A stretch of 64,000 bases of DNA from an uncultured Rhodospirillaceae bacterium (GTDB lineage: Bacteria > Pseudomonadota > Alphaproteobacteria > Rhodospirillales > Magnetospirillaceae), in the NCBI GenBank assembly GCA_903941105.1, contig CAJANL010000164.1, positions 24,408 to 88,407 of the forward strand. The letters run 5' to 3'. Positions 1 to 64,000 of the stretch are shown one piece after another. A program made the translations under genes and the position numbers. Numbering within the stretch: the stretch's first letter is position 1; each line of letters opens with the position of its first letter. The notes below the pieces were generated by a model. The model was not told where the DNA came from and ran no database searches. It worked only from the letters and a program-made list of their open reading frames with translations.

Positions 1-93
1 GTCGAGGTCGCGGCCATAGGCATCCAGCGTGTTGGCGGCGGCGCCCCGTTCCGCCGCCATCATTTCGAGGAAAGCCTCGGCGCGGCGGGACAC
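1..93 (-). CDS. xerD: site-specific tyrosine recombinase (XerD-like), first 31 codons only; the gene continues beyond the left edge
   Basis: My own translation of the minus strand from GTG 93..91 gives [31 protein letters not shown]. This matches the typical opening of XerD/XerC N-terminal domains. The GTG abuts the TAG (96..94) of the upstream gene. It is too short to appear in the ORF track. Confidence 0.5.
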
Positions 94-1932
94 CTAGACT
101 CCGTTGGCCAGCGCCGCCTCCACCGCCAGCGCCCGGGCCTCCTTGTCGAGGCCGAGCAGGCGCAGGCCGGATACCGCCCGCAGGATGGTGTCGGGATCGG
201 CCTTGTCCAGTCCGCCGTCCCCCAGCGCCACCAGGGTCAGCAGCACCGTCTCCCCCAGTTGAAGCCCTTCCGTGGCCAAGCGCAGCATGGCCTTCAGGGC
301 CGGTCGGGGCTGCGGGCCGCCGGGTCCCGCGACGGTGCTGGGGAGGGTGAGCAACCATTCCGCAGCCGGAACATGATCGCCGAGGGCCGCCAGCAGGCCC
401 AGGCCCAGCGCGCCGCGGCGCTCGGCCTGATCGGCGGGCGGGGTGCGGCCTTCGCGCCAGGCGGCGATCTCCGCCGCCGCCGGTGGCTTGTCCTCGTTGG
501 TGTCGTTGAAGCGGGCCAGCGGCCACAGCGCCGCCGCCTCCTTGGCGGTTTCGCTGTTGGCCCGCGCCGCCGTCAGCCAGCGCAAGGCCGCCTCGGGCTG
601 TCCGGCGGCATAGAGGGCGCGGGCGGCCAAGGGGGCGAACCCGGCCGGGGCGGTGTCGATCTTCCATTCGGTCAGCAGCGGGGCGTAGAGGCGGGCGGTG
701 GCGGCGAATCCGCCGCGCTCGGCGGCGAGCCTGAGGGCGCGGCCGACGATTTCGGCCTTGGCGGCCGGCTGGGCTTCCTGCCGGGCGGCGCGGTAGAGCA
801 GGGCGCGGGCCTTGGCGCCCTTGTCGGTGGCGGCCTGGGCCAGCGGTTGTTGCAGTTCGGCCGGGGTGAAGGTGACGGCGGCGTAGGCCTGGCGCAGCGC
901 CTCGGTGTCCAGCGCTCCCATCGCCTCGGCCTTCTCGGCGGCGGCGAGGCGGACCTCGGAGGGGGCGTTGGTGGCGGTGGCAAGGGCGCGCAGCACCGCC
1001 GGCTGGGTGGATTCGGCGGCGGTGGCGGGCAGCGGCAGCTTGGCCGCCTTGAAGGCGGCGAAATGGACCGGCGACGAGGCAACCAGCTTGTCGGTGCGAC
1101 CGGGTGGCAGGCCGCCCATCACTTCGGCGGCGGCGACGAAGGCGTGATCGGCATCCTTTCGATCCCGCATCAAATCGAGGGCGAGGTTGCCCTCCAGGCT
1201 GCGGCCGGCGGCCATGTGGCAGAACACCTGAACCTTGACCAGATAGGGATCGGCTCCGGCCGCCTGGGCGGTGCCCAATTCTGCGCAGGCGGCCTGCGTC
1301 TCGCCGGCCAGCAGCAGGGCATCGAGCTTGAGGCGCGACAGCGGCGCGGTCATGGCGGCGGTGGGGGCCGCCTTCAGCAGGGCGGCGAGGCCCTCCAGCT
1401 CGCCCATGGCCATCAGCGCCTCGGCGCGCAACTGCAGCAGCGGCGGTTGCTGGTCAGGTTTCTCGTCGCGCGGCAGCGCCGCCGTGGTGAGCAGCAGGCG
1501 CCGCGACAGCTGGCGCAGGGCGCGCGACGGGGTGGTGGCCGGCAGCAGCGGCAGGAAGCGGCGCACCGTCACGGTGGCGGTGCCGTCCCACATCTCGACG
1601 CCGAAGCCGCCCTGGCTGTCGTCGAGCACCCCGATGGTGTTGGGGTCGGGCGCCTTCAGGTCGTGAACCTCCACCCCCGATACCGCCCGGCCGGAACCCT
1701 TGGGCTTGGCGGCCGGCGGCGGCTGCGGTGCGTCCGGCAGCACGCCGGGCGCGGCGCGCTCGATCGTCACGGGCGGAGCCCCGGTTGTCACCTCCGGCGA
1801 TTCCACCGCCAGCGGTTCGACGGTCGGCGGCTCGACGGTGGCGGCTGCGGCGGAACCGACGGCCAGCGTCGCAGCAAGCAATCCCCGTCCCAGCAGCGCA
1901 AAGACCGGCCGATCAGCGCGGCAGTTTCTCAT
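94..1932 (-). CDS. secreted Ala/Leu-rich hypothetical protein (helical-repeat-like)
   Basis: ORF 94..2043 (-), trimmed to the ATG at 1932. The N-terminus MRNCRADRPVFALLGRGLLAATLAVGSAAA looks like a signal peptide, and the 37 codons upstream are Ser/Pro/Arg-rich. No family recognised. Confidence 0.55.
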   Translation of the reverse strand: MRNCRADRPVFALLGRGLLAATLAVGSAAAATVEPPTVEPLAVESPEVTTGAPPVTIERAAPGVLPDAPQPPPAAKPKGSGRAVSGVEVHDLKAPDPNTIGVLDDSQGGFGVEMWDGTATVTVRRFLPLLPATTPSRALRQLSRRLLLTTAALPRDEKPDQQPPLLQLRAEALMAMGELEGLAALLKAAPTAAMTAPLSRLKLDALLLAGETQAACAELGTAQAAGADPYLVKVQVFCHMAAGRSLEGNLALDLMRDRKDADHAFVAAAEVMGGLPPGRTDKLVASSPVHFAAFKAAKLPLPATAAESTQPAVLRALATATNAPSEVRLAAAEKAEAMGALDTEALRQAYAAVTFTPAELQQPLAQAATDKGAKARALLYRAARQEAQPAAKAEIVGRALRLAAERGGFAATARLYAPLLTEWKIDTAPAGFAPLAARALYAAGQPEAALRWLTAARANSETAKEAAALWPLARFNDTNEDKPPAAAEIAAWREGRTPPADQAERRGALGLGLLAALGDHVPAAEWLLTLPSTVAGPGGPQPRPALKAMLRLATEGLQLGETVLLTLVALGDGGLDKADPDTILRAVSGLRLLGLDKEARALAVEAALANGV

Positions 1933-2053
1933 CCGGAATGACCTTTTCGATGCGCGCCGAGGGCGCGGGGATGTCCCAAGTGGCGAGGAAGGCCGCGCCG
2001 CCGGCGATGACGGCGATGACGACGACGATGAAGATGCCGGCAAGCTTGCTCAT
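1913..2053 (-). CDS. small single-pass membrane protein (46 aa), candidate
   Basis: Internal ATG of ORF 1913..2164 (-) gives MSKLAGIFIVVVIAVIAGGAAFLATWDIPAPSARIEKVIPDEKLPR. It has one hydrophobic helix and genome-typical GC3 codons, and overlaps the next start by 20 nt. No clear Shine-Dalgarno. Confidence 0.4.
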   Translation of the reverse strand: MSKLAGIFIVVVIAVIAGGAAFLATWDIPAPSARIEKVIPDEKLPR

Positions 2054-2233
2054 GGTTGAACCGAGACCTCTATATGGACTGCTGGACACACCCGGGGCGG
2101 GACGGCTAAAAGCGGCGGAGGATGGCGGATCCGAAGCCGTCCGTGGAGAGTAAGAACCGACCATGGCGAATCTGGGGCAGTGTATCGGCGGCGCCGCCGA
2201 CGATCAACGTCGCAGGAAGTGGCGTCGCGCGCC

Positions 2234-2803
2234 ATGACCAAGGAGCTTGCCGCCCTGGCCGCCCGGCTGCGTCCGCTGCTCGACCGGACGGTGGTGCTGG
2301 TCGGACTGATGGGGGCGGGCAAGTCCTGTGTCGGACGACGCCTGGCCGCCCGGCTGGAGCTGGCCTTCGTCGATGCCGACGCCGAGTTCGAGTCCGCCGC
2401 CGGCTGCACCATCGCCGAGTATTTCGCCCGTCACGGCGAGCCCGACTTCCGCATCGGCGAACGCAAGGTCATCGCCCGTCTGCTGTCCGGCCCGCCGGTG
2501 ATCCTGGCCACCGGCGGCGGTGCCTTCTGCGACCCCGAAACCCGCGCCCGCATCAAGCAGGGCGGCCTGTCGGTCTGGCTGGGGGCCGATCTCGACCTGC
2601 TGGTCAAGCGCACCGCCGGGCGCGACCATCGGCCGCTGCTCAGGCAGGGCGACCCGCGCCAGATCCTGGCCGGGCTGATGGAGAAGCGCTATCCCCTCTA
2701 TGCCGAGGCCGACATCACCGTCCAGTCCACCGACGACGTTCCCGAGGTGACCGTGGCGGCGGTGATGGAAAGCCTCATCGCCCATCTGGAGCCTGGTTCA
2801 TGA
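2234..2803 (+). CDS. aroK: shikimate kinase
   Basis: ORF 2180..2803 trimmed to the ATG at 2234 (MTKELAAL). Walker A motif GLMGAGKS, then FVDADAE...FR..E and ATGGG motifs. The stop overlaps the aroB start (ATGA at 2800-2803). Confidence 0.9.
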   Translation: MTKELAALAARLRPLLDRTVVLVGLMGAGKSCVGRRLAARLELAFVDADAEFESAAGCTIAEYFARHGEPDFRIGERKVIARLLSGPPVILATGGGAFCDPETRARIKQGGLSVWLGADLDLLVKRTAGRDHRPLLRQGDPRQILAGLMEKRYPLYAEADITVQSTDDVPEVTVAAVMESLIAHLEPGS

Positions 2804-3915
2804 CCGCCTTCGAGCAGCTTACCGTCGATCTTGCCGAGCGCAGCTACGACATCCGCATCGGCCCCGGCCTGCTGGACGGCGTCGGGGCCGCCCTGGTGCC
2901 GCTGATGCAGGGCCGCCGCGCCTTCGTGGTCACCGACGACAGCGTGGCGCCGCTCTACCTGCCCCGGCTGCGCGCCAGCCTGGCGGCCGCCGGCATCGAG
3001 GCGATGGTCGAGGTGATGCCGGCCGGCGAGGGCAGCAAGGATTTCGCCCATCTCGAAGCCCTGCTCGACGCCATGCTGGCCGCCCGCGCCGAGCGCGGCA
3101 CCATGGTGGTGGCGCTGGGCGGCGGCGTCATCGGCGACCTCACCGGCTTTGCCGCGGCGGTCTTGCTGCGCGGCGTCGACTTCGTGCAGATCCCCACCAC
3201 CCTGCTGGCCCAGGTGGACAGCTCGGTGGGCGGCAAGACCGGCATCAACACCCGCCAGGGCAAGAATCTGGTCGGCGCCTTCCATCAGCCCCGGCTGGTG
3301 CTGGCCGATACCGCCGTGCTCGACACCCTGCCGCGCCGCCAGGTGCTGGCCGGCTATGCCGAGGTGGTGAAATACGGCGTCATCGACGACGAGCCGTTCT
3401 TTTCCTGGCTGGAGCGGCACGGCCCGGCGGTGGTCGCGGGCGACGAGGCGGCGCGGCGGCAGGCGGTGGCGGTGAGCTGCCGCGCCAAGGCCCGCATCGT
3501 CGCCGCCGACGAGCGTGAAGGCGGCGTCCGCGCCCTGCTGAACCTCGGCCACACCTTTGGCCACGCCCTCGAAGCCGAGACCGGGTTCTCCGACGAGATG
3601 CTGCACGGCGAGGCGGTGGCGCTGGGCATGGTGATGGCGCTGGACCTGTCGGCCCGCCTCGGTCTCGCCCCCAGGGCCGATGCCGAACGGCTGGTGCGCC
3701 ACCTCGACACCGTGGGGTTGCCCACCCGGCTGGCGGGCCACCGCGCCTGGGACGCCGGGCGGCTGCTGCACCACATGGCGGGCGACAAGAAGGTCAAGGA
3801 CGGCAAGGTGACCTTCGTGCTGGCGCGCGGTATCGGGCAAAGCTTCCTCACCCGCGAGGTCCCGGCCGAGGCGGTGGCGGCCATGCTGGGTGATTTCATC
3901 GCGACGACGAGGTGA
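2800..3915 (+). CDS. aroB: 3-dehydroquinate synthase
   Basis: Lies within ORF 2122..3915, starting at MTAFEQLTVDL. Contains GGGVIGDLTGFAAA, VDSSVGGKTGIN and LNLGHTFGHALE. 371 aa. aroK-aroB is a conserved operon pair. Confidence 0.92.
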   Translation: MTAFEQLTVDLAERSYDIRIGPGLLDGVGAALVPLMQGRRAFVVTDDSVAPLYLPRLRASLAAAGIEAMVEVMPAGEGSKDFAHLEALLDAMLAARAERGTMVVALGGGVIGDLTGFAAAVLLRGVDFVQIPTTLLAQVDSSVGGKTGINTRQGKNLVGAFHQPRLVLADTAVLDTLPRRQVLAGYAEVVKYGVIDDEPFFSWLERHGPAVVAGDEAARRQAVAVSCRAKARIVAADEREGGVRALLNLGHTFGHALEAETGFSDEMLHGEAVALGMVMALDLSARLGLAPRADAERLVRHLDTVGLPTRLAGHRAWDAGRLLHHMAGDKKVKDGKVTFVLARGIGQSFLTREVPAEAVAAMLGDFIATTR

Positions 3916-3919
3916 GGCG

Positions 3920-5203
3920 ATGGAGGACTACCTTCTCCCCTCGCTGATCGCGGTGGTGGTGCTGCAAGTCGTCGCCGCCTTCTTCGCCGGCTCCGAGACC
4001 GCGTTGACGGCGGTGTCCAAGCCGGTGATGCATCAGTTGGAACAGGACGGCAGCCGCCGGGCCCGTCTGGTCAACCGGCTGATCGGCACCCGCGACCGCC
4101 TGATCGGCGCGCTGATGCTGGGCAACAATCTGGTCAACATCCTGGCCTCCTCGCTGGCCACCGGCACCCTGGTGGGACTGTTCGGCGAGGCCGGCATCGC
4201 CTATGCCACCGCCGGCATGACGGTGATCATCGTGCTGTTCGGCGAGGTGCTGCCCAAGACCTACGCCATCTACAACGCCAACCGGGTCGCCCTGTGGGTG
4301 GCGCCGCCCATGGCGGCGGTGGTGATGCTGCTGTCGCCGGTGGTCAAGGGCATCGAGGTTTTCGTCCGGCTGGTGTTCCGCCTGTTTGGCGCCAAATACG
4401 CCACCGAGGCCTCGATCGAGAGCGCCATGATGGAATTGCGCGGTGCCATCGAGGTCCATGCCACCCAGGAGGAGGTCAAGGAGGAGCGCCGCATGATGCG
4501 CTCCATCCTGGAACTCGCCGATGTCGAGGTGGGCGAGGTGATGGTTCACCGCCGCGCCGTGGTGGCCATCGACGCCGGCCAGCCCGCTGCCGATCTGGTC
4601 GATCAGGTGTTGCGCAGCCCCTATACCCGCCTCCCGCTGTGGCGCGGCCAGCCCGACAACATCATCGGGGTGGTGCACGCCAAGGACCTGCTGCGGGCGG
4701 TGCGTGCCCTGGACGGCGACGTGGAGAGGCTCGATATCGGCGAAATCGCCTCGGACCCCTGGTTCATCCCCGAATCCACCTCGCTGCTGGAGCAGCTCAA
4801 GGCCTTTCGCGAGCGGCGCGAGCACTTCGCCCTGGTGGTGGACGAGTACGGCTCGCTGATGGGGGTGGTGACGCTGGAGGACATCCTGGAGGAGATCGTC
4901 GGCGACATCGCCGACGAGCACGACGTGGCGGTGGCCGGGGTGCGGCCGCAAGGTGACGGCAGCTTCATCGTCGACGGCTCGGTCACCCTCCGCGACCTCA
5001 ACCGCGAATACGAATGGAATCTGCCCGACGACGAGGCCACCACCGTCGCCGGGTTGGTGCTGCACGAATCCCGCCAGATTCCCGAGGTCGGCCAAGCCTT
5101 CCTGTTCTACGGCTTCCGCTTCGAAGTGCTGCGCCGCAACCGCAACCAGATCACCACCATCAAAGTCGTGCCGCCGTCCGAGGCGGCGTCGGGGGAGGGG
5201 TAA
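3920..5203 (+). CDS. CNNM/HlyC-CorC family transporter (DUF21 membrane domain, CBS pair, CorC_HlyC C-terminal domain)
   Basis: ORF 3890..5203 trimmed to the ATG at 3920 (MEDYLLPS). Shows the pattern FFAGSETALT...LGNNLVNI, a CBS-like middle region, and a C-terminal block FIVDGSVTLRDLNREYEWNLPDDEATTVAGLVL. Confidence 0.85.
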   Translation: MEDYLLPSLIAVVVLQVVAAFFAGSETALTAVSKPVMHQLEQDGSRRARLVNRLIGTRDRLIGALMLGNNLVNILASSLATGTLVGLFGEAGIAYATAGMTVIIVLFGEVLPKTYAIYNANRVALWVAPPMAAVVMLLSPVVKGIEVFVRLVFRLFGAKYATEASIESAMMELRGAIEVHATQEEVKEERRMMRSILELADVEVGEVMVHRRAVVAIDAGQPAADLVDQVLRSPYTRLPLWRGQPDNIIGVVHAKDLLRAVRALDGDVERLDIGEIASDPWFIPESTSLLEQLKAFRERREHFALVVDEYGSLMGVVTLEDILEEIVGDIADEHDVAVAGVRPQGDGSFIVDGSVTLRDLNREYEWNLPDDEATTVAGLVLHESRQIPEVGQAFLFYGFRFEVLRRNRNQITTIKVVPPSEAASGEG

Positions 5204-5369
5204 TGCCGCATCTCGATGAAGTCGACTCATCGAGATACGGTTAGGCGCAAGGCGCCGCGCGGCTCGTGCCGCGGGAGCCAAGGGTTTCGGAGAAACCCGC
5301 CCGGCACTTGAGGGCTCCGGTGATCGGTTGCGATCAACGGGATGCGGTATAAAGGGGGAGGCGAGCCTC

Positions 5370-6392
5370 CTACCGCCGTCCTGCCGCGCGGGCGATCATC
5401 ATCAGGGCGCGCGAGGTGATCTCGGCCGCCGGCATGCCGGTGGTCTTGCAGTCGGCCTCGGCGTCGAGAAGGATGTCGAGCGCCTTGCCCAGGCGGTCGG
5501 CCGGCCAGCGGCCGAGCTGGCGGCGGAAGCGGTCCACCGCCTTGAAGATCACCGGCGGCTTCAGCGCGGCCACCGCCTGCTCCGCCGATTTGCCTTGGGT
5601 CATCATCCCGGCCGCCAGATGCAGGCGCTGGAAGTGGCGCCCCACCGACCGCAGGATGGTGATGGGTGAATTGCCCTCGCCCAAGAGGCGGTCGAGCAGC
5701 CGCTGGGTACCGGCGTGGTCGCCCTCGGCCACCGCCAGTGACAGATCGTCCATGGACAGGGCCGAGGCCTCGCCGACGCAGGCGACGGCATCCTCCAGCC
5801 GCACCTTGCCGGGGCCACCCATGTAAAGCGCCAGCTTGCCCAGTTCGGCCCGGGTCAGGCGACGGTCGCCGCCCAGGTGATCGGTGAGGTAGGACATGGC
5901 GTCGGGCTCGGCCGACAGCCCGGCCGCCTTCAGCTCCTCGTGGATGACTCCGGCCAGGCTGGCGCCGCTGTCGGCGTAGCAGGCCAGGGCGGCGGCGTTG
6001 TCGGCGGCCTCGAACAGCTTGCGCAGGGACGAGCGCGGGCCGAGATCACCGCCCTCGGCCACCACCATGGCGTCGCCCTTGGGGTTGGCCAGGTAGGACG
6101 AGAACGGCGCCGTCACCCCGTCGCCGGCGTCGCGCACGATGACGGCGCGGCGGCCGCCGGTCAGGGCGATGGCCGCCGCCTCGTCGGACAGGCGGGCGGG
6201 GTCTTCCTTGAGCCGGGCGGGGGTCAGTTCGGCGATCCGGAAGGGGTCGGAGGGATCGGCGACGGCAAGCTTGACCAGGCGGTTGATCCGTTCGCGCACC
6301 AGCCCCTGATCGGGGCCATACACCAGCACGGCGCGCATGGCCGCGGGAGGCGACTTGAGGAAGGCCTCGACCTGCGAGGCCGACGGCTTCAT
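5370..6392 (-). CDS. holA: DNA polymerase III subunit delta
   Basis: 340-aa ORF with an N-terminus like MKPS..VEAFLKSPPAAMRAVLVYGPDQGLVRE. The conserved leuS-lptE-holA order supports the call. Confidence 0.85.
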   Translation of the reverse strand: MKPSASQVEAFLKSPPAAMRAVLVYGPDQGLVRERINRLVKLAVADPSDPFRIAELTPARLKEDPARLSDEAAAIALTGGRRAVIVRDAGDGVTAPFSSYLANPKGDAMVVAEGGDLGPRSSLRKLFEAADNAAALACYADSGASLAGVIHEELKAAGLSAEPDAMSYLTDHLGGDRRLTRAELGKLALYMGGPGKVRLEDAVACVGEASALSMDDLSLAVAEGDHAGTQRLLDRLLGEGNSPITILRSVGRHFQRLHLAAGMMTQGKSAEQAVAALKPPVIFKAVDRFRRQLGRWPADRLGKALDILLDAEADCKTTGMPAAEITSRALMMIARAAGRR

Positions 6393-6504
6393 TCAGGCGA
6401 GCCTTTTCGCGGGCCCTCGCCGGGCGGTCGCATCCGCGACCTTGGCCGCGGCCTCAATGGCCGCCGATGACCGGCGAACGGCTCATTGCGAGCGTCCAGC
6501 GGCT

Positions 6505-7059
6505 TCATTCCGGCCGTTCCCCCGCCTTTATCCACCGCGTCTTGCCGGCCAGCGCCAGGCCGACCCGGTTGGCGATGCGGTCGGCCAGTTCGGTGACGGC
6601 GCGGTTGGCGGCGTCGCGTTCCATGGCGACGCTGGCGTAGCGGGGGCCGAGATAATCAAAGCTGACGAGGGCTTCCTCGCTGCCGGAAACGCTGGAGCCC
6701 TGGTCCTCGTCGGAAAGGATGACGCGGGCGGTCAGCCGCATGTCGGCCATGGTGGCGTAAGTGTCCTTGCGGTAGCCGAGGCCGCCCTCGCTCTGGGTCA
6801 ATACCACCGACAGGATGTAGCGCGGGCTGGCCGGCTCGCCGGTGGGGCTGATGCGGGTCAGCAGGGCGTTGCGCAGGTCCTGGCCAAGGCGGTTTTCGAT
6901 GCCGTTGATCCGCACCCCACCCATTTCGGCCGCCACCGAGGACTGACCGCCCTGGGCGCCGCCACGGGCGTAGAGCGGCCGGAAGCCGCAGCCGGACAAA
7001 CCGGTCGCCGCCAGCACGGCGACGATAACCACCAGTCTGGATGACTTAGACCACCACAT
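6505..7059 (-). CDS. lptE: LPS-assembly lipoprotein LptE
   Basis: 184 aa with lipobox LSGC then GFRPLY. Located immediately downstream of leuS, whose stop it overlaps by 14 nt, which is the canonical leuS-lptE arrangement. Confidence 0.8.
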
Positions 7060-9646
7060 TGACGATCCTGTTCGGTACCACCACCACCTTGCGGGCGGCC
7101 TTCCCCGACATTGCCGTGATCACCGGGGGTTGCGCAAGCGCCGTCTGCTCGGCGAGACCAGGGTCGCAGTCCTTGGGCAGCTCGATGGTGGCGCGCAGCT
7201 TGCCGTTGACCTGCACCGCCACGGTCACCGAATCCTCCACCAGCAGGGCGGGATCGGCCGCCGGCCAACCGGCCTCGGCCAGCAGCCCGGCGCCGCCCAG
7301 CAGGCGCCACATCTCCTCGGCGAGGTGGGGCATCATGGGGCCGATCAGGCGAGCGGCGGCCTCCAGGCCCTCGCGCAGCACCCAGCCGGCACCGGCGGAG
7401 GCGGCGGTCAGTTCGCCCAGGGCGTTGGTCATCTCGCGGATGCGCGCCACCGCCTTGTTGAAGTGGAAGCGTTCGAGATCCTCGCCCACGGTGGCGATGG
7501 TCTTGTGCACCACGCGGCGGACCCGGGCGGCCTCGTCGGACAGCTCGGGCATGGCCGAGCCCGCCTCGGCCAGCGCAAGCACCGGCTGGGCCACCATGCG
7601 CCACAGTCGGTTGACGTAGCGCCAGGCGCCATCGATGCCCGATTCGGTCCAGTCGAGGTCGCGCTCGGGCGGGCTGTCCGACAGCATGAACAGCCGGGCG
7701 GTGTCGGCGCCATAGGTGTCGATGATGTTGGCCGGATCGACCACGTTGCGCTTGGACTTGCTCATCTTCTCCGAGCGCCCCAGGCTGGCGGGGCGGCCGG
7801 TGGCGGTCTCGATCAGGCTGCCGTCCTCGGCCCTGGCCACCTCGGTGGGATAGAGCCACTGGCCCTCGGCCGATTTGTAGGTCTCATGGCAGATCATGCC
7901 CTGGGTCAGCAGGCCGGTGAACGGCTCCTTGACGTCGAGATAGCCGCAGTCCTTCAGCGCCCGGGTGAAGAAGCGCGAATACAGCAGGTGCAGCACGGCG
8001 TGCTCGATGCCGCCGATATACTGGTCCACCCCCAGCCAATAGCCGGCGGCGGCACGGTCGACGCCCTTGCTTTCCAGGGTCGGCGAGCAGAAGCGGGCGA
8101 AGTACCACGACGATTCGAAGAAGGTGTCGAAGGTGTCGGTCTCGCGCCGGGCGGCGGCGCCGCAGGTCGGGCAGGCGACGTCCTTCCAGGTGGCGTGATG
8201 GGCCAGCGGGTTGCCCGGCTTGTCGAAGCTGACATCCTCGGGCAGGCGCACCGGCAGATCGGCGGCTGGCACCGGCACGATGCCGCAGCTCGGGCAGTGG
8301 ATGATGGGGATCGGGCAGCCCCAATAGCGCTGCCGCGACACGCCCCAGTCGCGCAGGCGATAGTTCACCGTGCGGCTGCCGATGGCGTCGGCCTCGATGC
8401 GGTCGATGGCGGCGGCCTTGGCGGCCTCGACCGTCAAGCCGTCGAGGAAGCCGGAATTGATCAGGCGGCCGTCGCCGGCGAAGGCCTCGCCGCGGGCCAG
8501 TCCGGCCAGCGCCGCGTCGCGATCGGTCTCGGGCTCGACCACCTGGGTATGGCCCAGGCCGTATTTGACGGCGAAGTCGAGGTCGCGCTGGTCATGGGCC
8601 GGGCAGCCGAAGATGGCGCCGGTGCCGTAATCCATCAGCACGAAATTGGCGACGTAGACCGGAAGCATCCAGGCCGGGTCGAAGGGATGCGCGGCGCGCA
8701 GGCCGGTATCGAAGCCCTTCTTCTCGGCGGTCTCGATGGCCACTTCCGAGGTACCCATGCGATTGCACTCGGCGACGAACTCGGCCAGGGCCGGGTTGCC
8801 GGCGGCCAGCTCGGCGGCCAGCGGGTGGTTGGCCGAGATGGCGAGGAACTTGGCGCCGAACAGGGTGTCGGGGCGGGTGGTGAACACTTCGAGCCGGTCA
8901 TCGCGGCCGTTCAGCCGGAAGACCAGCCGGGCGCCCTCGGAGCGGCCGATCCAGTTCTCCTGCATCAGGCGCACCCGGTCGGGCCAGCGCTCCAGCGTCT
9001 TCAACGAATCGAGCAGGTCCTGGGCGTAGTCGGTGATCTTGAGGAACCACTGCGACAGCAGCCGCTTCTCGACCAGGGCGCCCGAGCGCCAGCCGCGGCC
9101 GTCGATGACCTGCTCGTTGGCCAGCACGGTGTTCTCGATGGGGTCCCAGTTGACCCAGGACTCCTTGCGATAGACCAGCCCGGCCTTGAGGAAGTCGAGA
9201 AACATGGCCTGTTCGTGCCGGTAATACTCCGGCTCGCAGGTGGCGATCTCGCGCGACCAGTCATAGGACAGGCCCATGGACTTCAGCTGGGTCCGCATGG
9301 CGGCGATGTTCTCGCGCGTCCACTTGGCGGGATGCGTGTTACGCTCGATGGCGGCGTTCTCGGCCGGCAGGCCAAAGGCGTCCCAGCCCATGGGATGCAG
9401 CACGTTGAAACCCTTGGCCCGCCGGTGCCGCGCCACCACGTCGCCCAGGGTGTAGTTGCGCACGTGCCCCATATGGATGCGTCCCGACGGATAGGGAAAC
9501 ATCTCCAGCACGTAGTATTTCGGCCGTGCGGGATCCTCGGTGGCGGTGAAGCAGCCGCGCTCCTCCCACGCCCGCTGCCACTTGGCCTCGGTTTCCTTGA
9601 CGTTATAACGGTCGCCGACGATGGCGGCGGGTTCCGGGCGCGACAT
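7046..9646 (-). CDS. leuS: leucine--tRNA ligase
   Basis: 866 aa with class I signatures [15 protein letters not shown] and KMSKSKRN. Leucyl-specific architecture throughout. Confidence 0.97.
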
Positions 9647-9682
9647 CTGGGGCCGTCCGTATCTAAAGGGTGGGAAGACCGC

Positions 9683-10216
9683 CTATTGGGTCGAGACGAC
9701 GCGCAGCTGGCGTGCCCGGGTCAGGATCGAGTTCTCCAGGTCGGCCACCATCTTGGGCTCCACCTTGACGTCGGCCCACTGGCCGGTGGAGTCCTTGACC
9801 TGCTTGAACACCGAGATCTTGACGCCGTCGGCGCGCAGGGCGCGATCGAGGATGAAAACGTTGATCTTGAAGCGCTCGTTGGGCGATTCCGGCAGCTGGT
9901 ACCAGTCGGTGATGATGGTGCCGCCGAAGGCATCCGCCGCCGTCACCGGCATGAAGCCGATGGTGTCGAGCGAGGCCCGCCACAGGAAGGCATTGACGCC
10001 GATGCCGGCACCTTCGCCGCCTTCCTTCTTCTTGTCGGAGCCGAACATGCCCTCCGAGCCGAACACGGTGGCGCGCGGCTCGTTGCTCATGCGCGGGGCG
10101 CTGGCGCCGCGGTCGCGCTCGGGGTAGACCGCCTTGCCCTGGTCGCAGGCCGACAGCAGAGCGCCGGCTCCGAACAGCGTGGCCGTGATCAGGCCGGCCC
10201 GTAACGTCCTATTCAT
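9683..10216 (-). CDS. DUF3576-like lipoprotein
   Basis: ORF 9683..10417 trimmed to the ATG at 10216. MNRTLRAGLITATLFGAGALLSAC is a lipoprotein signal. The conserved core is AFLWRASLDTIGFMPVTAADAFGGTIITDWY. Confidence 0.7.
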   Translation of the reverse strand: MNRTLRAGLITATLFGAGALLSACDQGKAVYPERDRGASAPRMSNEPRATVFGSEGMFGSDKKKEGGEGAGIGVNAFLWRASLDTIGFMPVTAADAFGGTIITDWYQLPESPNERFKINVFILDRALRADGVKISVFKQVKDSTGQWADVKVEPKMVADLENSILTRARQLRVVSTQ

Positions 10217-10376
10217 ATCGTTTCTTCCCTGGCCCCATCGACGAAGCCCATGAACCCGTGTCCGCGCCCGCCCTCGGGACGGCACCATCCGAGAATGCAA
10301 CGAGAGGCCCGGCCGGAGCAAGGAGATATGGTGTAGCGGGCATCGCGCCCGGCGCCGGAGGGGGAATCCCCGGGGA

Positions 10377-10415
10377 GCCGGCCCCTCCCCCGGCGGTGCC
10401 GGGGGAGGGGCCGGC
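10377..10415. repeat. perfect 18-bp GC-rich inverted repeat with a 3-nt loop
   Basis: GCCGGCCCCTCCCCCGGC ggt GCCGGGGGAGGGGCCGGC, read directly. It lies in the 447-bp divergent intergenic region between the DUF3576 gene and porin 1, so it terminates neither flanking gene. Confidence 0.85.
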
Positions 10416-10663
10416 ACCGACCTGTGTCGGCGTCCACGTCAATCCGGGATGAACATAAGAGGTAAAGAGCGGGCGCCCGCCGCCTGAGGGGCAAACGAAA
10501 AACTGTTGCATCCTCGCCACAGTGCGCGGCTTTCGTCACAGACTTACCCGTCCGTTGCTTGACTTACCCCGTTCGACGTGGCGTCATCGCCGTGTTCATT
10601 GATTGGATAACGGGTGCGGGCCGTTCGGGTTCGACATCTGGGTGCCCAAAGAGAGGAGATAAC

Positions 10664-11884
10664 ATGAAGAAGGTTCTTATCGCCAGCACGGCGCTGGTTG
10701 CCGCCGGCCTGCTGACCCCCGGCGTCGCCGCCGCTTCCGAGAAGATCAAGCTGCAGCTCGGCGGCTACTCCAAGTGGTGGGTCGTCGGCAAGTGGAACGA
10801 CGACAACTATCAGAATTCCATCGCCACCACCGCCGCCGTCAACCCGGCCTCGTACAATAACGTCGACGTCATCGGCGACAACGAGATCCACTTCGTTGGT
10901 TCGACCACCCTGGACAACGGCCTGAAGGTCGGCATCCAGGTCGAGCTCGAAGCCGGTGGCCACTCCGACATGTCCTCCGACACCATCGACGCCAGCTTCG
11001 TCTTCGTCGAAGGCGGCTTCGGTAAGGTCATGCTGGGCGCCCACAACAACGGCACCTACCTGCTGCACGTGATGGCTCCCGATGCCGCCGCCAACTGGGG
11101 CGAGGGTGGTCTGCTGCAGTCCGGCGTCGCCATCGCGCAGCCGGCCGCCGTCAAGAGCATGCCCTACTGGAATGCCAACACCGGTGCCGCCGCCGCTTCG
11201 GGCAACACCACCAACATCGTGACCGACAACAAGTCCGAGAAGATCACCTACGTCGCCCCGACGTTCTTCGGTCTGACGGTCGGCGCTTCCTACATCCCGA
11301 ACCTGGCCGAGGACACTCGCGCCGTGACCATCAACGACACCGAGGCCTATGGCGCCGGTGCCCTGTACGCCAACACCTTCGGCGGCGTTGGTGTGAAGGT
11401 TTCGGGCGGCTACGTCGCTTATGACGTCAACCCCGGCGACGGCAGCGCCAAGACCACCGATCGTTCGTTCGAGTGGTCGACGGGCGGCCAGCTGTCCTAT
11501 GCCGGCTTCACCCTGGGCGGTTCGTTCCGCAAGGCGCAGACCAACTTCGTCTCGCAGGGCACCACCGGCGCCACCAGCAGCGGCGCGAGCTCGACGGTTT
11601 CGGCCGCCGGCGAAGCGTGGGATGCGGGTCTGTCGTACGCCAACGGCCCGTACGCCGTGTCGTTCGCCTACTTCAGCTCGAACACCCAGGGCGATTTCAA
11701 CTCCGCCACCTCGACCGGCGACGACGAAATCGAGATCTATCAGGTCTCGGCGAAGTACACCATGGGCCCGGGCGTCGACCTGCTCGGCTCCATCGGTCAT
11801 GCCGAGTACACCGACGAGACCACCAACGTCTCGAACAACAACAAGGGCTGGGCTGTCATGACCGGTCTGTCGCTGGCGTTCTAA
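10664..11884 (+). CDS. outer-membrane porin (alphaproteobacterial general porin type), paralog 1
   Basis: ORF 10559..11884 trimmed to the ATG at 10664, preceded by GAGAGGAG. Signal peptide MKKVLIASTALVAAGLLTPGVAAA, alternating beta-strand pattern, C-terminal ...GWAVMTGLSLAF. Confidence 0.8.
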   Translation: MKKVLIASTALVAAGLLTPGVAAASEKIKLQLGGYSKWWVVGKWNDDNYQNSIATTAAVNPASYNNVDVIGDNEIHFVGSTTLDNGLKVGIQVELEAGGHSDMSSDTIDASFVFVEGGFGKVMLGAHNNGTYLLHVMAPDAAANWGEGGLLQSGVAIAQPAAVKSMPYWNANTGAAAASGNTTNIVTDNKSEKITYVAPTFFGLTVGASYIPNLAEDTRAVTINDTEAYGAGALYANTFGGVGVKVSGGYVAYDVNPGDGSAKTTDRSFEWSTGGQLSYAGFTLGGSFRKAQTNFVSQGTTGATSSGASSTVSAAGEAWDAGLSYANGPYAVSFAYFSSNTQGDFNSATSTGDDEIEIYQVSAKYTMGPGVDLLGSIGHAEYTDETTNVSNNNKGWAVMTGLSLAF

Positions 11885-11909
11885 TCGAACCCAAGCGTCG
11901 ATACGAGAT

Positions 11910-11940
11910 GGGGGTGGCTTCGGCCACCCCCATTTTTTTT
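11910..11940 (+). terminator. rho-independent terminator of porin 1
   Basis: GGGGGTGGC ttcg GCCACCCCC followed by ATTTTTTTT, 26 nt after the stop codon. Confidence 0.8.
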
Positions 11941-12152
11941 GGGGTCACGGATGAGCGGGGATCGCGCCACGCAACGCACACCCCACCGTCACTCCCGCAA
12001 AAGCGGGGGGTCCATTTGTCCGTACGCACGAACGCTCGTGCGAGCCCACCGTGGATTCCCGCCTGCGCGGGAATGACGGTTTTTCCGGTGGGGCCACCCT
12101 CCCCGAAATTCCGCGATGAACCATTTTTTTTGGTGTCACGGATGCGTGGGGA
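11932..12152. repeat. composite intergenic repeat: two 30-bp direct repeats flanking two hairpin modules
   Basis: Direct repeats ATTTTTTTTGGGGTCACGGATGAGCGGGGA (11932-11961) and ATTTTTTTTGGTGTCACGGATGCGTGGGGA (12123-12152) match at 27/30. Between them lie the modules GTCACTCCCGCAAAAGCGGGGGGTCCAT and TGGATTCCCGCCTGCGCGGGAATGACGG (11988-12079). Both modules recur at 14885-14988. Confidence 0.75.
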
Positions 12153-12325
12153 GAGACCCCCTCGCGCCGCCAATTGTTGCATTTCGGCCACAGGCCGACC
12201 CATTCATCACACCCGTTCGACTCGGCCGTTGACCCGTTTGATGGTGCGGCCTAGCATGCCTGCGAATTGGGCGGCGCCAATGGCGCCTACTTTTTGGTCA
12301 TATTGACGAAAGATAGGGGATTGTT

Positions 12326-13486
12326 ATGAAGAAGGTCCTGATCGCCAGCACCGCCTTGGTGGCCGCCAGCCTGGTGGGCAGCCCCGCGTTCGCCGCCGAA
12401 AAGATCAAGCTTGAGCTGGGCGGCTTCTCCAAGTGGTGGGTCGTCGGCAAGTGGAACGACGACAAGTACCAGAACGCGCAGGCCACCAGCGCGACCGTCA
12501 ACCCGGCCTCGTACAACAATGTCGACGTCATCGGCGACAACGAGATCTGGTTCACCGGCTCGACCAAGCTCGACAACGGCCTGTCGGTGGGCATCGAGGT
12601 GCATCTGGAGGCCGGTGGCCATACCGACCAGAGCAGCGACACCATCGACAAGAGCTTCGTCTTCGTCGAAGGCGGCTTCGGTAAGGTCATGCTGGGCAGC
12701 GCCGCCAACGGCGCCGTGCAGCTGCACGTGATGGCGCCCGACGCCGCCGCCAACTTCGGTTCCGAGGGTCTGCTGACCGGTGGCTTCGCCATTGCCCAGC
12801 CGGCCGCCCTCAACGGCATCCGCACCACCACCGAACTCGACACCGACGATAATTCCGAGAAGCTGACCTATGTCAGCCCGGTGTTCTACGGCCTCACCCT
12901 CGGTGCCAGCTATGTTCCCAATATCGGGACGGAAGACAGCCGCGCCGTGCAGCGGAACGATAGCGAGGTCCTCGGCGTCGGCGCTCTTTACGACAACACC
13001 TTCGGCGAGGTGGGTGTGAAGGTCTCGGCGGGTTACATCACCTACGACATCAACCCGGCCGACAACACCTCCAACGGCACCGACCAGTCGGATGAGTGGT
13101 CCGTCGGCACCCAGGTGACCTATGGCGGCTTCACCGTCGGCGGTGCCTATCGCAAGCTGCAGACCGACTTCAAGACGACGGCCACCAATCCCGGCGCCAC
13201 CGCGACGTCGAGCATCGATGGCCGCGTCTGGGATGCCGGCATCCAGTATGCCAACGGCCCCTATGCGGTGTCGTTCATCTATTTCAACTCCCAGTCGGCC
13301 GGTACCCGCACCGTCGCGGGCGACGACGAGATGGAAGTCTATCAGGTGTCGGGCAAGTACGCGCTCGGGCCGGGCGTCGACGTTCTCGGCACCATCGGTC
13401 ATGCCGAGTTCACCGACGAGACCACCACCGTTTCGAACAACAACAAGGGCTGGGCGGTGATGACCGGTCTGTCGCTGACCTTCTGA
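12326..13486 (+). CDS. outer-membrane porin, paralog 2
   Basis: 386 aa. MKKVLIASTALVAASLVGSPAFAA signal peptide. Long identical blocks shared with paralog 1 (SKWWVVGKWNDD, ASYNNVDVIGDNEI, FVFVEGGFGKVMLG, NNNKGWAVMTGLSL) and a C-terminal Phe. Confidence 0.8.
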   Translation: MKKVLIASTALVAASLVGSPAFAAEKIKLELGGFSKWWVVGKWNDDKYQNAQATSATVNPASYNNVDVIGDNEIWFTGSTKLDNGLSVGIEVHLEAGGHTDQSSDTIDKSFVFVEGGFGKVMLGSAANGAVQLHVMAPDAAANFGSEGLLTGGFAIAQPAALNGIRTTTELDTDDNSEKLTYVSPVFYGLTLGASYVPNIGTEDSRAVQRNDSEVLGVGALYDNTFGEVGVKVSAGYITYDINPADNTSNGTDQSDEWSVGTQVTYGGFTVGGAYRKLQTDFKTTATNPGATATSSIDGRVWDAGIQYANGPYAVSFIYFNSQSAGTRTVAGDDEMEVYQVSGKYALGPGVDVLGTIGHAEFTDETTTVSNNNKGWAVMTGLSLTF

Positions 13487-13504
13487 TCGTTCCGCGTCTG
13501 TCGG

Positions 13505-13537
13505 GAAAGGGGCGGCCCGGGTGGCCGCCCCTTTTTC
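13505..13537. terminator. bidirectional rho-independent terminator (porin 2 / thiE-like gene)
   Basis: GAAA GGGGCGGCC cgggt GGCCGCCCC TTTTTC. An A-tract and a T-tract flank a 9-bp GC stem between the convergent genes. Confidence 0.75.
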
Positions 13538-14151
13538 TATTCCGCCAGCGCACCGATCGCCGCCAGACCGGCGGCGGCGCTGGACGACAGCCGACCGGCG
13601 GTGGCGTCGGCGATACCACCCAGGGCGATCACCGGCAATGGGGCGCGACGCACCCAGGCGGCGAAGCGCAGGCTGCCGATGGGTCTGGCGGCGGGATGGC
13701 TGGCGGTGGCGAACACCGGCGACAGCACCGCCCAGTCGGCGCCCAGGGCGGCGGCGCGGTGCAGGGCGGCCGGCGAATGGCAGGCCACCGACAGCAGCAG
13801 CCCTTTCCGCCGCCGCCATCCCAGCAGCGGCGACACCACGCCGTGGCGGGCCAGTCCCTCGGGAAGATGGAGGCCGGCGGCGCCGATCCGCTGGGCCAGC
13901 CGCCAATCCGCCGCTCCGGCGACGGCCACCAGCAGCGTCAGCCGGCGCCGGCGGCACAGGGCGGCCAGTGCCTCGGGCAGCCCGGCCCTTGCCTCACCGT
14001 AGGGTCGCAGCAGCACCCCGGCACCGGGCGGCAGGCGACGGGCGGCGGCCAGGGGGTCGGGCAGCCGCAGTGGATCGCTCACCAGCAGCAGCGACGGCAC
14101 CCGGCGCGGTGCTGCGCGTTTGAGTCGGCGGGCGGTGTTTGCTAGGGTCAT
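13537..14151 (-). CDS. thiamine-phosphate synthase family protein (ThiE/TenI-like)
   Basis: 204 aa. Shows the pattern LLLVSD..., GLHLPE, SVACHS, ADWAVLSPVFAT.SHP and LPVIALGGI, typical of the TMP-TENI fold. Confidence 0.7.
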   Translation of the reverse strand: MTLANTARRLKRAAPRRVPSLLLVSDPLRLPDPLAAARRLPPGAGVLLRPYGEARAGLPEALAALCRRRRLTLLVAVAGAADWRLAQRIGAAGLHLPEGLARHGVVSPLLGWRRRKGLLLSVACHSPAALHRAAALGADWAVLSPVFATASHPAARPIGSLRFAAWVRRAPLPVIALGGIADATAGRLSSSAAAGLAAIGALAE

Positions 14152-14180
14152 GGCCGCAGCCTATCAGGAGTCCCAGTGCC

Positions 14181-14846
14181 TTGTCCGAGGTCGTCGCCAA
14201 TCTCGCCGCCGTTCGCCACGCCATCGCCACCGCCGCCCGACAGGCGGGGCGCGATGCCGCTTCCGTGTCGCTGGTGGCGGTCAGCAAGACCCATGACGCC
14301 CCCGACATCGTCCCGGTGCTGGAGGCCGGGCAGCGTTGCTTCGGCGAGAACCGGGTGCAGGAGGCCAAGGCCAAGTGGCCGGCGCTCAAGGATCGTTTCG
14401 CGGGCGTCGAGCTTCATTTGATCGGGCCTCTCCAGACCAACAAGGTGCGCGACGCCCTGGCCCTGTTCGACGTCATCGAGAGCATCGACCGGCCCAAGCT
14501 GGCCCGGGCGGTGGCCGACGAGATGGGGCGCAGCGGCCTGCGGCCGGCCTGCTGCATCCAGGTCAACACCGGCCGCGAGGCGCAGAAGGCCGGCGTCGAC
14601 CCCGACCAGGCCGACCGCTTCGTCGCCTTGTGCCGCGACGAGTTCGGCCTGCCGCTGGTGGGAGTGATGGGCATTCCGCCCGCCGACCTCGATCCCGAAC
14701 CGCATTTCCGCCTGCTGGCCGACATCGCCGCCCGCAACGGCCTGGCCATGATCAGCATGGGCATGAGCGGCGACTACCCCGCCGCCATCCGCCTGGGCGC
14801 CACCCATGTCCGGGTCGGCTCGGCCATCTTCGGGGCGCGAAGTTAA
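14181..14846 (+). CDS. yggS: YggS family pyridoxal-phosphate homeostasis protein
   Basis: ORF 14139..14846. Contains VSLVAVSKTH, FGENRVQE, HLIGPLQTNK and SMGMSGDY. The start is ambiguous: TTG at 14139, or TTG at 14181 preceded by AGGAG at 14166-14170 (preferred). Confidence 0.85.
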   Translation: MSEVVANLAAVRHAIATAARQAGRDAASVSLVAVSKTHDAPDIVPVLEAGQRCFGENRVQEAKAKWPALKDRFAGVELHLIGPLQTNKVRDALALFDVIESIDRPKLARAVADEMGRSGLRPACCIQVNTGREAQKAGVDPDQADRFVALCRDEFGLPLVGVMGIPPADLDPEPHFRLLADIAARNGLAMISMGMSGDYPAAIRLGATHVRVGSAIFGARS

Positions 14847-15020
14847 CAGGCTGCGGAAAAACTCTTCCCGCCGCCCTTCAGCTCGTCACCCCCGCAAAAG
14901 CGGGGGTCCATGTTGTGGTGAGATACGGTATCTCACGCTATATGTTGTGCCGCTGGATGCATGGATTCCCGCCTTCGCGGGAATGACGAGGAAATTTGGC
15001 CCCTTTTCGCAGCCTGTTAA
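14843..15020. mobile_element. MITE-like non-autonomous element (178 bp including TTAA at both ends)
   Basis: Terminal inverted repeats TTAACAGGCTGCGGAAAA (14843-14860) and TTTTCGCAGCCTGTTAA (15004-15020). No ORF of credible coding character inside. It carries the same two hairpin modules seen at 11988-12079. The left TTAA contains the yggS stop codon. Confidence 0.55.
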
Positions 15021-15053
15021 GGCGTGATGCCCTCAATGTGCATCACGCCTTAA
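15017..15053 (+). terminator. 14-bp stem hairpin, probable original yggS terminator displaced by the MITE
   Basis: TTAAGGCGTGATGC cctcaatgt GCATCACGCCTTAA followed by CCTTTATGTTT. It begins with the right-hand TTAA of the MITE. Confidence 0.45.
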
Positions 15054-15152
15054 CCTTTATGTTTCGCCCTTGCCGGGCGGGCACCTTCGTGCCCTTGGCC
15101 GCTCGCTCAACGCTCGCAAGAGTACCGCGTTTCCTATTTCAGGCGCGGTGCT

Positions 15153-16370
15153 CTAACCGCGCGGCAGCCTCAAATACAGCGCCCCCATGGCGTTGAGCTG
15201 GCGGAACATGGCGGTGAACTGGTCGCGGAACACGGGTGGCGGCAGCTTGGTGGCGCGGCGCAGGGCGGCCAGATCGGCGCGGCCGTCGATGGCGCGGGCG
15301 ATGAGCGTCGCCTCGGGGGTGAGCTGAACCCCCAGCGGCAGGCCCTGCTGCATCATCTGGATCACCGCACCCTGGCCGGCCGGCGGCAGCGGCGGCGGCA
15401 CGCTCCAGCACGGCACGGCGCGGTCCTGATCCGGCGACGGCGGTGCGACCGGATTGTCGGCGGCGACCAGGAAAAAACTGTGCTTCTTCAGGGCGCCGAT
15501 CCAGTTCTCGGCGAACTGGGCCCGCTCCATGGGCGACAGCGCCGCCGCCCGCGCCGCCACCACGTCGCCCTTGACGTAGCTTAAGGGGTCGTAGAGCGCC
15601 GGCGGCATCAACGCCGCCACCCGCAGCCCCGCCGTCTCGGCCAACTGGTGGACCTCGCGCACCGAATAGGCGCGGTCGCAGCTGTGCAGCAGCTCGTCAT
15701 AGAGGCTGGCATCGTCGAGCTTGTAGTCGACCATGCCGGTGTTGCGGCGCAGCCAGTTGCTCGGCGGCAACTGGGCGATCAGCCGCTTGGCCACCGCCAG
15801 GCGCTCGTGCGGCGGCAGGTCGGGCGGCACCAGATGGCGCAGCATGTCCTGCACCGGATAGACGCCGGTGCGGCCCAGGGCGCCATAGAGCATCACCGCC
15901 ATGCCGCCGCCCTCGGCCAGTGCGGCGGCCAGCGCCGCCATGCCGGCCGGCGGGTCGTCGAGGTGATGCAGGACGCCGCTGCAATTGATGAAATCGAAGC
16001 GGCCGAGGTCGAGCCGTCCGAGATCAAGCAATGATCCGGTAACGAAATGAACATTGCGCAGGCCACGCACGGCGGCACGCGCCTCGGCGATGCGGCGCGA
16101 TGCCTCGGACAGGTCGAGATAGACCACCTCGGCCGGAATCTTCGCATCGGCGCATTGCTGGGCGAGCGCCACCAGGGCGTCGCCGGTACCGCCGCCCGCC
16201 ACCAGGATGCGGCACGGCTTGCGGCGATCCCAGCGGCCGCCGAACACGGTGTGGTCGATGGCGGCCAGGGTGTCGAGCACCCCGAGTTCCAGCCCCGACT
16301 CCAGCTCGATGGCGGGATCGCGATGGGGATACGGAAGGTGTTCGTACTGCTGGCGAACGAGGTCGGACAT
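15153..16370 (-). CDS. class I SAM-dependent methyltransferase
   Basis: ORF 15153..16700 trimmed to the ATG at 16370 (MSDLVRQQYEHLPYPHRDP). SAM-binding motif ILVAGGGTGD. Followed by FDFINCSGVLHHL. Confidence 0.75.
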   Translation of the reverse strand: MSDLVRQQYEHLPYPHRDPAIELESGLELGVLDTLAAIDHTVFGGRWDRRKPCRILVAGGGTGDALVALAQQCADAKIPAEVVYLDLSEASRRIAEARAAVRGLRNVHFVTGSLLDLGRLDLGRFDFINCSGVLHHLDDPPAGMAALAAALAEGGGMAVMLYGALGRTGVYPVQDMLRHLVPPDLPPHERLAVAKRLIAQLPPSNWLRRNTGMVDYKLDDASLYDELLHSCDRAYSVREVHQLAETAGLRVAALMPPALYDPLSYVKGDVVAARAAALSPMERAQFAENWIGALKKHSFFLVAADNPVAPPSPDQDRAVPCWSVPPPLPPAGQGAVIQMMQQGLPLGVQLTPEATLIARAIDGRADLAALRRATKLPPPVFRDQFTAMFRQLNAMGALYLRLPRG

Positions 16371-16390
16371 GGACACCGGCTGGAGCGTGA

Positions 16391-16918
16391 CTAGACCCCG
16401 GCAGGGTAGTGGCTTCCGGCCGGCACGTCCACCGTCAGCCTGTCGCCGGGGTGGCAGGCGGCGAGAAGGCTCAGCAGATCGCCCAGCGCCAGAGCGACGC
16501 AGCCTTCGGTGGCGGCGTAGTCGGGCTTGGCCACGTGCAGGAAGATGGCGCTGCCCATCCCCGGGCGTGGCGGATCGTCGTTGTGGCCCAGCTCCACCAC
16601 CACGTCGTAGACACCGTCGTCGCGCCACATGCGCTCGCACGAGGCGGCATGGGGCAGGCGGACGAGGCGATTGTAGTCGGCATGGCCGGGATCGTCGCAC
16701 CAGCCCATGGCGGGATCGAGGGCCTGCCGCGGCAAGCCGGTGGCCGGTGCCGCCAGCCGATCCGGGCGATAGAACACCCGCTTGACGGTGAAGCTGCCCA
16801 CCGGGGTGGCGCCGTCGCCCTCACGCTTGTCGTGGCGAATCCCCGAGCGCCCAAGGGCGCACACCGCCCGCCCGGTGTCCCAGGTCAGGCGGCCATCGGC
16901 GGAAACGCGGATCTCCAT
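16391..16918 (-). CDS. L,D-transpeptidase family protein (YkuD fold)
   Basis: 175 aa. Catalytic-type motif SAIFLHVAKPDYAATEGCVAL (His...Gly-Cys). Confidence 0.75.
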   Translation of the reverse strand: MEIRVSADGRLTWDTGRAVCALGRSGIRHDKREGDGATPVGSFTVKRVFYRPDRLAAPATGLPRQALDPAMGWCDDPGHADYNRLVRLPHAASCERMWRDDGVYDVVVELGHNDDPPRPGMGSAIFLHVAKPDYAATEGCVALALGDLLSLLAACHPGDRLTVDVPAGSHYPAGV

Positions 16919-16921
16919 ATT

Positions 16922-17944
16922 TTATTGCAATCCCGGAACGGCCGGTGTGACGGCGGTCTGCTGCCCCAGTTTGGCCGAGCGGTCGTATTTGTCCAGCGCC
17001 TGCAGCATGGCGCCCTGGAACCAGTTCTGCGCCTGTCCCGGCGTTCCCAATCCCGGTGTCGCCATCCCGGGGGTGCCGGTGCCACCGTTCTGGGCCTGCG
17101 AGGCCACCATCTGCTGCACCAGGGCGGGATTGATCGAGCCGGCGGCGGCGGTGCGCATGCCGGTGACCGGAACATTGGAGCGGCCGCTGTTGTTGGAAAC
17201 GGGCAACTGCACCGCTGAAACCTGACGCGCCGTGGTGCCGAGGGTGCGTCCCGGGGCCGGCATCATGCGGGCGTCGCGCGTCGGCAAGGCCCGCATCGGC
17301 TCGGTGGCGGCGACGGCGGCGGTGGGCGTGGGTGCCGGGGGGACGGGTGCGGCGTCAACGGCCACCCGTTGCGGTTCGGCGGCGGCCGGCGCGGGTTCGG
17401 CGGCACCCAACAGATCAAGGGTTACCGGTTGGGCATCGCCGGTTTCGGCCGCAACCTGGGCCTGGACCTGAGCCTCTTCGGCCGGCGCGGTCGTGGTCGA
17501 GGCCACGGCGGTGGCCGGCATGGCGGGCGAGTCGTCACCCTTGAACATGGCGATGGCGTGGCCGCCGATATCATCGCCGGTGGCCGCCTCCACCAGGCTG
17601 TTGACGGCGGCGATGGCCAGGCCCAGCACGCCGCCATAAATGGCGCCGCCGGCCATGCGGGCGCCGACGCCGATGTCGTCGCCCGACACTTCGCGGTAGA
17701 TGCTGTTGATGATGGGAATGTGCTGCAACGGGTTGATCATGTCGAGGAAGTCGCCGAAGCCGGGACCGCTGTCCTCCTGGAACATCCCCAGCTTCTTCTT
17801 GGGGGCGTTGGGGTCGGAAACCGGCTCGATGACCCGCCCGGTGCGCGCCGCATAGGCGGTGGCGGCATTCTCCGACGGCAGGTCGGGTACCAGCCGATCG
17901 AACGACTGGTATGTGGTGGGGAGGTATGCTGCGGACACCGACAT
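16922..17944 (-). CDS. hypothetical protein with an Ala/Pro-rich central region
   Basis: ORF 16922..17962; the ATG at 17944 (MSVSAAY) is a plausible start. The N-terminal segment GFGDFLDMINPLQHIPIINSIYREVSGDDIG looks conserved. No family recognised. Confidence 0.5.
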   Translation of the reverse strand: MSVSAAYLPTTYQSFDRLVPDLPSENAATAYAARTGRVIEPVSDPNAPKKKLGMFQEDSGPGFGDFLDMINPLQHIPIINSIYREVSGDDIGVGARMAGGAIYGGVLGLAIAAVNSLVEAATGDDIGGHAIAMFKGDDSPAMPATAVASTTTAPAEEAQVQAQVAAETGDAQPVTLDLLGAAEPAPAAAEPQRVAVDAAPVPPAPTPTAAVAATEPMRALPTRDARMMPAPGRTLGTTARQVSAVQLPVSNNSGRSNVPVTGMRTAAAGSINPALVQQMVASQAQNGGTGTPGMATPGLGTPGQAQNWFQGAMLQALDKYDRSAKLGQQTAVTPAVPGLQ

Positions 17945-18069
17945 GGGCGAACCTCGGAACAAAAGTCAGGGTTCACTCTGCAATGGGGATGCCAGTCCTA
18001 ATGCATTGATTTTCCAGCATTTGCCGACCATGTGCCCGGCAATTCAGGACCGGCGACGGCAATTCCTGC

Positions 18070-19182
18070 CTAGAACAGGTGGCCGCCCCGCGTCGCCTTG
18101 GTGCTCAGATAGCCCTGGTTGTGGTCGTTGGCGGGGAAGACGTGCGGCACCCGCTCGGCCACCTCGATGCCGTGGCGGGCCAGCGCCGCCACCTTGCCGG
18201 GGTTGTTGGTCATCAGCCTTACCCGGCAAACCCCCAGCAGGCGCAGCATCTGCGCCGCCGGCTGGTAGATGCGCTCGTCGTCGTCGAAGCCCAGTTGCAG
18301 GTTGGCGTCCAGCGTGTCGAAGCCGTCGTCCTGCAGCTGGTAGGCGCGCAGCTTGTTGACCAGACCGATGCCGCGGCCCTCCTGGGCCAGGTAGAGCAGC
18401 ACACCGCTGCCGGCCTGGGCGATTTCGGCGATGGCGCCGCGCAGCTGGTCGCCGCAATCGCAGCGCAGCGAGCCCAGCAGATCGCCGGTGAAGCATTCGG
18501 AGTGCAGCCGCGCCAGCACCGGCTGGTCGGGATCGGGCTCGCCGATGATGATCGCCAGATGCTCGATGCCGCCGTCGGAGGGGCGGAAGGCGGCGATGCG
18601 GGCGTTCTCGGCATCCTTCAGCGGCACCCGCGCCTCGCTAACCAGCCGCAGCGTGCTGGCGGCGGTCTGCTGGTGGCAGACGATATGGGCGGCCTCGGCC
18701 AGCGGAATGCCCTCGGGCAGCTGCGCCGTCTCGGCGATCACCGCCGAGGGCAGCAGCCGGGCCAGCTTGGTCAGCCCCACCGCGGCGGCGGCGGCGGCGG
18801 CGGCGGGTTCCGCCGTCAGCCGGGCGAGGTCGGGCGCCGGCAGCAGCCGGGCGCAAGGATCCGCCAGCCAGGCGATCGTTTCGGCAGTGAAATCCTTGTC
18901 GGCGGTGAGGCGGACCACGGCGGCGTCGCCGGCCGCCAGCCCCAGCACGCCGGCGCGCCGTCCGGTGACCGCCACCCGGGGCGGCGAGCCGGCCAGGGCG
19001 CCAAGCCGAGCCAGCGCCTCGTCGGTGACCGCTTCGGCGGCCAGCATCAGGACGGCGGCGTCGCCGGCCCGCACCGCCACGATGCCGCCGCGGCGCAGCT
19101 CGGCGGCGGCACGATCGACGGTGATGAGGGGCTGCGGTGCCGGAGCCGCCGGCGTGGGGGTAATGTCGAGATGCCTGATCAT
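18070..19182 (-). CDS. ribA: GTP cyclohydrolase II with a degenerate RibB-like N-terminal domain
   Basis: ORF 18070..19254 trimmed to the ATG at 19182 (MIRHLDI). The C-terminal half carries RLHSECFTGDLLGSLRCDCGDQL and LYLAQEGRGIGLVNKLRAYQLQDDGFDT. The N-terminal ~170 aa resembles DHBP synthase only loosely and contains a run of eight Ala. Confidence 0.85.
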   Translation of the reverse strand: MIRHLDITPTPAAPAPQPLITVDRAAAELRRGGIVAVRAGDAAVLMLAAEAVTDEALARLGALAGSPPRVAVTGRRAGVLGLAAGDAAVVRLTADKDFTAETIAWLADPCARLLPAPDLARLTAEPAAAAAAAAVGLTKLARLLPSAVIAETAQLPEGIPLAEAAHIVCHQQTAASTLRLVSEARVPLKDAENARIAAFRPSDGGIEHLAIIIGEPDPDQPVLARLHSECFTGDLLGSLRCDCGDQLRGAIAEIAQAGSGVLLYLAQEGRGIGLVNKLRAYQLQDDGFDTLDANLQLGFDDDERIYQPAAQMLRLLGVCRVRLMTNNPGKVAALARHGIEVAERVPHVFPANDHNQGYLSTKATRGGHLF

Positions 19183-19292
19183 AAACAAGGGTCCGAAACC
19201 AGAGGGCGGCACCATAGCGGGTTTCCGTCGGCGGCAAAAGGGCTCGCCCGGCAATTCCCTATGGGGCGTTGTCTATTATATGCTGGTCGGGC

Positions 19293-19931
19293 ATGAGTTC
19301 CACGACCCGCATCCTGATCGTCAACGATGATACCCCCTTGCGCCGGGCGCTGGCCGAACATCTCGGCGCCCATGGCTTCGCCGTTGCCGAGGCGCAGACC
19401 GTTGCCGAGGGGCTGGCGCAGGCGCCGGATCACGATCTGGTGGTGGTGGACGATCACCCCCCCGGTCTGGACGGCCGCTCCCTGTGCCTCGCTCTGCGTG
19501 AGGCCGGACTGGTGACGCCCATGCTGCTGCTGACCGCCCATGCCGCGCCCTGCTGCGCCGACGCGGTGCTGGCCAAGCCGTTCCGCCTCGGTGCGTTGCT
19601 GACCGCCCTGCGCAGCCTCGTGGCGCGCCACCGCGCCGCCGCCCCCCTGGCCATCGGCCGCTGGCTGTTCGACCGCAGCCGGCGGCGGCTGTGCGACGGG
19701 GCCGGTCTCCAGATGCGGCTGACCGACAAGGAAGCGGCCATCCTGGAGCACCTGCACCATGCCGGCGGCGCGGTCACGCGCGAAACCCTGCTGGCCGAGG
19801 TCTGGGGCTATTCCGCCGCGGTGACCACCCACACCCTGGAAACCCATATCTACCGCCTGCGCCGCAAACTGGGTGAGGACGTCCTTCTTACCGAGCCCGG
19901 CGGCTACCGGCTGTCGCAGCCGGGCAGTTGA
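19293..19931 (+). CDS. OmpR-family response regulator (REC + winged-helix)
   Basis: ORF 19269..19931 trimmed to the ATG at 19293. Receiver region RILIVNDD...DLVVVDD...LLLTA...AKPF. C-terminal LTDKEAAILEHL...VWGY...THTLETHIYRLRRKL. Confidence 0.85.
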   Translation: MSSTTRILIVNDDTPLRRALAEHLGAHGFAVAEAQTVAEGLAQAPDHDLVVVDDHPPGLDGRSLCLALREAGLVTPMLLLTAHAAPCCADAVLAKPFRLGALLTALRSLVARHRAAAPLAIGRWLFDRSRRRLCDGAGLQMRLTDKEAAILEHLHHAGGAVTRETLLAEVWGYSAAVTTHTLETHIYRLRRKLGEDVLLTEPGGYRLSQPGS

Positions 19932-19989
19932 TGAGCGGCGAGAGGTCTCCCCCGGCTCCCGCCAGGGGAGGACAATGTGAACAGACTCC

Positions 19990-20526
19990 CTACCTCTTCT
20001 TCGGCGTCGCCGCCACGCTCTGGCTGGCGTGGATCTCGCGCGCCTGCCGTAGATGCTGCTCCAGGGTGGCGACGTTCTGCTCGGCGAAGGCTTTGAGCTC
20101 GGGGTTGCTGCCCTGGCGGGCCTGCTTGCGGAACGCTTCGATATCCTTCTGGTGGTCCTCGACCATCATCGGCATGTAGGCGGTGTCGAACTCCTCGCCC
20201 CGCAAGGCGGTGAGCTTGTCGGCCTCGGTCTTCTGCGTCGCGGGCAGTTCGGCGGGCGGGGCCATGGCGTGCTTGCGGGCGATGGCCTCAAGCTGGCGGT
20301 TGATCGCCTCATGGTCGCTGACCATGCGCTGACCGAAGGTCTTGACCGCCTCGCTGCCGCCCTGGTTCTTGGCCAGGGTGCCGAGCCGCACCTCCAGCAT
20401 GCCGTCGGCCATGGCGGTGGTGGTGAAGCTGCGGTCCTGGTCGCTGAGGCTGGTGTCGCTCTGGGCGAGGGCAGGTCCACCGGCCACCAGCGCGGCCAGC
20501 AGGACGGCGGTGGTGAATGATCGCAT
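19990..20526 (-). CDS. DUF4142 domain protein (secreted)
   Basis: 178 aa with a signal peptide. Two repeats of the F...M..DH...I..L / F..AYM..MV.DH...I pattern typical of DUF4142. Confidence 0.75.
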   Translation of the reverse strand: MRSFTTAVLLAALVAGGPALAQSDTSLSDQDRSFTTTAMADGMLEVRLGTLAKNQGGSEAVKTFGQRMVSDHEAINRQLEAIARKHAMAPPAELPATQKTEADKLTALRGEEFDTAYMPMMVEDHQKDIEAFRKQARQGSNPELKAFAEQNVATLEQHLRQAREIHASQSVAATPKKR

Positions 20527-20586
20527 GGCGGGCTCTCCTTGCTGTTGAGGCTTCGCAGGGAGAACACCGGCGGAGGGTTGCGGTTC

Positions 20587-22098
20587 CTAGCCGCGCCCCG
20601 GCATCAGGCGGCGATAGGTCAGCGCCTCGGCGATGTGCAGGCGCTTCACCGTGTCGGCTCCGTCGAGATCGGCCAGGGTGCGCGCCACCCGTAGTACCCG
20701 ATGCCAGCCGCGCGCCGTCAGGCGCATGCGCTCGGCCGCCTCGGTGAGCAGGGCGCGGCCAAGGGCGTCGGGCGAGGCGACCCGTTCGAGCAGTTCGCCA
20801 TCCGCCTCGGCGTTGGTGCGGACGCGCTCGCCGGCATAGCGCTCCAGTTGCACCGCGCGCGCCGCAGCCACCCGGCCCGCCACCTCGGTGGAACCCTCGG
20901 CCGGCGGCGGCAGCGACAGGTCGGCGGGGCTGACGGCCGGCACCTCCACGTGCAGGTCGATGCGGTCGAACAGGGGACCGGAGATGCGCGACTGGTAGTC
21001 CTGGCCGCATTTCGGCGCCTTGTTGCAGGCCAGCGCCGGATCGGCGAGGTGGCCGCAGCGGCAGGGGTTCATGGCCGCCACCAGCTGGATACGGGCCGGA
21101 TAGCTGACATGGGCGTTGGCCCGCGCCACCACGGCGCGTCCGGATTCCAGCGGCTGGCGCAGGGCTTCGAGGGCGCCGCGCTGGAACTCGGGCAACTCGT
21201 CGAGGAACAGCACGCCAAGATGGGCCAGCGACACCTCGCCCGGCCGCGCCCGCATGCCACCGCCCACCAAGGACGGAACGGAGGCGGAATGATGCGGGTC
21301 GCGGAAGGGGCGCCGCCGCAGCAGGCGGCCCTGCGACAGCTGCCCGGCCACCGAGTGGATCATGCTGACCTCCAACGCCTCGGCCGGTTCCAAGGGCGGC
21401 AGGATGCCGGGCAGGCGGGCCGCCAGCATGGACTTGCCCGAGCCGGGCGGTCCCATCATCAGCAGGTTGTGGGCGCCGGCCGCCGCCACTTCGAGGGCTC
21501 GCTTGGCCGATTCCTGGCCCTTGATGTCGCGCAGGTCGAGACCGGGGCCGTCGTCGCCGGCCATCATCGGCGTCGGGCGCGGCAGCAACTGCAGCCCCTT
21601 GAAGTGGTTGATCAGCGCCAGCAGCGACGGCGCCGCCAGCACCTCGACCTCGCCGGCCCAGGCGGCCTCGGAGCCCTGCGCCGCCGGACAGATCAGCCCG
21701 CGCCCGCTTGCATTGGCGGTGATCGCCGCCGGCAGCACGCCGGCCACCGCGGCGATGGAGCCGTCGAGCCCCAGCTCGCCCAGGCTGACATAGCCCGCCA
21801 CCTCCTCGGGCGGCAGCACCGCCATGGCGGCCAGTAGGCCCAGGGCGATGGGCAGGTCGAAATGGCTGCCCTCCTTCAGCAGGTCGGCCGGTGCCAGGTT
21901 GACGGTGATTCGTTTCGGCGGCAGCGCCAATCCGAGGGCGTTGAAGGCGGCCCGCACCCGCTCGCGGCTTTCCCCCACCGCCTTGTCGGGCAGCCCGACG
22001 ATGGTGAAGGCCGGCAACCCGCCGGCCACCTGGACCTGGACGTCGATATCGAGGCAGTCGATGCCGGAAAAGGCGACGGTGGGTGCGTGGGTGGTCAT
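20587..22098 (-). CDS. YifB/ComM family ATP-dependent Mg-chelatase-like protein
   Basis: 503 aa. Lon-protease-like N-terminal domain, Walker A MMGPPGSGKSMLA, Walker B VLFLDELPEF, then a C-terminal Mg-chelatase ChlI-like region. Confidence 0.92.
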   Translation of the reverse strand: MTTHAPTVAFSGIDCLDIDVQVQVAGGLPAFTIVGLPDKAVGESRERVRAAFNALGLALPPKRITVNLAPADLLKEGSHFDLPIALGLLAAMAVLPPEEVAGYVSLGELGLDGSIAAVAGVLPAAITANASGRGLICPAAQGSEAAWAGEVEVLAAPSLLALINHFKGLQLLPRPTPMMAGDDGPGLDLRDIKGQESAKRALEVAAAGAHNLLMMGPPGSGKSMLAARLPGILPPLEPAEALEVSMIHSVAGQLSQGRLLRRRPFRDPHHSASVPSLVGGGMRARPGEVSLAHLGVLFLDELPEFQRGALEALRQPLESGRAVVARANAHVSYPARIQLVAAMNPCRCGHLADPALACNKAPKCGQDYQSRISGPLFDRIDLHVEVPAVSPADLSLPPPAEGSTEVAGRVAAARAVQLERYAGERVRTNAEADGELLERVASPDALGRALLTEAAERMRLTARGWHRVLRVARTLADLDGADTVKRLHIAEALTYRRLMPGRG

Positions 22099-22284
22099 GC
22101 GGCCGGTATTTCCCCCGATGAGGGTGGGATGATACTCAATGCATAGAGCCCACGCCAGGGTTGCCTATATCTCGGGCCATGCCGGATTCGTATAGTTGCC
22201 ACCTGTTAAGGCCCGTGGGAATCAGCAGTTGAGACGCGTAGATTATCACTATGGGGTTGCGGGCATCATGGGTGGAGCCTGCTG

Positions 22285-23763
22285 ATGCGAGCCAAGGGCT
22301 TTTTGCTGGAAATCCTCTCCTTTGCCTTTTGGGCGGCGCTGGTTTCCACGTCTCTGTGGCGCAGTAACGGCCTGCATGACCAGCAGGTCCGCGATGTGGC
22401 CGAGGCGCGGGCGCGTATGCTGTTCACCATGGTCGAGACCATGCGGCTGTGGAACGCCAGCCACGGCGGTCTTTACGCCACGGTGGACGACTCGAACCAG
22501 CCCAACCCCTATCTCGACGTGTTGGAACGCGACGTTGAGATCTTCGGGCGTCCCTATACCAAGATCAATCCAGCCTATATGACCCGCCAGCTGTCCGAGA
22601 TGTTCCGTGCCCGAAAGGGCATGCAGTTCCACCTCACCTCGGCCAATCCGATTCGTCCCGCCAACGCGCCGGATGCCTGGGAGGCAACGACCTTGGCCGG
22701 CTTCGCCGCCGGTGGCCGCGAAGTCTTCGAACTGACCCCTGTCGAGGGCGGCCAGGCCTTCCGCTACATGGCGGCGCTCACGGTTGAGAAGCCTTGCCTG
22801 CAGTGCCACGCCAAGCAGGACTATCGCCTGGGTGACGTGCGTGGCGGCATCAGTGTCAGCCTGCCCGCCGCTCCCGTCATCGCCGAACTGGAGCCGCAGC
22901 GCCACCATACCATTTTGGTCCATGGCGTCGGATTCGTGCTGCTGTGGGGCGCCTCGCTGCTGTTCATCGCCCGCCTCAAGCAGAGCTGGCGCGGGTTGGC
23001 CGCGGCCCGGGCCGACCAGGATCGCCTGATCACCGAGCGCACCGCCGAGTTGCGTGCCGCAGTCGACGATCTCGCCCGCTCCAACGCCGAGCTGGAGCAG
23101 TTCGCCTATGTCGCCTCGCATGATCTGCAGGAGCCGCTGCGGATGATGGGGACCTACGCCCAGCTCATCGAGCGGCGCTACGCCGAGCGCCTCGACGACG
23201 AGGGCCGCGAGTTCATCGGCTTCATGACCGAGGGTGCCGGCCGCATGCGGGCGATGATCGACGACCTGCTGGCCTATTCCCGGGTTGATCGTGGTCCACC
23301 GGTCTTCGCGGCGGTGGACAGCGAGCTGGCGCTCGACACCGCCCTGGCCAATCTGGCCGCCGCCGTGACGGAATCCAAGGCCGCCGTCGTCCGTCCGTCG
23401 GTGTTGCCCTTGGTGTGGGGCGAGGCGGCACCGCTGGCGCGCCTGTTCCAGAATGTGGTGGGCAATGCCCTCAAATATCGTCATCCCGACCGCCCGCCCC
23501 GGGTGGAAGTCACCGTGGCGACGGACAAGGCGGGTTGGGCCACCTTCTCGGTGCGGGATAACGGCATCGGCATCCCCGAGGACTGCCGCGAACGGGTGTT
23601 CCAGATCTTCCAGCGGCTGCACGCCCGTGGTGCCTATCCCGGCACCGGCATCGGCCTCGCTATCGCCAAGAAGATCGTCGAACGCCATGGCGGCAGCATC
23701 TGGATCGAGGCCGCCGGCGATGGCGGCAGCGTTTTCCGCTTCACCCTGCCATTGGCAAAGTGA
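22285..23763 (+). CDS. sensor histidine kinase with a DUF3365-type (CxxCH heme-binding) periplasmic domain
   Basis: 492 aa. Two TM segments flank a domain containing EKPCLQCHAKQDYRLGDVRGGISVSL. H-box FAYVASHDLQEPLRMM. HATPase motifs NALKY, RDNGIGI and GTGIGLAIAKKIV. Confidence 0.85.
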   Translation: MRAKGFLLEILSFAFWAALVSTSLWRSNGLHDQQVRDVAEARARMLFTMVETMRLWNASHGGLYATVDDSNQPNPYLDVLERDVEIFGRPYTKINPAYMTRQLSEMFRARKGMQFHLTSANPIRPANAPDAWEATTLAGFAAGGREVFELTPVEGGQAFRYMAALTVEKPCLQCHAKQDYRLGDVRGGISVSLPAAPVIAELEPQRHHTILVHGVGFVLLWGASLLFIARLKQSWRGLAAARADQDRLITERTAELRAAVDDLARSNAELEQFAYVASHDLQEPLRMMGTYAQLIERRYAERLDDEGREFIGFMTEGAGRMRAMIDDLLAYSRVDRGPPVFAAVDSELALDTALANLAAAVTESKAAVVRPSVLPLVWGEAAPLARLFQNVVGNALKYRHPDRPPRVEVTVATDKAGWATFSVRDNGIGIPEDCRERVFQIFQRLHARGAYPGTGIGLAIAKKIVERHGGSIWIEAAGDGGSVFRFTLPLAK

Positions 23764-24149
23764 CGAAATATCAATAGGTTATAGCCGCCCGTGGTAACTG
23801 GGGCAACACCCCGGGCCGGCAGGGGCAGCATCCTTCCATGGAGGTGTGCTCGGCCGCCGTGTGTCCGTCGAGACGGCCGGTTGCAATGATCGGCGACGGG
23901 CCTCGCGCGGGGCTTTGCGCCGTACGGCATCGCGACGGATGGCCGGGTCGAGCCCGGCCATGACGGGGGAAAGGGAGACCGTGCGACTCCGGACGTTGCT
24001 GCGGCGGAACGGGGAGCTTCCCCTCAACTCGCACCGCAGTTGCGCGACAACTGCGACCGCAGATGTCGACGGCCTGACCGACATCGTTGCAACTACATCT
24101 GCCGGCGATAGCTTCACAAACACAGGATAACATCTTGATATCGCTATAT

Positions 24150-25115
24150 TTACGCCGTTGGTGACGGGGCACCGGAAACGCGGCGGATTTCGATGGCATC
24201 CCAGATTTGAGACTCGATCTTCACCTCGTCGAAGCGGTTGATCTCCTGAATCCCGGTGGGCGAGGTGACGTTGATCTCGGTGAGATAGTCGCCGATGACG
24301 TCGATGCCGACAAAAATCAGGCCGCGTGCCGACAGGGTCGGGCCGATGGCCTCACAGATTTCCCGCTCCCGCGACGTCAGCTCGGTCTTGCAGGCGGTAC
24401 CACCGACGTGAAGGTTCGAGCGGGCCTCGCCGGCCTGCGGCACCCGGTTGACGGCGCCGGCCGGCACGCCGTCCACCAGGATGATACGCTTGTCGCCGGC
24501 CCGGACCTGCGGCAGGTATTGCTGCACGATCACCGGCTCGCGATAGAGTTGAGTGAACAGCTCCAGCAGGCTGTTGAGGTTCTCGTCGCCTGGCGTGACG
24601 TGGAACACCCCGGCACCGCCGTTGCCGAACAGGGGCTTCAGCACGATATCCTTGTATTCATTGCGAAAATCCAGGATGTGGCGGCGATCCGAGGTAATCA
24701 GCGTCGGCGGCAGCAGCCCCTCGAAATGGGTGACCAGCAGCTTCTCGGGGGCGTTGCGCACCTGCACCGGATCGTTGACCACCAGGGTGTGCGGGTGAAT
24801 ATGCTCCAGCAGGTGGGTGGCGGTGATATAGGCCATGTCGAAGGGCGGGTCTTGGCGCATCAGGACCACGTCCAGGGTGGCGAGGTCGACCAGTTGCGCC
24901 TCGCCCAGGCGGAAATGGTCGCCCTTGACCCGCCGGACCTCCAGCGGCCGCACCCAGGCCGAGACGCGGCCGTTCTTCAGCGACAGGTGCTGCGGCAGGT
25001 AGTGAAACAGCGCATGGCCGCGCGCCTGCGCCTCCAGCGCCAGCACAAAGGTCGAATCGGCGTCGATGTTGATGGACTCCATGGGGTCCATCTGCAGGCC
25101 TACGGCGAGGCTCAT
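24150..25115 (-). CDS. gshB: glutathione synthetase
   Basis: 321 aa. [27 protein letters not shown]-grasp motif [22 protein letters not shown]. Confidence 0.93.
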
Positions 25116-25166
25116 GGGCGATTCTCCTCGAACTCGGGGGGCGAAATCAGGGGGCCTCGGGCAATC

Positions 25167-25994
25167 CTACATCCGGCCCTTGAGTTCGGCCAGCAGCGCC
25201 TGGGTGCGGGCCCTGGCCTGGGGGTTGCCGGTGCGGACGACGAATTGCTCCAGGGCCGCCACCGCCTCGCCCATGTGGTCGAGGCGCATGTGCATCATCC
25301 CCGCCTCGCGCCACAGTGACGCCTGATCGGGGGCGAACAACAGCACGCCCTCGACAACCGCTAGTGCCGCCTCGACCTGACCGGCCCGCAGCAGGGATAA
25401 TTTGCTGGCATTCTCCAGCCGGATCAGCAACTGCCGGGCGCCGAGGGAAGCGTGGTGGCCGGGCTCCAGCTCGGCGGCGGCGCCGCACACCGCCTTTAAT
25501 TGGGCCCGCATGGCCGGAGCGTCGAACGCTGCGCCCCCGGCAAAGGGGTCGACGATCACCCGTCCGCCCGACTCGTCCTCGACGCGCACCAGCAGATGAA
25601 CGGGGAAGGCCAGCGCTTCGGCGCGCCATCCGGCGCGCCGCGCCACCGCCAGCCACAGCAGGCCCACCGCCTCGGGAGTGCCGTGACGGTCGCGCAGCAG
25701 ATCGATCAGGGTGGCACCACAGGACTCGGAGTCGTCACCGCCGAAGCCGTGGCGATCGGCGAGGACCGTGGCCAGGGCCAGGGCCCGACCCTCGGCACCC
25801 ATGGCCATCGCGGTGCCGGCCTCGGCGACCTCGGCGGCCAGGGCGGCCAGATGGGCGAGATGGGGTTCGATGGAGCGGCGCGGCCGCTGCAGCGTGGCCA
25901 GCAGCAGGGCCGTTTCCACCGCATCGATATCGGCGTCGGCGGCGCCGGCCAGGGCGGCCAGCCGTATCCTGGGCGGCTGGCTCGCGACCGTCAT
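25167..25994 (-). CDS. SirB1/UPF0162-like protein (transglutaminase-like N-terminal domain + TPR-like C-terminal domain)
   Basis: 275 aa. The central block GTPEAVGLLWLAVARRAGWRAEALAFPVHLLVRV fits the transglutaminase-like core. The C-terminal helical repeats look like TPR. Confidence 0.65.
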   Translation of the reverse strand: MTVASQPPRIRLAALAGAADADIDAVETALLLATLQRPRRSIEPHLAHLAALAAEVAEAGTAMAMGAEGRALALATVLADRHGFGGDDSESCGATLIDLLRDRHGTPEAVGLLWLAVARRAGWRAEALAFPVHLLVRVEDESGGRVIVDPFAGGAAFDAPAMRAQLKAVCGAAAELEPGHHASLGARQLLIRLENASKLSLLRAGQVEAALAVVEGVLLFAPDQASLWREAGMMHMRLDHMGEAVAALEQFVVRTGNPQARARTQALLAELKGRM

Positions 25995-25996
25995 GG

Positions 25997-26596
25997 TCAG
26001 CCGGAAATCCGGCGGGGATCGTTGCGCAGCCGGACGTGGTTCACCACCCGCTTGACGCCGGAGATGTCGCGGGCATGGGCGATGACGCGTTCCAGCTCGC
26101 CGTCGTTCTGCGCGATCCCCATCAGGTAGACGACGGCGTCCACCACCTCGATCGTATAGTTGATGTTGCGAATCTCCTTGTCGAACATCAGCCGGCCCTT
26201 GAGTTTCTGCGAGATCACCACGTCGCGCCCCGAATCGAGCACCGAGCTGTCGCCGACCTGGACCTCGTTGATGACCTCCTTGACGCCCACCGCCTGCCAG
26301 GCCAGCCGCACCGCGTCGACGCGGGCTTCCTGCTTGGGCACGATGCCGGTCAGCAGCACCCGGCCCTCGCTGATGGTCAGCGCCACCTGGCGATACATCT
26401 CGATATCGTGCTGAAACCAGTAGTGGTTGATTTCGGCCCGGATCTTGACGTCGTCGATGGCGCCCTCAAGGCCGCGCTCCTCGGCGGCGGCGACACCGGC
26501 GGTGGCGCCGGCCCCGATCACCGTGGGGGCGCAGGCGCCAAGGCCGAGGGCGGCGGCGAGCAGAAGGGCGGCAGACGGCAGTCGAATGGCGGTCAC
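25997..26596 (-). CDS. BON-domain lipoprotein (DolP/OsmY-like)
   Basis: 199 aa with a GTG start and lipobox LGLGAC. Two BON-like repeats (VALTISEGRVLLTGIV...; IEVVDAVVYLMGIA...GVKRVVNHV). Confidence 0.8.
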   Translation of the reverse strand: MTAIRLPSAALLLAAALGLGACAPTVIGAGATAGVAAAEERGLEGAIDDVKIRAEINHYWFQHDIEMYRQVALTISEGRVLLTGIVPKQEARVDAVRLAWQAVGVKEVINEVQVGDSSVLDSGRDVVISQKLKGRLMFDKEIRNINYTIEVVDAVVYLMGIAQNDGELERVIAHARDISGVKRVVNHVRLRNDPRRISG

Positions 26597-26653
26597 GGCG
26601 AAGTCACCTCATCAGTTGGGCCGGCCTTAGTCTAAGGATGCGGCGGCCCGGCC

Positions 26654-27055
26654 TCAAGCATCCATACGCCCATCCCGACGCACTTCCGGCCACCAGGCGG
26701 CAATGACATGCAGGGGCCAGCGTCCCGGTGCCACCAGCACGGCGTCGAAGCGGATGTCGAGGCCGGCCAGTTCGGGGCGACGGGCGAGAAACGCCTCGGC
26801 GCCGCGCACGATGCGGCGGCGCTGCCGCGACGAGATCGCCGCGGCCGCCTCGGCCCGGCTCGGTCGCGCCTTGACCTCGACGAAGGCCAGCACGCGGCCG
26901 CGGCGGGCGACGATGTCGACCTCGCCGGCCCCCGAGCCGCGCCCGCTGACCTCGCCGCGCGCCAGGATGCTGAAGCCCTTGAGGCGCAGCCATAGCACGG
27001 CGAGGGTTTCGGCCCAGACCCCCCGGCGTCGGGATGCTTCGCGGGCGGACGTCAC
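26654..27055 (-). CDS. yraN: YraN family endonuclease-like protein (UPF0102)
   Basis: 133 aa. GE..A..WL...G..IL and GEVDIVARRGRVLAFVEVKAR patterns. GTGA overlap with the rsmI stop. Confidence 0.8.
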   Translation of the reverse strand: MTSAREASRRRGVWAETLAVLWLRLKGFSILARGEVSGRGSGAGEVDIVARRGRVLAFVEVKARPSRAEAAAAISSRQRRRIVRGAEAFLARRPELAGLDIRFDAVLVAPGRWPLHVIAAWWPEVRRDGRMDA

Positions 27056-27984
27056 TCGTTGTTACTACGGAACAGTTTCAGCGCCCGGGCATAGACCTCC
27101 CGGCGCTGATGGCCGGTCTCGGCGGCGATGAGGGCGGCGGCGTCCTTGATCGAGGCACCGCCGGCGACAGCGGCGGCCAGCCGGCGGTCGAGATCGTCCG
27201 GGGTGACGGGAGTGGCGGCGCCGGGGGGCGCCACCACCACCACCACCTCGCCCCTGGGCGGGCCTGCCTCGGCGAAATGCTGCGACAGCTCGAACAGGCG
27301 GCCGCGCACCACCTCCTCGTGCATCTTGGTCAACTCGCGCGCCACCGCGGCGCCGCGGTCGCCCAGCACCGCCGCCATGTCGGCCAGCGTTTCGGGCAGG
27401 CGGTGCGGCGCTTCGTAGAACACCAGCGAGGCCGGGGTGGATTCCAGCTCCTTCAGCACTGCGCGTCGCGCCGCGCCCTTGCCCGGCAGGAAGCCGGCGA
27501 ACAGGAAGCGGTCGGCCGGCAGGCCCGACAATTGCAGCGCCGCCAGTGCCGCCGAGGGGCCGGGCACCGCGGTCACCGGCACCCCTTCCTCGATGCAGGC
27601 TCGCACCAGCGCCCAGCCGGGGTCGGAGACCAGGGGCGTGCCGGCGTCGGAGACCAGCGCCACCACCGCCCCCTGTTTCAGATGCGCCATCAGCTCGCGG
27701 CCGGCCTTCTCGGCATTGTGCTCGTGATAGGGCAGCAACGGGCGCTTGAGGCCCAGCAGCATCAACAGCTTGCCGGTGACCCGGCTGTCCTCGCAGGCCA
27801 CCATGTCGGCCTCGGCCAGCACATCCAGGGCGCGCAGCGTGATGTCGCGGATGTTCCCGATGGGAGTAGCCACCAGATAGAGGCCCGCCGCCGGTTTACT
27901 TCCAATCCGGCGCGGTCTACCCTCTGGCCCGCCGTCGACTTCCACGGAGGGTCCCGTTGCGCCGGTTTGCCGCTGCCTTGCCAT
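27052..27984 (-). CDS. rsmI: 16S rRNA (cytidine1402-2'-O)-methyltransferase
   Basis: 310 aa. GLYLVATPIGNIRDITLRALDVL..ADMVACEDSR and VALVSDAGTPLVSDPG. The annotated ATG overlaps the divergent LpoA-like start by 28 nt; an internal GTG at 27942 would remove the overlap. Confidence 0.9.
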   Translation of the reverse strand: MARQRQTGATGPSVEVDGGPEGRPRRIGSKPAAGLYLVATPIGNIRDITLRALDVLAEADMVACEDSRVTGKLLMLLGLKRPLLPYHEHNAEKAGRELMAHLKQGAVVALVSDAGTPLVSDPGWALVRACIEEGVPVTAVPGPSAALAALQLSGLPADRFLFAGFLPGKGAARRAVLKELESTPASLVFYEAPHRLPETLADMAAVLGDRGAAVARELTKMHEEVVRGRLFELSQHFAEAGPPRGEVVVVVAPPGAATPVTPDDLDRRLAAAVAGGASIKDAAALIAAETGHQRREVYARALKLFRSNNE

Positions 27985-29441
27985 TGTTTGCCGCTCTCAT
28001 GCTGGTTGCCGGCTGTCAACAAGCAGACTTACCACCATGGATGGGGGGAGCCAAGCCCGCACCACAGACGCAGGTGCCGCCGCCGCGCGCCCCCGAGCTG
28101 CCGAAGAAGTCCACCCAGGCGCCACCGCAGCCGCCGCTTCCCCAGGTGCAGGCACCGCCCAAGGTCCAGAGCGAGGCGCTGCCGTCCCTCACCCAGCCGG
28201 CTCCTCCCGCCAGCGTTCCCGGGGGACTCCCCGGCGGCATTTCCCAGGCGCCGCAGATTGTCATGCCGCAGATCGTCGTGCCGCCCAAGGGGCTTGAGCA
28301 GGGCGAAGTGCGCGCCGCCTTGCTGCTGCCGTTGACCGGGCCCTATGCGGTGTTCGGCCAGACCCTGTCCAACGCCGCCCAATTGGCGCTGTTCGAGGTC
28401 GCCGACGGTCGTTTCAACCTGATCCCGCTCGATACCAAGGGAACCGCCGAGGGGGCCGCCGCCGCCGCCCGCATGGCGCTGGCCCAGGGTGCCGACGTCA
28501 TCCTCGGGCCGGTGTTCTCGCCCGAAGTCAAGGCAGTGGCGCCGCTGGCCCGCGAGCAGGCGGTGCCCATGCTGACCTTCACCACCGACCGCACCGCCGC
28601 CGGCCAGGGTGTCTACGCCATGGGGTTCCTGCCGGGGCCGCAGGTGGCCCGGGTGGTGGCCTATGCCCAGTCGCAGGGCAAGAGCCGCTTCGCCGTGCTG
28701 GCGCCCGCCACCGATTACGGCCGCGCCGTCGCCGAGGCGGCAAAGGTGGCGGTGGCGGTCGCCGGTGCGCAGATGGTGCGGGTCGAATTCTACGATCCGA
28801 CCGCCGCGGATCTCACCAAGGAGGTCAAGCGCTTCGCCGAATTCGACGCTCGCGCCCGCGCCCTGGCCCGTGAAAAGGCGGCGGTGGTGGCCCGCAACGA
28901 CGACGTCACCAAGTCGGTGATGAAGAAGCTCGACACCTTGCAGACCTTTGGCGAGACTCCTTTCGATGCCGTATTGATCCCCGACGACGGAGTGCGGTTG
29001 CGCAGCATCGCCTCGCTGCTAGCCTATTGGGATCTCGATGGCGACCAGGTGAGGCTGCTCGGCACCATGTTGTGGGACGACCCCAAGCTGGGGGTCGAGC
29101 CGGCGTTGATCGGCGGCTGGTACCCGGCGCCGGCGCCGTTATCGCATGCTGATTTCGAGCGGCGCTACGAAAAGGCGTTCGGTCCGGTGCCGCCGCGGGT
29201 CGGCAGCCTGGCCGGCATCGCCTACGACGCTACCGCCCTGGCCGGGGCGCTGGCCCGCCAGGGTCAGGGCGGCTATCCCGCTCAGGCCTTGCAGAACCCC
29301 AACGGCTTCGCCGGAGTGGACGGTATCTTCCGTCTCACCGCCGAGGGCATTGCCGAGCGCGGCCTGGCGGTGCGCGAGATCACCCGCAACGGATCCAGGG
29401 AAATCTCGCCGTCACCGGAGAGCTTTGTGGCGGCGCAGTAG
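27957..29441 (+). CDS. LpoA-like / type-1 periplasmic-binding-fold lipoprotein
   Basis: 494 aa with a TTG start and lipobox LMLVAGC. Pro-rich linker, then ALLLPLTGPYAVFGQTLSNAAQLAL..., typical of the Leu/Ile/Val-binding-protein fold. It is divergent from rsmI, like E. coli lpoA (yraM). Confidence 0.7.
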   Translation: MRRFAAALPLFAALMLVAGCQQADLPPWMGGAKPAPQTQVPPPRAPELPKKSTQAPPQPPLPQVQAPPKVQSEALPSLTQPAPPASVPGGLPGGISQAPQIVMPQIVVPPKGLEQGEVRAALLLPLTGPYAVFGQTLSNAAQLALFEVADGRFNLIPLDTKGTAEGAAAAARMALAQGADVILGPVFSPEVKAVAPLAREQAVPMLTFTTDRTAAGQGVYAMGFLPGPQVARVVAYAQSQGKSRFAVLAPATDYGRAVAEAAKVAVAVAGAQMVRVEFYDPTAADLTKEVKRFAEFDARARALAREKAAVVARNDDVTKSVMKKLDTLQTFGETPFDAVLIPDDGVRLRSIASLLAYWDLDGDQVRLLGTMLWDDPKLGVEPALIGGWYPAPAPLSHADFERRYEKAFGPVPPRVGSLAGIAYDATALAGALARQGQGGYPAQALQNPNGFAGVDGIFRLTAEGIAERGLAVREITRNGSREISPSPESFVAAQ

Positions 29442-29609
29442 CCGCGTCGAGGAGGATCGACCATGCTGAAGGGCTTGTCGCCCGAGGGGCTGGTGGCCGG
29501 TCTGGTCGAGTTGAAGGATTTCCGGCGACAATAAGTCTCTGCGGTTCCGACCCGATTGCCATTCGGCATGGCTTTTGTCAGGATGCACGAGGCATTTTCG
29601 AGGGACTCC

Positions 29610-30041
29610 ATGGAGGGCGACAACTATCTGTGGCGTATAGAGTGGCGCGACGAGTTTCTCGTCGGCGACCCCATCGTCGACGCTCAGCACCGGTCATTCT
29701 TCGAGGAGGTCGGGCAGCTTCGTATCGCCCTGCTGGCGGACGAGCCGCAGGCCAAGTTCCTTGAGTATTGTGATGCCTTCACCGATTCGGTGCGCACTCA
29801 CTTTGCCGAAGAAGAGCGGCTGATGGAGCGTATCGGCTTCCCGCGCCTGCGCGAGCACCGGTTCGAGCACGCCCTGTTGCTGACCCGGGTCGAAGAGGCT
29901 CGCCGCGAGATCGCCGGGGCGGCTTGCTTGCTCGACTGCATGATGGCAACCCGCAACCTGATGATCATGCTGGTGGAGCATCTATTGCACGAGGACATGC
30001 GCATCAAGGCCCACCTGCGTGGTCAGGCCGCCGCGCGATGA
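29610..30041 (+). CDS. bacteriohemerythrin-like protein
   Basis: ORF 29556..30041 trimmed to the ATG at 29610. W.DEFLVGDPIVDAQHRSFF..., HFAEEERLM and EH..EH...LVEHLLHED match hemerythrin His/Glu/Asp iron ligand spacing. Confidence 0.8.
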   Translation: MEGDNYLWRIEWRDEFLVGDPIVDAQHRSFFEEVGQLRIALLADEPQAKFLEYCDAFTDSVRTHFAEEERLMERIGFPRLREHRFEHALLLTRVEEARREIAGAACLLDCMMATRNLMIMLVEHLLHEDMRIKAHLRGQAAAR

Positions 30042-30646
30042 TCATCCGGATCAATGGCTGGTGCATCCTCGCGATCTTAGGGAGCCTGCTGGCGGCTCTG
30101 CCGGCCTGGGCGCAGAATGCGCCGCGTGACGAGGCCTCGCGGCTGGCGGTGGCGGTGCTGGGCCGGGTGTGCCTGCTGGGCGTCGGAGATCCCTTCGCCA
30201 CCCAGCAGATCGTGCGGCCGGGCGGTGAGTTCGGCTTCACCGAGGTGCCATCCGAAGTCGCAACATCACTGTTGCAGGGTCGCCGGGGTGTGGTGCGGGC
30301 CCTGCGGCACCCGGCCGGCAACACCCTGATGGTGGTGGTAGGCGACGATGGCATCTGTTCGGTGTGGTCGCAATTGGGCGACACCGAAGCGGTGCGGCGC
30401 TATCTCTCATCCATGGTCGAGGCGGGAGGCATGAAGGGCGGCGGTCAGTTGCTGCCCATGGGGGCGACGGCGGCCAGCGGTGCCGTGGTGTCGGAATGGT
30501 ATCTGCTGCCCGCCGGCTGGTATGCCCGCGACCTTGGCCGGCGCGCCGGTGACGACGGCAGCCGCCCGGTCCTGGTCACCGCCGCCATCTGGCCTTCCGG
30601 TGGACGGCCCTTCGAGGCGCTGTTGTCCACCGCTCGCGGGAAGTGA
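30038..30646 (+). CDS. secreted hypothetical protein
   Basis: Internal ATG of ORF 29924..30646 that overlaps the hemerythrin stop (ATGA). MIIRINGWCILAILGSLLAALPAWAQ is a signal peptide. No family recognised. Confidence 0.55.
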   Translation: MIIRINGWCILAILGSLLAALPAWAQNAPRDEASRLAVAVLGRVCLLGVGDPFATQQIVRPGGEFGFTEVPSEVATSLLQGRRGVVRALRHPAGNTLMVVVGDDGICSVWSQLGDTEAVRRYLSSMVEAGGMKGGGQLLPMGATAASGAVVSEWYLLPAGWYARDLGRRAGDDGSRPVLVTAAIWPSGGRPFEALLSTARGK

Positions 30647-30678
30647 TCCCGGCGAACACTTGGAATGACCGGTTCGCC

Positions 30679-31047
30679 TTACCCGGCGCAGTACTTGGCG
30701 ACCTCGTCGAGCAGGCGGCGGATGGAAATGGGCTTGGTGATCACCTGATCGAAGCCCTCGCGCAGGAATCCCGACACCGAATCGGGATCGGCGAAGGCGG
30801 TGACCGCCAGGACCGGCACCGATTTGGTGCGATCGTCGGCCTTGAGCTGCTTCAGCAGGTCGACGCCCGATTGCTTGGGGAGCTGGATGTCCATCAGGAT
30901 GACAGAAGCGCCCGATTCGGCGGTTAGTCCCACCAGGCCTTCGCCATCGGAGGACTTGACCGCCTGATAGCCGGCGATGGTCAACGCCTGCTCCAGCAGC
31001 TTCATGTTCATCGCGTTGTCTTCGACGACGACGACGGTGCCGGTCAT
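30679..31047 (-). CDS. single-domain CheY-like response regulator
   Basis: 122 aa. VVVVEDN...ILMDIQLP...VLAVTA...ITKP. ATGA overlap with the upstream GGDEF/EAL gene. Confidence 0.85.
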   Translation of the reverse strand: MTGTVVVVEDNAMNMKLLEQALTIAGYQAVKSSDGEGLVGLTAESGASVILMDIQLPKQSGVDLLKQLKADDRTKSVPVLAVTAFADPDSVSGFLREGFDQVITKPISIRRLLDEVAKYCAG

Positions 31048-34000
31048 GATGGAATCCCCTTCTGATGGCCTGAGCGGTGGGGCGCGGCCTGTCCGCGAGC
31101 CTTGTAGGTATTGGCGAATTCTTCGAACTCGGCCGCCGGAAGCGGCCGGCCGATCATGTAACCCTGGATCTCGTCGCAGCCGTGCTTGGACAGCAGGGAC
31201 GCCTGGGTCTCGGTCTCGACGCCTTCGGCGATGGTCTTGAGGCTGAGCGAATGGGCCAGCGAGATGATGGCGTTGGCGATCACCCGACCATCCTCGTCGT
31301 GGTCGAGGTCGCGCACGAAGGCGCGGTCGATCTTGACGGTGTTGACCGGGAACCGCTTGAGATAGGCCAGCGACGAATAGCCGGTGCCGAAGTCGTCGAT
31401 GGACAGCGACACCCCCAGGTCGGCCAGCGCCCGCAACAGCTTGAGGGTGCTCTCGCCGTCGGCCATCAGCATGCTCTCGGTCAATTCCAGATCGAGGCTG
31501 CTGGCGCGGATGCGCGACTCGGCGATGGCGTCGGCCACCGTGTCGGCCAGATCGGCTTCACGGAACTGCCGGCCAGAGATGTTGACTCCCAGGCGCAAGT
31601 TGTCGATGCCCTTGTCCTGCCATTTGCGCACCTGGCGGCAGGCCTCTTCCAGCACCCAGCGACCCATGGGCACGATCAGCCCGGTTTCCTCGGCCACTGG
31701 AATGAACTTGTCGGGGACGATGATGCCCAGCTCGGGGTGGCGCCAGCGGATCAGGGCCTCGGCCCCCACCAGGGCATAGTCCTTGAGGCGGACCTGCGGC
31801 TGGAAGAACAGCTCGAACTGGCCGGCGTTGAGCGCATCCTTCAGCGAGCGCTCCAGCGTCATGCGCTCGTTGACCGCGTAGGACATGGCGGCGTCGAAGA
31901 ACCCCAGCCGTTCGTCGACCTTCCGCTTGACCGAGTGCAGCGCCATCTCGGCGTTGCGCAGCAGCTCAAGCGCGTCGTCGCCGTCGCGCGGATAGACCGA
32001 GACGCCCATGTCGGCGGCAAGATTGAGTTCGTGCCCGCTGACGAGATAGGGACGATGCAGGACCTCGCGCACCGCCTCGACGGCCTGGGTGACCGCGCTT
32101 TGATCCTTGAGCTGCGGCAGCACGATGGCGAACTCGTCGGCGGCCAGCCGGGCGGCGGTGGCGGTGGACCCGCCGATCTGCGCCAGCCGGCGCGCCGTCT
32201 CGCGCAGCACCAGATTGCCGACGTCATGGCCCATGGAGTCGTTGACGGTGGTGAAGCCGTCCAGGTCGATGGTGGCCACCGCCACATGCACCCCGTTGGC
32301 CCGCGCCGTCGCCACCGCCTGACCCAGCCGGTCGGTCAGCAGCGAGCGGTTGGGCAGATCGGTCAGCGAGTCGTGGTTGGCGAGATAGGCGACACGCTGC
32401 GCCAGCTGTTTGTTCTCGGTGAGGTCGCGGATGGTGCCGGTGAACATGCGCCGCCGGTCGATGCGCAACTCGGAGACCGACAGGTGCACCGGGAACAGAC
32501 GGCCGTCCTTATGCTTGGCCATGACCTCGCGGCCGATCCCGATCAGGGCGCCGCCGCCGCCGTCCAGATAGCGCTTGAGGTAGCCGTTGTGGCGGCCGGC
32601 ATCGGGCTCGGGCATCAGCATCGAGACGTTGGTGCCGATAATCTCGGACAGCGAATAGCCGAAGATGCGCTCGACCGACAGGTTGGCATTGAGGATGATG
32701 CCGGTCTCGTCGATGGTGACGATGCCGTCGAGCACGGTGTCCATGATGGCGCGGATGCGGTGTTCGCGTGCCGCCACCGCCCGCATGGCGGCGGTGACCT
32801 CGGTGGTATCGCGCCCGACCACCAGGGTGGCGGTACTGCCGTCGCGGCGCAACGGCACCGCCGACAGCTCGACGTCACGAACCCGCCCGGCGAAGGTGGT
32901 GATCTTCAAGGGGACCGGGTGTTCCTCCTCGTAGATGGCCTCAAGCCCGACCTCGAGGATGGCGCGGTAGTCGGCATGGACGAACTCGGCGAAGCGGCGA
33001 CCCTCGCAGGCGGCGGCCGAGGGGGCGCGCAGCATGCCGACGCCGGCGGCGTTGATGCGCTCGACCACGCCCTCGACGCAGACGCAGATCAGGTCGGGCG
33101 ACAGCTCGACCAGGTCGCGATAGGAGGCCTGATCCTTGAGCAGCGCCGTTTCCAGCATGGACAGGTCGGTGATGCGGTCGATCAGCTTGAGGATGGCGCT
33201 GCCCGAGTTGTAGATGACGTCGGCGTACTCGCGATATTCCGCCGGATCCAGCGGCCCCAGCATCTGGTGGCCGATCATCTCGGCGAAGCCGATGACGTCG
33301 TTGAGCGGCGTGCGGATGTCGCGGCTCATGCGCGCCATGAACTCGGTCTTGGCGCGATTGGCGAGGTCGGCCTCCTCCTTGGCCTCGGCCAGCTTCTCGG
33401 CGGCGGCGCGCTCGGAGGTGATGTCGCGGCAGAACACCGCGCAGCAGTGTTCGCCGGGGCGCGCCCCCGCCACCGCCAGCAGGCGGTTGGCGAACCAGCG
33501 CAGGCCGTCGGTATCCTCGAATTCGACGGTGCTGCCGCTCTCCAGCGCCTGGTCCAGCGAGGCGCGGCGGTGCGACACCAGCCCGGCGCCCAGCAGGTCG
33601 AACATGCTGCGCCCGACCAGTTCCTCGGGGGTGCGGCCGAAATACTGCGCCGCCTGGGCGTTCATGGTGACGATGGTGCCGTCGGCATCGATCAGCAGTG
33701 CGTAGTCGTGGCTGGCGTCGAGCAGCGCCTGGGTGGTGCGGCGCTGCGCCTCCAGGGCCGACTGGGATTGCTGGCGCTCGATGGCATGGCGGATGACGCG
33801 CGGCAGCAGCGTCAGGCCGGCATCGGACTTGACCACATAGTCCTGGGCGCCGGCGCGAATGGCCTCCTGGGCGACGCGCTCGTCATCGAGGCTGGTCAGC
33901 ACCACCAGCGCCTTCTCGGGCGCCCGCGCCTTCAGCGCCACCACCGACTGGATGCCGGAAGCATCCGGCAGACCAAGGTCCACCAGCAGGCAGTCGTAAT

Positions 34001-34175
34001 CGTCGAACGGCGCCAGCGCCAGTGCGTCGGCCAATGTCGAGCGGCAATAGACCTTCCAAGGCACCATGGCCTCGGCGAGTTTGATCTCGATGAGCCGCTG
34101 GTCGCCCCGGTTGTCCTCAATTACGAGAAGTCTTATAGATAAGGATCCGGCGATCATCTTTGAAAGGTGCAACAT
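31044..34175 (-). CDS. multidomain c-di-GMP signalling protein: REC, PAS, degenerate DHp-like segment, two PAS domains, degenerate GGDEF, EAL
   Basis: 1043 aa. REC: LLVIEDN...LLVDLGLPD. H-box-like FMARMSRDIRTPLNDVIGFAEMI has Arg where the phospho-His should be (codon 33321-33323). GGDEF position reads AADEF (32130-32144). EAL domain is intact (GAEALIRW, DDFGTGYSSLAYL). Confidence 0.9.
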   Translation of the reverse strand: MLHLSKMIAGSLSIRLLVIEDNRGDQRLIEIKLAEAMVPWKVYCRSTLADALALAPFDDYDCLLVDLGLPDASGIQSVVALKARAPEKALVVLTSLDDERVAQEAIRAGAQDYVVKSDAGLTLLPRVIRHAIERQQSQSALEAQRRTTQALLDASHDYALLIDADGTIVTMNAQAAQYFGRTPEELVGRSMFDLLGAGLVSHRRASLDQALESGSTVEFEDTDGLRWFANRLLAVAGARPGEHCCAVFCRDITSERAAAEKLAEAKEEADLANRAKTEFMARMSRDIRTPLNDVIGFAEMIGHQMLGPLDPAEYREYADVIYNSGSAILKLIDRITDLSMLETALLKDQASYRDLVELSPDLICVCVEGVVERINAAGVGMLRAPSAAACEGRRFAEFVHADYRAILEVGLEAIYEEEHPVPLKITTFAGRVRDVELSAVPLRRDGSTATLVVGRDTTEVTAAMRAVAAREHRIRAIMDTVLDGIVTIDETGIILNANLSVERIFGYSLSEIIGTNVSMLMPEPDAGRHNGYLKRYLDGGGGALIGIGREVMAKHKDGRLFPVHLSVSELRIDRRRMFTGTIRDLTENKQLAQRVAYLANHDSLTDLPNRSLLTDRLGQAVATARANGVHVAVATIDLDGFTTVNDSMGHDVGNLVLRETARRLAQIGGSTATAARLAADEFAIVLPQLKDQSAVTQAVEAVREVLHRPYLVSGHELNLAADMGVSVYPRDGDDALELLRNAEMALHSVKRKVDERLGFFDAAMSYAVNERMTLERSLKDALNAGQFELFFQPQVRLKDYALVGAEALIRWRHPELGIIVPDKFIPVAEETGLIVPMGRWVLEEACRQVRKWQDKGIDNLRLGVNISGRQFREADLADTVADAIAESRIRASSLDLELTESMLMADGESTLKLLRALADLGVSLSIDDFGTGYSSLAYLKRFPVNTVKIDRAFVRDLDHDEDGRVIANAIISLAHSLSLKTIAEGVETETQASLLSKHGCDEIQGYMIGRPLPAAEFEEFANTYKARGQAAPHRSGHQKGIPS

Positions 34176-34242
34176 ATCGGCGGCATTGTAAACATTGCCC
34201 GAACGACGACTCGGTTTAATCGTACCGCTACGAAGGTATCGA

Positions 34243-35481
34243 TCAGATGAGAAGGCCGACGATGGCGCCCGTCATGCAACTGGCCAGCGTACCCGAAAGG
34301 ATAGATCTTGCGCCGAGGCCGACGATTTCGGCGCGGCGTTCGGGTGCCATCACCGACAGGCCGGCGATCAGGATTCCCAGCGAGCCCAGGTTGGCGAAAC
34401 CGCACAGGCCGTAGGTCATGATGATGCGTGAGCGTGGTGACAGGGCCTCGGGCGGCAGGCGGGCGAGGTCGAGATAGGCCAGCAGCTCGTTCAGGACCGT
34501 CTTGGTGCCCATCAAGGCCCCGGCGGTCATCATCTCGGCCGCCGGAATGCCCATCAGCCACACCACCGGCGCCATGGCCCAGCCCATAGCCCGCTGCAGG
34601 GTCAGCGGCTGGCCGCCCACCGCCGGCAGCGCCGTCAGCAGGCCGTTGGCGAGGTGGACCAGCGCCACCAGCACCACCAACAGGGCGACGATGCCCACCA
34701 ACAGCCGCACGCCGTCGATGGTACCCTTGACCACGGCGTCCATGGCCCCGTCATAGCCGTGCTCGGCGCCCAGGATGGCGGCGCCGGTGCGGCTGTCGTC
34801 GGGGATCATCATGCGGCCCACCATGATGGCGGCCGGCACCGAGATCAGCGAGGCGGTCAGCAGGTGGCCGATGGGATCGGGGATGACGCCGGCGAGGAAG
34901 GTGGCGTAGAGCACCATCACCGTGCCGGCGATGGTCGACATGCCGGCCGTCATCACCAGGAACAGCTCGCCGCGCGACAGCCGGGCCACATAGGGGCGGA
35001 TCAGCAGTGGCGCCTCGACCATGCCGATGAAGGCGGTGGCCGAGGCCGAGACGCCGACGGCGCCGCCGATGCGAAAGCCGCGCTCCAGCAGCCACGAGGC
35101 GCCGCGCACCACCAGGGGCAGGATGCGCCAGTGATAGAGCAAGGCCGACAGCGCGCTGATCAGCAGCACCATGGGCAGCGCCTGGAAGGCCAGCACGAAA
35201 CCGGCGGAGGGGTCGGAGGCCGTCCACGGCACCGGCCCGCCGCCGACATAGCCAAAGACGAACGAGGTGCCGGCCCGGCTGGCGCCGTGCAGCGCCTCGA
35301 CGGCGTCGTTGAGCCACAGGAAGACGGTCTTGGCGGCCGGCACCTTCAAGAGCAGCGCCGCCACCAGAATCTGGGCGCCGATGCCGACCACCGCTACGCG
35401 CCACGACACCCGCCGGCGATCCTCGGAGGCCAGCCAGGCCAGGGCGGTCAGACCCAGGATGCCGATGCAGGATTGCAGCAA
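34243..35481 (-). CDS. nupC: NupC/NupG family concentrative nucleoside transporter
   Basis: C-terminal 413 codons of the 803-aa ORF 34243..36654. Probable TTG start at 35481 (LLQSCIGILGLTALAWLASEDRRRVSWR). Multi-TM protein with GTSFVFGY, ...GFANLGSLGI. Confidence 0.85.
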   Translation of the reverse strand: MLQSCIGILGLTALAWLASEDRRRVSWRVAVVGIGAQILVAALLLKVPAAKTVFLWLNDAVEALHGASRAGTSFVFGYVGGGPVPWTASDPSAGFVLAFQALPMVLLISALSALLYHWRILPLVVRGASWLLERGFRIGGAVGVSASATAFIGMVEAPLLIRPYVARLSRGELFLVMTAGMSTIAGTVMVLYATFLAGVIPDPIGHLLTASLISVPAAIMVGRMMIPDDSRTGAAILGAEHGYDGAMDAVVKGTIDGVRLLVGIVALLVVLVALVHLANGLLTALPAVGGQPLTLQRAMGWAMAPVVWLMGIPAAEMMTAGALMGTKTVLNELLAYLDLARLPPEALSPRSRIIMTYGLCGFANLGSLGILIAGLSVMAPERRAEIVGLGARSILSGTLASCMTGAIVGLLI

Positions 35482-35483
35482 GA

Positions 35484-36587
35484 CTATGTCTGCGCCTGCT
35501 TGACCAGCCACTCGTTGACGGCGGGAACCATGGCCTTGCAGGTCAGGGCGAAGGACAGCATCAGCTTGTCCTTGTCGTGATTCATGTGCAGCAGGTTGTC
35601 GACCACCTTGCGCAGGATGTCCTTGGCGAAGCCGGGATGCGACATCACCGGGGCGGCGCGGTCGCCGAAGGCCGACTTCAGCGCGCTGACCAGCACCTCG
35701 GTCTTGTCGAGGTTGAGACGCTGGATTTCGGACAGGTTCTCGGCGGCGATATAGCAGAGCATGTCGCCGTAGATCTTCGCCGCCGCCTTGTCCATGCCGG
35801 CGACGACGTTGAAGAACGCCTTGTCGCGGGCGAAGAAGGTCCAGGCGTTGTCTCCCAGCAGCTTGCGGTAGAACTCGTACATGTCCCGGTTCCACACCGC
35901 GATGCCGCCGATGGCCTGTGGCCGCGTGGCCAGGATCGAGCCGAAGTCGCCGCCGGTGGAGGCCTTGGCCTTTTTCAGCGCCTGCGGATCGTAATGCGCC
36001 ACCGCCTCGATGTTCGCGGCGGTCTGCAATGCCACGATATCGTCGGCGATTTCCATGATCTGCTGATAGGTCAGCAGGCGGCGGTAGCAGTCGAGCAGCG
36101 GCAGCTGCCAACCGAACGCGATGTCGCGGGTCAGCTCGCGGACCTTGCGCTCCTCGACCGGATCGACCGCCTGACGCTCGACCTGCTCGGTCTTCTTGAC
36201 CAGACCGAGGAAGCTGGACTTGGTCACCGTCTCGGTGACCGTCTCCATGGGCTTGTCGGCCTCGAACAGCTTCTTGGCGCAGGTTCGCACCAGCAATTGC
36301 TGGATCTGGTTGAGGCTGACGCCGCACACCAGGGGCGCGTCGTCGTCGCGCACCGGACCGCCGGACTTGCCGACCACGATGCTGTCCACCATCTCGCGCT
36401 TGGCGATGAAGGTCTCGACGAAGGCGGTCAGGACCTGTGGATCGGCGATGAGATGCTGGTAAGCCACCCCGGACGAGACCGCTCCGGCCTCCTGGAAGAT
36501 GGCCAACACCTTCTTCAAGGCGTCGATGATCGCCTTTTTGGTGTCGTTGTCGATATCCACCGGCGGCGGCAGCGTTGGAACAGCCAT
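35484..36587 (-). CDS. hypothetical soluble protein, no recognisable domain
   Basis: ORF 35484..36617 trimmed to the ATG at 36587 (MAVPTLPPP). 367 aa with genome-typical codon usage, predicted helical. Its stop is 2 nt before the nupC start. Confidence 0.6.
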   Translation of the reverse strand: MAVPTLPPPVDIDNDTKKAIIDALKKVLAIFQEAGAVSSGVAYQHLIADPQVLTAFVETFIAKREMVDSIVVGKSGGPVRDDDAPLVCGVSLNQIQQLLVRTCAKKLFEADKPMETVTETVTKSSFLGLVKKTEQVERQAVDPVEERKVRELTRDIAFGWQLPLLDCYRRLLTYQQIMEIADDIVALQTAANIEAVAHYDPQALKKAKASTGGDFGSILATRPQAIGGIAVWNRDMYEFYRKLLGDNAWTFFARDKAFFNVVAGMDKAAAKIYGDMLCYIAAENLSEIQRLNLDKTEVLVSALKSAFGDRAAPVMSHPGFAKDILRKVVDNLLHMNHDKDKLMLSFALTCKAMVPAVNEWLVKQAQT

Positions 36588-36679
36588 GACCCCTGAACCC
36601 CAGTCCTCTTCGCGCACGAACTAAACGTTTACCCCGCCCGGGTGGGTTCGGCAAGCATTCCCGCCGAAAAGCCGGGGTA

Positions 36680-37648
36680 TTAGCCTAATGAGCCCAGCCC
36701 GGGATACATCCAGGTCAGCTCATGTTTGTTGTGGCAGAGGTGGATCAGCGTCGATCCCGGCACCTGGGCGAAGATCCGTGCGGTGGCATGATCGGTATCG
36801 CCTTGGAACTTCAGGGTGCAGATGAAGCTGCCCACCATGCCCGATGCCAGCCAGCGCTCCACCAGCCGCCACTGTCGTTCCGGGTAGCAAATGATGTCCG
36901 AACACAGCCAGTCGACCGGCCCGATCTCGGCGGGGTCCAGGGCGAAGGCGCTGCCTTGGCGCCACTCCACCCCGGCCATCGCCGCCACATGGGGGGCCAG
37001 CGGCGCCTTGTCCACCGCCACCACCGCCGCCCCGCCCGAGGCCAGCACCCAGGTCCAGCCGCCCGGGCTGGCGCCGAGATCGAGGCAGCGGTCGCCGGGG
37101 CCGGGGTGGCGGCCCAGCAGGGTCAGCGCCTCCCACAGTTTGAGATAGGCCCGGTTGGGCGGCGCCTCGCGATCCTCGACGAACGCGACCTCGCCATTGG
37201 GGAACGGGCTGGAGCAGCGCGCCGCCGCCAGCAGGGTATGCTCGTCCAGCAGGGTGAACGAGCCCAGCGCCGAGCCGGGCGCCGGCTGCCCGAATACCTG
37301 CGGCTTGGCCGACACCTTGGGCAGGGTGTCGGCGATCAGCTGGGTGCGGCGGAACAGGCCGGGCGCATAGGGCCACCAGTTGCGCTGGATGGCCTTGAGG
37401 GCGCGGGCGGCCTCACCGATGGAGGCCACCGGAATGCGTACCGGGTCACGCCAGACATTGGCCGCCCACGCGACGGCCCGTGGCGGGCCGGGGGCGAGCA
37501 GCAGGCGGCCGTGGGTCTCGGCGACATCACCCAGCTCGGCCGCCAGGTCGGCCTCGCACCCCTCGGCGGCGAGATAGCCGGTGACGGGAGGGCAATCAGA
37601 CACGGCTGGACACGGCTGGACACCGATGGAGGGGGTGGCTCGTATCAA
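36680..37648 (-). CDS. RlmM-like FtsJ-fold rRNA 2'-O-methyltransferase
   Basis: 322 aa with a TTG start. C-terminal SAM-binding fold [10 protein letters not shown]...[15 protein letters not shown]...DWLCSDI matches RlmM/FtsJ-type motifs. Overlaps the fliG stop by 4 nt. Confidence 0.65.
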
Positions 37649-38664
37649 TACACCAGCTCGTCTTCCTCACGGCCTTCGGAGATGACGATCTGGCCCGAGG
37701 CGGACAGTTCCTTGGCCATGGCGACGATGGCGTTCTGTGCCTGATCCACGTCGCGCAGGCGCACCGGCCCCAGCGCCTCCATGTCCTCGCGCATCATCTT
37801 GCCGGCGCGTTCCGACATGTTCTTGAAGAACAGCTCCTTGACCCCTTCCGAACCGCCCTTGAGGGCGAGGCCCAGCTTGTCCTTTTCGCAATGGCGCAGC
37901 AGGGTCTGGATGCCGCCGGCGTCGAGGCGCACCAGGTCGTCGAAGGTGAACATCAGCTGCTTGATGCGTTCGGCGGACTCGCGGTTGCGTTCCTCCAGGG
38001 CGCTCATGAAGCGGTTTTCGGTGTTGCGGTCGAGGTTGTTGAAGATGTCGGCCATCATGTCGTGCGGGTCGCGGCGCTGGGTGCGGGCGAGGTTGGCCAT
38101 GAACTCGGTGCGCAGGGTCTTTTCGACGCCGTCCAGCACTTCCTTCTGCACCGCCTCCATGCGCAGCATGCGCATGATCACTTCCATGGCGAAGTTCTCG
38201 GGCAGGATAGCCAGCACGCGGGCGGCATGGCCGCCGGCGATCTTGGCCAGGATGATGGCGACGGTCTGCGGGTACTCGTTCTTGAGGTAGTTGGCGAGAA
38301 CCTGTTCCGAGACGTTGCCCAGCTTGTCCCACATGGTGCGGCCGGCGGGGCCGCGGATTTCCTCCAGGATGGCGTCGACGCGATCCTTGGGCAGCGCCTT
38401 CAACAGCAGGCGCTCGGTATTCTGCGCCGAGCCCACCAGCGAGCCGGTGGATGACAGCTGATCGGCGAACTCGATAAAGATTCGCTCGACCACGTTCGAG
38501 TTCACGGTTCCCAGCTTGGCCATCAGCTGGGAGAGTTCCTTGATCTCGTCGTCCGACATCATGCCGAACAGCTTGGTCGATTGGTCTTCACCCAGCGACA
38601 GCATCATGATGGCCGCCTTCTGCGGGCCGGTGATGCTGCGATAGTCCTCTTTTGTGCGGGCCAT
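37645..38664 (-). CDS. fliG: flagellar motor switch protein FliG
   Basis: ORF 37645..38667. ATG at 38664 preceded by [27 protein letters not shown]-like [16 protein letters not shown], and the C-terminal torque-helix region. Confidence 0.93.
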
Positions 38665-38807
38665 CAAAAACTCCCGTGCTCACGCGCACCTCGACTCTAC
38701 CCGAAAATTGCGATGGTGCGTTCAACATTTTCCCAGTAGGAGGTAACCCGTCAGTAAGGTCCAGGGGCCACCCTGGCGGCCGGAGAGGCTGCCGACGGGG
38801 ACGATAG

Positions 38808-39431
38808 GTGATCGAGTTCGTAGGTTTCAACCGCGACGAAGTGACACTGATCAGGGACTTCGTCGGACGCTTCCGGGCCGACGAGCACAGCATGGCCGAA
38901 CTGGCGCGTGTCGAGCGCTTTTCCCTGCCGGGCTACCTCGGCCGCGTGGTGCCGCAGCCCAGCCCCTGTGGGCTGAAATTGCCCACCACCGTCTTCCTCG
39001 CCGCCTGCCGGCCGTTCACCATCGCCCATGAACTGGCCCACGTCTCGGATATCGCGGTGCGCCGTCAGGAGACCCTGGACCACATGGCCGAGCGCATGCC
39101 GGCGCCCTGGCACTTGTCGCACCGCATGTCGTCCGAGTATTACGCCAACCGCATTGCCAGCGGCTATGTCGGCGAGGACGAGGTCTTCAAGGCCTTCACC
39201 GGCGACCTCAACGGCATGCGTCTTGCCGCCGTGGAAAACGACTGGGCCTCGTTCCTGATCTACTATGCTCTGTTGCTGGGGATCTTCCACGGGCTGGGCC
39301 GCTTCGACTGTGACCCGGTGCGGCCGTTGGACCCGGCCCCTTACATTCCCGAGGCGGTGCGCGAGGGGATGAATGCTTTCCGCGACAACGCCGTCGACTT
39401 CTTCGCCGAGTTCCGCGAGGCGGCCGAATAG
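38808..39431 (+). CDS. hypothetical protein with a HExxH motif (putative zinc-dependent hydrolase)
   Basis: 207 aa with a GTG start. PFTIAHELAHVSD is the only recognisable motif. Divergent from fliG. Confidence 0.5.
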   Translation: MIEFVGFNRDEVTLIRDFVGRFRADEHSMAELARVERFSLPGYLGRVVPQPSPCGLKLPTTVFLAACRPFTIAHELAHVSDIAVRRQETLDHMAERMPAPWHLSHRMSSEYYANRIASGYVGEDEVFKAFTGDLNGMRLAAVENDWASFLIYYALLLGIFHGLGRFDCDPVRPLDPAPYIPEAVREGMNAFRDNAVDFFAEFREAAE

Positions 39432-39440
39432 GCGGCTCCG

Positions 39441-41564
<2,124 letters not shown>

Positions 41565-41568
41565 CCGG

Positions 41569-42117
41569 TCAGCGCTGTTCGGCCGACACGCTGTCCAGCA
41601 GGGCCAGCAGGCCGGCGAGCAGGGCCAGGGGGCCGGGCGGGCAGCCGGGGATGTGCAGGTCGACCGGCACCACGGTGTGCGCTCCCCCCAGCACGGCATA
41701 GGAGCCGGCGAAGCAGCCGCCGTCGCGGGCGCAATCGCCCATGGCCACCACCCATTTGGGGGCGGGGGTGGCGTCGTAGGTGCGCTTCAGCGCCTCGGCC
41801 ATGTTGAGGCTGACCGGGCCGGTGACCAGCAGCACGTCGGCGTGGCGCGGGCTGGCGACGAAGCGGATGCCGAAGCGCTCCAGGTCATAGACCGGGTTGT
41901 TGACGGCGTGGATCTCCAGCTCGCAGGCATTGCACGAGCCGGCATCCACCTCGCGGATGGACAGCGAGCGCCCGAGCCGGGCCCGCGCCGCCTCGCCCAC
42001 CCGCGCCGCCAGCTCGGCCACGCCGTCGGGCGCCGGTTCGGGGCCGCCGCTCATGGTGTAGGGACCCTTGAACAGGTGGCGGAACAGCAGGCTGGCGATG
42101 GGCGGGATGAGGGGCAT
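41569..42117 (-). CDS. NuoB/HycG-like small subunit of a group-4-hydrogenase-related complex
   Basis: ORF 41569..42225 trimmed to the ATG at 42117 (TAATG overlap with the upstream stop). The four Fe-S ligand cysteines are kept: DAGSCNACELE, GDCARDGG, IPGCPP. Confidence 0.85.
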   Translation of the reverse strand: MPLIPPIASLLFRHLFKGPYTMSGGPEPAPDGVAELAARVGEAARARLGRSLSIREVDAGSCNACELEIHAVNNPVYDLERFGIRFVASPRHADVLLVTGPVSLNMAEALKRTYDATPAPKWVVAMGDCARDGGCFAGSYAVLGGAHTVVPVDLHIPGCPPGPLALLAGLLALLDSVSAEQR

Positions 42118-43637
42118 TACAGGTCCGCTCCCGAATAGGAGCAGTTGAAGCTCTTGTTGCACAGGGGGAAGTCGGCGACGATGTTGCCTTCGATGCAGGC
42201 CTCCAGCAGCGGCCACTGGAACCACGACGGGTCATGCGGGTGGCAGCGTACGATGCGTCCGGCCTCGGACACCCGCGCCCACACCACCACCTCGCCGCGG
42301 AAACTTTCCGCCAGCCCCATGCCCTCGCCCGAGCGGGTCGGCACCGCCGCCATGGCGGCGCCCTCCGGCATCTCCTGCAGGATGCGGTTGATCAGCCGCA
42401 GCGATTCCTTGACCTCCTCGATGCGGATCTCGACGCGGGAATGAACGTCGCCGTCCGCCAGTACCGGCACCACCAGGTCGAGATCGTCATAGGGCGGATA
42501 GCCGCGCGTCCGCCGGGCATCGTGGCCCTGCGACGAGGCCCGGCCGACGAAGCCGCCGGCGCCGAAGCGGTGCACCAGTGCGCCGGGCACCACGCCGGTG
42601 CCGGTGGTGCGGTCGAGCAGCGAGGGGGTTTCCTGATAGAGGTGGACGGCCTTCATGAAGTCCTTGCGGAAGCCGTACAGCATGTGTTTCAGCGCCTCGG
42701 CGCCCGAGTCGGACAGGTTGACCGTGACGCCGCCCGGCACCACCCGGTCCATCAGCAGGCGGCTGCCGAACAGGGCTTCGTTGGCGCGCAGCAGTTTCTC
42801 GCGCAGCGTTCCCATATGCGACAGCATGATGGCGAAGGCGGCGTCGTTGCATACCGCGCCGATGTCGAAGACGTGGTTGGCGATGCGCTCCAGCTCGCCC
42901 ATCAGCGCCCGCAGCCAGTGCGCCCGCGGCGGTGGCTCACAGCCCAGCGCCGCCTCGACCGCCCGCGAGAAGGCGATGGAATAGGCCACCGTGGCGTCGC
43001 CCGAGGTGCGGCTGACGATGCGGCAGGCCTCCAGCAGCGGCTTGCCCGCCACCAGGGCCTCGATGCCCTTGTGGACATAGCCCAGCCTCTGCTCCAGCCG
43101 GACCACCGTCTCGCCTTGGCAATGGAAGCGGAAATGTCCCGGCTCGATGACGCCGGCATGCACCGGACCCACCGGGATCTGGTGCAGCCCCTCGCCCTCG
43201 GCGGTGCGGAAGCGATAGGAATAGGGCTCGGCGGCCGGCTCCTCGGGGTGGACGGCCAGCGGGCGGCGGCGCGACCAGCGGCCGTGGTCGAGCCAGGGCC
43301 GCTGATCCTCCAGCCCCTCGGGCGCCAGCCCCCACACATCGCGGATGGAGCGTTCGATACGGATCGCCGCCGGGCGCACCTGGCCCAGGGCGTAGAAGCG
43401 GCGCTCGGGGCAGTGATGCGACGCCACCGCGATGTCGCCGGTGGTTTCGTCGCGCAATGCCACGTGAATCTCGTTGGGTTCGGCCCACTCGGCCATCAGC
43501 ACCCAGTCGGCCGCCGCCAGCTGCTGCACCAGCGCCCGCCAGGTCCGTCCGTCGAGCTGATAGCGCGGCCACGGCCGGTGCCCCGAAACCTCGCGGCCGG
43601 CGGAGAGAAAATCGAGCAGGGTCATCTTGCCCATCAT
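42117..43637 (-). CDS. fused NuoC/NuoD-like 'large subunit' (HycE/HyfG-like) that lacks the NiFe cysteine ligands
   Basis: 506 aa. Conserved IPVGPVHAGVIEPGHFRF. The expected N-terminal CxxC position reads RTSGDATVAYS. The C-terminus reads FPLCNKSFNCSYSGADL instead of DPCxxCxxR/H. There is no CxxC pair anywhere in the protein. Confidence 0.85.
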   Translation of the reverse strand: MMGKMTLLDFLSAGREVSGHRPWPRYQLDGRTWRALVQQLAAADWVLMAEWAEPNEIHVALRDETTGDIAVASHHCPERRFYALGQVRPAAIRIERSIRDVWGLAPEGLEDQRPWLDHGRWSRRRPLAVHPEEPAAEPYSYRFRTAEGEGLHQIPVGPVHAGVIEPGHFRFHCQGETVVRLEQRLGYVHKGIEALVAGKPLLEACRIVSRTSGDATVAYSIAFSRAVEAALGCEPPPRAHWLRALMGELERIANHVFDIGAVCNDAAFAIMLSHMGTLREKLLRANEALFGSRLLMDRVVPGGVTVNLSDSGAEALKHMLYGFRKDFMKAVHLYQETPSLLDRTTGTGVVPGALVHRFGAGGFVGRASSQGHDARRTRGYPPYDDLDLVVPVLADGDVHSRVEIRIEEVKESLRLINRILQEMPEGAAMAAVPTRSGEGMGLAESFRGEVVVWARVSEAGRIVRCHPHDPSWFQWPLLEACIEGNIVADFPLCNKSFNCSYSGADL

Positions 43638-43644
43638 CGCGCCG

Positions 43645-45129
43645 TCATCCCAGCATTCCGGCCACGGTGTGGAACCATGCCACCAGCGGCGGCGGCAGAT
43701 ACAGCCCGGCGATCAGCACCAGGAGGACGTGCAGCCACAGCGGGATCAGCGTCATGGCCGTTCCCAGTGCGGTGGCGTGACCGTGGGCGTGGCCCAGGGA
43801 CGGCGGCCCGAACGCCATCTGCTGCATGCGCATCACCAGCGCGCCGAATGCCAGCAGCAGCCCGAGGGCCAGCGGCGCCGCCAGCAGCGGCTCGCGGGCG
43901 AAGGTCGAGCTCACCACCAGGAATTCGCTCATGAACACCCCCATGGGCGGCAGTCCGGCAATGGCGAGCACCGCGATGACGAAGCCCCAGCCCAGCACCG
44001 GGTTGCTGGTGGTCAGGCCGCGGATGTCGACGATGCGCTTGCTGCCGGCGTCCTGGGTGATGACGCCGACGGCGAAGAAGATGGCCGACTTGGTCAGCGA
44101 GTGCATGGTCATGTGCATCAGCCCGGCGAAGTTGGCCAGGGCGCCGCCCATGCCGAAGGCGAAGGTGATCACCCCCATGTGCTCGATGGAGGAATAGGCG
44201 AACAGCCGCTTGATGTCGCCGCGCCGGTACAGCATGAAGGCGGCGAGGAACAGGCTCGACAGCCCCATCATGATCATCAGCGGCCCGGGCGACAGGGTGC
44301 CGCCGTTGGCGCTGATCACCATCTTGAAGCGCAGCAGGGCATAGAGCGCCACGTTGAGCAGCAGGCCCGACAGCACCGCCGAGATGGGCGTCGGGCCTTC
44401 GGCATGGGCGTCGGGCAGCCAGGCGTGCAGCGGCGCCAGGCCCACCTTGGTGCCATAGCCCACCAGCACGAAGACGAAGGCCAGGTTGAGCAGGTCGGGG
44501 TGGAACTCGTGGGCGCGCTTGATCATCATGGTCCAGGCCATGGCCTCGGCGCCGTCGCCCATCACCGGCTGCGCCGCGAGATAGAACAGGGTGGTGCCGA
44601 ACAGCGCCAGTCCGATGCCCACCGAACACAGGATGAAGTACTTCCATGCCGCCTCGATGGCCTCGCGGGTGCGGTAGAGGCTGACCATCAGCACCGTGGT
44701 TAGCGTCGCCGCCTCGACCGCCACCCACATGACGCCGGTGTTGTTGGCGGTCAGCGCCAGCAGCATGGTGAACATGAAGGCCTGATACATGGAGTGGTAG
44801 AAGCGCAGGTGGACGTCCGACAGGCGCTGCGCCTCGCTCTCGCGGGCGATATAGGCCGCCGAGAACATGGCGGTGGTGAAGCCGACGAAGCCGGTCAGCA
44901 CCACCAGATAGATGTTGAAGTCGTCGATGAACAGCAGCTTGGAGGGCTCGGGCCGCGACTCGAACAGGGTCAGCGAGGCGAGGAAGGTGATCCCCGAGGC
45001 CAGCACGTTGACCCAGGTCGCCACCCGCCACTTGGGCAGCACCGCGAGGAAGCCGGCGCTGGCCAGCGGCACCGCCAGGATCCAGAACAGCGGGTTGCCC
45101 ATGCCGGGGGCCACGACGAAGGGTATCAC
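43645..45129 (-). CDS. hyfF: HyfF-like antiporter-type membrane subunit (NuoM/N family)
   Basis: ORF 43645..45645 trimmed to the GTG at 45129 (GTGA overlap with the hyfE-like stop); an alternative ATG is at 45102. Contains GVMWVAVEAATL, GLAPLHAWLPDAHAEGP and the multi-TM Mrp/NuoN pattern. Confidence 0.8.
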   Translation of the reverse strand: MIPFVVAPGMGNPLFWILAVPLASAGFLAVLPKWRVATWVNVLASGITFLASLTLFESRPEPSKLLFIDDFNIYLVVLTGFVGFTTAMFSAAYIARESEAQRLSDVHLRFYHSMYQAFMFTMLLALTANNTGVMWVAVEAATLTTVLMVSLYRTREAIEAAWKYFILCSVGIGLALFGTTLFYLAAQPVMGDGAEAMAWTMMIKRAHEFHPDLLNLAFVFVLVGYGTKVGLAPLHAWLPDAHAEGPTPISAVLSGLLLNVALYALLRFKMVISANGGTLSPGPLMIMMGLSSLFLAAFMLYRRGDIKRLFAYSSIEHMGVITFAFGMGGALANFAGLMHMTMHSLTKSAIFFAVGVITQDAGSKRIVDIRGLTTSNPVLGWGFVIAVLAIAGLPPMGVFMSEFLVVSSTFAREPLLAAPLALGLLLAFGALVMRMQQMAFGPPSLGHAHGHATALGTAMTLIPLWLHVLLVLIAGLYLPPPLVAWFHTVAGMLG

Positions 45130-45794
45130 TGGCGATCCCCCCGATAGGTTTCCAGGTAGTGCAGGTCCAGCGTGTCGAAGCGCTCGCGGATGCGGAAGAA
45201 GAAGATGCCGAACAGGGTCATGGCCACCAGCACGCTGAACGCCACCGAGATCTCCACCACCAGCGGCATGCCCTTGGCCGACACCGCCGCCAGGATCAGC
45301 CCGTTTTCCAGCGCCATGAAGCCCACCACCTGCGTCACCGCGTTGCTGCGGGTGATCATCATCAGCAGGCCGAGCAGCACCACGCTCATGGCCAGGGCCA
45401 GGCTCTCGCGGGTCAGCGCCGCGGCGCTGGCGGTCACCGGCAGCACCAGCATGATGGACAGCGCCACCAGCGCCACGCCGACGATCATGGTCCAGCCGAT
45501 GCTGAGCGCGGTCTCGACGGTGCGGTGGATGCCCAGCCGCTCCACCAGCCAATGCAGCGCGAAGGGGACCAGGATGGCCTTGAACAGCAGGGCGATGCCG
45601 GCGGTGACGTAAAGGTGCGGCGCGTTCTGGATGTGCGCCTGCCACGCCGCCGCCGCCGCCAGGGCGACGGCCTGGAAGGCGAAGGTGTTGAGCACCGCGA
45701 ACAGCCGGCGCTGGTACAGCAGCCCGAATCCGGCCATCAGCACGGTGGCGCCGATCAGGTGGGCGAGGTCGTAGGACAGATGCGTCAACATCAC
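45126..45794 (-). CDS. hyfE: HyfE-like membrane subunit (NuoK-related)
   Basis: 222 aa and very hydrophobic. GFMALENGLILAA motif typical of hydrogenase-4 component E. ATGA overlap with the upstream gene. Confidence 0.8.
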   Translation of the reverse strand: MMLTHLSYDLAHLIGATVLMAGFGLLYQRRLFAVLNTFAFQAVALAAAAAWQAHIQNAPHLYVTAGIALLFKAILVPFALHWLVERLGIHRTVETALSIGWTMIVGVALVALSIMLVLPVTASAAALTRESLALAMSVVLLGLLMMITRSNAVTQVVGFMALENGLILAAVSAKGMPLVVEISVAFSVLVAMTLFGIFFFRIRERFDTLDLHYLETYRGDRQ

Positions 45795-46738
45795 ACCGCC
45801 TCCGACACGTAAAGGAAGATGGTGGCCAGCAGGCCCAGCAGCAGGGCGCCGCCCAGGAAGTCGGCGTAGCGGAACACCCGCATCTTGGCGATCATGGTTT
45901 CGAACAGCGCCAGCGCGGTGGCCAGGATGAAGGCCTTGGCCAGGAAGGCGCCCAGGCCGATCAGCACCCCCAGCGCCCCGCCGCCCGGCTGGGCGATGCC
46001 CCAGGGGAAGAACAGCGAGGCGATCAGGGCGGTGAACAGGGTCAGCCGCACCATGCCGGCGCCCTCGATCAGCGCCAGGTGACGACCGGAATACTCCAGC
46101 ACCATGGCTTCGTGCACCATGGTCAGTTCCAGATGGGTGGCCGGGTTGTCGATGGGGATGCGGCCGTTCTCGGCGATGGCCACCATCACCAGCGCCCCCA
46201 GCGACAGCCCCAGCGACACCTCAATGCCGACGCCGCCCGACAGGATGAAGGTGATGATCTGCACCGGCGCCGTCGAGCCCGAGATCAGCGACAGCGAGAA
46301 GGTCACCATCAGCATGGCCGGCTCGGCCAGGCTGGCGATCAGCATCTCGCGGCTGGCGCCGATGCCGCCGAAGGCGGTGCCCACATCCATGCCGGCCAGG
46401 GCGGTCCAGAACCGCGCCACCGCCAGCAGCGCCACCAGGGCGATCAGGTCGGCGGCGGGGGCGAGGAACAGGTTGGTGGTGAAGGTGGGCACGATGCAGG
46501 CCGCCAGCCACACCGCCGCGAAGGTGACATAGGGCGCGGCGCGGAACACCCACGAGGCCGAATGGGCGACGATGGCCTCTTTCTGCAGCAGGCGATAGAC
46601 GTCGCGATAGGGCTGCAGCGGCGAGGCGCCGCGGCGGCCGTTCAGGCGGGACTTGACGAAGCGCACCCAGCCGGTCACCAGGGGGGCCAGCGCCACCACC
46701 AGCACGATCTGCACCAATTGCAGCAGCATCGCGCTCAT
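45791..46738 (-). CDS. hyfC: HyfC/HycD-like membrane subunit (NuoH family)
   Basis: ORF 45791..46861 trimmed to the ATG at 46738 (ATGA overlap with the hyfB-like stop). LQPYRDVYRLLQKE, ...GRIPIDNPATHLELTMVHEAMVLEYSG. Confidence 0.85.
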   Translation of the reverse strand: MSAMLLQLVQIVLVVALAPLVTGWVRFVKSRLNGRRGASPLQPYRDVYRLLQKEAIVAHSASWVFRAAPYVTFAAVWLAACIVPTFTTNLFLAPAADLIALVALLAVARFWTALAGMDVGTAFGGIGASREMLIASLAEPAMLMVTFSLSLISGSTAPVQIITFILSGGVGIEVSLGLSLGALVMVAIAENGRIPIDNPATHLELTMVHEAMVLEYSGRHLALIEGAGMVRLTLFTALIASLFFPWGIAQPGGGALGVLIGLGAFLAKAFILATALALFETMIAKMRVFRYADFLGGALLLGLLATIFLYVSEAV

Positions 46739-48741
46739 TGCTGCCTCACCGCGACGACCAGCAGCAGGAACACCAGCGCCGTGAACATCATCAGCAGGTA
46801 ATGGCGCACGGTGAGGAACTGCAGCCGGTTGACCTGATCGGCGATCTTGCCGACGGTCCATCCCAGCGATTCATAGATGCCGCTCCACACCGGGTCGATC
46901 ATGCGGAGGCGGTGGGTGGCGGGGGCCTCGTCGCCCGGCGGCGGCATCACCACCTCCTCGCGGGCGGCGAACACGGTGGAGCCGAACACCCGGCGCAGCG
47001 GCTGGGCGAAGCTCTCGCCGGTGTACTGGGTCTCGGGGATGTTCTCGCGGTGGCCGCAGTCCCAGGCGTCGGCGCGGCGCAGGGCCCGGGTGCCCAGCCG
47101 GTGCACCAGCAGGATGCTGACCAGGAACAGCGACAGGCCGACCATGATCAGCACCGTCCCCGAATAGGCGCCCCGCGTCGCCGATACCGGCGACAGCCAC
47201 GGCCAGCCCAGATCGGCCGATACCGGCACCTGCACCCCGGTCAGCGGCTGCACCACCGCCGACAGGGCATCGGCCACCGTCACCGGGATGGCGCCGAGCA
47301 CGACGCACAGGGCTGCCAGCACCACCATGGTCAGGCGCATGCCGGCGGTGACCTCGCCGGCGTCGGCGGCCTGGGGCGAGCGGGGGCGGCCGAGGAAGGC
47401 GATACCGTAGGCGCGCACGAAGCAGGCGGCGGCCAGGGCGGCGGCCAGTGCCAGCAGCGCCCCCACCACCGGCACGCCGAACTTCATCGCCCAATAGGGC
47501 AGGCTGGGCCCCTTGAACAGCGACTGGAAGATCAGCCATTCCGAGACGAAGCCGTTCAAGGGCGGCAGGGCCGAGATGGCGGCGGCCCCCATCAGGGCGG
47601 CGGCGCCGGTCCACGGCATGCGGTTCAGCAGGCCGCCCAGCTTGTTGAGGCTGCGCTCGCCGGTGGCGGTGATCACCGCGCCGGCCGAGAGGAACAGCAG
47701 CGTCTTGAAGATGGAGTGGTTGATGACGTGATAGAGCCCGGCCACCAGCGCCAGCGCCGCCAGCTGGGTCTCGCCGCCGCCCTTGAAGGCCAGTGCCAGC
47801 CCCAGCCCGATCACCACCACCCCGATGTTCTCGACGGTGGAGTAGGCCAGCAGCTTCTTGAGGTCGTCCTGCATGATGGCGTACAGCACGCCCATCACCG
47901 CGGTGATGCCGCCGATCACCATCACCACCGCGCCCCACCGCCAGCTCAATTCGCCGTGCAGGTCGAACAGGATGCGGATCATGCCGTAGATGGCGACCTT
48001 GGTCATCACGCCGCTCATCAGCGCCGAGACATGGCTGGGCGCCGCCGGATGGGCCAGCGGCAGCCAGGCGTGCAGCGGTACCAGTCCGGCCTTGGAGCCG
48101 GTTCCCAGCAGCGCCAGCACCACCACCAGGAAGCTGGAAATGCCGGTCAGTTCGTGGGTGCGCATGTCGGCGAAGGCGTAGGCGCCCTCGGCCCCGGCCA
48201 TGATGCCGAAGCAGGGCAGCAGGCAGAAGGTTCCGAAGGCGGCCATGCACAGATAGACCGTGGCGGCGCGGCGGTTCTCCGCCTCGTGGTGGTCGGCCAG
48301 CACCAGCAGCCACGAGGCCAGCGACATGAATTCCCAGGCCACCAGGAACATGAAGGCGTCGTCGGCCAGCAGCACCGAGTTCATGCCGAACAGAAACAGC
48401 GGGAAGAACGGCGTCACCCGCCGTGGTGACGGAAGATGCGCGGAATAGCCGATGCCGAAGGCGGAACAGGCCGCGCCCGACAGGTTCACCACCACCATGA
48501 ACAGGGCGGACAGGTTGTCGAGGCGGAAATGCGCCTGCACCCAGGGCAGGCCGAAGGGCAGCACCAGTGCCGGCTCGGCCCCGGCGGGACCGCCCAGGTG
48601 GTGGAGGCCACTGAGCAGCAGCAGGATGCAGGCGATGAAGGCGCCGCTGTAGACCACGGCGTGGACCGAGCGCCAACGTCCGGCCAGCAGCCCGAACAGG
48701 GCCAGCAGCAGCAGTGCCACCAGCGCCCAGGCGATCAGCAT
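46735..48741 (-). CDS. hyfB: HyfB-like antiporter-type membrane subunit (NuoL family)
   Basis: 668 aa. FLVAWEFMSLASWLLV, GSKAGLVPLHAWLPLAHPAAPSHVSALMSGVMTKV. First gene of the operon. Confidence 0.85.
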   Translation of the reverse strand: MLIAWALVALLLLALFGLLAGRWRSVHAVVYSGAFIACILLLLSGLHHLGGPAGAEPALVLPFGLPWVQAHFRLDNLSALFMVVVNLSGAACSAFGIGYSAHLPSPRRVTPFFPLFLFGMNSVLLADDAFMFLVAWEFMSLASWLLVLADHHEAENRRAATVYLCMAAFGTFCLLPCFGIMAGAEGAYAFADMRTHELTGISSFLVVVLALLGTGSKAGLVPLHAWLPLAHPAAPSHVSALMSGVMTKVAIYGMIRILFDLHGELSWRWGAVVMVIGGITAVMGVLYAIMQDDLKKLLAYSTVENIGVVVIGLGLALAFKGGGETQLAALALVAGLYHVINHSIFKTLLFLSAGAVITATGERSLNKLGGLLNRMPWTGAAALMGAAAISALPPLNGFVSEWLIFQSLFKGPSLPYWAMKFGVPVVGALLALAAALAAACFVRAYGIAFLGRPRSPQAADAGEVTAGMRLTMVVLAALCVVLGAIPVTVADALSAVVQPLTGVQVPVSADLGWPWLSPVSATRGAYSGTVLIMVGLSLFLVSILLVHRLGTRALRRADAWDCGHRENIPETQYTGESFAQPLRRVFGSTVFAAREEVVMPPPGDEAPATHRLRMIDPVWSGIYESLGWTVGKIADQVNRLQFLTVRHYLLMMFTALVFLLLVVAVRQQ

Positions 48742-48886
48742 GCCGCCACGCTTTCCGTTAGCCGGACCTCACATTCGCTCGACTGCACTGGCCCCTCCGC
48801 CCCCGTTGGCTACTCAACCCGCCATAAGGGTTATCGACTTTATCATGGATGGATCGGCACGCAAGCTGTCGCGAAATGCCGGTGAC

Positions 48887-48944
48887 AAATAACGGTGACA
48901 GTGCACTGATTCAATAACGAAATAACGGTGACAGTGCACTGATT
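48887..48944. repeat. two direct copies of a 25-nt REP-like unit upstream of the RAYT gene
   Basis: AAATAACGGTGACAGTGCACTGATT occurs at 48887-48911 and 48920-48944. The core contains the palindrome CAGTGCACTG. Confidence 0.85.
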
Positions 48945-48976
48945 GACACGGAGCGGTCGATGGCGGAGGATGATGC

Positions 48977-49672
48977 ATGAGCCGCCTTGCCCGCCTCGTC
49001 ATCCCCGGCCTGCCGCATCACGTCACCCAGCGTGGCAATGGCCGCGCGCAAGTGTTTTTCTGCGACGCGGACTATGCCCTCTACCGCGCCCTCCTGGCAG
49101 AGTCTTGCCGCGCCGCCGCTGTCGATGTGTGGGCGTGGGTGTTGATGCCTAATCACGTCCACCTGATCTTGGTGCCCTCGGACACCGACGGACTGCGCCG
49201 CGCTTTGGCCCCGGTGCATCGCCGCTATGCCGGCCACGTCCATGCCCGCCTGAACCGCACCGGCCACTTCTGGCAGGGCCGTTTCGGCGCCGTGGTCATG
49301 GACGAGCCGCACCTTGAGGTAGCCGTTCGCTATGTCGCGTTCAACCCCGTGCGCGCCGGACTGGTCGCGCGCCCGCAGGATTGGGCCTGGTCCAGCGTCC
49401 ACGCCCACCTCGCCGGGCGCGACGACGGCATCACCGCCATAGCTCCCATCCATGCCCGCATCCCGGACTTCGGAGCCTTCATCGAGACCCCGCCCGACCC
49501 GGCAGCACTCGCCCGCCTGCGCCGGGCCGAAACCATCGGACGCCCCCTCGGCGGCGACACCTTTCTTGCCGAGCTCGAAGCCCTCACCCACCGCTCCCTC
49601 AAACCCGCAAAGCCGGGACCAAAGTCGAGGACGGAAAGTCAGACAAAGGGCGATGGCGTTTGGGCTAATTAG
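48977..49672 (+). mobile_element. REP-associated tyrosine transposase (IS200/IS605-like Y1 HUH transposase, RAYT)
   Basis: 231 aa. PGLPHHVTQRGN, HUH motif MPNHVHLIL, catalytic-Tyr region RYVAFNPVRAGLV..P.DW.WSS. GGAGGA lies 7 nt before the ATG. Flanked by inverted REP units. Confidence 0.85.
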
Positions 49673-49724
49673 TGCACTGTCACCGTAACCAGTGCACTGT
49701 CACCGTAACCATGTCACCGTAACC
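49671..49724. repeat. REP-like units downstream of the RAYT gene, inverted relative to the upstream pair
   Basis: AGTGCACTGTCACCGTAACC occurs twice in tandem (49671-49690, 49691-49710), followed by a truncated ATGTCACCGTAACC (49711-49724). The core AGTGCACTGTCACCGT is the reverse complement of the upstream unit. The first copy overlaps the RAYT stop. Confidence 0.85.
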
Positions 49725-49727
49725 ACA

Positions 49728-49779
49728 AGGACGGACAGTCAGACAAAGGGGGGTGGCGTTAATTAGTGGACTGTCACCG
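49728..49779. repeat. duplicated copy of the RAYT 3' end plus REP
   Basis: 49728-49779 aligns with 49628-49685 at 48/52 identity, with one 6-nt indel. Confidence 0.8.
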
Positions 49780-49842
49780 GAATTTTGTCACCGGAATTTG
49801 TCGTCACCGGAATTCTGTCACCGGAATTCACCGGAATTCCGG
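49775..49842. repeat. irregular tandem array of the decamer CACCGGAATT (5 copies), ending in the palindrome CCGGAATTCCGG
   Basis: Copies start at 49775, 49789, 49805, 49819 and 49829 (spacings 14, 16, 14, 10). The 12-bp palindrome is at 49831-49842. Confidence 0.85.
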
Positions 49843-50035
49843 CCAGCATGCGGGCCTCGTCCACCGGCAGGTCGCGATAGCGGCTCTCGGCATGCAGCAC
49901 GCGGCCGAGCTCGACCATGGCCCGCAGGTCGGCTTCGTCGCGCGCCAGACGGACATGGACGCCGCCGGGCAACACCACGGGTGCCGGCGGTTCATTGTCG
50001 CCATCCGAATTGGTTATTGTTGCCGCCCCAGCCAT
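49838..50035 (-). pseudogene. 5' remnant of a GNAT-type acetyltransferase gene, truncated by the repeat array
   Basis: Within ORF 49763..50206 (-). VHVRLARDEADLRAMVELGRVLHAESRYRDLPVDEARMLAG resembles a GNAT N-terminus. Homology stops at codon Gly123 (about 49838), and the rest of the ORF translates the decamer array (PVNSGDRIPVTTNSGDKIPVT). Confidence 0.35.
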
Positions 50036-50294
50036 CCCCCCCACACCCCGCCAGTGGCGGGCAAAATAGAACCGTTCCACTCCCTTGGCGGAAAGCAGCT
50101 GGAGGCTATTGTGACCGTTGGGCGCGGTCAATTGCATGCTCTTCATGCTCTCGTATGGGGGGCGCAAGCGCCCGTAGCAGGGGCTTTCGATCGACATTCC
50201 GGCCAACGGTTACGTGGGTTACCTGAACAGTGCACTTGTCCCCCGTCACCGCCCCCGTCCTTCCCCTCCCCACCCGGCAAAACTTGCCGGGTCG

Positions 50295-50309
50295 TTAACT
50301 ATCTCTTTA
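50295..50309 (+). promoter_or_regulatory. CtrA-box-like motif TTAA-N7-TTTA upstream of fliF
   Basis: TTAACTATCTCTTTA lies 77 nt upstream of the fliF GTG, with one mismatch to TTAA-N7-TTAA. In alphaproteobacteria CtrA commonly drives class II flagellar genes. Confidence 0.25.
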
Positions 50310-50385
50310 TCGTGAGGATATAGGCTGACTTCGTTGGAAGAGGCCGACCCCACCGGGGTGCGGCGCCACGGCCGATGGAGACGAC

Positions 50386-52047
50386 GTGAACGCATTCCTT
50401 CAGATGCTGCGTGGCCTGGGGCCCATGCGACTGGCCGCCATCGCCGGCGTCGGTGTCAGTATCCTCGGCTTCTTCATCTACCTGATGAGCCGGGTGGCGG
50501 CGCCGCAGCTTGAACTGCTCTATGGCGACCTCGACCTGGGCGATTCCAAGCAGATCATCGAGAAGCTGACCACCGAGAAGATTCCCTACGAACTTCGCAA
50601 GGACGGCACCGAAATCTGGGTGCCGAAGGACCGCAAGCTCGAACTTCGGGTGCGCATGGCGGAACAGGCGCTGCCCACCGGCGGCCGCATGGCCGGCTAC
50701 GAGCTGTTCGACAAGCAGGACGCGCTCGGCACCACCAGCTTCCAGCAGAACATCAATCTGGTGCGCGCGCTGGAAGGCGAACTGGCCCGCACCATCCGCT
50801 CCATCGAAAAGATCAAGTCGGCCCGCGTCCATCTGGTGCTGCCCAAGCGCGAGGCCTTCTCGCGCGAGGCCAATGACCCCTCGGCTTCGGTCATCCTCAA
50901 GATGGCCGGCAGCCAGCGCCTGGAAAAGAGCCAATCGCTGGCCATCCAGCACCTGATCGCCGCCGCCGTGCCCAAGATGAAGCCGTCGCGCATCTCCATC
51001 GTCGACGACAAGGGCACCCTGCTGGCGCGCGGCTTCGAGAACAGCCAGGAGTTCATCTCGCAGACCGCCGAGGAATCCCGCCTCAACCACGAGGGCAAGC
51101 TGGCCCGCACCATCGAGGACATGATCGAGCGCTCGCTCGGGCCGGGCCGCGTCCGCGCCGAGGTCTCCATCGACATGGACATGAGCCGCGCCGTCACCAC
51201 CGAGGAGACCTACGACCCCGAGACCAAGGTGGTGCGTTCGCAGGTCACCATCAGCGAGACCGACCAGAGCCAGGACTCCGAGCCGACCCCGGTCACCGTG
51301 CAGCAGAACCTGCCCGATCCCTCCGCCGGTTCGTCGGGCAACGTCAAGACCTCGTCCAAGGCGTCCAAGAGCCAGGAAACCATCAACTACGAGATCTCGA
51401 AGAAGACCCGGAACACGGTGCGCGAGAGCGGCGAGGTCCGCAAGATCTCGGTGGCGGTGCTGGTGGACGGGGTGCGCGAGAAGCAGTCCGACGGCAAGCA
51501 GAGCTACCGCGACCGCACCCCCGAGGAGATCGCCCAGCTGGAGGCCCTGGTCAAGTCGGCCATCGGCTTCACCAAGGACCGCGACGATCAGGTCAAGGTG
51601 GTCTCCATGTCGTTCTACAAGGGCGAGGAGCTGTCCGACGCCGAGGAGCCGGGTGAATTCATCTTCGGCATGCGTCGCGACTTCGTCGAGAAGGTCGCCT
51701 CCAACCTGGGCCTGTCCATCGTCGCCATCCTGTTCCTGCTGCTGGTGCTCCGCCCGCTGATCAGCCGCGCCATCGAGTCCATGCAGGGACAGGTCGGTCC
51801 CGACGGCCGCCGCCTGCTCACCGCCGAGGGCGCCGGCGTGCCGCAGCTTACCGGCCCGGGCGCCGGCGGCATGGCCGCCCCGGCCCTGGGCGGCGAGGAG
51901 GAGGTCATCGCCGACGAGCTCATCGACATCGACAAGGTGGAAGGCCGGGTCAAGGCCTCGTCCATCCGCAAGATCGGCGAGATCGTCGACAAGCATCCGG
52001 AAGAGGCGCTGTCCATCATTCGCAACTGGCTCTATCAGGAAGCCTGA
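50386..52047 (+). CDS. fliF: flagellar M-ring protein FliF
   Basis: 553 aa with a GTG start 5 nt after GGAG. N-terminal TM, YscJ/FliF-family periplasmic region (ARVHLVLPKREAFSRE), C-terminal TM and FliG-binding tail. Confidence 0.93.
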   Translation: MNAFLQMLRGLGPMRLAAIAGVGVSILGFFIYLMSRVAAPQLELLYGDLDLGDSKQIIEKLTTEKIPYELRKDGTEIWVPKDRKLELRVRMAEQALPTGGRMAGYELFDKQDALGTTSFQQNINLVRALEGELARTIRSIEKIKSARVHLVLPKREAFSREANDPSASVILKMAGSQRLEKSQSLAIQHLIAAAVPKMKPSRISIVDDKGTLLARGFENSQEFISQTAEESRLNHEGKLARTIEDMIERSLGPGRVRAEVSIDMDMSRAVTTEETYDPETKVVRSQVTISETDQSQDSEPTPVTVQQNLPDPSAGSSGNVKTSSKASKSQETINYEISKKTRNTVRESGEVRKISVAVLVDGVREKQSDGKQSYRDRTPEEIAQLEALVKSAIGFTKDRDDQVKVVSMSFYKGEELSDAEEPGEFIFGMRRDFVEKVASNLGLSIVAILFLLLVLRPLISRAIESMQGQVGPDGRRLLTAEGAGVPQLTGPGAGGMAAPALGGEEEVIADELIDIDKVEGRVKASSIRKIGEIVDKHPEEALSIIRNWLYQEA

Positions 52048-52132
52048 TTCGGCCAGGAAGCGTGATTGGGCCAGGGAGCGTGATTGGGGTTGTCATCGCC
52101 GGGGGCCGTGAAGAGGACGAGTCGGTGCACTG

Positions 52133-52855
52133 ATGGGAAACAAGGACAAGATGGGCAACGACGGCGCGGCGATGCGCAAGTACATGTTCGATGTCGATTT
52201 CGGCCCGCCGTCGGCCGCCCATGCCGCTGCCGCCGTGGCTGCCGCACTGGACGACGACGAGAATGAGCCGCTCGTCGCGGCCGAGGATTTGCCGCCGCCC
52301 CCCACCTTCAGCGAGGAGGAGCTGCAGCTCGCCCGTGAGTCCGCCTTCGAGGAGGGCCGTCAGGCCGGGCTGGCCGAGGCGGCCGATATGTCCGAGCGCA
52401 TGCTGGCCTCGGCCATGGCCGGCATCGCCGGCGGCGTCGAAATCCTGAAGGCGCAGCAGGAGGAGCTTGGCGACGTCCATGTCCGCACCGCGGTGCGGGT
52501 GGCCATGGCGGTGCTGAAGAAGGTGCTGCCCGGCGCCTGCGAGAAATACGCTTTCGAGGAGGTGGCGCGCGTGGTCGAGGAGTGCATCGGCCATGTGCTG
52601 GACGAGCCCCGCATTGTCGTGCGTGTATCCGCCGATTTGACCGACCCCATCCGCGACCGGCTCGAAGCCATCGCCGCCGATCAGGGCTTCCAGGGGCGGG
52701 TGGTGGTGCAGGCCGATGCTCGGCTGTCGCCCGGCGATTGCCGGGTCGAGTGGACCGATGGCGGCGCCGAGCGCGATCAGGCGCGGCTGGTGCGCGATGT
52801 CGAGGACGCCGTCGAGCGATCGCTGGCCCCGCCGGACCACCCGGCCGGCGAATGA
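52133..52855 (+). CDS. fliH: FliH-like flagellar assembly protein
   Basis: 240 aa. Acidic/Ala-rich N-terminus, FSEEELQLARESAFEEGRQAG, C-terminal SPGDCRVEWTDGGAERD. Positioned between fliF and fliN. Confidence 0.6.
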   Translation: MGNKDKMGNDGAAMRKYMFDVDFGPPSAAHAAAAVAAALDDDENEPLVAAEDLPPPPTFSEEELQLARESAFEEGRQAGLAEAADMSERMLASAMAGIAGGVEILKAQQEELGDVHVRTAVRVAMAVLKKVLPGACEKYAFEEVARVVEECIGHVLDEPRIVVRVSADLTDPIRDRLEAIAADQGFQGRVVVQADARLSPGDCRVEWTDGGAERDQARLVRDVEDAVERSLAPPDHPAGE

Positions 52856-52891
52856 ACATTATCCGGCTCTTAGCGGCCGTTGGAGGACGAC

Positions 52892-53215
52892 ATGGGTGAT
52901 TTCGATCTGACCGACTTCAAGACCGAGGGCGACGATGGTCGTGGCGATGTCCCCGACATGCCGCGTTCGGCGCGCGACCTCGAAGCGGTCTACGATATCC
53001 CGGTCCAGGTCTCGGCGGTGCTGGGCAAGTCGACCATGCAGGTCAACCAGCTGCTCAAGCTGGGCCGCGGCGCGGTGGTCGAACTGGACCGCAAGGTCGG
53101 CGAGGCCATCGACATCTATGTCAACAATCGCCTGGTGGCGCGCGGCGAGGTGGTGGTGGTGGAAGACCGCCTGGGCGTGACCATGACGGAAATCATCAAG
53201 ACCGATCGCGGCTGA
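52892..53215 (+). CDS. fliN: flagellar motor switch protein FliN
   Basis: ORF 52880..53215. ATG at 52892 lies 5 nt after GGAGG. SpoA-type C-terminal domain: IPVQVSAVLGKSTMQVNQLLKLGRGAVVELDRKVGEAIDIYVNNRLVARGEVVVVEDRLGV. Confidence 0.9.
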   Translation: MGDFDLTDFKTEGDDGRGDVPDMPRSARDLEAVYDIPVQVSAVLGKSTMQVNQLLKLGRGAVVELDRKVGEAIDIYVNNRLVARGEVVVVEDRLGVTMTEIIKTDRG

Positions 53216-53225
53216 GAGGGACGAC

Positions 53226-54605
53226 ATGCGACTTCTGATCATCGGCTCGATGGACGGGCAGATCGGGGCGGCGAGCCAGATCGCCATGGCGCGCGGCGCC
53301 AAGGTGCGGGTGTGCGAAGACGTCGACAGCGGGATGGACGTTCTGCGCACGCAAGGCGCCGACCTGGTGATGATCGACGTCCGCCGCGACATCAAGACCT
53401 TCATCGAGCGGCTGGAGGCCGAACGCATCGTCCTGCCGGTGATCGCCTGCGGCATTGCCTCGGACGCCTCGGCGGCGGTGCGCGCCATCAAGGCCGGCGC
53501 CAAGGAATATATCCCGCTGCCGCCGGATGCCGAGCTGATCGCCGCCGTGCTGGCCGCCGTCACCGCCGAGAGCCACAGCATCGTCTTCAAGGACCCGCGC
53601 ATGGCGCAGTCGCTGAAGATGGCCGAGCAGGTGGCGGGGTCGGACGCCTCGATCATGATCACCGGCGAGTCGGGCACCGGCAAGGAGCTGATGGCCCGCT
53701 TCATCCATCGCAAGAGCCGCCGCGCCGACAAGCGCTTCGTTGCCGTCAACTGCGCCGCCATCCCCGAGAACCTGCTGGAATCCGAGCTGTTCGGCCATGA
53801 GAAGGGCGCCTTCACCGGCGCCGTCGCCCGCCGCATCGGCACGTTCGAGGAGGCCGCCGGCGGCACCCTGCTGCTGGACGAAATCTCCGAGATGGACGTG
53901 CGGCTGCAGTCCAAGCTGCTGCGCGCCATCCAGGAAAAGGAAATCGACCGGGTGGGCGGCAACCAGCCGGTCAAGGTCGACGTGCGCATCCTCGCCACCT
54001 CCAACCGCAACATGGAGGACGAGATCCGCAAGGGCACCTTCCGCGAGGATCTCTATTACCGCCTCAACGTCGTCACCGTGGCACTGCCGGCGCTGCGCGA
54101 ACGGCCGCTCGACATCGCGGTGCTCTCCGAGCATTTCATCAAGAAGTACTCGGACTCCAACGGCATGCCGACCCGTCCGCTGGCCGCCGAGACCCGCCAG
54201 ATGCTGACCCGCCACGTCTGGCGCGGCAATGTGCGCGAGCTGGAAAACACCATGCATCGCGCCGTGCTGCTGGCCTCGGGCTCCGAGATCGGGCCGGAGG
54301 CGATCATCCTCACCGGCGCGCCGATCGGCACCAATCCCGACCCGCTGGTGGCGCAGGCCGCCTCGGCGGCGGCCTCGGTGATGGCCGGAGGCGCCCGTGG
54401 CGGCCTGGTGGGCAAGACGGTGGCCGAGGTCGAGCGCGACCTGATCATCGACACCCTCAGCCACTGCCTGGGCAACCGCACCCACGCCGCCACCATCCTC
54501 GGCATTTCCATCCGCACGCTGCGGAACAAGCTGAAGCAGTACACCGACGAGGGCATGCCGGTGCCGCCGCCGGCCGGTGGCGAAATCGACCGGGCGGCGA
54601 TGTGA
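53226..54605 (+). CDS. flbD: sigma-54-dependent transcriptional activator with a degenerate receiver (FlbD-type)
   Basis: 459 aa. AAA+ core GESGTGKELMARFIH, GAFTGA loop (EKGAFTGA), C-terminal HTH. The receiver lacks the acidic pair and the conserved Lys. Sits between fliN and flhA, as flbD does in Caulobacter-type clusters. Confidence 0.85.
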   Translation: MRLLIIGSMDGQIGAASQIAMARGAKVRVCEDVDSGMDVLRTQGADLVMIDVRRDIKTFIERLEAERIVLPVIACGIASDASAAVRAIKAGAKEYIPLPPDAELIAAVLAAVTAESHSIVFKDPRMAQSLKMAEQVAGSDASIMITGESGTGKELMARFIHRKSRRADKRFVAVNCAAIPENLLESELFGHEKGAFTGAVARRIGTFEEAAGGTLLLDEISEMDVRLQSKLLRAIQEKEIDRVGGNQPVKVDVRILATSNRNMEDEIRKGTFREDLYYRLNVVTVALPALRERPLDIAVLSEHFIKKYSDSNGMPTRPLAAETRQMLTRHVWRGNVRELENTMHRAVLLASGSEIGPEAIILTGAPIGTNPDPLVAQAASAAASVMAGGARGGLVGKTVAEVERDLIIDTLSHCLGNRTHAATILGISIRTLRNKLKQYTDEGMPVPPPAGGEIDRAAM

Positions 54606-54644
54606 GAAGGGATCGTTCCGTGACCTCGGAGAAAAGGCCCCGGC

Positions 54645-56765
54645 ATGGCTGACGCACCGCAGGGCGGCGGCGACGGCTCCGCCGTGATGAAGATCACCTG
54701 GGACCGCTTCATGGTCTCGCTGCAGCGCGGCGATGTGGCGCTGGCGGTCGGCGTGGTGGTGATCCTGTCGGCGCTGATCCTGCCGCTGCCGCCGTGGCTG
54801 CTGGACGTCGGCCTGGCGCTGTCGCTGACCTTCGCCGTGCTGATCCTGATGGTCTCGGTGTTCATCGAGAAGCCGTTGCAGTTCAGTTCGTTCCCCACCG
54901 TGCTGCTGATGGCCACCCTGATCCGGCTGTCGCTCAACCTGTCCTCGACCCGCCTGATCCTGTCGCACGGCCACGAGGGCGTCGAGGGTGCCGGCAAGGT
55001 GATCGCCGCCTTCGCCAGCTTCATCATGAGCGGCAACTTCGTCATCGGCATCATCGTCTTCGCCATCCTGGTGATCGTCAACTTCGTGGTCATCACCAAG
55101 GGCTCGACCCGTATCGCCGAGGTGGCGGCCCGCTTCACCCTGGACGCCATGCCGGGCAAGCAGATGGCCATCGACGCCGACCTGTCGGCCGGCCTGTGCG
55201 ACGAGCCCACCGCCCGCAAGCGCCGTTCGGAACTCGAACAGGAATCCAGCTTCTTCGGCGCCATGGACGGCGCCTCCAAGTTCGTGCGCGGCGACGCGGT
55301 GGCCGGCCTGCTGATCACCATGATCAATATCATCGGCGGCATGATCATCGGCATGGCCCAGAACGGCCTTACCTTCGGGGTGGCCGCCGATTACTACACC
55401 AAGCTGACGGTGGGTGAAGGACTGGTCACCCAGGTGCCGGCGCTGATCGTCTCGGTGGCGGCCGGCATGCTGGTGACCAAGGCCGGCGTGCAGGGTGCGG
55501 TGGATCGCGCCCTGTTCGGCCAGCTGGCCGGCTATCCCCGCGCGCTGGGCATGTCGGCGGCCCTGATGGCGCTGATGGCGGTGGTGCCCGGCATGCCGTT
55601 TCTGCCCTTCGCCGTGCTGGGCATCAGCATGGGCGCCGCCGCCATCATGCTTGACCGCAACCAGCGCGCCGAGGCCGAGCGCACCCAGGTCGAGGCCGAG
55701 GAGAAGGCCAAGCAGACCGCCCCGGTGGCCGAGGAGCCGATCTCCACCGCACTGCGGATCGACCATGTCCGCCTCGAACTGGGCTACGGCCTGCTGCAGC
55801 TGATCAACAATCCGCGCGGCCAGAAGCTGACCGACCAGATCAAGTCGCTGCGCCGCGCCATCGCCGGCGAGATGGGCTTCATCATGCCCAGCGTGCGCAT
55901 CCAGGACAACATGCAGCTGCCCGCCAACACCTATGTGGTGTTCATCAAGGAGGTCGAGTCGGGGCGCGGCGAACTCAGGCCCGCCATGCTGCTGATCATG
56001 GACCCGCGCGGCGAGGACATCACCCTGCCCGGCGAGAAGACCAAGGAGCCGACCTTCGGCCTGCCGGCCATGTGGATCGATCCCACCAACCGCGAAGAGG
56101 CGCTGTTCCGCGGCTACACGGTGGTCGACCCGCCCACCGTCATCACCACCCACCTGACCGAGCTGATCAAGGAAAACATGCCCGAGTTGCTGTCGCACTC
56201 GGAGACCCAGAAGCTGCTGGACGAGCTCGACAAGGAACACCAGAAGCTGGTGGCTGAGCTGATTCCCACCCAGATCACCGTCGGCGGCCTGCAGCGGGTG
56301 ATCCAGAACCTGCTGGCCGAGCGGGTCTCGGCCCGCGACATGCCGACCATCCTCGAAGGCGTCGCCGAGGCCTGTAGCCATACCCGCAACGTCACCCTGA
56401 TCACCGAGCATGTCCGCGCCCGGCTGGCGCGGCAGATTTCCGATTCCAACACCGGGCCGCAGGGTTTCATCCCGCTGATCACCCTGTCGCCGGAATGGGA
56501 GCAGGCCTTCGCCGAATCGCTGGTGGGCCAGGGCGAGGAGAAGCAGATCTCCATGGCGCCATCGCAGTTGCAGGACTTCATCAACCGCGTCCGCCAGACC
56601 TTCGAGCGCTTCGCCATGCAGGGCGAGACGCCGGTGCTGCTCACCAGCCCCATGGCGCGGCCCTATGTGCGGTCCATCGTCGAGCGCTTCCGGCCGGTCA
56701 CCGTGGTGATGAGCCAGTCCGAAATCCACCCGAAGGCCCGCATCAAGACGCTGGGGCAGATATGA
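54645..56765 (+). CDS. flhA: flagellar export apparatus protein FlhA
   Basis: 706 aa. FHIPEP-family membrane domain (FPTVLLMATLIRLSLNLSSTRLIL; ARFTLDAMPGKQMAIDADL) and a large cytoplasmic domain. Confidence 0.95.
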   Translation: MADAPQGGGDGSAVMKITWDRFMVSLQRGDVALAVGVVVILSALILPLPPWLLDVGLALSLTFAVLILMVSVFIEKPLQFSSFPTVLLMATLIRLSLNLSSTRLILSHGHEGVEGAGKVIAAFASFIMSGNFVIGIIVFAILVIVNFVVITKGSTRIAEVAARFTLDAMPGKQMAIDADLSAGLCDEPTARKRRSELEQESSFFGAMDGASKFVRGDAVAGLLITMINIIGGMIIGMAQNGLTFGVAADYYTKLTVGEGLVTQVPALIVSVAAGMLVTKAGVQGAVDRALFGQLAGYPRALGMSAALMALMAVVPGMPFLPFAVLGISMGAAAIMLDRNQRAEAERTQVEAEEKAKQTAPVAEEPISTALRIDHVRLELGYGLLQLINNPRGQKLTDQIKSLRRAIAGEMGFIMPSVRIQDNMQLPANTYVVFIKEVESGRGELRPAMLLIMDPRGEDITLPGEKTKEPTFGLPAMWIDPTNREEALFRGYTVVDPPTVITTHLTELIKENMPELLSHSETQKLLDELDKEHQKLVAELIPTQITVGGLQRVIQNLLAERVSARDMPTILEGVAEACSHTRNVTLITEHVRARLARQISDSNTGPQGFIPLITLSPEWEQAFAESLVGQGEEKQISMAPSQLQDFINRVRQTFERFAMQGETPVLLTSPMARPYVRSIVERFRPVTVVMSQSEIHPKARIKTLGQI

Positions 56766-56781
56766 TGACGAGAATTAACCC

Positions 56782-57777
56782 ATGCGTCTGAAATCCTTCA
56801 CCGGGGCAACCATGGCCGAGGCCATGGAGATGGTCCGCCTGGAGCTGGGCGACGATGCCATCATCGTCTCGACCCAGCGCGCCGCCGGCGCCAAGGGGGT
56901 GCGCATCACCGCCGCCCTGGAAGCGGCCGATGCCGACTTCGCGGTGGCCGAGATGCTGGGCGAGGGTGGCAACGCCTCGGTGGCCGAGTCCATCAAGGAT
57001 GCGCTGGCCCTGCATGGCGTGCCGCAGCGCCTGGCCGAGCGCCTGGTCAACGCCGCCCGGACCTCGGAAATCGCCAATGCCACCCTGGCCTGCGCCGCGG
57101 CGTTGGAGGCCGGCTTCGCCTTCGCCCACCTGCCGGAGCACTCGGCCATGCGGCCGCTGATGCTGGTGGGGCCGCCGGGCTCGGGCAAGAGCGTGGCGGT
57201 GGCCAAGCTGGCGGCGCGCTCGGTGCTGAAGCAGCGCCATGTCGGCGTCATCACCTGCGACAACATACGGGCCGGCGCCGTCGAGCAGCTGAGCGCCTTC
57301 ACCCGTATCCTGGAGATCGATCTGGTGCGGGCGCGCGGCCCCGATTCCCTGCGCAAGGCGGTGGAGGGCGCCACCGGGCTGTTCGACCTGACCGTCATCG
57401 ACTCGCCGGGGCTGAACCCGTTCAAGGCCAGCGACATGGAATACCTGCAGGCCCTGATCGACGCCGCCGACGTCGAGCCCATCCTGGTCATGGCCGCCGG
57501 CGGCGATCCCACCGAGGCGGCCGAAATGGGCGAGGCCTTCGCCGCCGTCGGTGCCACCCGGCTGTTCGTCACCCGGCTCGACACCACCCGGCGGTTGGGT
57601 GGCATGCTGGCGGCGGCCGACGCCGGCCAGCTCGCTTTGTGCGACGTTTCCGCCAGCCCGCATGTGGCATCCGGAATTTCGCCAATATCCGCGGTCTCCT
57701 TGGCCCGGCTGATGATTCCGCAGCCGCCCGCCGCGCCAGTCAATCAAACCCATTGGACCGAGGCACCCGTATCATGA
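56782..57777 (+). CDS. flhF: flagellar biosynthesis GTPase FlhF
   Basis: 331 aa. SRP-type GTPase motifs GPPGSGKS and DSPG. N-terminus MRLKSFTGATMAEAMEMVRLELGDDAIIVST. Confidence 0.88.
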   Translation: MRLKSFTGATMAEAMEMVRLELGDDAIIVSTQRAAGAKGVRITAALEAADADFAVAEMLGEGGNASVAESIKDALALHGVPQRLAERLVNAARTSEIANATLACAAALEAGFAFAHLPEHSAMRPLMLVGPPGSGKSVAVAKLAARSVLKQRHVGVITCDNIRAGAVEQLSAFTRILEIDLVRARGPDSLRKAVEGATGLFDLTVIDSPGLNPFKASDMEYLQALIDAADVEPILVMAAGGDPTEAAEMGEAFAAVGATRLFVTRLDTTRRLGGMLAAADAGQLALCDVSASPHVASGISPISAVSLARLMIPQPPAAPVNQTHWTEAPVS

Positions 57778-58568
57778 CAACGACCGAAGTCCCCACGCTC
57801 GCGCCGCAACCCGTGCAACGGGTCAAGGGACGCAACGTCATTGCGGTCGCCTCGGGCAAGGGCGGTGTCGGCAAGACCTGGTTCGCCATCACCCTGAGCC
57901 ATGCCCTGGCGCGGTCCTCGCAGCGGGTGCTGCTGGTGGACGGCGACCTGGGCCTCGCCAATGTGGACATCCAGCTGGGCCTGATGCCCAAGACCGACCT
58001 GGGCAGCGTGGTGGCGGGGCGGCTGACCCTCAATCAGGCTCTGACCCCCTTTCCGGCCGGCGGATTCGACATCATCGCCGGGCGATCCGGCTCGGGCACC
58101 CTGGCCAACATCCCGTTGTCGCGGTTGCAGATGCTGTCCGAGGACCTGCTGCTGCTGGCCGGTGGCTACGACCGGGTGGTGGTGGACCTGGGAGCCGGCG
58201 TCGAGAAGACTGCCCGCCAGTTCAGCCAGTCGGCCGGCACCATCATGGTGGTGACCACCGACGAGCCCACCTCGCTGACCGACGCCTACGCCTTCATCAA
58301 GGTCACCCATATGGAGCGGCCGGGGGGCGACATACGTATCGTGGTCAACATGGCCAACTCGACCCGCGAGGGCGAGCGCATCTACAACACCCTGCTGAAG
58401 GCCTGCGAAGGCTTCCTCAAGATCTCGCCGCCGCTGGCCGGGGTGATCCGGCGCGACCTCAAGGTGCGGGAAGCCATCCGCAACCAGACGCCGATCCTGA
58501 TGCGCTCCCCCAACTCGGAAGCCGCCGCCGACGTCGAGGCCCTTGTCGAACGCCTGCGGGGGCGGTGA
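57774..58568 (+). CDS. flhG: MinD/ParA-family ATPase FlhG (FleN)
   Basis: Internal ATG of ORF 57639..58568, overlapping the flhF stop (ATGA). Deviant Walker A: VASGKGGVGKT. Confidence 0.88.
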   Translation: MTTTEVPTLAPQPVQRVKGRNVIAVASGKGGVGKTWFAITLSHALARSSQRVLLVDGDLGLANVDIQLGLMPKTDLGSVVAGRLTLNQALTPFPAGGFDIIAGRSGSGTLANIPLSRLQMLSEDLLLLAGGYDRVVVDLGAGVEKTARQFSQSAGTIMVVTTDEPTSLTDAYAFIKVTHMERPGGDIRIVVNMANSTREGERIYNTLLKACEGFLKISPPLAGVIRRDLKVREAIRNQTPILMRSPNSEAAADVEALVERLRGR

Positions 58569-60328
58569 AGGGTGGCAGCCGCACCATGACCGCCGGCATT
58601 CCGCCCTCGCCGCCCGTTCCGGCCCCACCGCCCCCGGCGATGGCGGCGGCGCTGACGGTGGTGTCGGCCGAGTCGCCGGAAAAGCTTGCCGGGCTGCCGT
58701 CGGGGGCGATGCTCGGCGCGGTGGTCCAGGCCGCGGCCGCCCGTGGTGTCGTCAAGCTCGTCACCGAGGCCGGCACGCTCACCCTCAAGCTGCCGCCCGG
58801 CCTGAAGCTGCCGCCCGATTCGCAGTTGATGCTGCAACTGACCACCCTCAACGGCAATGCCGCCTTCAAGCTGCTGGCCATCAACGGCCGCCCGGTGGTG
58901 CCGGCCGGCGGCACCCTGTCGCCGCTGCTGCCCCCCGCCGGTACCGCCGCCACCCTGATGGCCGCCCTGGGCCAGCCGGCAGCCGGGGTCGCTCCGTCCC
59001 CGGCCCTCCCCGGCGCCACCGTGGCCGGACAGACCCCCGGCGCGCTGTTGGCACCCGAGGCGCCAGGGGTGGGAGGCCAGGCCATGGGCGGCATGGTGGC
59101 GACGGTGTTGCGTCCCGCCGGCCCGCCCGGCCAGGTGGCCATGGCGCCGGCCCCGGGTGGTGGCGTACCGCCTGCCGGGGCGACGGCACCCGGGCCGGGC
59201 GGGCCGCCGCTCCCCGCCGGGCTCGCCGAGCTGGCGCCGGGCACCACCCTGACCCTGCGTATCGCCGCCATCTCCGCCCCGGGCGAGCCACTGCCGCAGG
59301 TCGCAGCCGCGCCGCAGCCGGTGGCGCAACCGCCGCAGCCGGGCACCGCCGTCACGCCCCCCCCTGCCGCGCCGGTCAGGACGGTGGCGGCCACGGCCGG
59401 CCTGCCGGAGCCGGAGCCGCAGCCGGCCGAAATCCCCGTTGCCGCCCCTGCACTGCCCCCCGCGGCGGCGCCGGTGCGGCTGTCCGGTCAGGTGGTCGCC
59501 CATCCGGTTGGCGGCAACGCCATCGTCCAGACGCCTGCCGGGCTGCTGTCGCTGCCCACCGCCGCGCCGCTGCCGCCGGGGGCGGGAGTGGCGTTCGAGG
59601 TGGTGGGCAAGCCGGTGCCGCCGGCCATGGCGGCACCGTCCCCGGCGCCCGCCGGCCTGGGGCCGCAGGGTTGGCCGGCCCTGACCGACGCCGCCACCAC
59701 GCTGGCCGCCGCCGATCCCCGTGAATTCGAGCAGGCCCTGCGCGGCTTTCCCCAGATGGGGCCGCGACTGGCCGCCGGTCTGGCGCTGTTCTCGGGGGCG
59801 ATGCGCAGCGGTGAGTTGCGTCAGGTGTTGGGTGACGGCGCGGTGCGGGGGCTGGAACGCTCGGGCCGCCGCGATCTGGTGGACCGGCTGCGCAAGGACC
59901 TGGGTGAGTTGGCCGCCGATTCGGGGCGCCCGGTGGGGGGGGGCGAGTGGCGGGCCTACACCATGCCGCTGATGAACGGCGCCGAGATCGACCCCATCCG
60001 CCTCTATGTCCGCCGGCCGCCCGAGGAGGTGGACGAGGACGGCAAGGGCGGCGGCAGGAAGGGCCAGGAACAGCGTTTCATCCTCGATGTGGGGATGACC
60101 CGCCTGGGCCGCGTCCAGCTGGACGGGCTGGTGACGCGGGAGAGCAAGCGCTTCGACCTCATCGTGCGCACCTATGAGCCATTCTCCGAGGCGATGCGCC
60201 GTGACATCGGCGGCATCTTCGCCGAGAGCGGCCAGCTCACCGGCACTACGGGTACGGTGGTCTTCCAGGCCGGCCGCTTCGTCGACCTGCCGCCGGCCGA
60301 TACCGCGGCAACCCGGATCTCGGTGTAG
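58565..60328 (+). CDS. Pro/Ala-rich protein with a FliK-like (hook-length control) C-terminal region
   Basis: 587 aa. GTGA overlap with the flhG stop. The central region is extremely Pro/Ala/Gly-rich. The C-terminal block RFILDVGMTRLGRVQLDGLVTRESKRFDLIVRTYEPFSEAMRRDIGGIFAESGQL follows the Flg_hook pattern (L.L.P..LG.V.V......). Confidence 0.45.
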   Translation: MKGGSRTMTAGIPPSPPVPAPPPPAMAAALTVVSAESPEKLAGLPSGAMLGAVVQAAAARGVVKLVTEAGTLTLKLPPGLKLPPDSQLMLQLTTLNGNAAFKLLAINGRPVVPAGGTLSPLLPPAGTAATLMAALGQPAAGVAPSPALPGATVAGQTPGALLAPEAPGVGGQAMGGMVATVLRPAGPPGQVAMAPAPGGGVPPAGATAPGPGGPPLPAGLAELAPGTTLTLRIAAISAPGEPLPQVAAAPQPVAQPPQPGTAVTPPPAAPVRTVAATAGLPEPEPQPAEIPVAAPALPPAAAPVRLSGQVVAHPVGGNAIVQTPAGLLSLPTAAPLPPGAGVAFEVVGKPVPPAMAAPSPAPAGLGPQGWPALTDAATTLAAADPREFEQALRGFPQMGPRLAAGLALFSGAMRSGELRQVLGDGAVRGLERSGRRDLVDRLRKDLGELAADSGRPVGGGEWRAYTMPLMNGAEIDPIRLYVRRPPEEVDEDGKGGGRKGQEQRFILDVGMTRLGRVQLDGLVTRESKRFDLIVRTYEPFSEAMRRDIGGIFAESGQLTGTTGTVVFQAGRFVDLPPADTAATRISV

Positions 60329-60444
60329 GATGGGCTATCTCTTTGCCCCCAAGGCGTCGCCGGGAGGGAGTCCAGTCGTATCAAAGGGATTAGCGGCACG
60401 GACGTTGCTTGACGATGGCGGGGATTCGCCAAAATTGTTCGGCC

Positions 60445-61941
60445 ATGAACATCATCACCACCGACCCTAGGGGTTATTATTCAATTCTGGGATTGTCGCC
60501 GGGGGCCGACCTGGCGACGATCAAGGCCGCCTATCGCGCCCGGGTGAAGTATGTTCATCCCGATCGCAACGGTTCGAGCCGTGCCCGGGAAGAGTTCCAC
60601 CGGCTTGTGGAGGCCTACGCCGTGCTTAAGGACATGGGTAGCCGCAGCCAGTACGACACCACCGGCGAAGCCGAACTCGGCCCGATGGCCGGCCAGCCCT
60701 ATTGCTGCAGCGACTGCGGCCGCGTCACCGCCCAGCCGCGTTACGTGGTCGTCCACAAGGTGCGCAGCAATATCGCCTGGGCAAGAATGACTCGGGTACA
60801 GGGAATTTTTTGCCGGGCCTGCGCCGATCGTGCCACGGTGCGCGCCTCCACCGCCACCTGGGCGATGGGCTGGTGGTCGCTGCCCGGGCTGCTGCTGACG
60901 CCTTTCGTCCTGATCCGCAACCTGTTGGGCGGCAGCCTGCCCGAGCGCGAGAATGCGCAGTTGTTGATCAGCCAGGCATATGCCTTCCTCGCCCAGGGCG
61001 ATGACGAGATCGCCGCCGCCCTGGCCGATCAGGCCGGGAGCTTCTCGCGCGAGCCGCCGCTGAGGAATCAACTGGAGCAATTGCAGGCGGTCATTTCGCA
61101 GCAGACCGGGCCACAGCAGACCGGGCGCCGGTTGAAGAATCGCTGGCGGCCCAGCGGCGGCGTGTTCGCCGCCCAGTTGCTGCCGTTGCTGGCGCTGCCG
61201 GCGGTGCTGGGGCTGTTCGCCATGATCGCGCTGCGGCCCTGGGAGACGCCGGTGTCCACATCGGCGGCCATCGCCGTCAAGGCCGCCCGCATTGGCGAAA
61301 TCCGCCACGTGGCGGTGGAGGATCTCAAGGTGCGCACCGCCCCCCAGGAGGGCGCTCCGGTGCTGACCCTGCTCGACCGCTTCGCCACCGTCGAGGTGAC
61401 CGGCGGCGGCGACAATCCCGAATGGACCGAAATCCGCACCGCCGCCGGGGTGGGCGGCTATGTCCAGACCCGGGCGCTCTATGCCGGATCGGGGTCGCGC
61501 TTCAAGACCGAGTGGTGCGCCGCCAACCGCGGCGCCACGCCCCAGGCCGGCGAGGTGCTGACGCGGCGGGTCTCGGGCGACAATCGCCTGCTGGTGCACA
61601 ACGATGGCCGCCGCGACGGGCTGGTCAAGCTCAAGACGTTGACCGGCAACACGGTGATGGCCTTCTATGTGCCGGCCACCTATCACATCGCCGCCATGGG
61701 CATTCCCGAGGGCACTTACCGCCTGGAATTCGCCACCGGCACCCAGTATTCGCGCGGCTGCGGCATCTTCATCGAGGACATGCAGGCGTCCATGCTGCCG
61801 GTGACGCTGAACTTCCGTTACGTCTCGCCCACCGCCAGCCGCGCCCTCGGCAAGCTGCCCGAGATCTCGCTGACCGCGGTGGCCGGCGCCCCCTATGAGC
61901 CGCAGCCCATGGACCCCGACCGCTTCGCGGCGGACGATTAG
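60445..61941 (+). CDS. J-domain protein with membrane segments and a C-terminal SH3b-like domain
   Basis: ORF 60409..61941 trimmed to the ATG at 60445. YYSILGLSPGADLATIKAAYRARVKYVHPDRN includes the HPD motif. Cys-rich segment, hydrophobic helices, then VRTAPQEGAPVLTLLDRFATVEV...WTEIRTAAGVGGYV (SH3_3-like). Confidence 0.7.
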   Translation: MNIITTDPRGYYSILGLSPGADLATIKAAYRARVKYVHPDRNGSSRAREEFHRLVEAYAVLKDMGSRSQYDTTGEAELGPMAGQPYCCSDCGRVTAQPRYVVVHKVRSNIAWARMTRVQGIFCRACADRATVRASTATWAMGWWSLPGLLLTPFVLIRNLLGGSLPERENAQLLISQAYAFLAQGDDEIAAALADQAGSFSREPPLRNQLEQLQAVISQQTGPQQTGRRLKNRWRPSGGVFAAQLLPLLALPAVLGLFAMIALRPWETPVSTSAAIAVKAARIGEIRHVAVEDLKVRTAPQEGAPVLTLLDRFATVEVTGGGDNPEWTEIRTAAGVGGYVQTRALYAGSGSRFKTEWCAANRGATPQAGEVLTRRVSGDNRLLVHNDGRRDGLVKLKTLTGNTVMAFYVPATYHIAAMGIPEGTYRLEFATGTQYSRGCGIFIEDMQASMLPVTLNFRYVSPTASRALGKLPEISLTAVAGAPYEPQPMDPDRFAADD

Positions 61942-62895
61942 TCAGGGTTTGTCCTTGTTCAGCACCGCGCGCACCTGGACGAGATCGCGGCCCATGCGGC
62001 GGATGTAGTCGAGCAGGGTGTCGAGCACCAGAATCACCAGTTCGGGGGTGCGGTCGACCTGGGACTTCATGACGCTTTTGGGGATGACGATGCAGGTGGT
62101 CTCGTCTTCGGCCATGGCCGAGGCCATGCGCGGTTCGTCGTCGATCAGCGCCATTTCGCCGAAGATGCCGTTGGGACCCAGTTCGCCCAGGATCATCTTG
62201 TGCCCGTCGACGGTCTTGTAGATGGCAACGCGGCCGGTCTCGACCACATAGGCCTCGTCGCCGCGGGCGCCCTCGCCGAAGATGATTTCGCCGGCCTTGA
62301 ACTTCTTGCGGCTGGTCCGCTCGGCGGTGCCGGGTTTTTGCGGCCGTGGCGCCGGCGTGCCGCCGCCGGGCGACCGCACCAGCGGCGCCGGGCGCGGCAG
62401 CGGCGCGCTGTGGCGGCGCTCGCCGGCCTGGGGCAGGGCACGCTCCACCGTGCGCCGGCAGGGGCCGACATAGCCGGCGGCACGGACGAACGGCCGCGGC
62501 GACACCACCGTGGCGCGCAGTCGGCGATACAGCGACTCGGTGGAGAACGGGCGGACCATGAATTCGGTGACGCCGGCGTTGCGCGCCACCATCACCTGCG
62601 CCATTTCGGCCTCGGCGGCGATGACGATGATGGGCACGTCGTTGCGGCCGACCATTCCGCCGGTGCGCACGAAGCGGGTGAAGGCGACGCCGTCCATGGG
62701 GGTGATGTCGCGGTCGACCAGCACCAGATCGCTGTGGCCCTCCTTGAGGATGGCGATGGCGGCGGGACCGTCGGCGCATTCCTGGATGTTGCGAATGCCG
62801 AACGACTGCAGCGCCGATTTCAGATGCGACCGGGCATACTGGCTGCCATCGACGACCAGCACCGAAAGCGGCCTCAGATCCACGTCCACGTACAT
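61942..62895 (-). CDS. response-regulator receiver fused to a cyclic-nucleotide-binding (cNMP) domain
   Basis: 317 aa. REC: VLVVDGS...DLVLVDRDITPMDG...VIAAEA...MVRPF. Pro/Arg-rich linker. cNMP-like region FKAGEIIFGEGARGDEAYVVETGRVAIY...GELGPNGIFGEMALID. Its stop abuts the stop of the convergent J-domain gene. Confidence 0.8.
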   Translation of the reverse strand: MYVDVDLRPLSVLVVDGSQYARSHLKSALQSFGIRNIQECADGPAAIAILKEGHSDLVLVDRDITPMDGVAFTRFVRTGGMVGRNDVPIIVIAAEAEMAQVMVARNAGVTEFMVRPFSTESLYRRLRATVVSPRPFVRAAGYVGPCRRTVERALPQAGERRHSAPLPRPAPLVRSPGGGTPAPRPQKPGTAERTSRKKFKAGEIIFGEGARGDEAYVVETGRVAIYKTVDGHKMILGELGPNGIFGEMALIDDEPRMASAMAEDETTCIVIPKSVMKSQVDRTPELVILVLDTLLDYIRRMGRDLVQVRAVLNKDKP

Positions 62896-63036
62896 CCCTT
62901 GTCCCCCTGCCCGGGAAAACTCGTCCCAACGTTCTAATCGTTACCGCCTGGGGATGCCAAGCCTTCTTGCGCCAACCGCCGTGTGCGGATAGGGTTGCGC
63001 CTTCCTTGGACAAAATCACACGGGGCGCGCCCGACG

Positions 63037-63336
63037 ATGAGCATCATCCTCGTACCCCTTCTTACGGTCATCTACTACGCCCTTGAGATCTACTGGTATA
63101 TCGTCCTTGGGATGATCATCTTCAGCTGGCTCAAGGCCTTCGGGGTGATCAACTCGTACAATCAGGCGGTCCGCACCATCGACAACGTGCTGATTCGCCT
63201 GACCGAGCCGGTTCTGTGGCGTATCCGCCAGGTGATGCCCGATTTCGGTGCCGTCGACCTGTCGCCCATCGCGCTGTGGCTGATCATCATGTTTCTCAAG
63301 ATGGTCTTGGCCAATCTGATCATGGCTGTTCAATAG
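63037..63336 (+). CDS. yggT: YggT family membrane protein
   Basis: ORF 62983..63336 trimmed to the ATG at 63037. 99 aa with two hydrophobic helices. L..TEP.L.P.R...P..G..D.SP pattern. Confidence 0.8.
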   Translation: MSIILVPLLTVIYYALEIYWYIVLGMIIFSWLKAFGVINSYNQAVRTIDNVLIRLTEPVLWRIRQVMPDFGAVDLSPIALWLIIMFLKMVLANLIMAVQ

Positions 63337-63662
63337 TGGATGGATCACCCTTCGCCGTCTCGCCGCAGGGCCTGCGGGTTTCGGTGCGTCTGACGCCGAA
63401 GGCGTCGCGGGAGCGCATCGAGGGCCTGGCGCCCGAGGCCGACGGCGGGGTGATGCTGAAGGTGTCGGTGACCGCCGTGCCCGAGGACGGCAAGGCCAAC
63501 GCCGCCCTGATCAAGCTGCTGGCCAAGGCGTGGCGGGTGCCGAAAAGCAGCATGGACATCGTCCAGGGCGCCACCGACCGGCGCAAGGTTCTCCTCATCA
63601 CCGGCGACGCCGATCAGTTGCGGCAGCGCCTAGAGCAATGGATGGCAACCCACCATGACTGA
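63336..63662 (+). CDS. DUF167 (YggU) family protein
   Basis: GTG at 63336 overlaps the yggT TAG by 1 nt. VRLTPKASRERIEG...LKVSVTAVPEDGKANAALIKLLAKAWRVPKSSMDIVQGATDRRK. Confidence 0.8.
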   Translation: MDGSPFAVSPQGLRVSVRLTPKASRERIEGLAPEADGGVMLKVSVTAVPEDGKANAALIKLLAKAWRVPKSSMDIVQGATDRRKVLLITGDADQLRQRLEQWMATHHD

Positions 63663-64000
63663 CGCCAAGATCATCGACGGCACCCTGTTCTCGGCGACCC
63701 TGCGCGAGCGCATCCAGGCGCAGGTGCGCGACATGCGCGACCTGCACCACGTTACCCCCGGCCTCGCGGTGGTGCTGGTGGGCGAGGACCCGGCCAGCCA
63801 GGTTTATGTCCGCACCAAGAACAAGCGTGCCCTCGAAGTGGGGATGAAGTCGTTCGAGCATACCCTGCCGGCCGACGCCTCAGAGCATCATGTGCTCAAC
63901 CTGATCGAGGGCCTCAACGACGACCCCGAGGTCCATGGCATCCTGGTGCAGCTGCCGTTGCCGCGCCATATCGACAGCCAGAAGGTGATCGAGACCATCC
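63655..64000 (+). CDS. folD: bifunctional methylenetetrahydrofolate dehydrogenase/cyclohydrolase, 5' part (runs off the right edge)
   Basis: My own translation from the ATG at 63655 gives MTDAKIIDGTLFSATLRERIQAQVRDMRDLHHVTPGLAVVLVGEDPASQVYVRTKNKRALEVGMKSFEHTLP...GILVQLPLPRHID, the classic FolD N-terminus. Absent from the ORF track because no stop lies in the window. Confidence 0.9.
   Translation, partial: MTDAKIIDGTLFSATLRERIQAQVRDMRDLHHVTPGLAVVLVGEDPASQVYVRTKNKRALEVGMKSFEHTLPADASEHHVLNLIEGLNDDPEVHGILVQLPLPRHIDSQKVIETI

Follow-up and report, generated by a model that had tools for sequence, protein, structure and literature searches.

The six genes at positions 41569-48741 of the window (the whole 64,000-nucleotide stretch of DNA that we analyzed) very probably encode an energy-converting-hydrogenase-related (Ehr) complex, not a hydrogenase. 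Considering all of our analyses, the explanation that we favor, and regard as likely, is a Cys-less descendant of the six-subunit group 4f [NiFe]-hydrogenases; more tentatively, it may act as a redox-driven pump. The Ehr class is already known and its function is unexplained, and the operon does not represent a new kind of system; public data already contain many members of the class and of its alphaproteobacterial subclade. An earlier note had read the locus as Ehr-type, and this reading is borne out by the loss of cysteine from all four NiFe ligand columns of the large subunit, the Fe-S cysteines that the small subunit retains, and the hyf-syntenic gene order.

Organization of the operon and its membrane arm

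The locus is a complete, selectively maintained six-subunit operon. Six intact, co-oriented minus-strand ORFs with GC3 values of 0.81-0.96 follow the order B-C-E-F-L-S (L and S for large and small subunit), which we also observed in 52 related loci from Rhodospirillales, other Alphaproteobacteria, and Zetaproteobacteria. A Mariprofundus variant of the cassette has two HyfB-like genes. The features are as follows.

46735..48741, minus strand: HyfB/NuoL-like antiporter-type membrane subunit, 668 aa, the operon's first gene
45791..46738, minus strand: HyfC/HycD/NuoH-like membrane subunit, 315 aa
45126..45794, minus strand: HyfE-like membrane subunit, 222 aa
43645..45129, minus strand: HyfF/NuoM-N-like antiporter-type subunit, 494 aa from a GTG start
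42117..43637, minus strand: fused NuoC/NuoD-like large subunit without NiFe ligands, 506 aa
41569..42117, minus strand: NuoB/HycG/HyfI-like small subunit with one [4Fe-4S] site, 182 aa
42978..43010, minus strand: former L1 motif of the large subunit, R210-T-S212-G-D214-A215-T-V-A-Y-S
42120..42170, minus strand: former L2 motif and C terminus of the large subunit, FPLCNKSFNCSYSGADL-stop
41923-41937, 41716-41739, and 41635-41646, minus strand: cluster-ligand motifs of the small subunit (C62/C65, C129, and C159, respectively)
48742..48976, no strand: upstream intergenic region, presumed promoter, with two exact 25-nt REP-like repeats

The six genes had been described in the earlier note as translationally coupled. 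Reading the junctions directly, we observed overlaps at four of five: ATGA at B/C, GTGA at C/E (or TGATG with the next ATG as the start), GTGA at E/F, and TAATG at L/S. The GTG start of the HyfF-like gene was assigned in this way. The F/L junction has no overlap but a 7-nt spacer (TGA CGGCGCG ATG), which requires a minor correction to the earlier description.

Family matches for all six products agree with their previous assignment as HyfB-, HyfC-, HyfE-, HyfF-, fused NuoC/NuoD-, and NuoB-like proteins. The HyfB-like subunit scored 844.6 bits against NCBIfam NF005086 ("hydrogenase 4 subunit B"; cut-off 667), also matched PF00361, and shares 36% identity with E. coli HyfB. The HyfF-like subunit scored 807 bits against NF005043 ("hydrogenase 4 subunit F"; cut-off 533). 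HyfB-like E137, K217, K248, H342, and E401 align with NuoM E144, K234, K265, H348, and E407, and HyfF-like E139, K228, N259, H343, and E402 follow the pattern of E. coli HyfF. By alignment, both antiporter-like subunits keep their proton-relay residues intact, and the membrane arm retains the Glu/Lys/His relay residues through which complex I and Hyf move ions. The NuoH-like subunit matched PF00146 (1.9e-33), with HycD (7z0s_D, 1.6e-37) as its best solved homologue. Its TM5-6 loop, IPIDNPATHLELTMVHEAMVLEYSG, has three inserted residues when compared with EAEQEL in HyfC/NuoH of E. coli and is common to the Mariprofundus and NiFe-bearing Desulfitobacterium hafniense homologues. The HyfE-like subunit matched NF008556 ("hydrogenase 4 membrane subunit"; 5.1e-23) at 82 bits, under the 136-bit cut-off, and gave a weak NuoK-like match (PF00420, E = 0.0019); a sequence search for a solved homologue of this subunit returned none. 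Two membrane glutamates of the HyfE-like subunit (ALENG 161-165 and VVEIS 179-183) align with E. coli HyfE.

The former NiFe site and the retained Fe-S cluster

Hydrogenases carry RxCGxCxxxH at L1 and ...NKSFELCYSCxDR at L2. The 506-aa large subunit contains nine cysteines and, as the earlier note had stated, no CxxC at all. It belongs to PF00346 (Complex1_49kDa) and matched the N-terminal part of PF00374 (NiFeSe_Hases) at 2.5e-7. In its best phmmer match, HycE (7z0s_E, E = 1.6e-51), RVCGIC pairs with RTSGDA and DPCYSCTD with NCSYSGAD. An independent MAFFT alignment, in which the protein was set beside E. coli HyfG and 14 relatives that bear the NiFe site, agrees on the register. The NiFe-bearing relatives (34-40% identity) gave the same register, with R.CG.C against R.SGD. 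at L1 and NKSFELCYSC.DR against NKSFNCSYSGADL at L2, and L1 was also aligned to HycE, E. coli HyfG, D. hafniense, and NDUFS2. Since the HycE and NiFe-bearing-relative alignments agree, the four ligand columns are non-Cys (S212, A215, S500, and G503). The manual register behind the earlier claim that all NiFe cysteine ligands are lost thus holds against HycE, HyfG, and the NiFe-bearing relatives. Because the four ligands are replaced, the large subunit cannot bind the Ni-Fe(CN)2CO cofactor, and it should neither produce nor take up H2. A C-terminal extension for an endopeptidase is likewise absent from the large subunit.

A working [NiFe] hydrogenase 4 or formate hydrogenlyase-2, with the register wrong or the metal held by non-Cys ligands, is suggested by the PF00374 match, the hyf-syntenic order, and source annotations, in which close homologues are named "nickel-dependent hydrogenase large subunit," "hydrogenase 4, subunit," "Ni,Fe-hydrogenase III large subunit," or "hydrogenase expression protein HypE." Considering that the independent alignments agree on four non-Cys columns, that the protein lacks any CxxC, that equivalents of HyfA, HyfH, and FdhF are absent, and that the window has no hyp or hycI gene, we regard this reading as highly improbable; the sequence of the ligand columns already contradicts it. 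These homologues are misnamed, supporting the earlier view that a "formate hydrogenlyase / hydrogenase 4" label misleads.

An AF2 model of the large subunit (pLDDT 76, pTM 0.81) gave 7z0s_E as its top Foldseek match (E = 5e-27, TM 0.75), predicting a HycE/NuoCD fold; pLDDT fell below 50 at residues 144-190, 340-370, and 472-506, so that the model cannot be relied on in just those segments that form the pocket. Because G213 stands where complex I has its quinone-binding Tyr and the quinone-binding His shows no evident conservation, a quinone site would need another construction.

The small subunit matched NF005012 (143 bits, cut-off 116) and PF01058 (NuoB / Oxidored_q6), with HycG (7z0s_G, 5.2e-37) as its best phmmer match. 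C62 and C65 (SCNAC), C129 (GDCARDGG), and C159 (GCPP), the four Fe-S cysteines noted earlier, fall in the same alignment columns as the cluster-binding cysteines of HycG, MbhJ, and NuoB. The small subunit thus keeps all four cysteines of a proximal (N2-type) [4Fe-4S] cluster.

The replaced pocket is strongly conserved. Among 120 homologues (59-90% identity), R-x-S-G-D-[SA]-T-V-A-Y and FPLCNKSFNCSYSGxDL are nearly invariant, and a looser SGD / NKSFN.SY.G.D signature is present in the majority of the 150 nearest representatives of clusters built at 50% identity. In the alignment of 121 sequences, where mean column identity is 73%, R210, S212, G213, D214, T216, V217, and A218 are invariant or nearly so, and N494, K495, S496, F497, N498, C499, Y501, G503, and D505 are invariant. 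Only six columns separate Cys-less (n = 100) from NiFe-bearing (n = 15) sequences: 212, 500, and 503, together with 186 (G versus F), 470 (P versus A), and 506 (L versus R). This pattern indicates purifying selection on the replaced site, not decay. A functionless, decaying remnant of a hydrogenase operon might be suspected from the missing catalytic ligands and from the location of the cassette next to a RAYT/REP element, which relatives do not share. We give this reading almost no weight, and it is already contradicted by six intact ORFs with high GC3 and overlapping junctions, a gene order kept in 52 loci, and the invariance of the replaced residues.

In the alphaproteobacterial subclade, C493 (115 of 121 sequences) and C499 (121 of 121), the latter one residue ahead of the first L2 ligand column, could with the invariant D214 and H/D504-505 form a new metal or cofactor site for a new small-molecule reaction, such as sulfane-sulfur chemistry as in MBS. 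A NiFe-less hydrogenase relative can be catalytic, as MBS illustrates, and the large subunit matches MbsL (6u8y_L) at 7e-21. In the wider Cys-less family, however, position 499 is mostly Leu and position 493 often Ile/Val, so that C493 and C499 are no family-wide requirement, and we consider a new site of this kind improbable.

Genomic context and a possible redox pump

No conserved neighbor gene of the cassette was found across 66 related loci, and no CxxCxxCxxxC ferredoxin ORF was detected in the flanks of related loci or anywhere in the 64-kb window, which also contains no NuoI/HycB-type ferredoxin subunit and no fdh gene. Upstream of the operon, the two REP-like repeats lie at 48887-48911 and 48920-48944, and 48742..48976 yielded neither a sigma-70 consensus nor an FNR-type box or Rfam element. 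A RAYT/REP element adjoins the cassette.

Because no donor or acceptor gene lies nearby, the redox partners are guesses, and the specific donor, acceptor, and pump scheme that follows is tentative. The single Fe-S cluster may take electrons directly from an external low-potential partner, either ferredoxin or a dehydrogenase Fe-S subunit; the candidate that recurs in published work is formate dehydrogenase. The cluster would then hand electrons to a non-proton acceptor in the altered, polar pocket where the NuoB-, NuoD-, and NuoH-like subunits meet. In alphaproteobacteria such as these, which respire with quinones, the simplest guess for this acceptor is membrane quinone. The resulting charge change could drive H+ (or Na+) translocation via the HyfB- and HyfF-like subunits, and such redox-driven pumping may also run in reverse.

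Alternatively, the complex could be a redox-independent, Mrp-like cation/proton antiporter or pH-homeostasis module in which the NuoB/NuoCD-like cap and its cluster form a structural or regulatory plug. The intact relay residues, the absence of an electron-input subunit, donor or acceptor genes, and a conserved neighbor, and the strong acid induction of a homologous Methylocystis cassette under oxic conditions are all consistent with this idea. Nevertheless, all four cluster cysteines and some 20 residues of the pocket are invariant throughout the family, a constraint that a simple plug would not require, and Mrp antiporters function without any NuoB/NuoD homologue. We therefore consider an antiporter module unlikely, though less so than a new catalytic site, and favor an Ehr redox pump.

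Relationship to known complexes

The earlier note had placed the locus between group 4 hydrogenases and complex I. Membership in the Ehr class stands; the position is not midway, and the clade adjoins groups 4f/4a, as judged from the far stronger match of the large subunit to HycE than to NuoD/NDUFS2 (~1e-32) or MbsL, the neighbor-joining tree, and the identical six-gene architecture in D. hafniense. In that tree the Cys-less clade is monophyletic, but with low bootstrap support (37/200). Respiratory complex I (NuoA-N) and P. furiosus MBS/Mbx have the NuoB/C/D/H and antiporter-like core and N2-type cluster in common with the window complex, which lacks NuoEFG, NuoI, NuoA, and NuoJ and has Gly in the quinone Tyr column. 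P. furiosus MBS is, like the window complex, a NiFe-less hydrogenase relative.

E. coli hyfABCDEFGHIJ is syntenic in its B-C-E-F-G-I order (25-42% identity per subunit), and the antiporter residue pattern of hydrogenase 4 is identical. The window operon lacks HyfA, HyfD, HyfH (the NuoI-like 2x[4Fe-4S] subunit), and HyfJ. Relative to FHL-2 and FHL-1, it is also missing FdhF, the NiFe ligands, and the C-terminal peptide that HycI/HyfK removes. HycE/HycD/HycG of E. coli FHL-1 (7Z0S) are the best solved structural and sequence match.

Ehr complexes are group-4-related complexes of unknown function whose large subunit lacks CxxC NiFe motifs (PMC6349859, PMC10284858, PMC10432482, PMC6728331). Those published from Geobacter sulfurreducens (GSU0739-45), M. 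tuberculosis (Rv0082-Rv0087), Nitrospira, AOA, and Margulisbacteria have NuoL-like, HyfE-like, large, and small subunits as in the window, a shared subclade being suggested by composition, not by sequence identity. The seven-gene Geobacter layout resembles the Mariprofundus variant, and its subunits were most abundant on formate, in an organism other than that of the window (PMC7894505). The Margulisbacteria Ehr adjoins fdhA-nuoEF, whereas the window operon does not. In Methylocystis, an alphaproteobacterial cassette like that of the window (ehfA-F, "group 4f"; seven co-induced genes versus six) rose 4.2-4.5 log2-fold at pH 5 with two FDHs and no H2 detected, and its authors call the complex a [NiFe]-hydrogenase (10.1101/2025.08.29.672306). 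Methylocystis MBI5011714.1, which carries the preprint's motif, is 52% identical to the window large subunit over 299 aa and reads AARVSGDSTVAY at L1, so that it is Cys-less there (the comparison covers the N-terminal 339 aa and L1 only).

The closest NiFe-bearing relative that we found is the D. hafniense DCB-2 enzyme (ACL22288-ACL22293), a group 4f member in HydDB and in the literature (PMC9888536), with 28-51% identity to the window subunits. Both large subunits lack a C-terminal extension, and both complexes have the NuoH-like loop IP[IV]DNP.THLELTM.HE, GDCA.DGG in the small subunit, and PDFPL.NKSF ahead of L2. The D. hafniense large subunit has four cysteines in RVCGVC and CYSCCDR, whereas that of the window reads RTSGDA and SYSGADL. 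Since the two systems have the same six genes in the same B-C-E-F-large-small order, both without a NuoI/HycB-type subunit, the window complex looks like a Cys-less derivative of a six-subunit group 4f hydrogenase.

Gene content and NiFe ligand columns

The energy-converting-hydrogenase-related (Ehr) operon occupies 41569-48741, and profile searches assigned its six genes as follows.

Genes of the Ehr operon, in order of transcription
46735-48741, minus strand: HyfB-like subunit, 668 aa (NF005086, 845 bits, over the cut-off)
45791-46738, minus strand: NuoH/HyfC-like subunit, 315 aa (NuoH family)
45126-45794, minus strand: HyfE-like subunit, 222 aa (HyfE family)
43645-45129, minus strand: HyfF-like subunit, 494 aa (NF005043, 807 bits, over the cut-off)
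42117-43637, minus strand: NuoC/NuoD-like fused large subunit, 506 aa
41569-42117, minus strand: NuoB-like small subunit, 182 aa

Third-position GC is high in all six ORFs, as for real genes, in a window of about 68% GC. Direct reading of the junctions revealed overlaps of ATGA, GTGA, GTGA, and TAATG, in that order, and a 7-nt spacer without overlap between the HyfF-like and large-subunit genes. The translational coupling of all six genes proposed in the earlier note therefore holds at the four overlapping junctions but not at the HyfF-like/large-subunit junction.

The large subunit is a homologue of NuoD and of the large subunits of group 4 [NiFe]-hydrogenases: in a phmmer search of all PDB chains, it matched E. 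coli HycE best (7z0s_E; 1.6e-51), with MbhL at 1.5e-38 and NDUFS2 at 1.3e-32. HycE RVCGIC lies opposite RTSGDA of the window protein in this alignment, and HycE DPCYSCTD opposite NCSYSGAD. Cysteine fills all four columns in 13 of the 150 nearest representatives of 50%-identity clusters, which read R.CG.C..SH and PDFPLINKSFELCY[SA]C.DR where the window protein reads RTSGDATVAYS and ADFPLCNKSFNCSYSGADL. Alignments with E. coli HyfG and the homologous Desulfitobacterium hafniense protein gave the same register. Because these alignments are concordant, the ligand columns of the window protein are S212, A215, S500, and G503, which bears out the earlier claim that all NiFe cysteines have been lost. 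The claimed lack of any CxxC pair was likewise verified, as none of the nine cysteines is so spaced. The cysteines of the N-terminal L1 (RxCGxCxxxH) and C-terminal L2 ([DE][PL]CxxCxx[HR]) NiFe-binding motifs are thus absent, and a NiFe site in the window complex is ruled out. An AF2 monomer model of the large subunit (pLDDT 76, pTM 0.81), whose core is confident, had HycE (7z0s_E) as its top Foldseek match and fused NuoCD next; three pocket or interface segments fall below a pLDDT of 50, and the model is hence unreliable there.

Ehr complexes are defined as group 4 [NiFe]-hydrogenase relatives with Mrp/Nuo-type membrane subunits, without NiFe cysteines, and of unknown function (PMC6349859, PMC10284858, PMC10432482). 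NuoB-like Fe-S, NuoH-like, and Mrp/Nuo antiporter-like subunits are all encoded in the cluster of the large subunit. Every defining Ehr feature that we tested was found and the defining [NiFe]-hydrogenase feature was lacking, in agreement with the earlier assignment. We are therefore highly confident that the window complex is an Ehr complex and not a hydrogenase; a true hydrogenase is extremely improbable with all four ligand columns non-Cys. The complex is a new example of a known, widely distributed class and no new kind of system.

The replaced pocket and a possible scheme of electron transfer

Among 120 homologues of 59-90% identity, the segments R-x-S-G-D-[SA]-T-V-A-Y and F-P-L-C-N-K-S-F-N-C-S-Y-S-G-x-D-L vary little if at all, at an overall column identity of 73%. 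The wider-family signature is looser, R.SGD[STEN] and PDFPL[IC]NKSFN[LC]SY[SA]G.DL. Only six columns (186, 212, 470, 500, 503, and 506) separate 100 sequences lacking the ligand cysteines (Cys-less) from 15 NiFe-bearing ones, and the rest of the large subunit, including the EPGHFR loop, is common to both classes. Position 215, the second L1 cysteine column, is also lost and is variable among Cys-less sequences. The replaced pocket is under purifying selection and shows no decay. The loss of a catalytic site might invite the reading of the complex as a relic, which this conservation leaves with next to no likelihood. A new metal site built on C493 and C499 of the large subunit would draw on cysteines within the near-invariant segment, and we consider it very unlikely; their conservation is confined to the alphaproteobacterial subclade.

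In alignments with HycG, MbhJ, and NuoB, the NuoB-like subunit retains C62, C65, C129, and C159, the proximal [4Fe-4S] cysteines of group 4 small subunits, as the earlier note had read them. A fifth cysteine, C135 (DGGCFAG; window region 41700-41716), lies shortly past the third cluster ligand, in a column occupied by Ile or Met in E. coli HyfI, E. coli NuoB, and the D. hafniense homologue. In the membrane arm, both antiporter-like subunits keep the TM5 Glu, TM7 Lys, TM8 Lys/Asn, TM11 His, and TM12 Glu in the exact E. coli HyfB/HyfF pattern, and the HyfE-like subunit keeps its two membrane glutamates. No structure of the Hyf/4f type that includes a HyfE subunit is known. These relay residues would suit a redox-independent antiporter, which we nonetheless regard as unlikely alongside the retained cluster cysteines and the constrained pocket.

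We tentatively favor, as a possible scheme overall, a complex that links a donor, an acceptor, and a pump. The complex has no internal electron wire, and a CxxCxxCxxxC electron-wire ORF was found neither in related-locus flanks nor in any frame of the window. The [4Fe-4S] cluster would exchange electrons directly with an external partner, either ferredoxin or the Fe-S subunit of a dehydrogenase; formate dehydrogenase comes up in three independent literature contexts. An acceptor other than a proton would then take up the electrons in the polar pocket. Quinone would be the simplest candidate for it, though Gly stands in the complex I Tyr column here, and the transfer would be coupled to H+ or Na+ movement. 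It is conceivable, if rather doubtful, that the invariant polar pocket is a new substrate or cofactor site by the lone [4Fe-4S] cluster and the complex an uncharacterised respiratory enzyme of aerobic or microaerophilic bacteria, neither a relic nor a simple antiporter. Such a site might, speculatively, be composed of S212-G-D214, N494-K-S496, and S500-Y-S-G503, with C493 and C499 added in the subclade. One example, to be taken with similar reserve, would be a ferredoxin- or formate-linked reductase of quinone or another acceptor that pumps protons and is turned on by acid or redox stress.

Relatives, surroundings, and annotation

The closest named homologues belong to Magnetospirillum, Paramagnetospirillum, Phaeospirillum, Telmatospirillum, Terasakiella, and other Rhodospirillales, with more distant copies in Dongiaceae, Hyphomicrobiaceae, Falsiroseomonas, Methylocystis, and Zetaproteobacteria. 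A 70%-identical copy is present in the genetically tractable Magnetospirillum gryphiswaldense MSR-1, where it could feasibly be knocked out. The search matched 7150 representative clusters at E<=1e-3, and the majority of the 150 closest are Cys-less. The representative clusters that we looked up comprise Falsiroseomonas, Acidimicrobiales, Aquicultor, Longimicrobiales, Dongiaceae, Methylocystis, Planctomycetota, and Desulfitobacterium, and Mycobacterium and Geobacter members sought among them were not returned. A neighbor-joining tree grouped all Cys-less sequences in a single clade next to the group 4f-like sequences that bear NiFe ligands and put E. coli HyfG and NuoCD farther away. Bootstrap support for the Cys-less clade was only 37/200, and a single loss of the cysteines is therefore not established.

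The order HyfB-, HyfC/NuoH-, HyfE-, HyfF-like, large, small subunit is found in 52 loci. Mariprofundus loci (L061 and L062, 2411-6587) carry a tandem HyfB-like duplicate (713- and 670-aa ORFs) ahead of the HyfC-like gene, a seven-gene variant that recalls the EhrA-1/A-2 layout of Geobacter. Full cassettes with large subunits 66-77% identical to that of the window also occur in L001, L028, and L056, loci labelled as Solirubrobacterales, Bacteroidota, and Actinomycetota MAGs. As these contigs resemble Rhodospirillales sequences, they have probably been mis-binned. When all flank ORFs of the 66 related loci were clustered, we detected no conserved neighbor beyond genus-level synteny. The best flank families, an unknown 340-aa protein that matches nothing in Pfam and a 355-aa ORF lacking annotation, occur in only 15 loci and look like mere genus-level synteny. 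Genes for hyp, hycI, and fdh were not found in the 64-kb window, nor hypA-F maturation or endopeptidase genes within ±10 kb of the cassette in the 66 loci. Sigma-70 and terminator scans gave background levels only, no FNR-type box was conserved among 15 anchorable upstream regions, and Rfam searches matched no family in the window and, even with the threshold relaxed, none upstream of the cassette.

Features surrounding the Ehr operon
37645-38667, minus strand: fliG
38808-39431, plus strand: 207-aa ORF, gene-like (GC3 0.87), with a HELAH (HExxH-like) motif
39441-41564, minus strand: CHASE-PAS-HisKA-HATPase sensor kinase gene, downstream of the cassette
48887-48911 and 48920-48944: two exact copies of the REP-like 25-nt repeat AAATAACGGTGACAGTGCACTGATT
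48977-49672, plus strand: IS200-like Y1 transposase gene (PF01797), within 48887-49828, with inverted REP-like repeats on both sides
49667-49686, 49687-49706, and 49761-49785: inverted REP-like copies
50386-58568, plus strand: fliF, fliH-like, sigma-54 activator, flhA, flhF, and MinD/FlhG-like genes

The sensor kinase gene starts 4 nt past the NuoB-like stop (TGA CCGG ATG) and is therefore probably cotranscribed with the operon; a CHASE-PAS histidine kinase adjoins just 3 of the related cassettes. Neither a Pfam domain nor a counterpart in related loci was found for the 207-aa ORF. Immediately upstream of the operon, the transposase gene and repeats look like a REP-associated transposase (RAYT) with REP doublets. 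Divergent flagellar genes lie on either side of the cassette, with the histidine kinase, the 207-aa ORF, and the RAYT also in between. As flagellar genes were not found within 10 kb of the cassette in the 66 related loci, this position seems specific to the window genome.

Pipelines name proteins of this family nickel hydrogenases. The ehfA-F genes of Methylocystis sumavensis were reported as a "group 4f [NiFe]-hydrogenase" with the genus-specific motif PLHQIPVGP...ANGExVVRL...AARVS, and were up 4.2-4.5 log2-fold at pH 5 alongside two formate dehydrogenases, with H2 undetectable (2026 preprint, 10.1101/2025.08.29.672306). Methylocystis MBI5011714.1 (P0386 of our homologues) contains this exact motif, continues as AARVSGDSTVAY where hydrogenases have RxCGxC, and is therefore Cys-less at L1. 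Considering that it is also 52% identical to the window large subunit, the acid-induced Methylocystis complex is probably Ehr and not a hydrogenase. It exemplifies the annotation problem and is the sole expression clue for the alphaproteobacterial subclade. In another Methylocystis sp. protein (P0391, 629 aa), a HyfF-like C terminus is followed without a break by the large subunit, pointing to either a fusion or a call with a frameshift; a 982-aa protein (P0342; the Longimicrobiales-containing cluster of P0209) has, judged by length alone, the size expected of a similar fusion. Similarity-based classification may mislabel Cys-less proteins likewise, as may already have happened in the methanotroph transcriptome study; in that case, conclusions on H2 metabolism drawn from such genomes need to be checked against the ligand columns.

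Comparison with known systems

Ehr complexes occur in important organisms, among them M. tuberculosis, Nitrospira, Geobacter, methanotrophs, and magnetotactic bacteria; the window locus offers a clean, minimal, and possibly genetically accessible example together with a caution on annotation. In Geobacter sulfurreducens, GSU0739-45 encode NuoL-like, HyfE-like, large, and small subunits whose abundance is highest on formate (PMC7894505). The window complex may belong to the subclade of Geobacter EhrL and M. tuberculosis Rv0087, with which it was compared through published subunit lists. Two literature matches to "hydrogenase-related", on Cupriavidus and Rhodospirillum rubrum, were dropped as irrelevant.

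Besides the complex I-type B, CD, and H, the window operon encodes only two subunits of the L/M/N type and a HyfE-like one. Relative to E. coli hyfABCDEFGHIJ, it is without A, D, H, and J. It differs from formate hydrogenlyase (FHL-1/FHL-2) in lacking FdhF and the ferredoxin-type subunits HycB/HyfA and HycF/HyfH, and from respiratory complex I in lacking NuoI, the NuoA/J/K set, and the NuoEFG module of NADH enzymes. In NuoD, quinone is ligated by a Tyr (T. thermophilus Nqo4 Y87) and a His (H38). The Tyr column (NDUFS2 RLDYVS) is G213 (RTSGDA) in the phmmer alignment with the window protein, and the His column is I164, in a loop whose alignment is less certain.

The nearest nameable NiFe-bearing relative is that of D. 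hafniense DCB-2 (large subunit ACL22289), an enzyme placed in HydDB group 4f (PMC9888536). It has the identical six genes in identical order and shares with the window operon an unusual NuoH-like loop, IP[IV]DNP.THLELTM.HE, and the small-subunit motif GDCA.DGG. The self-contained six-gene cassette and its NiFe-bearing group 4f counterpart, alike in architecture and separated by only about six columns of the large subunit, thus make a clean pair for comparative biochemistry.
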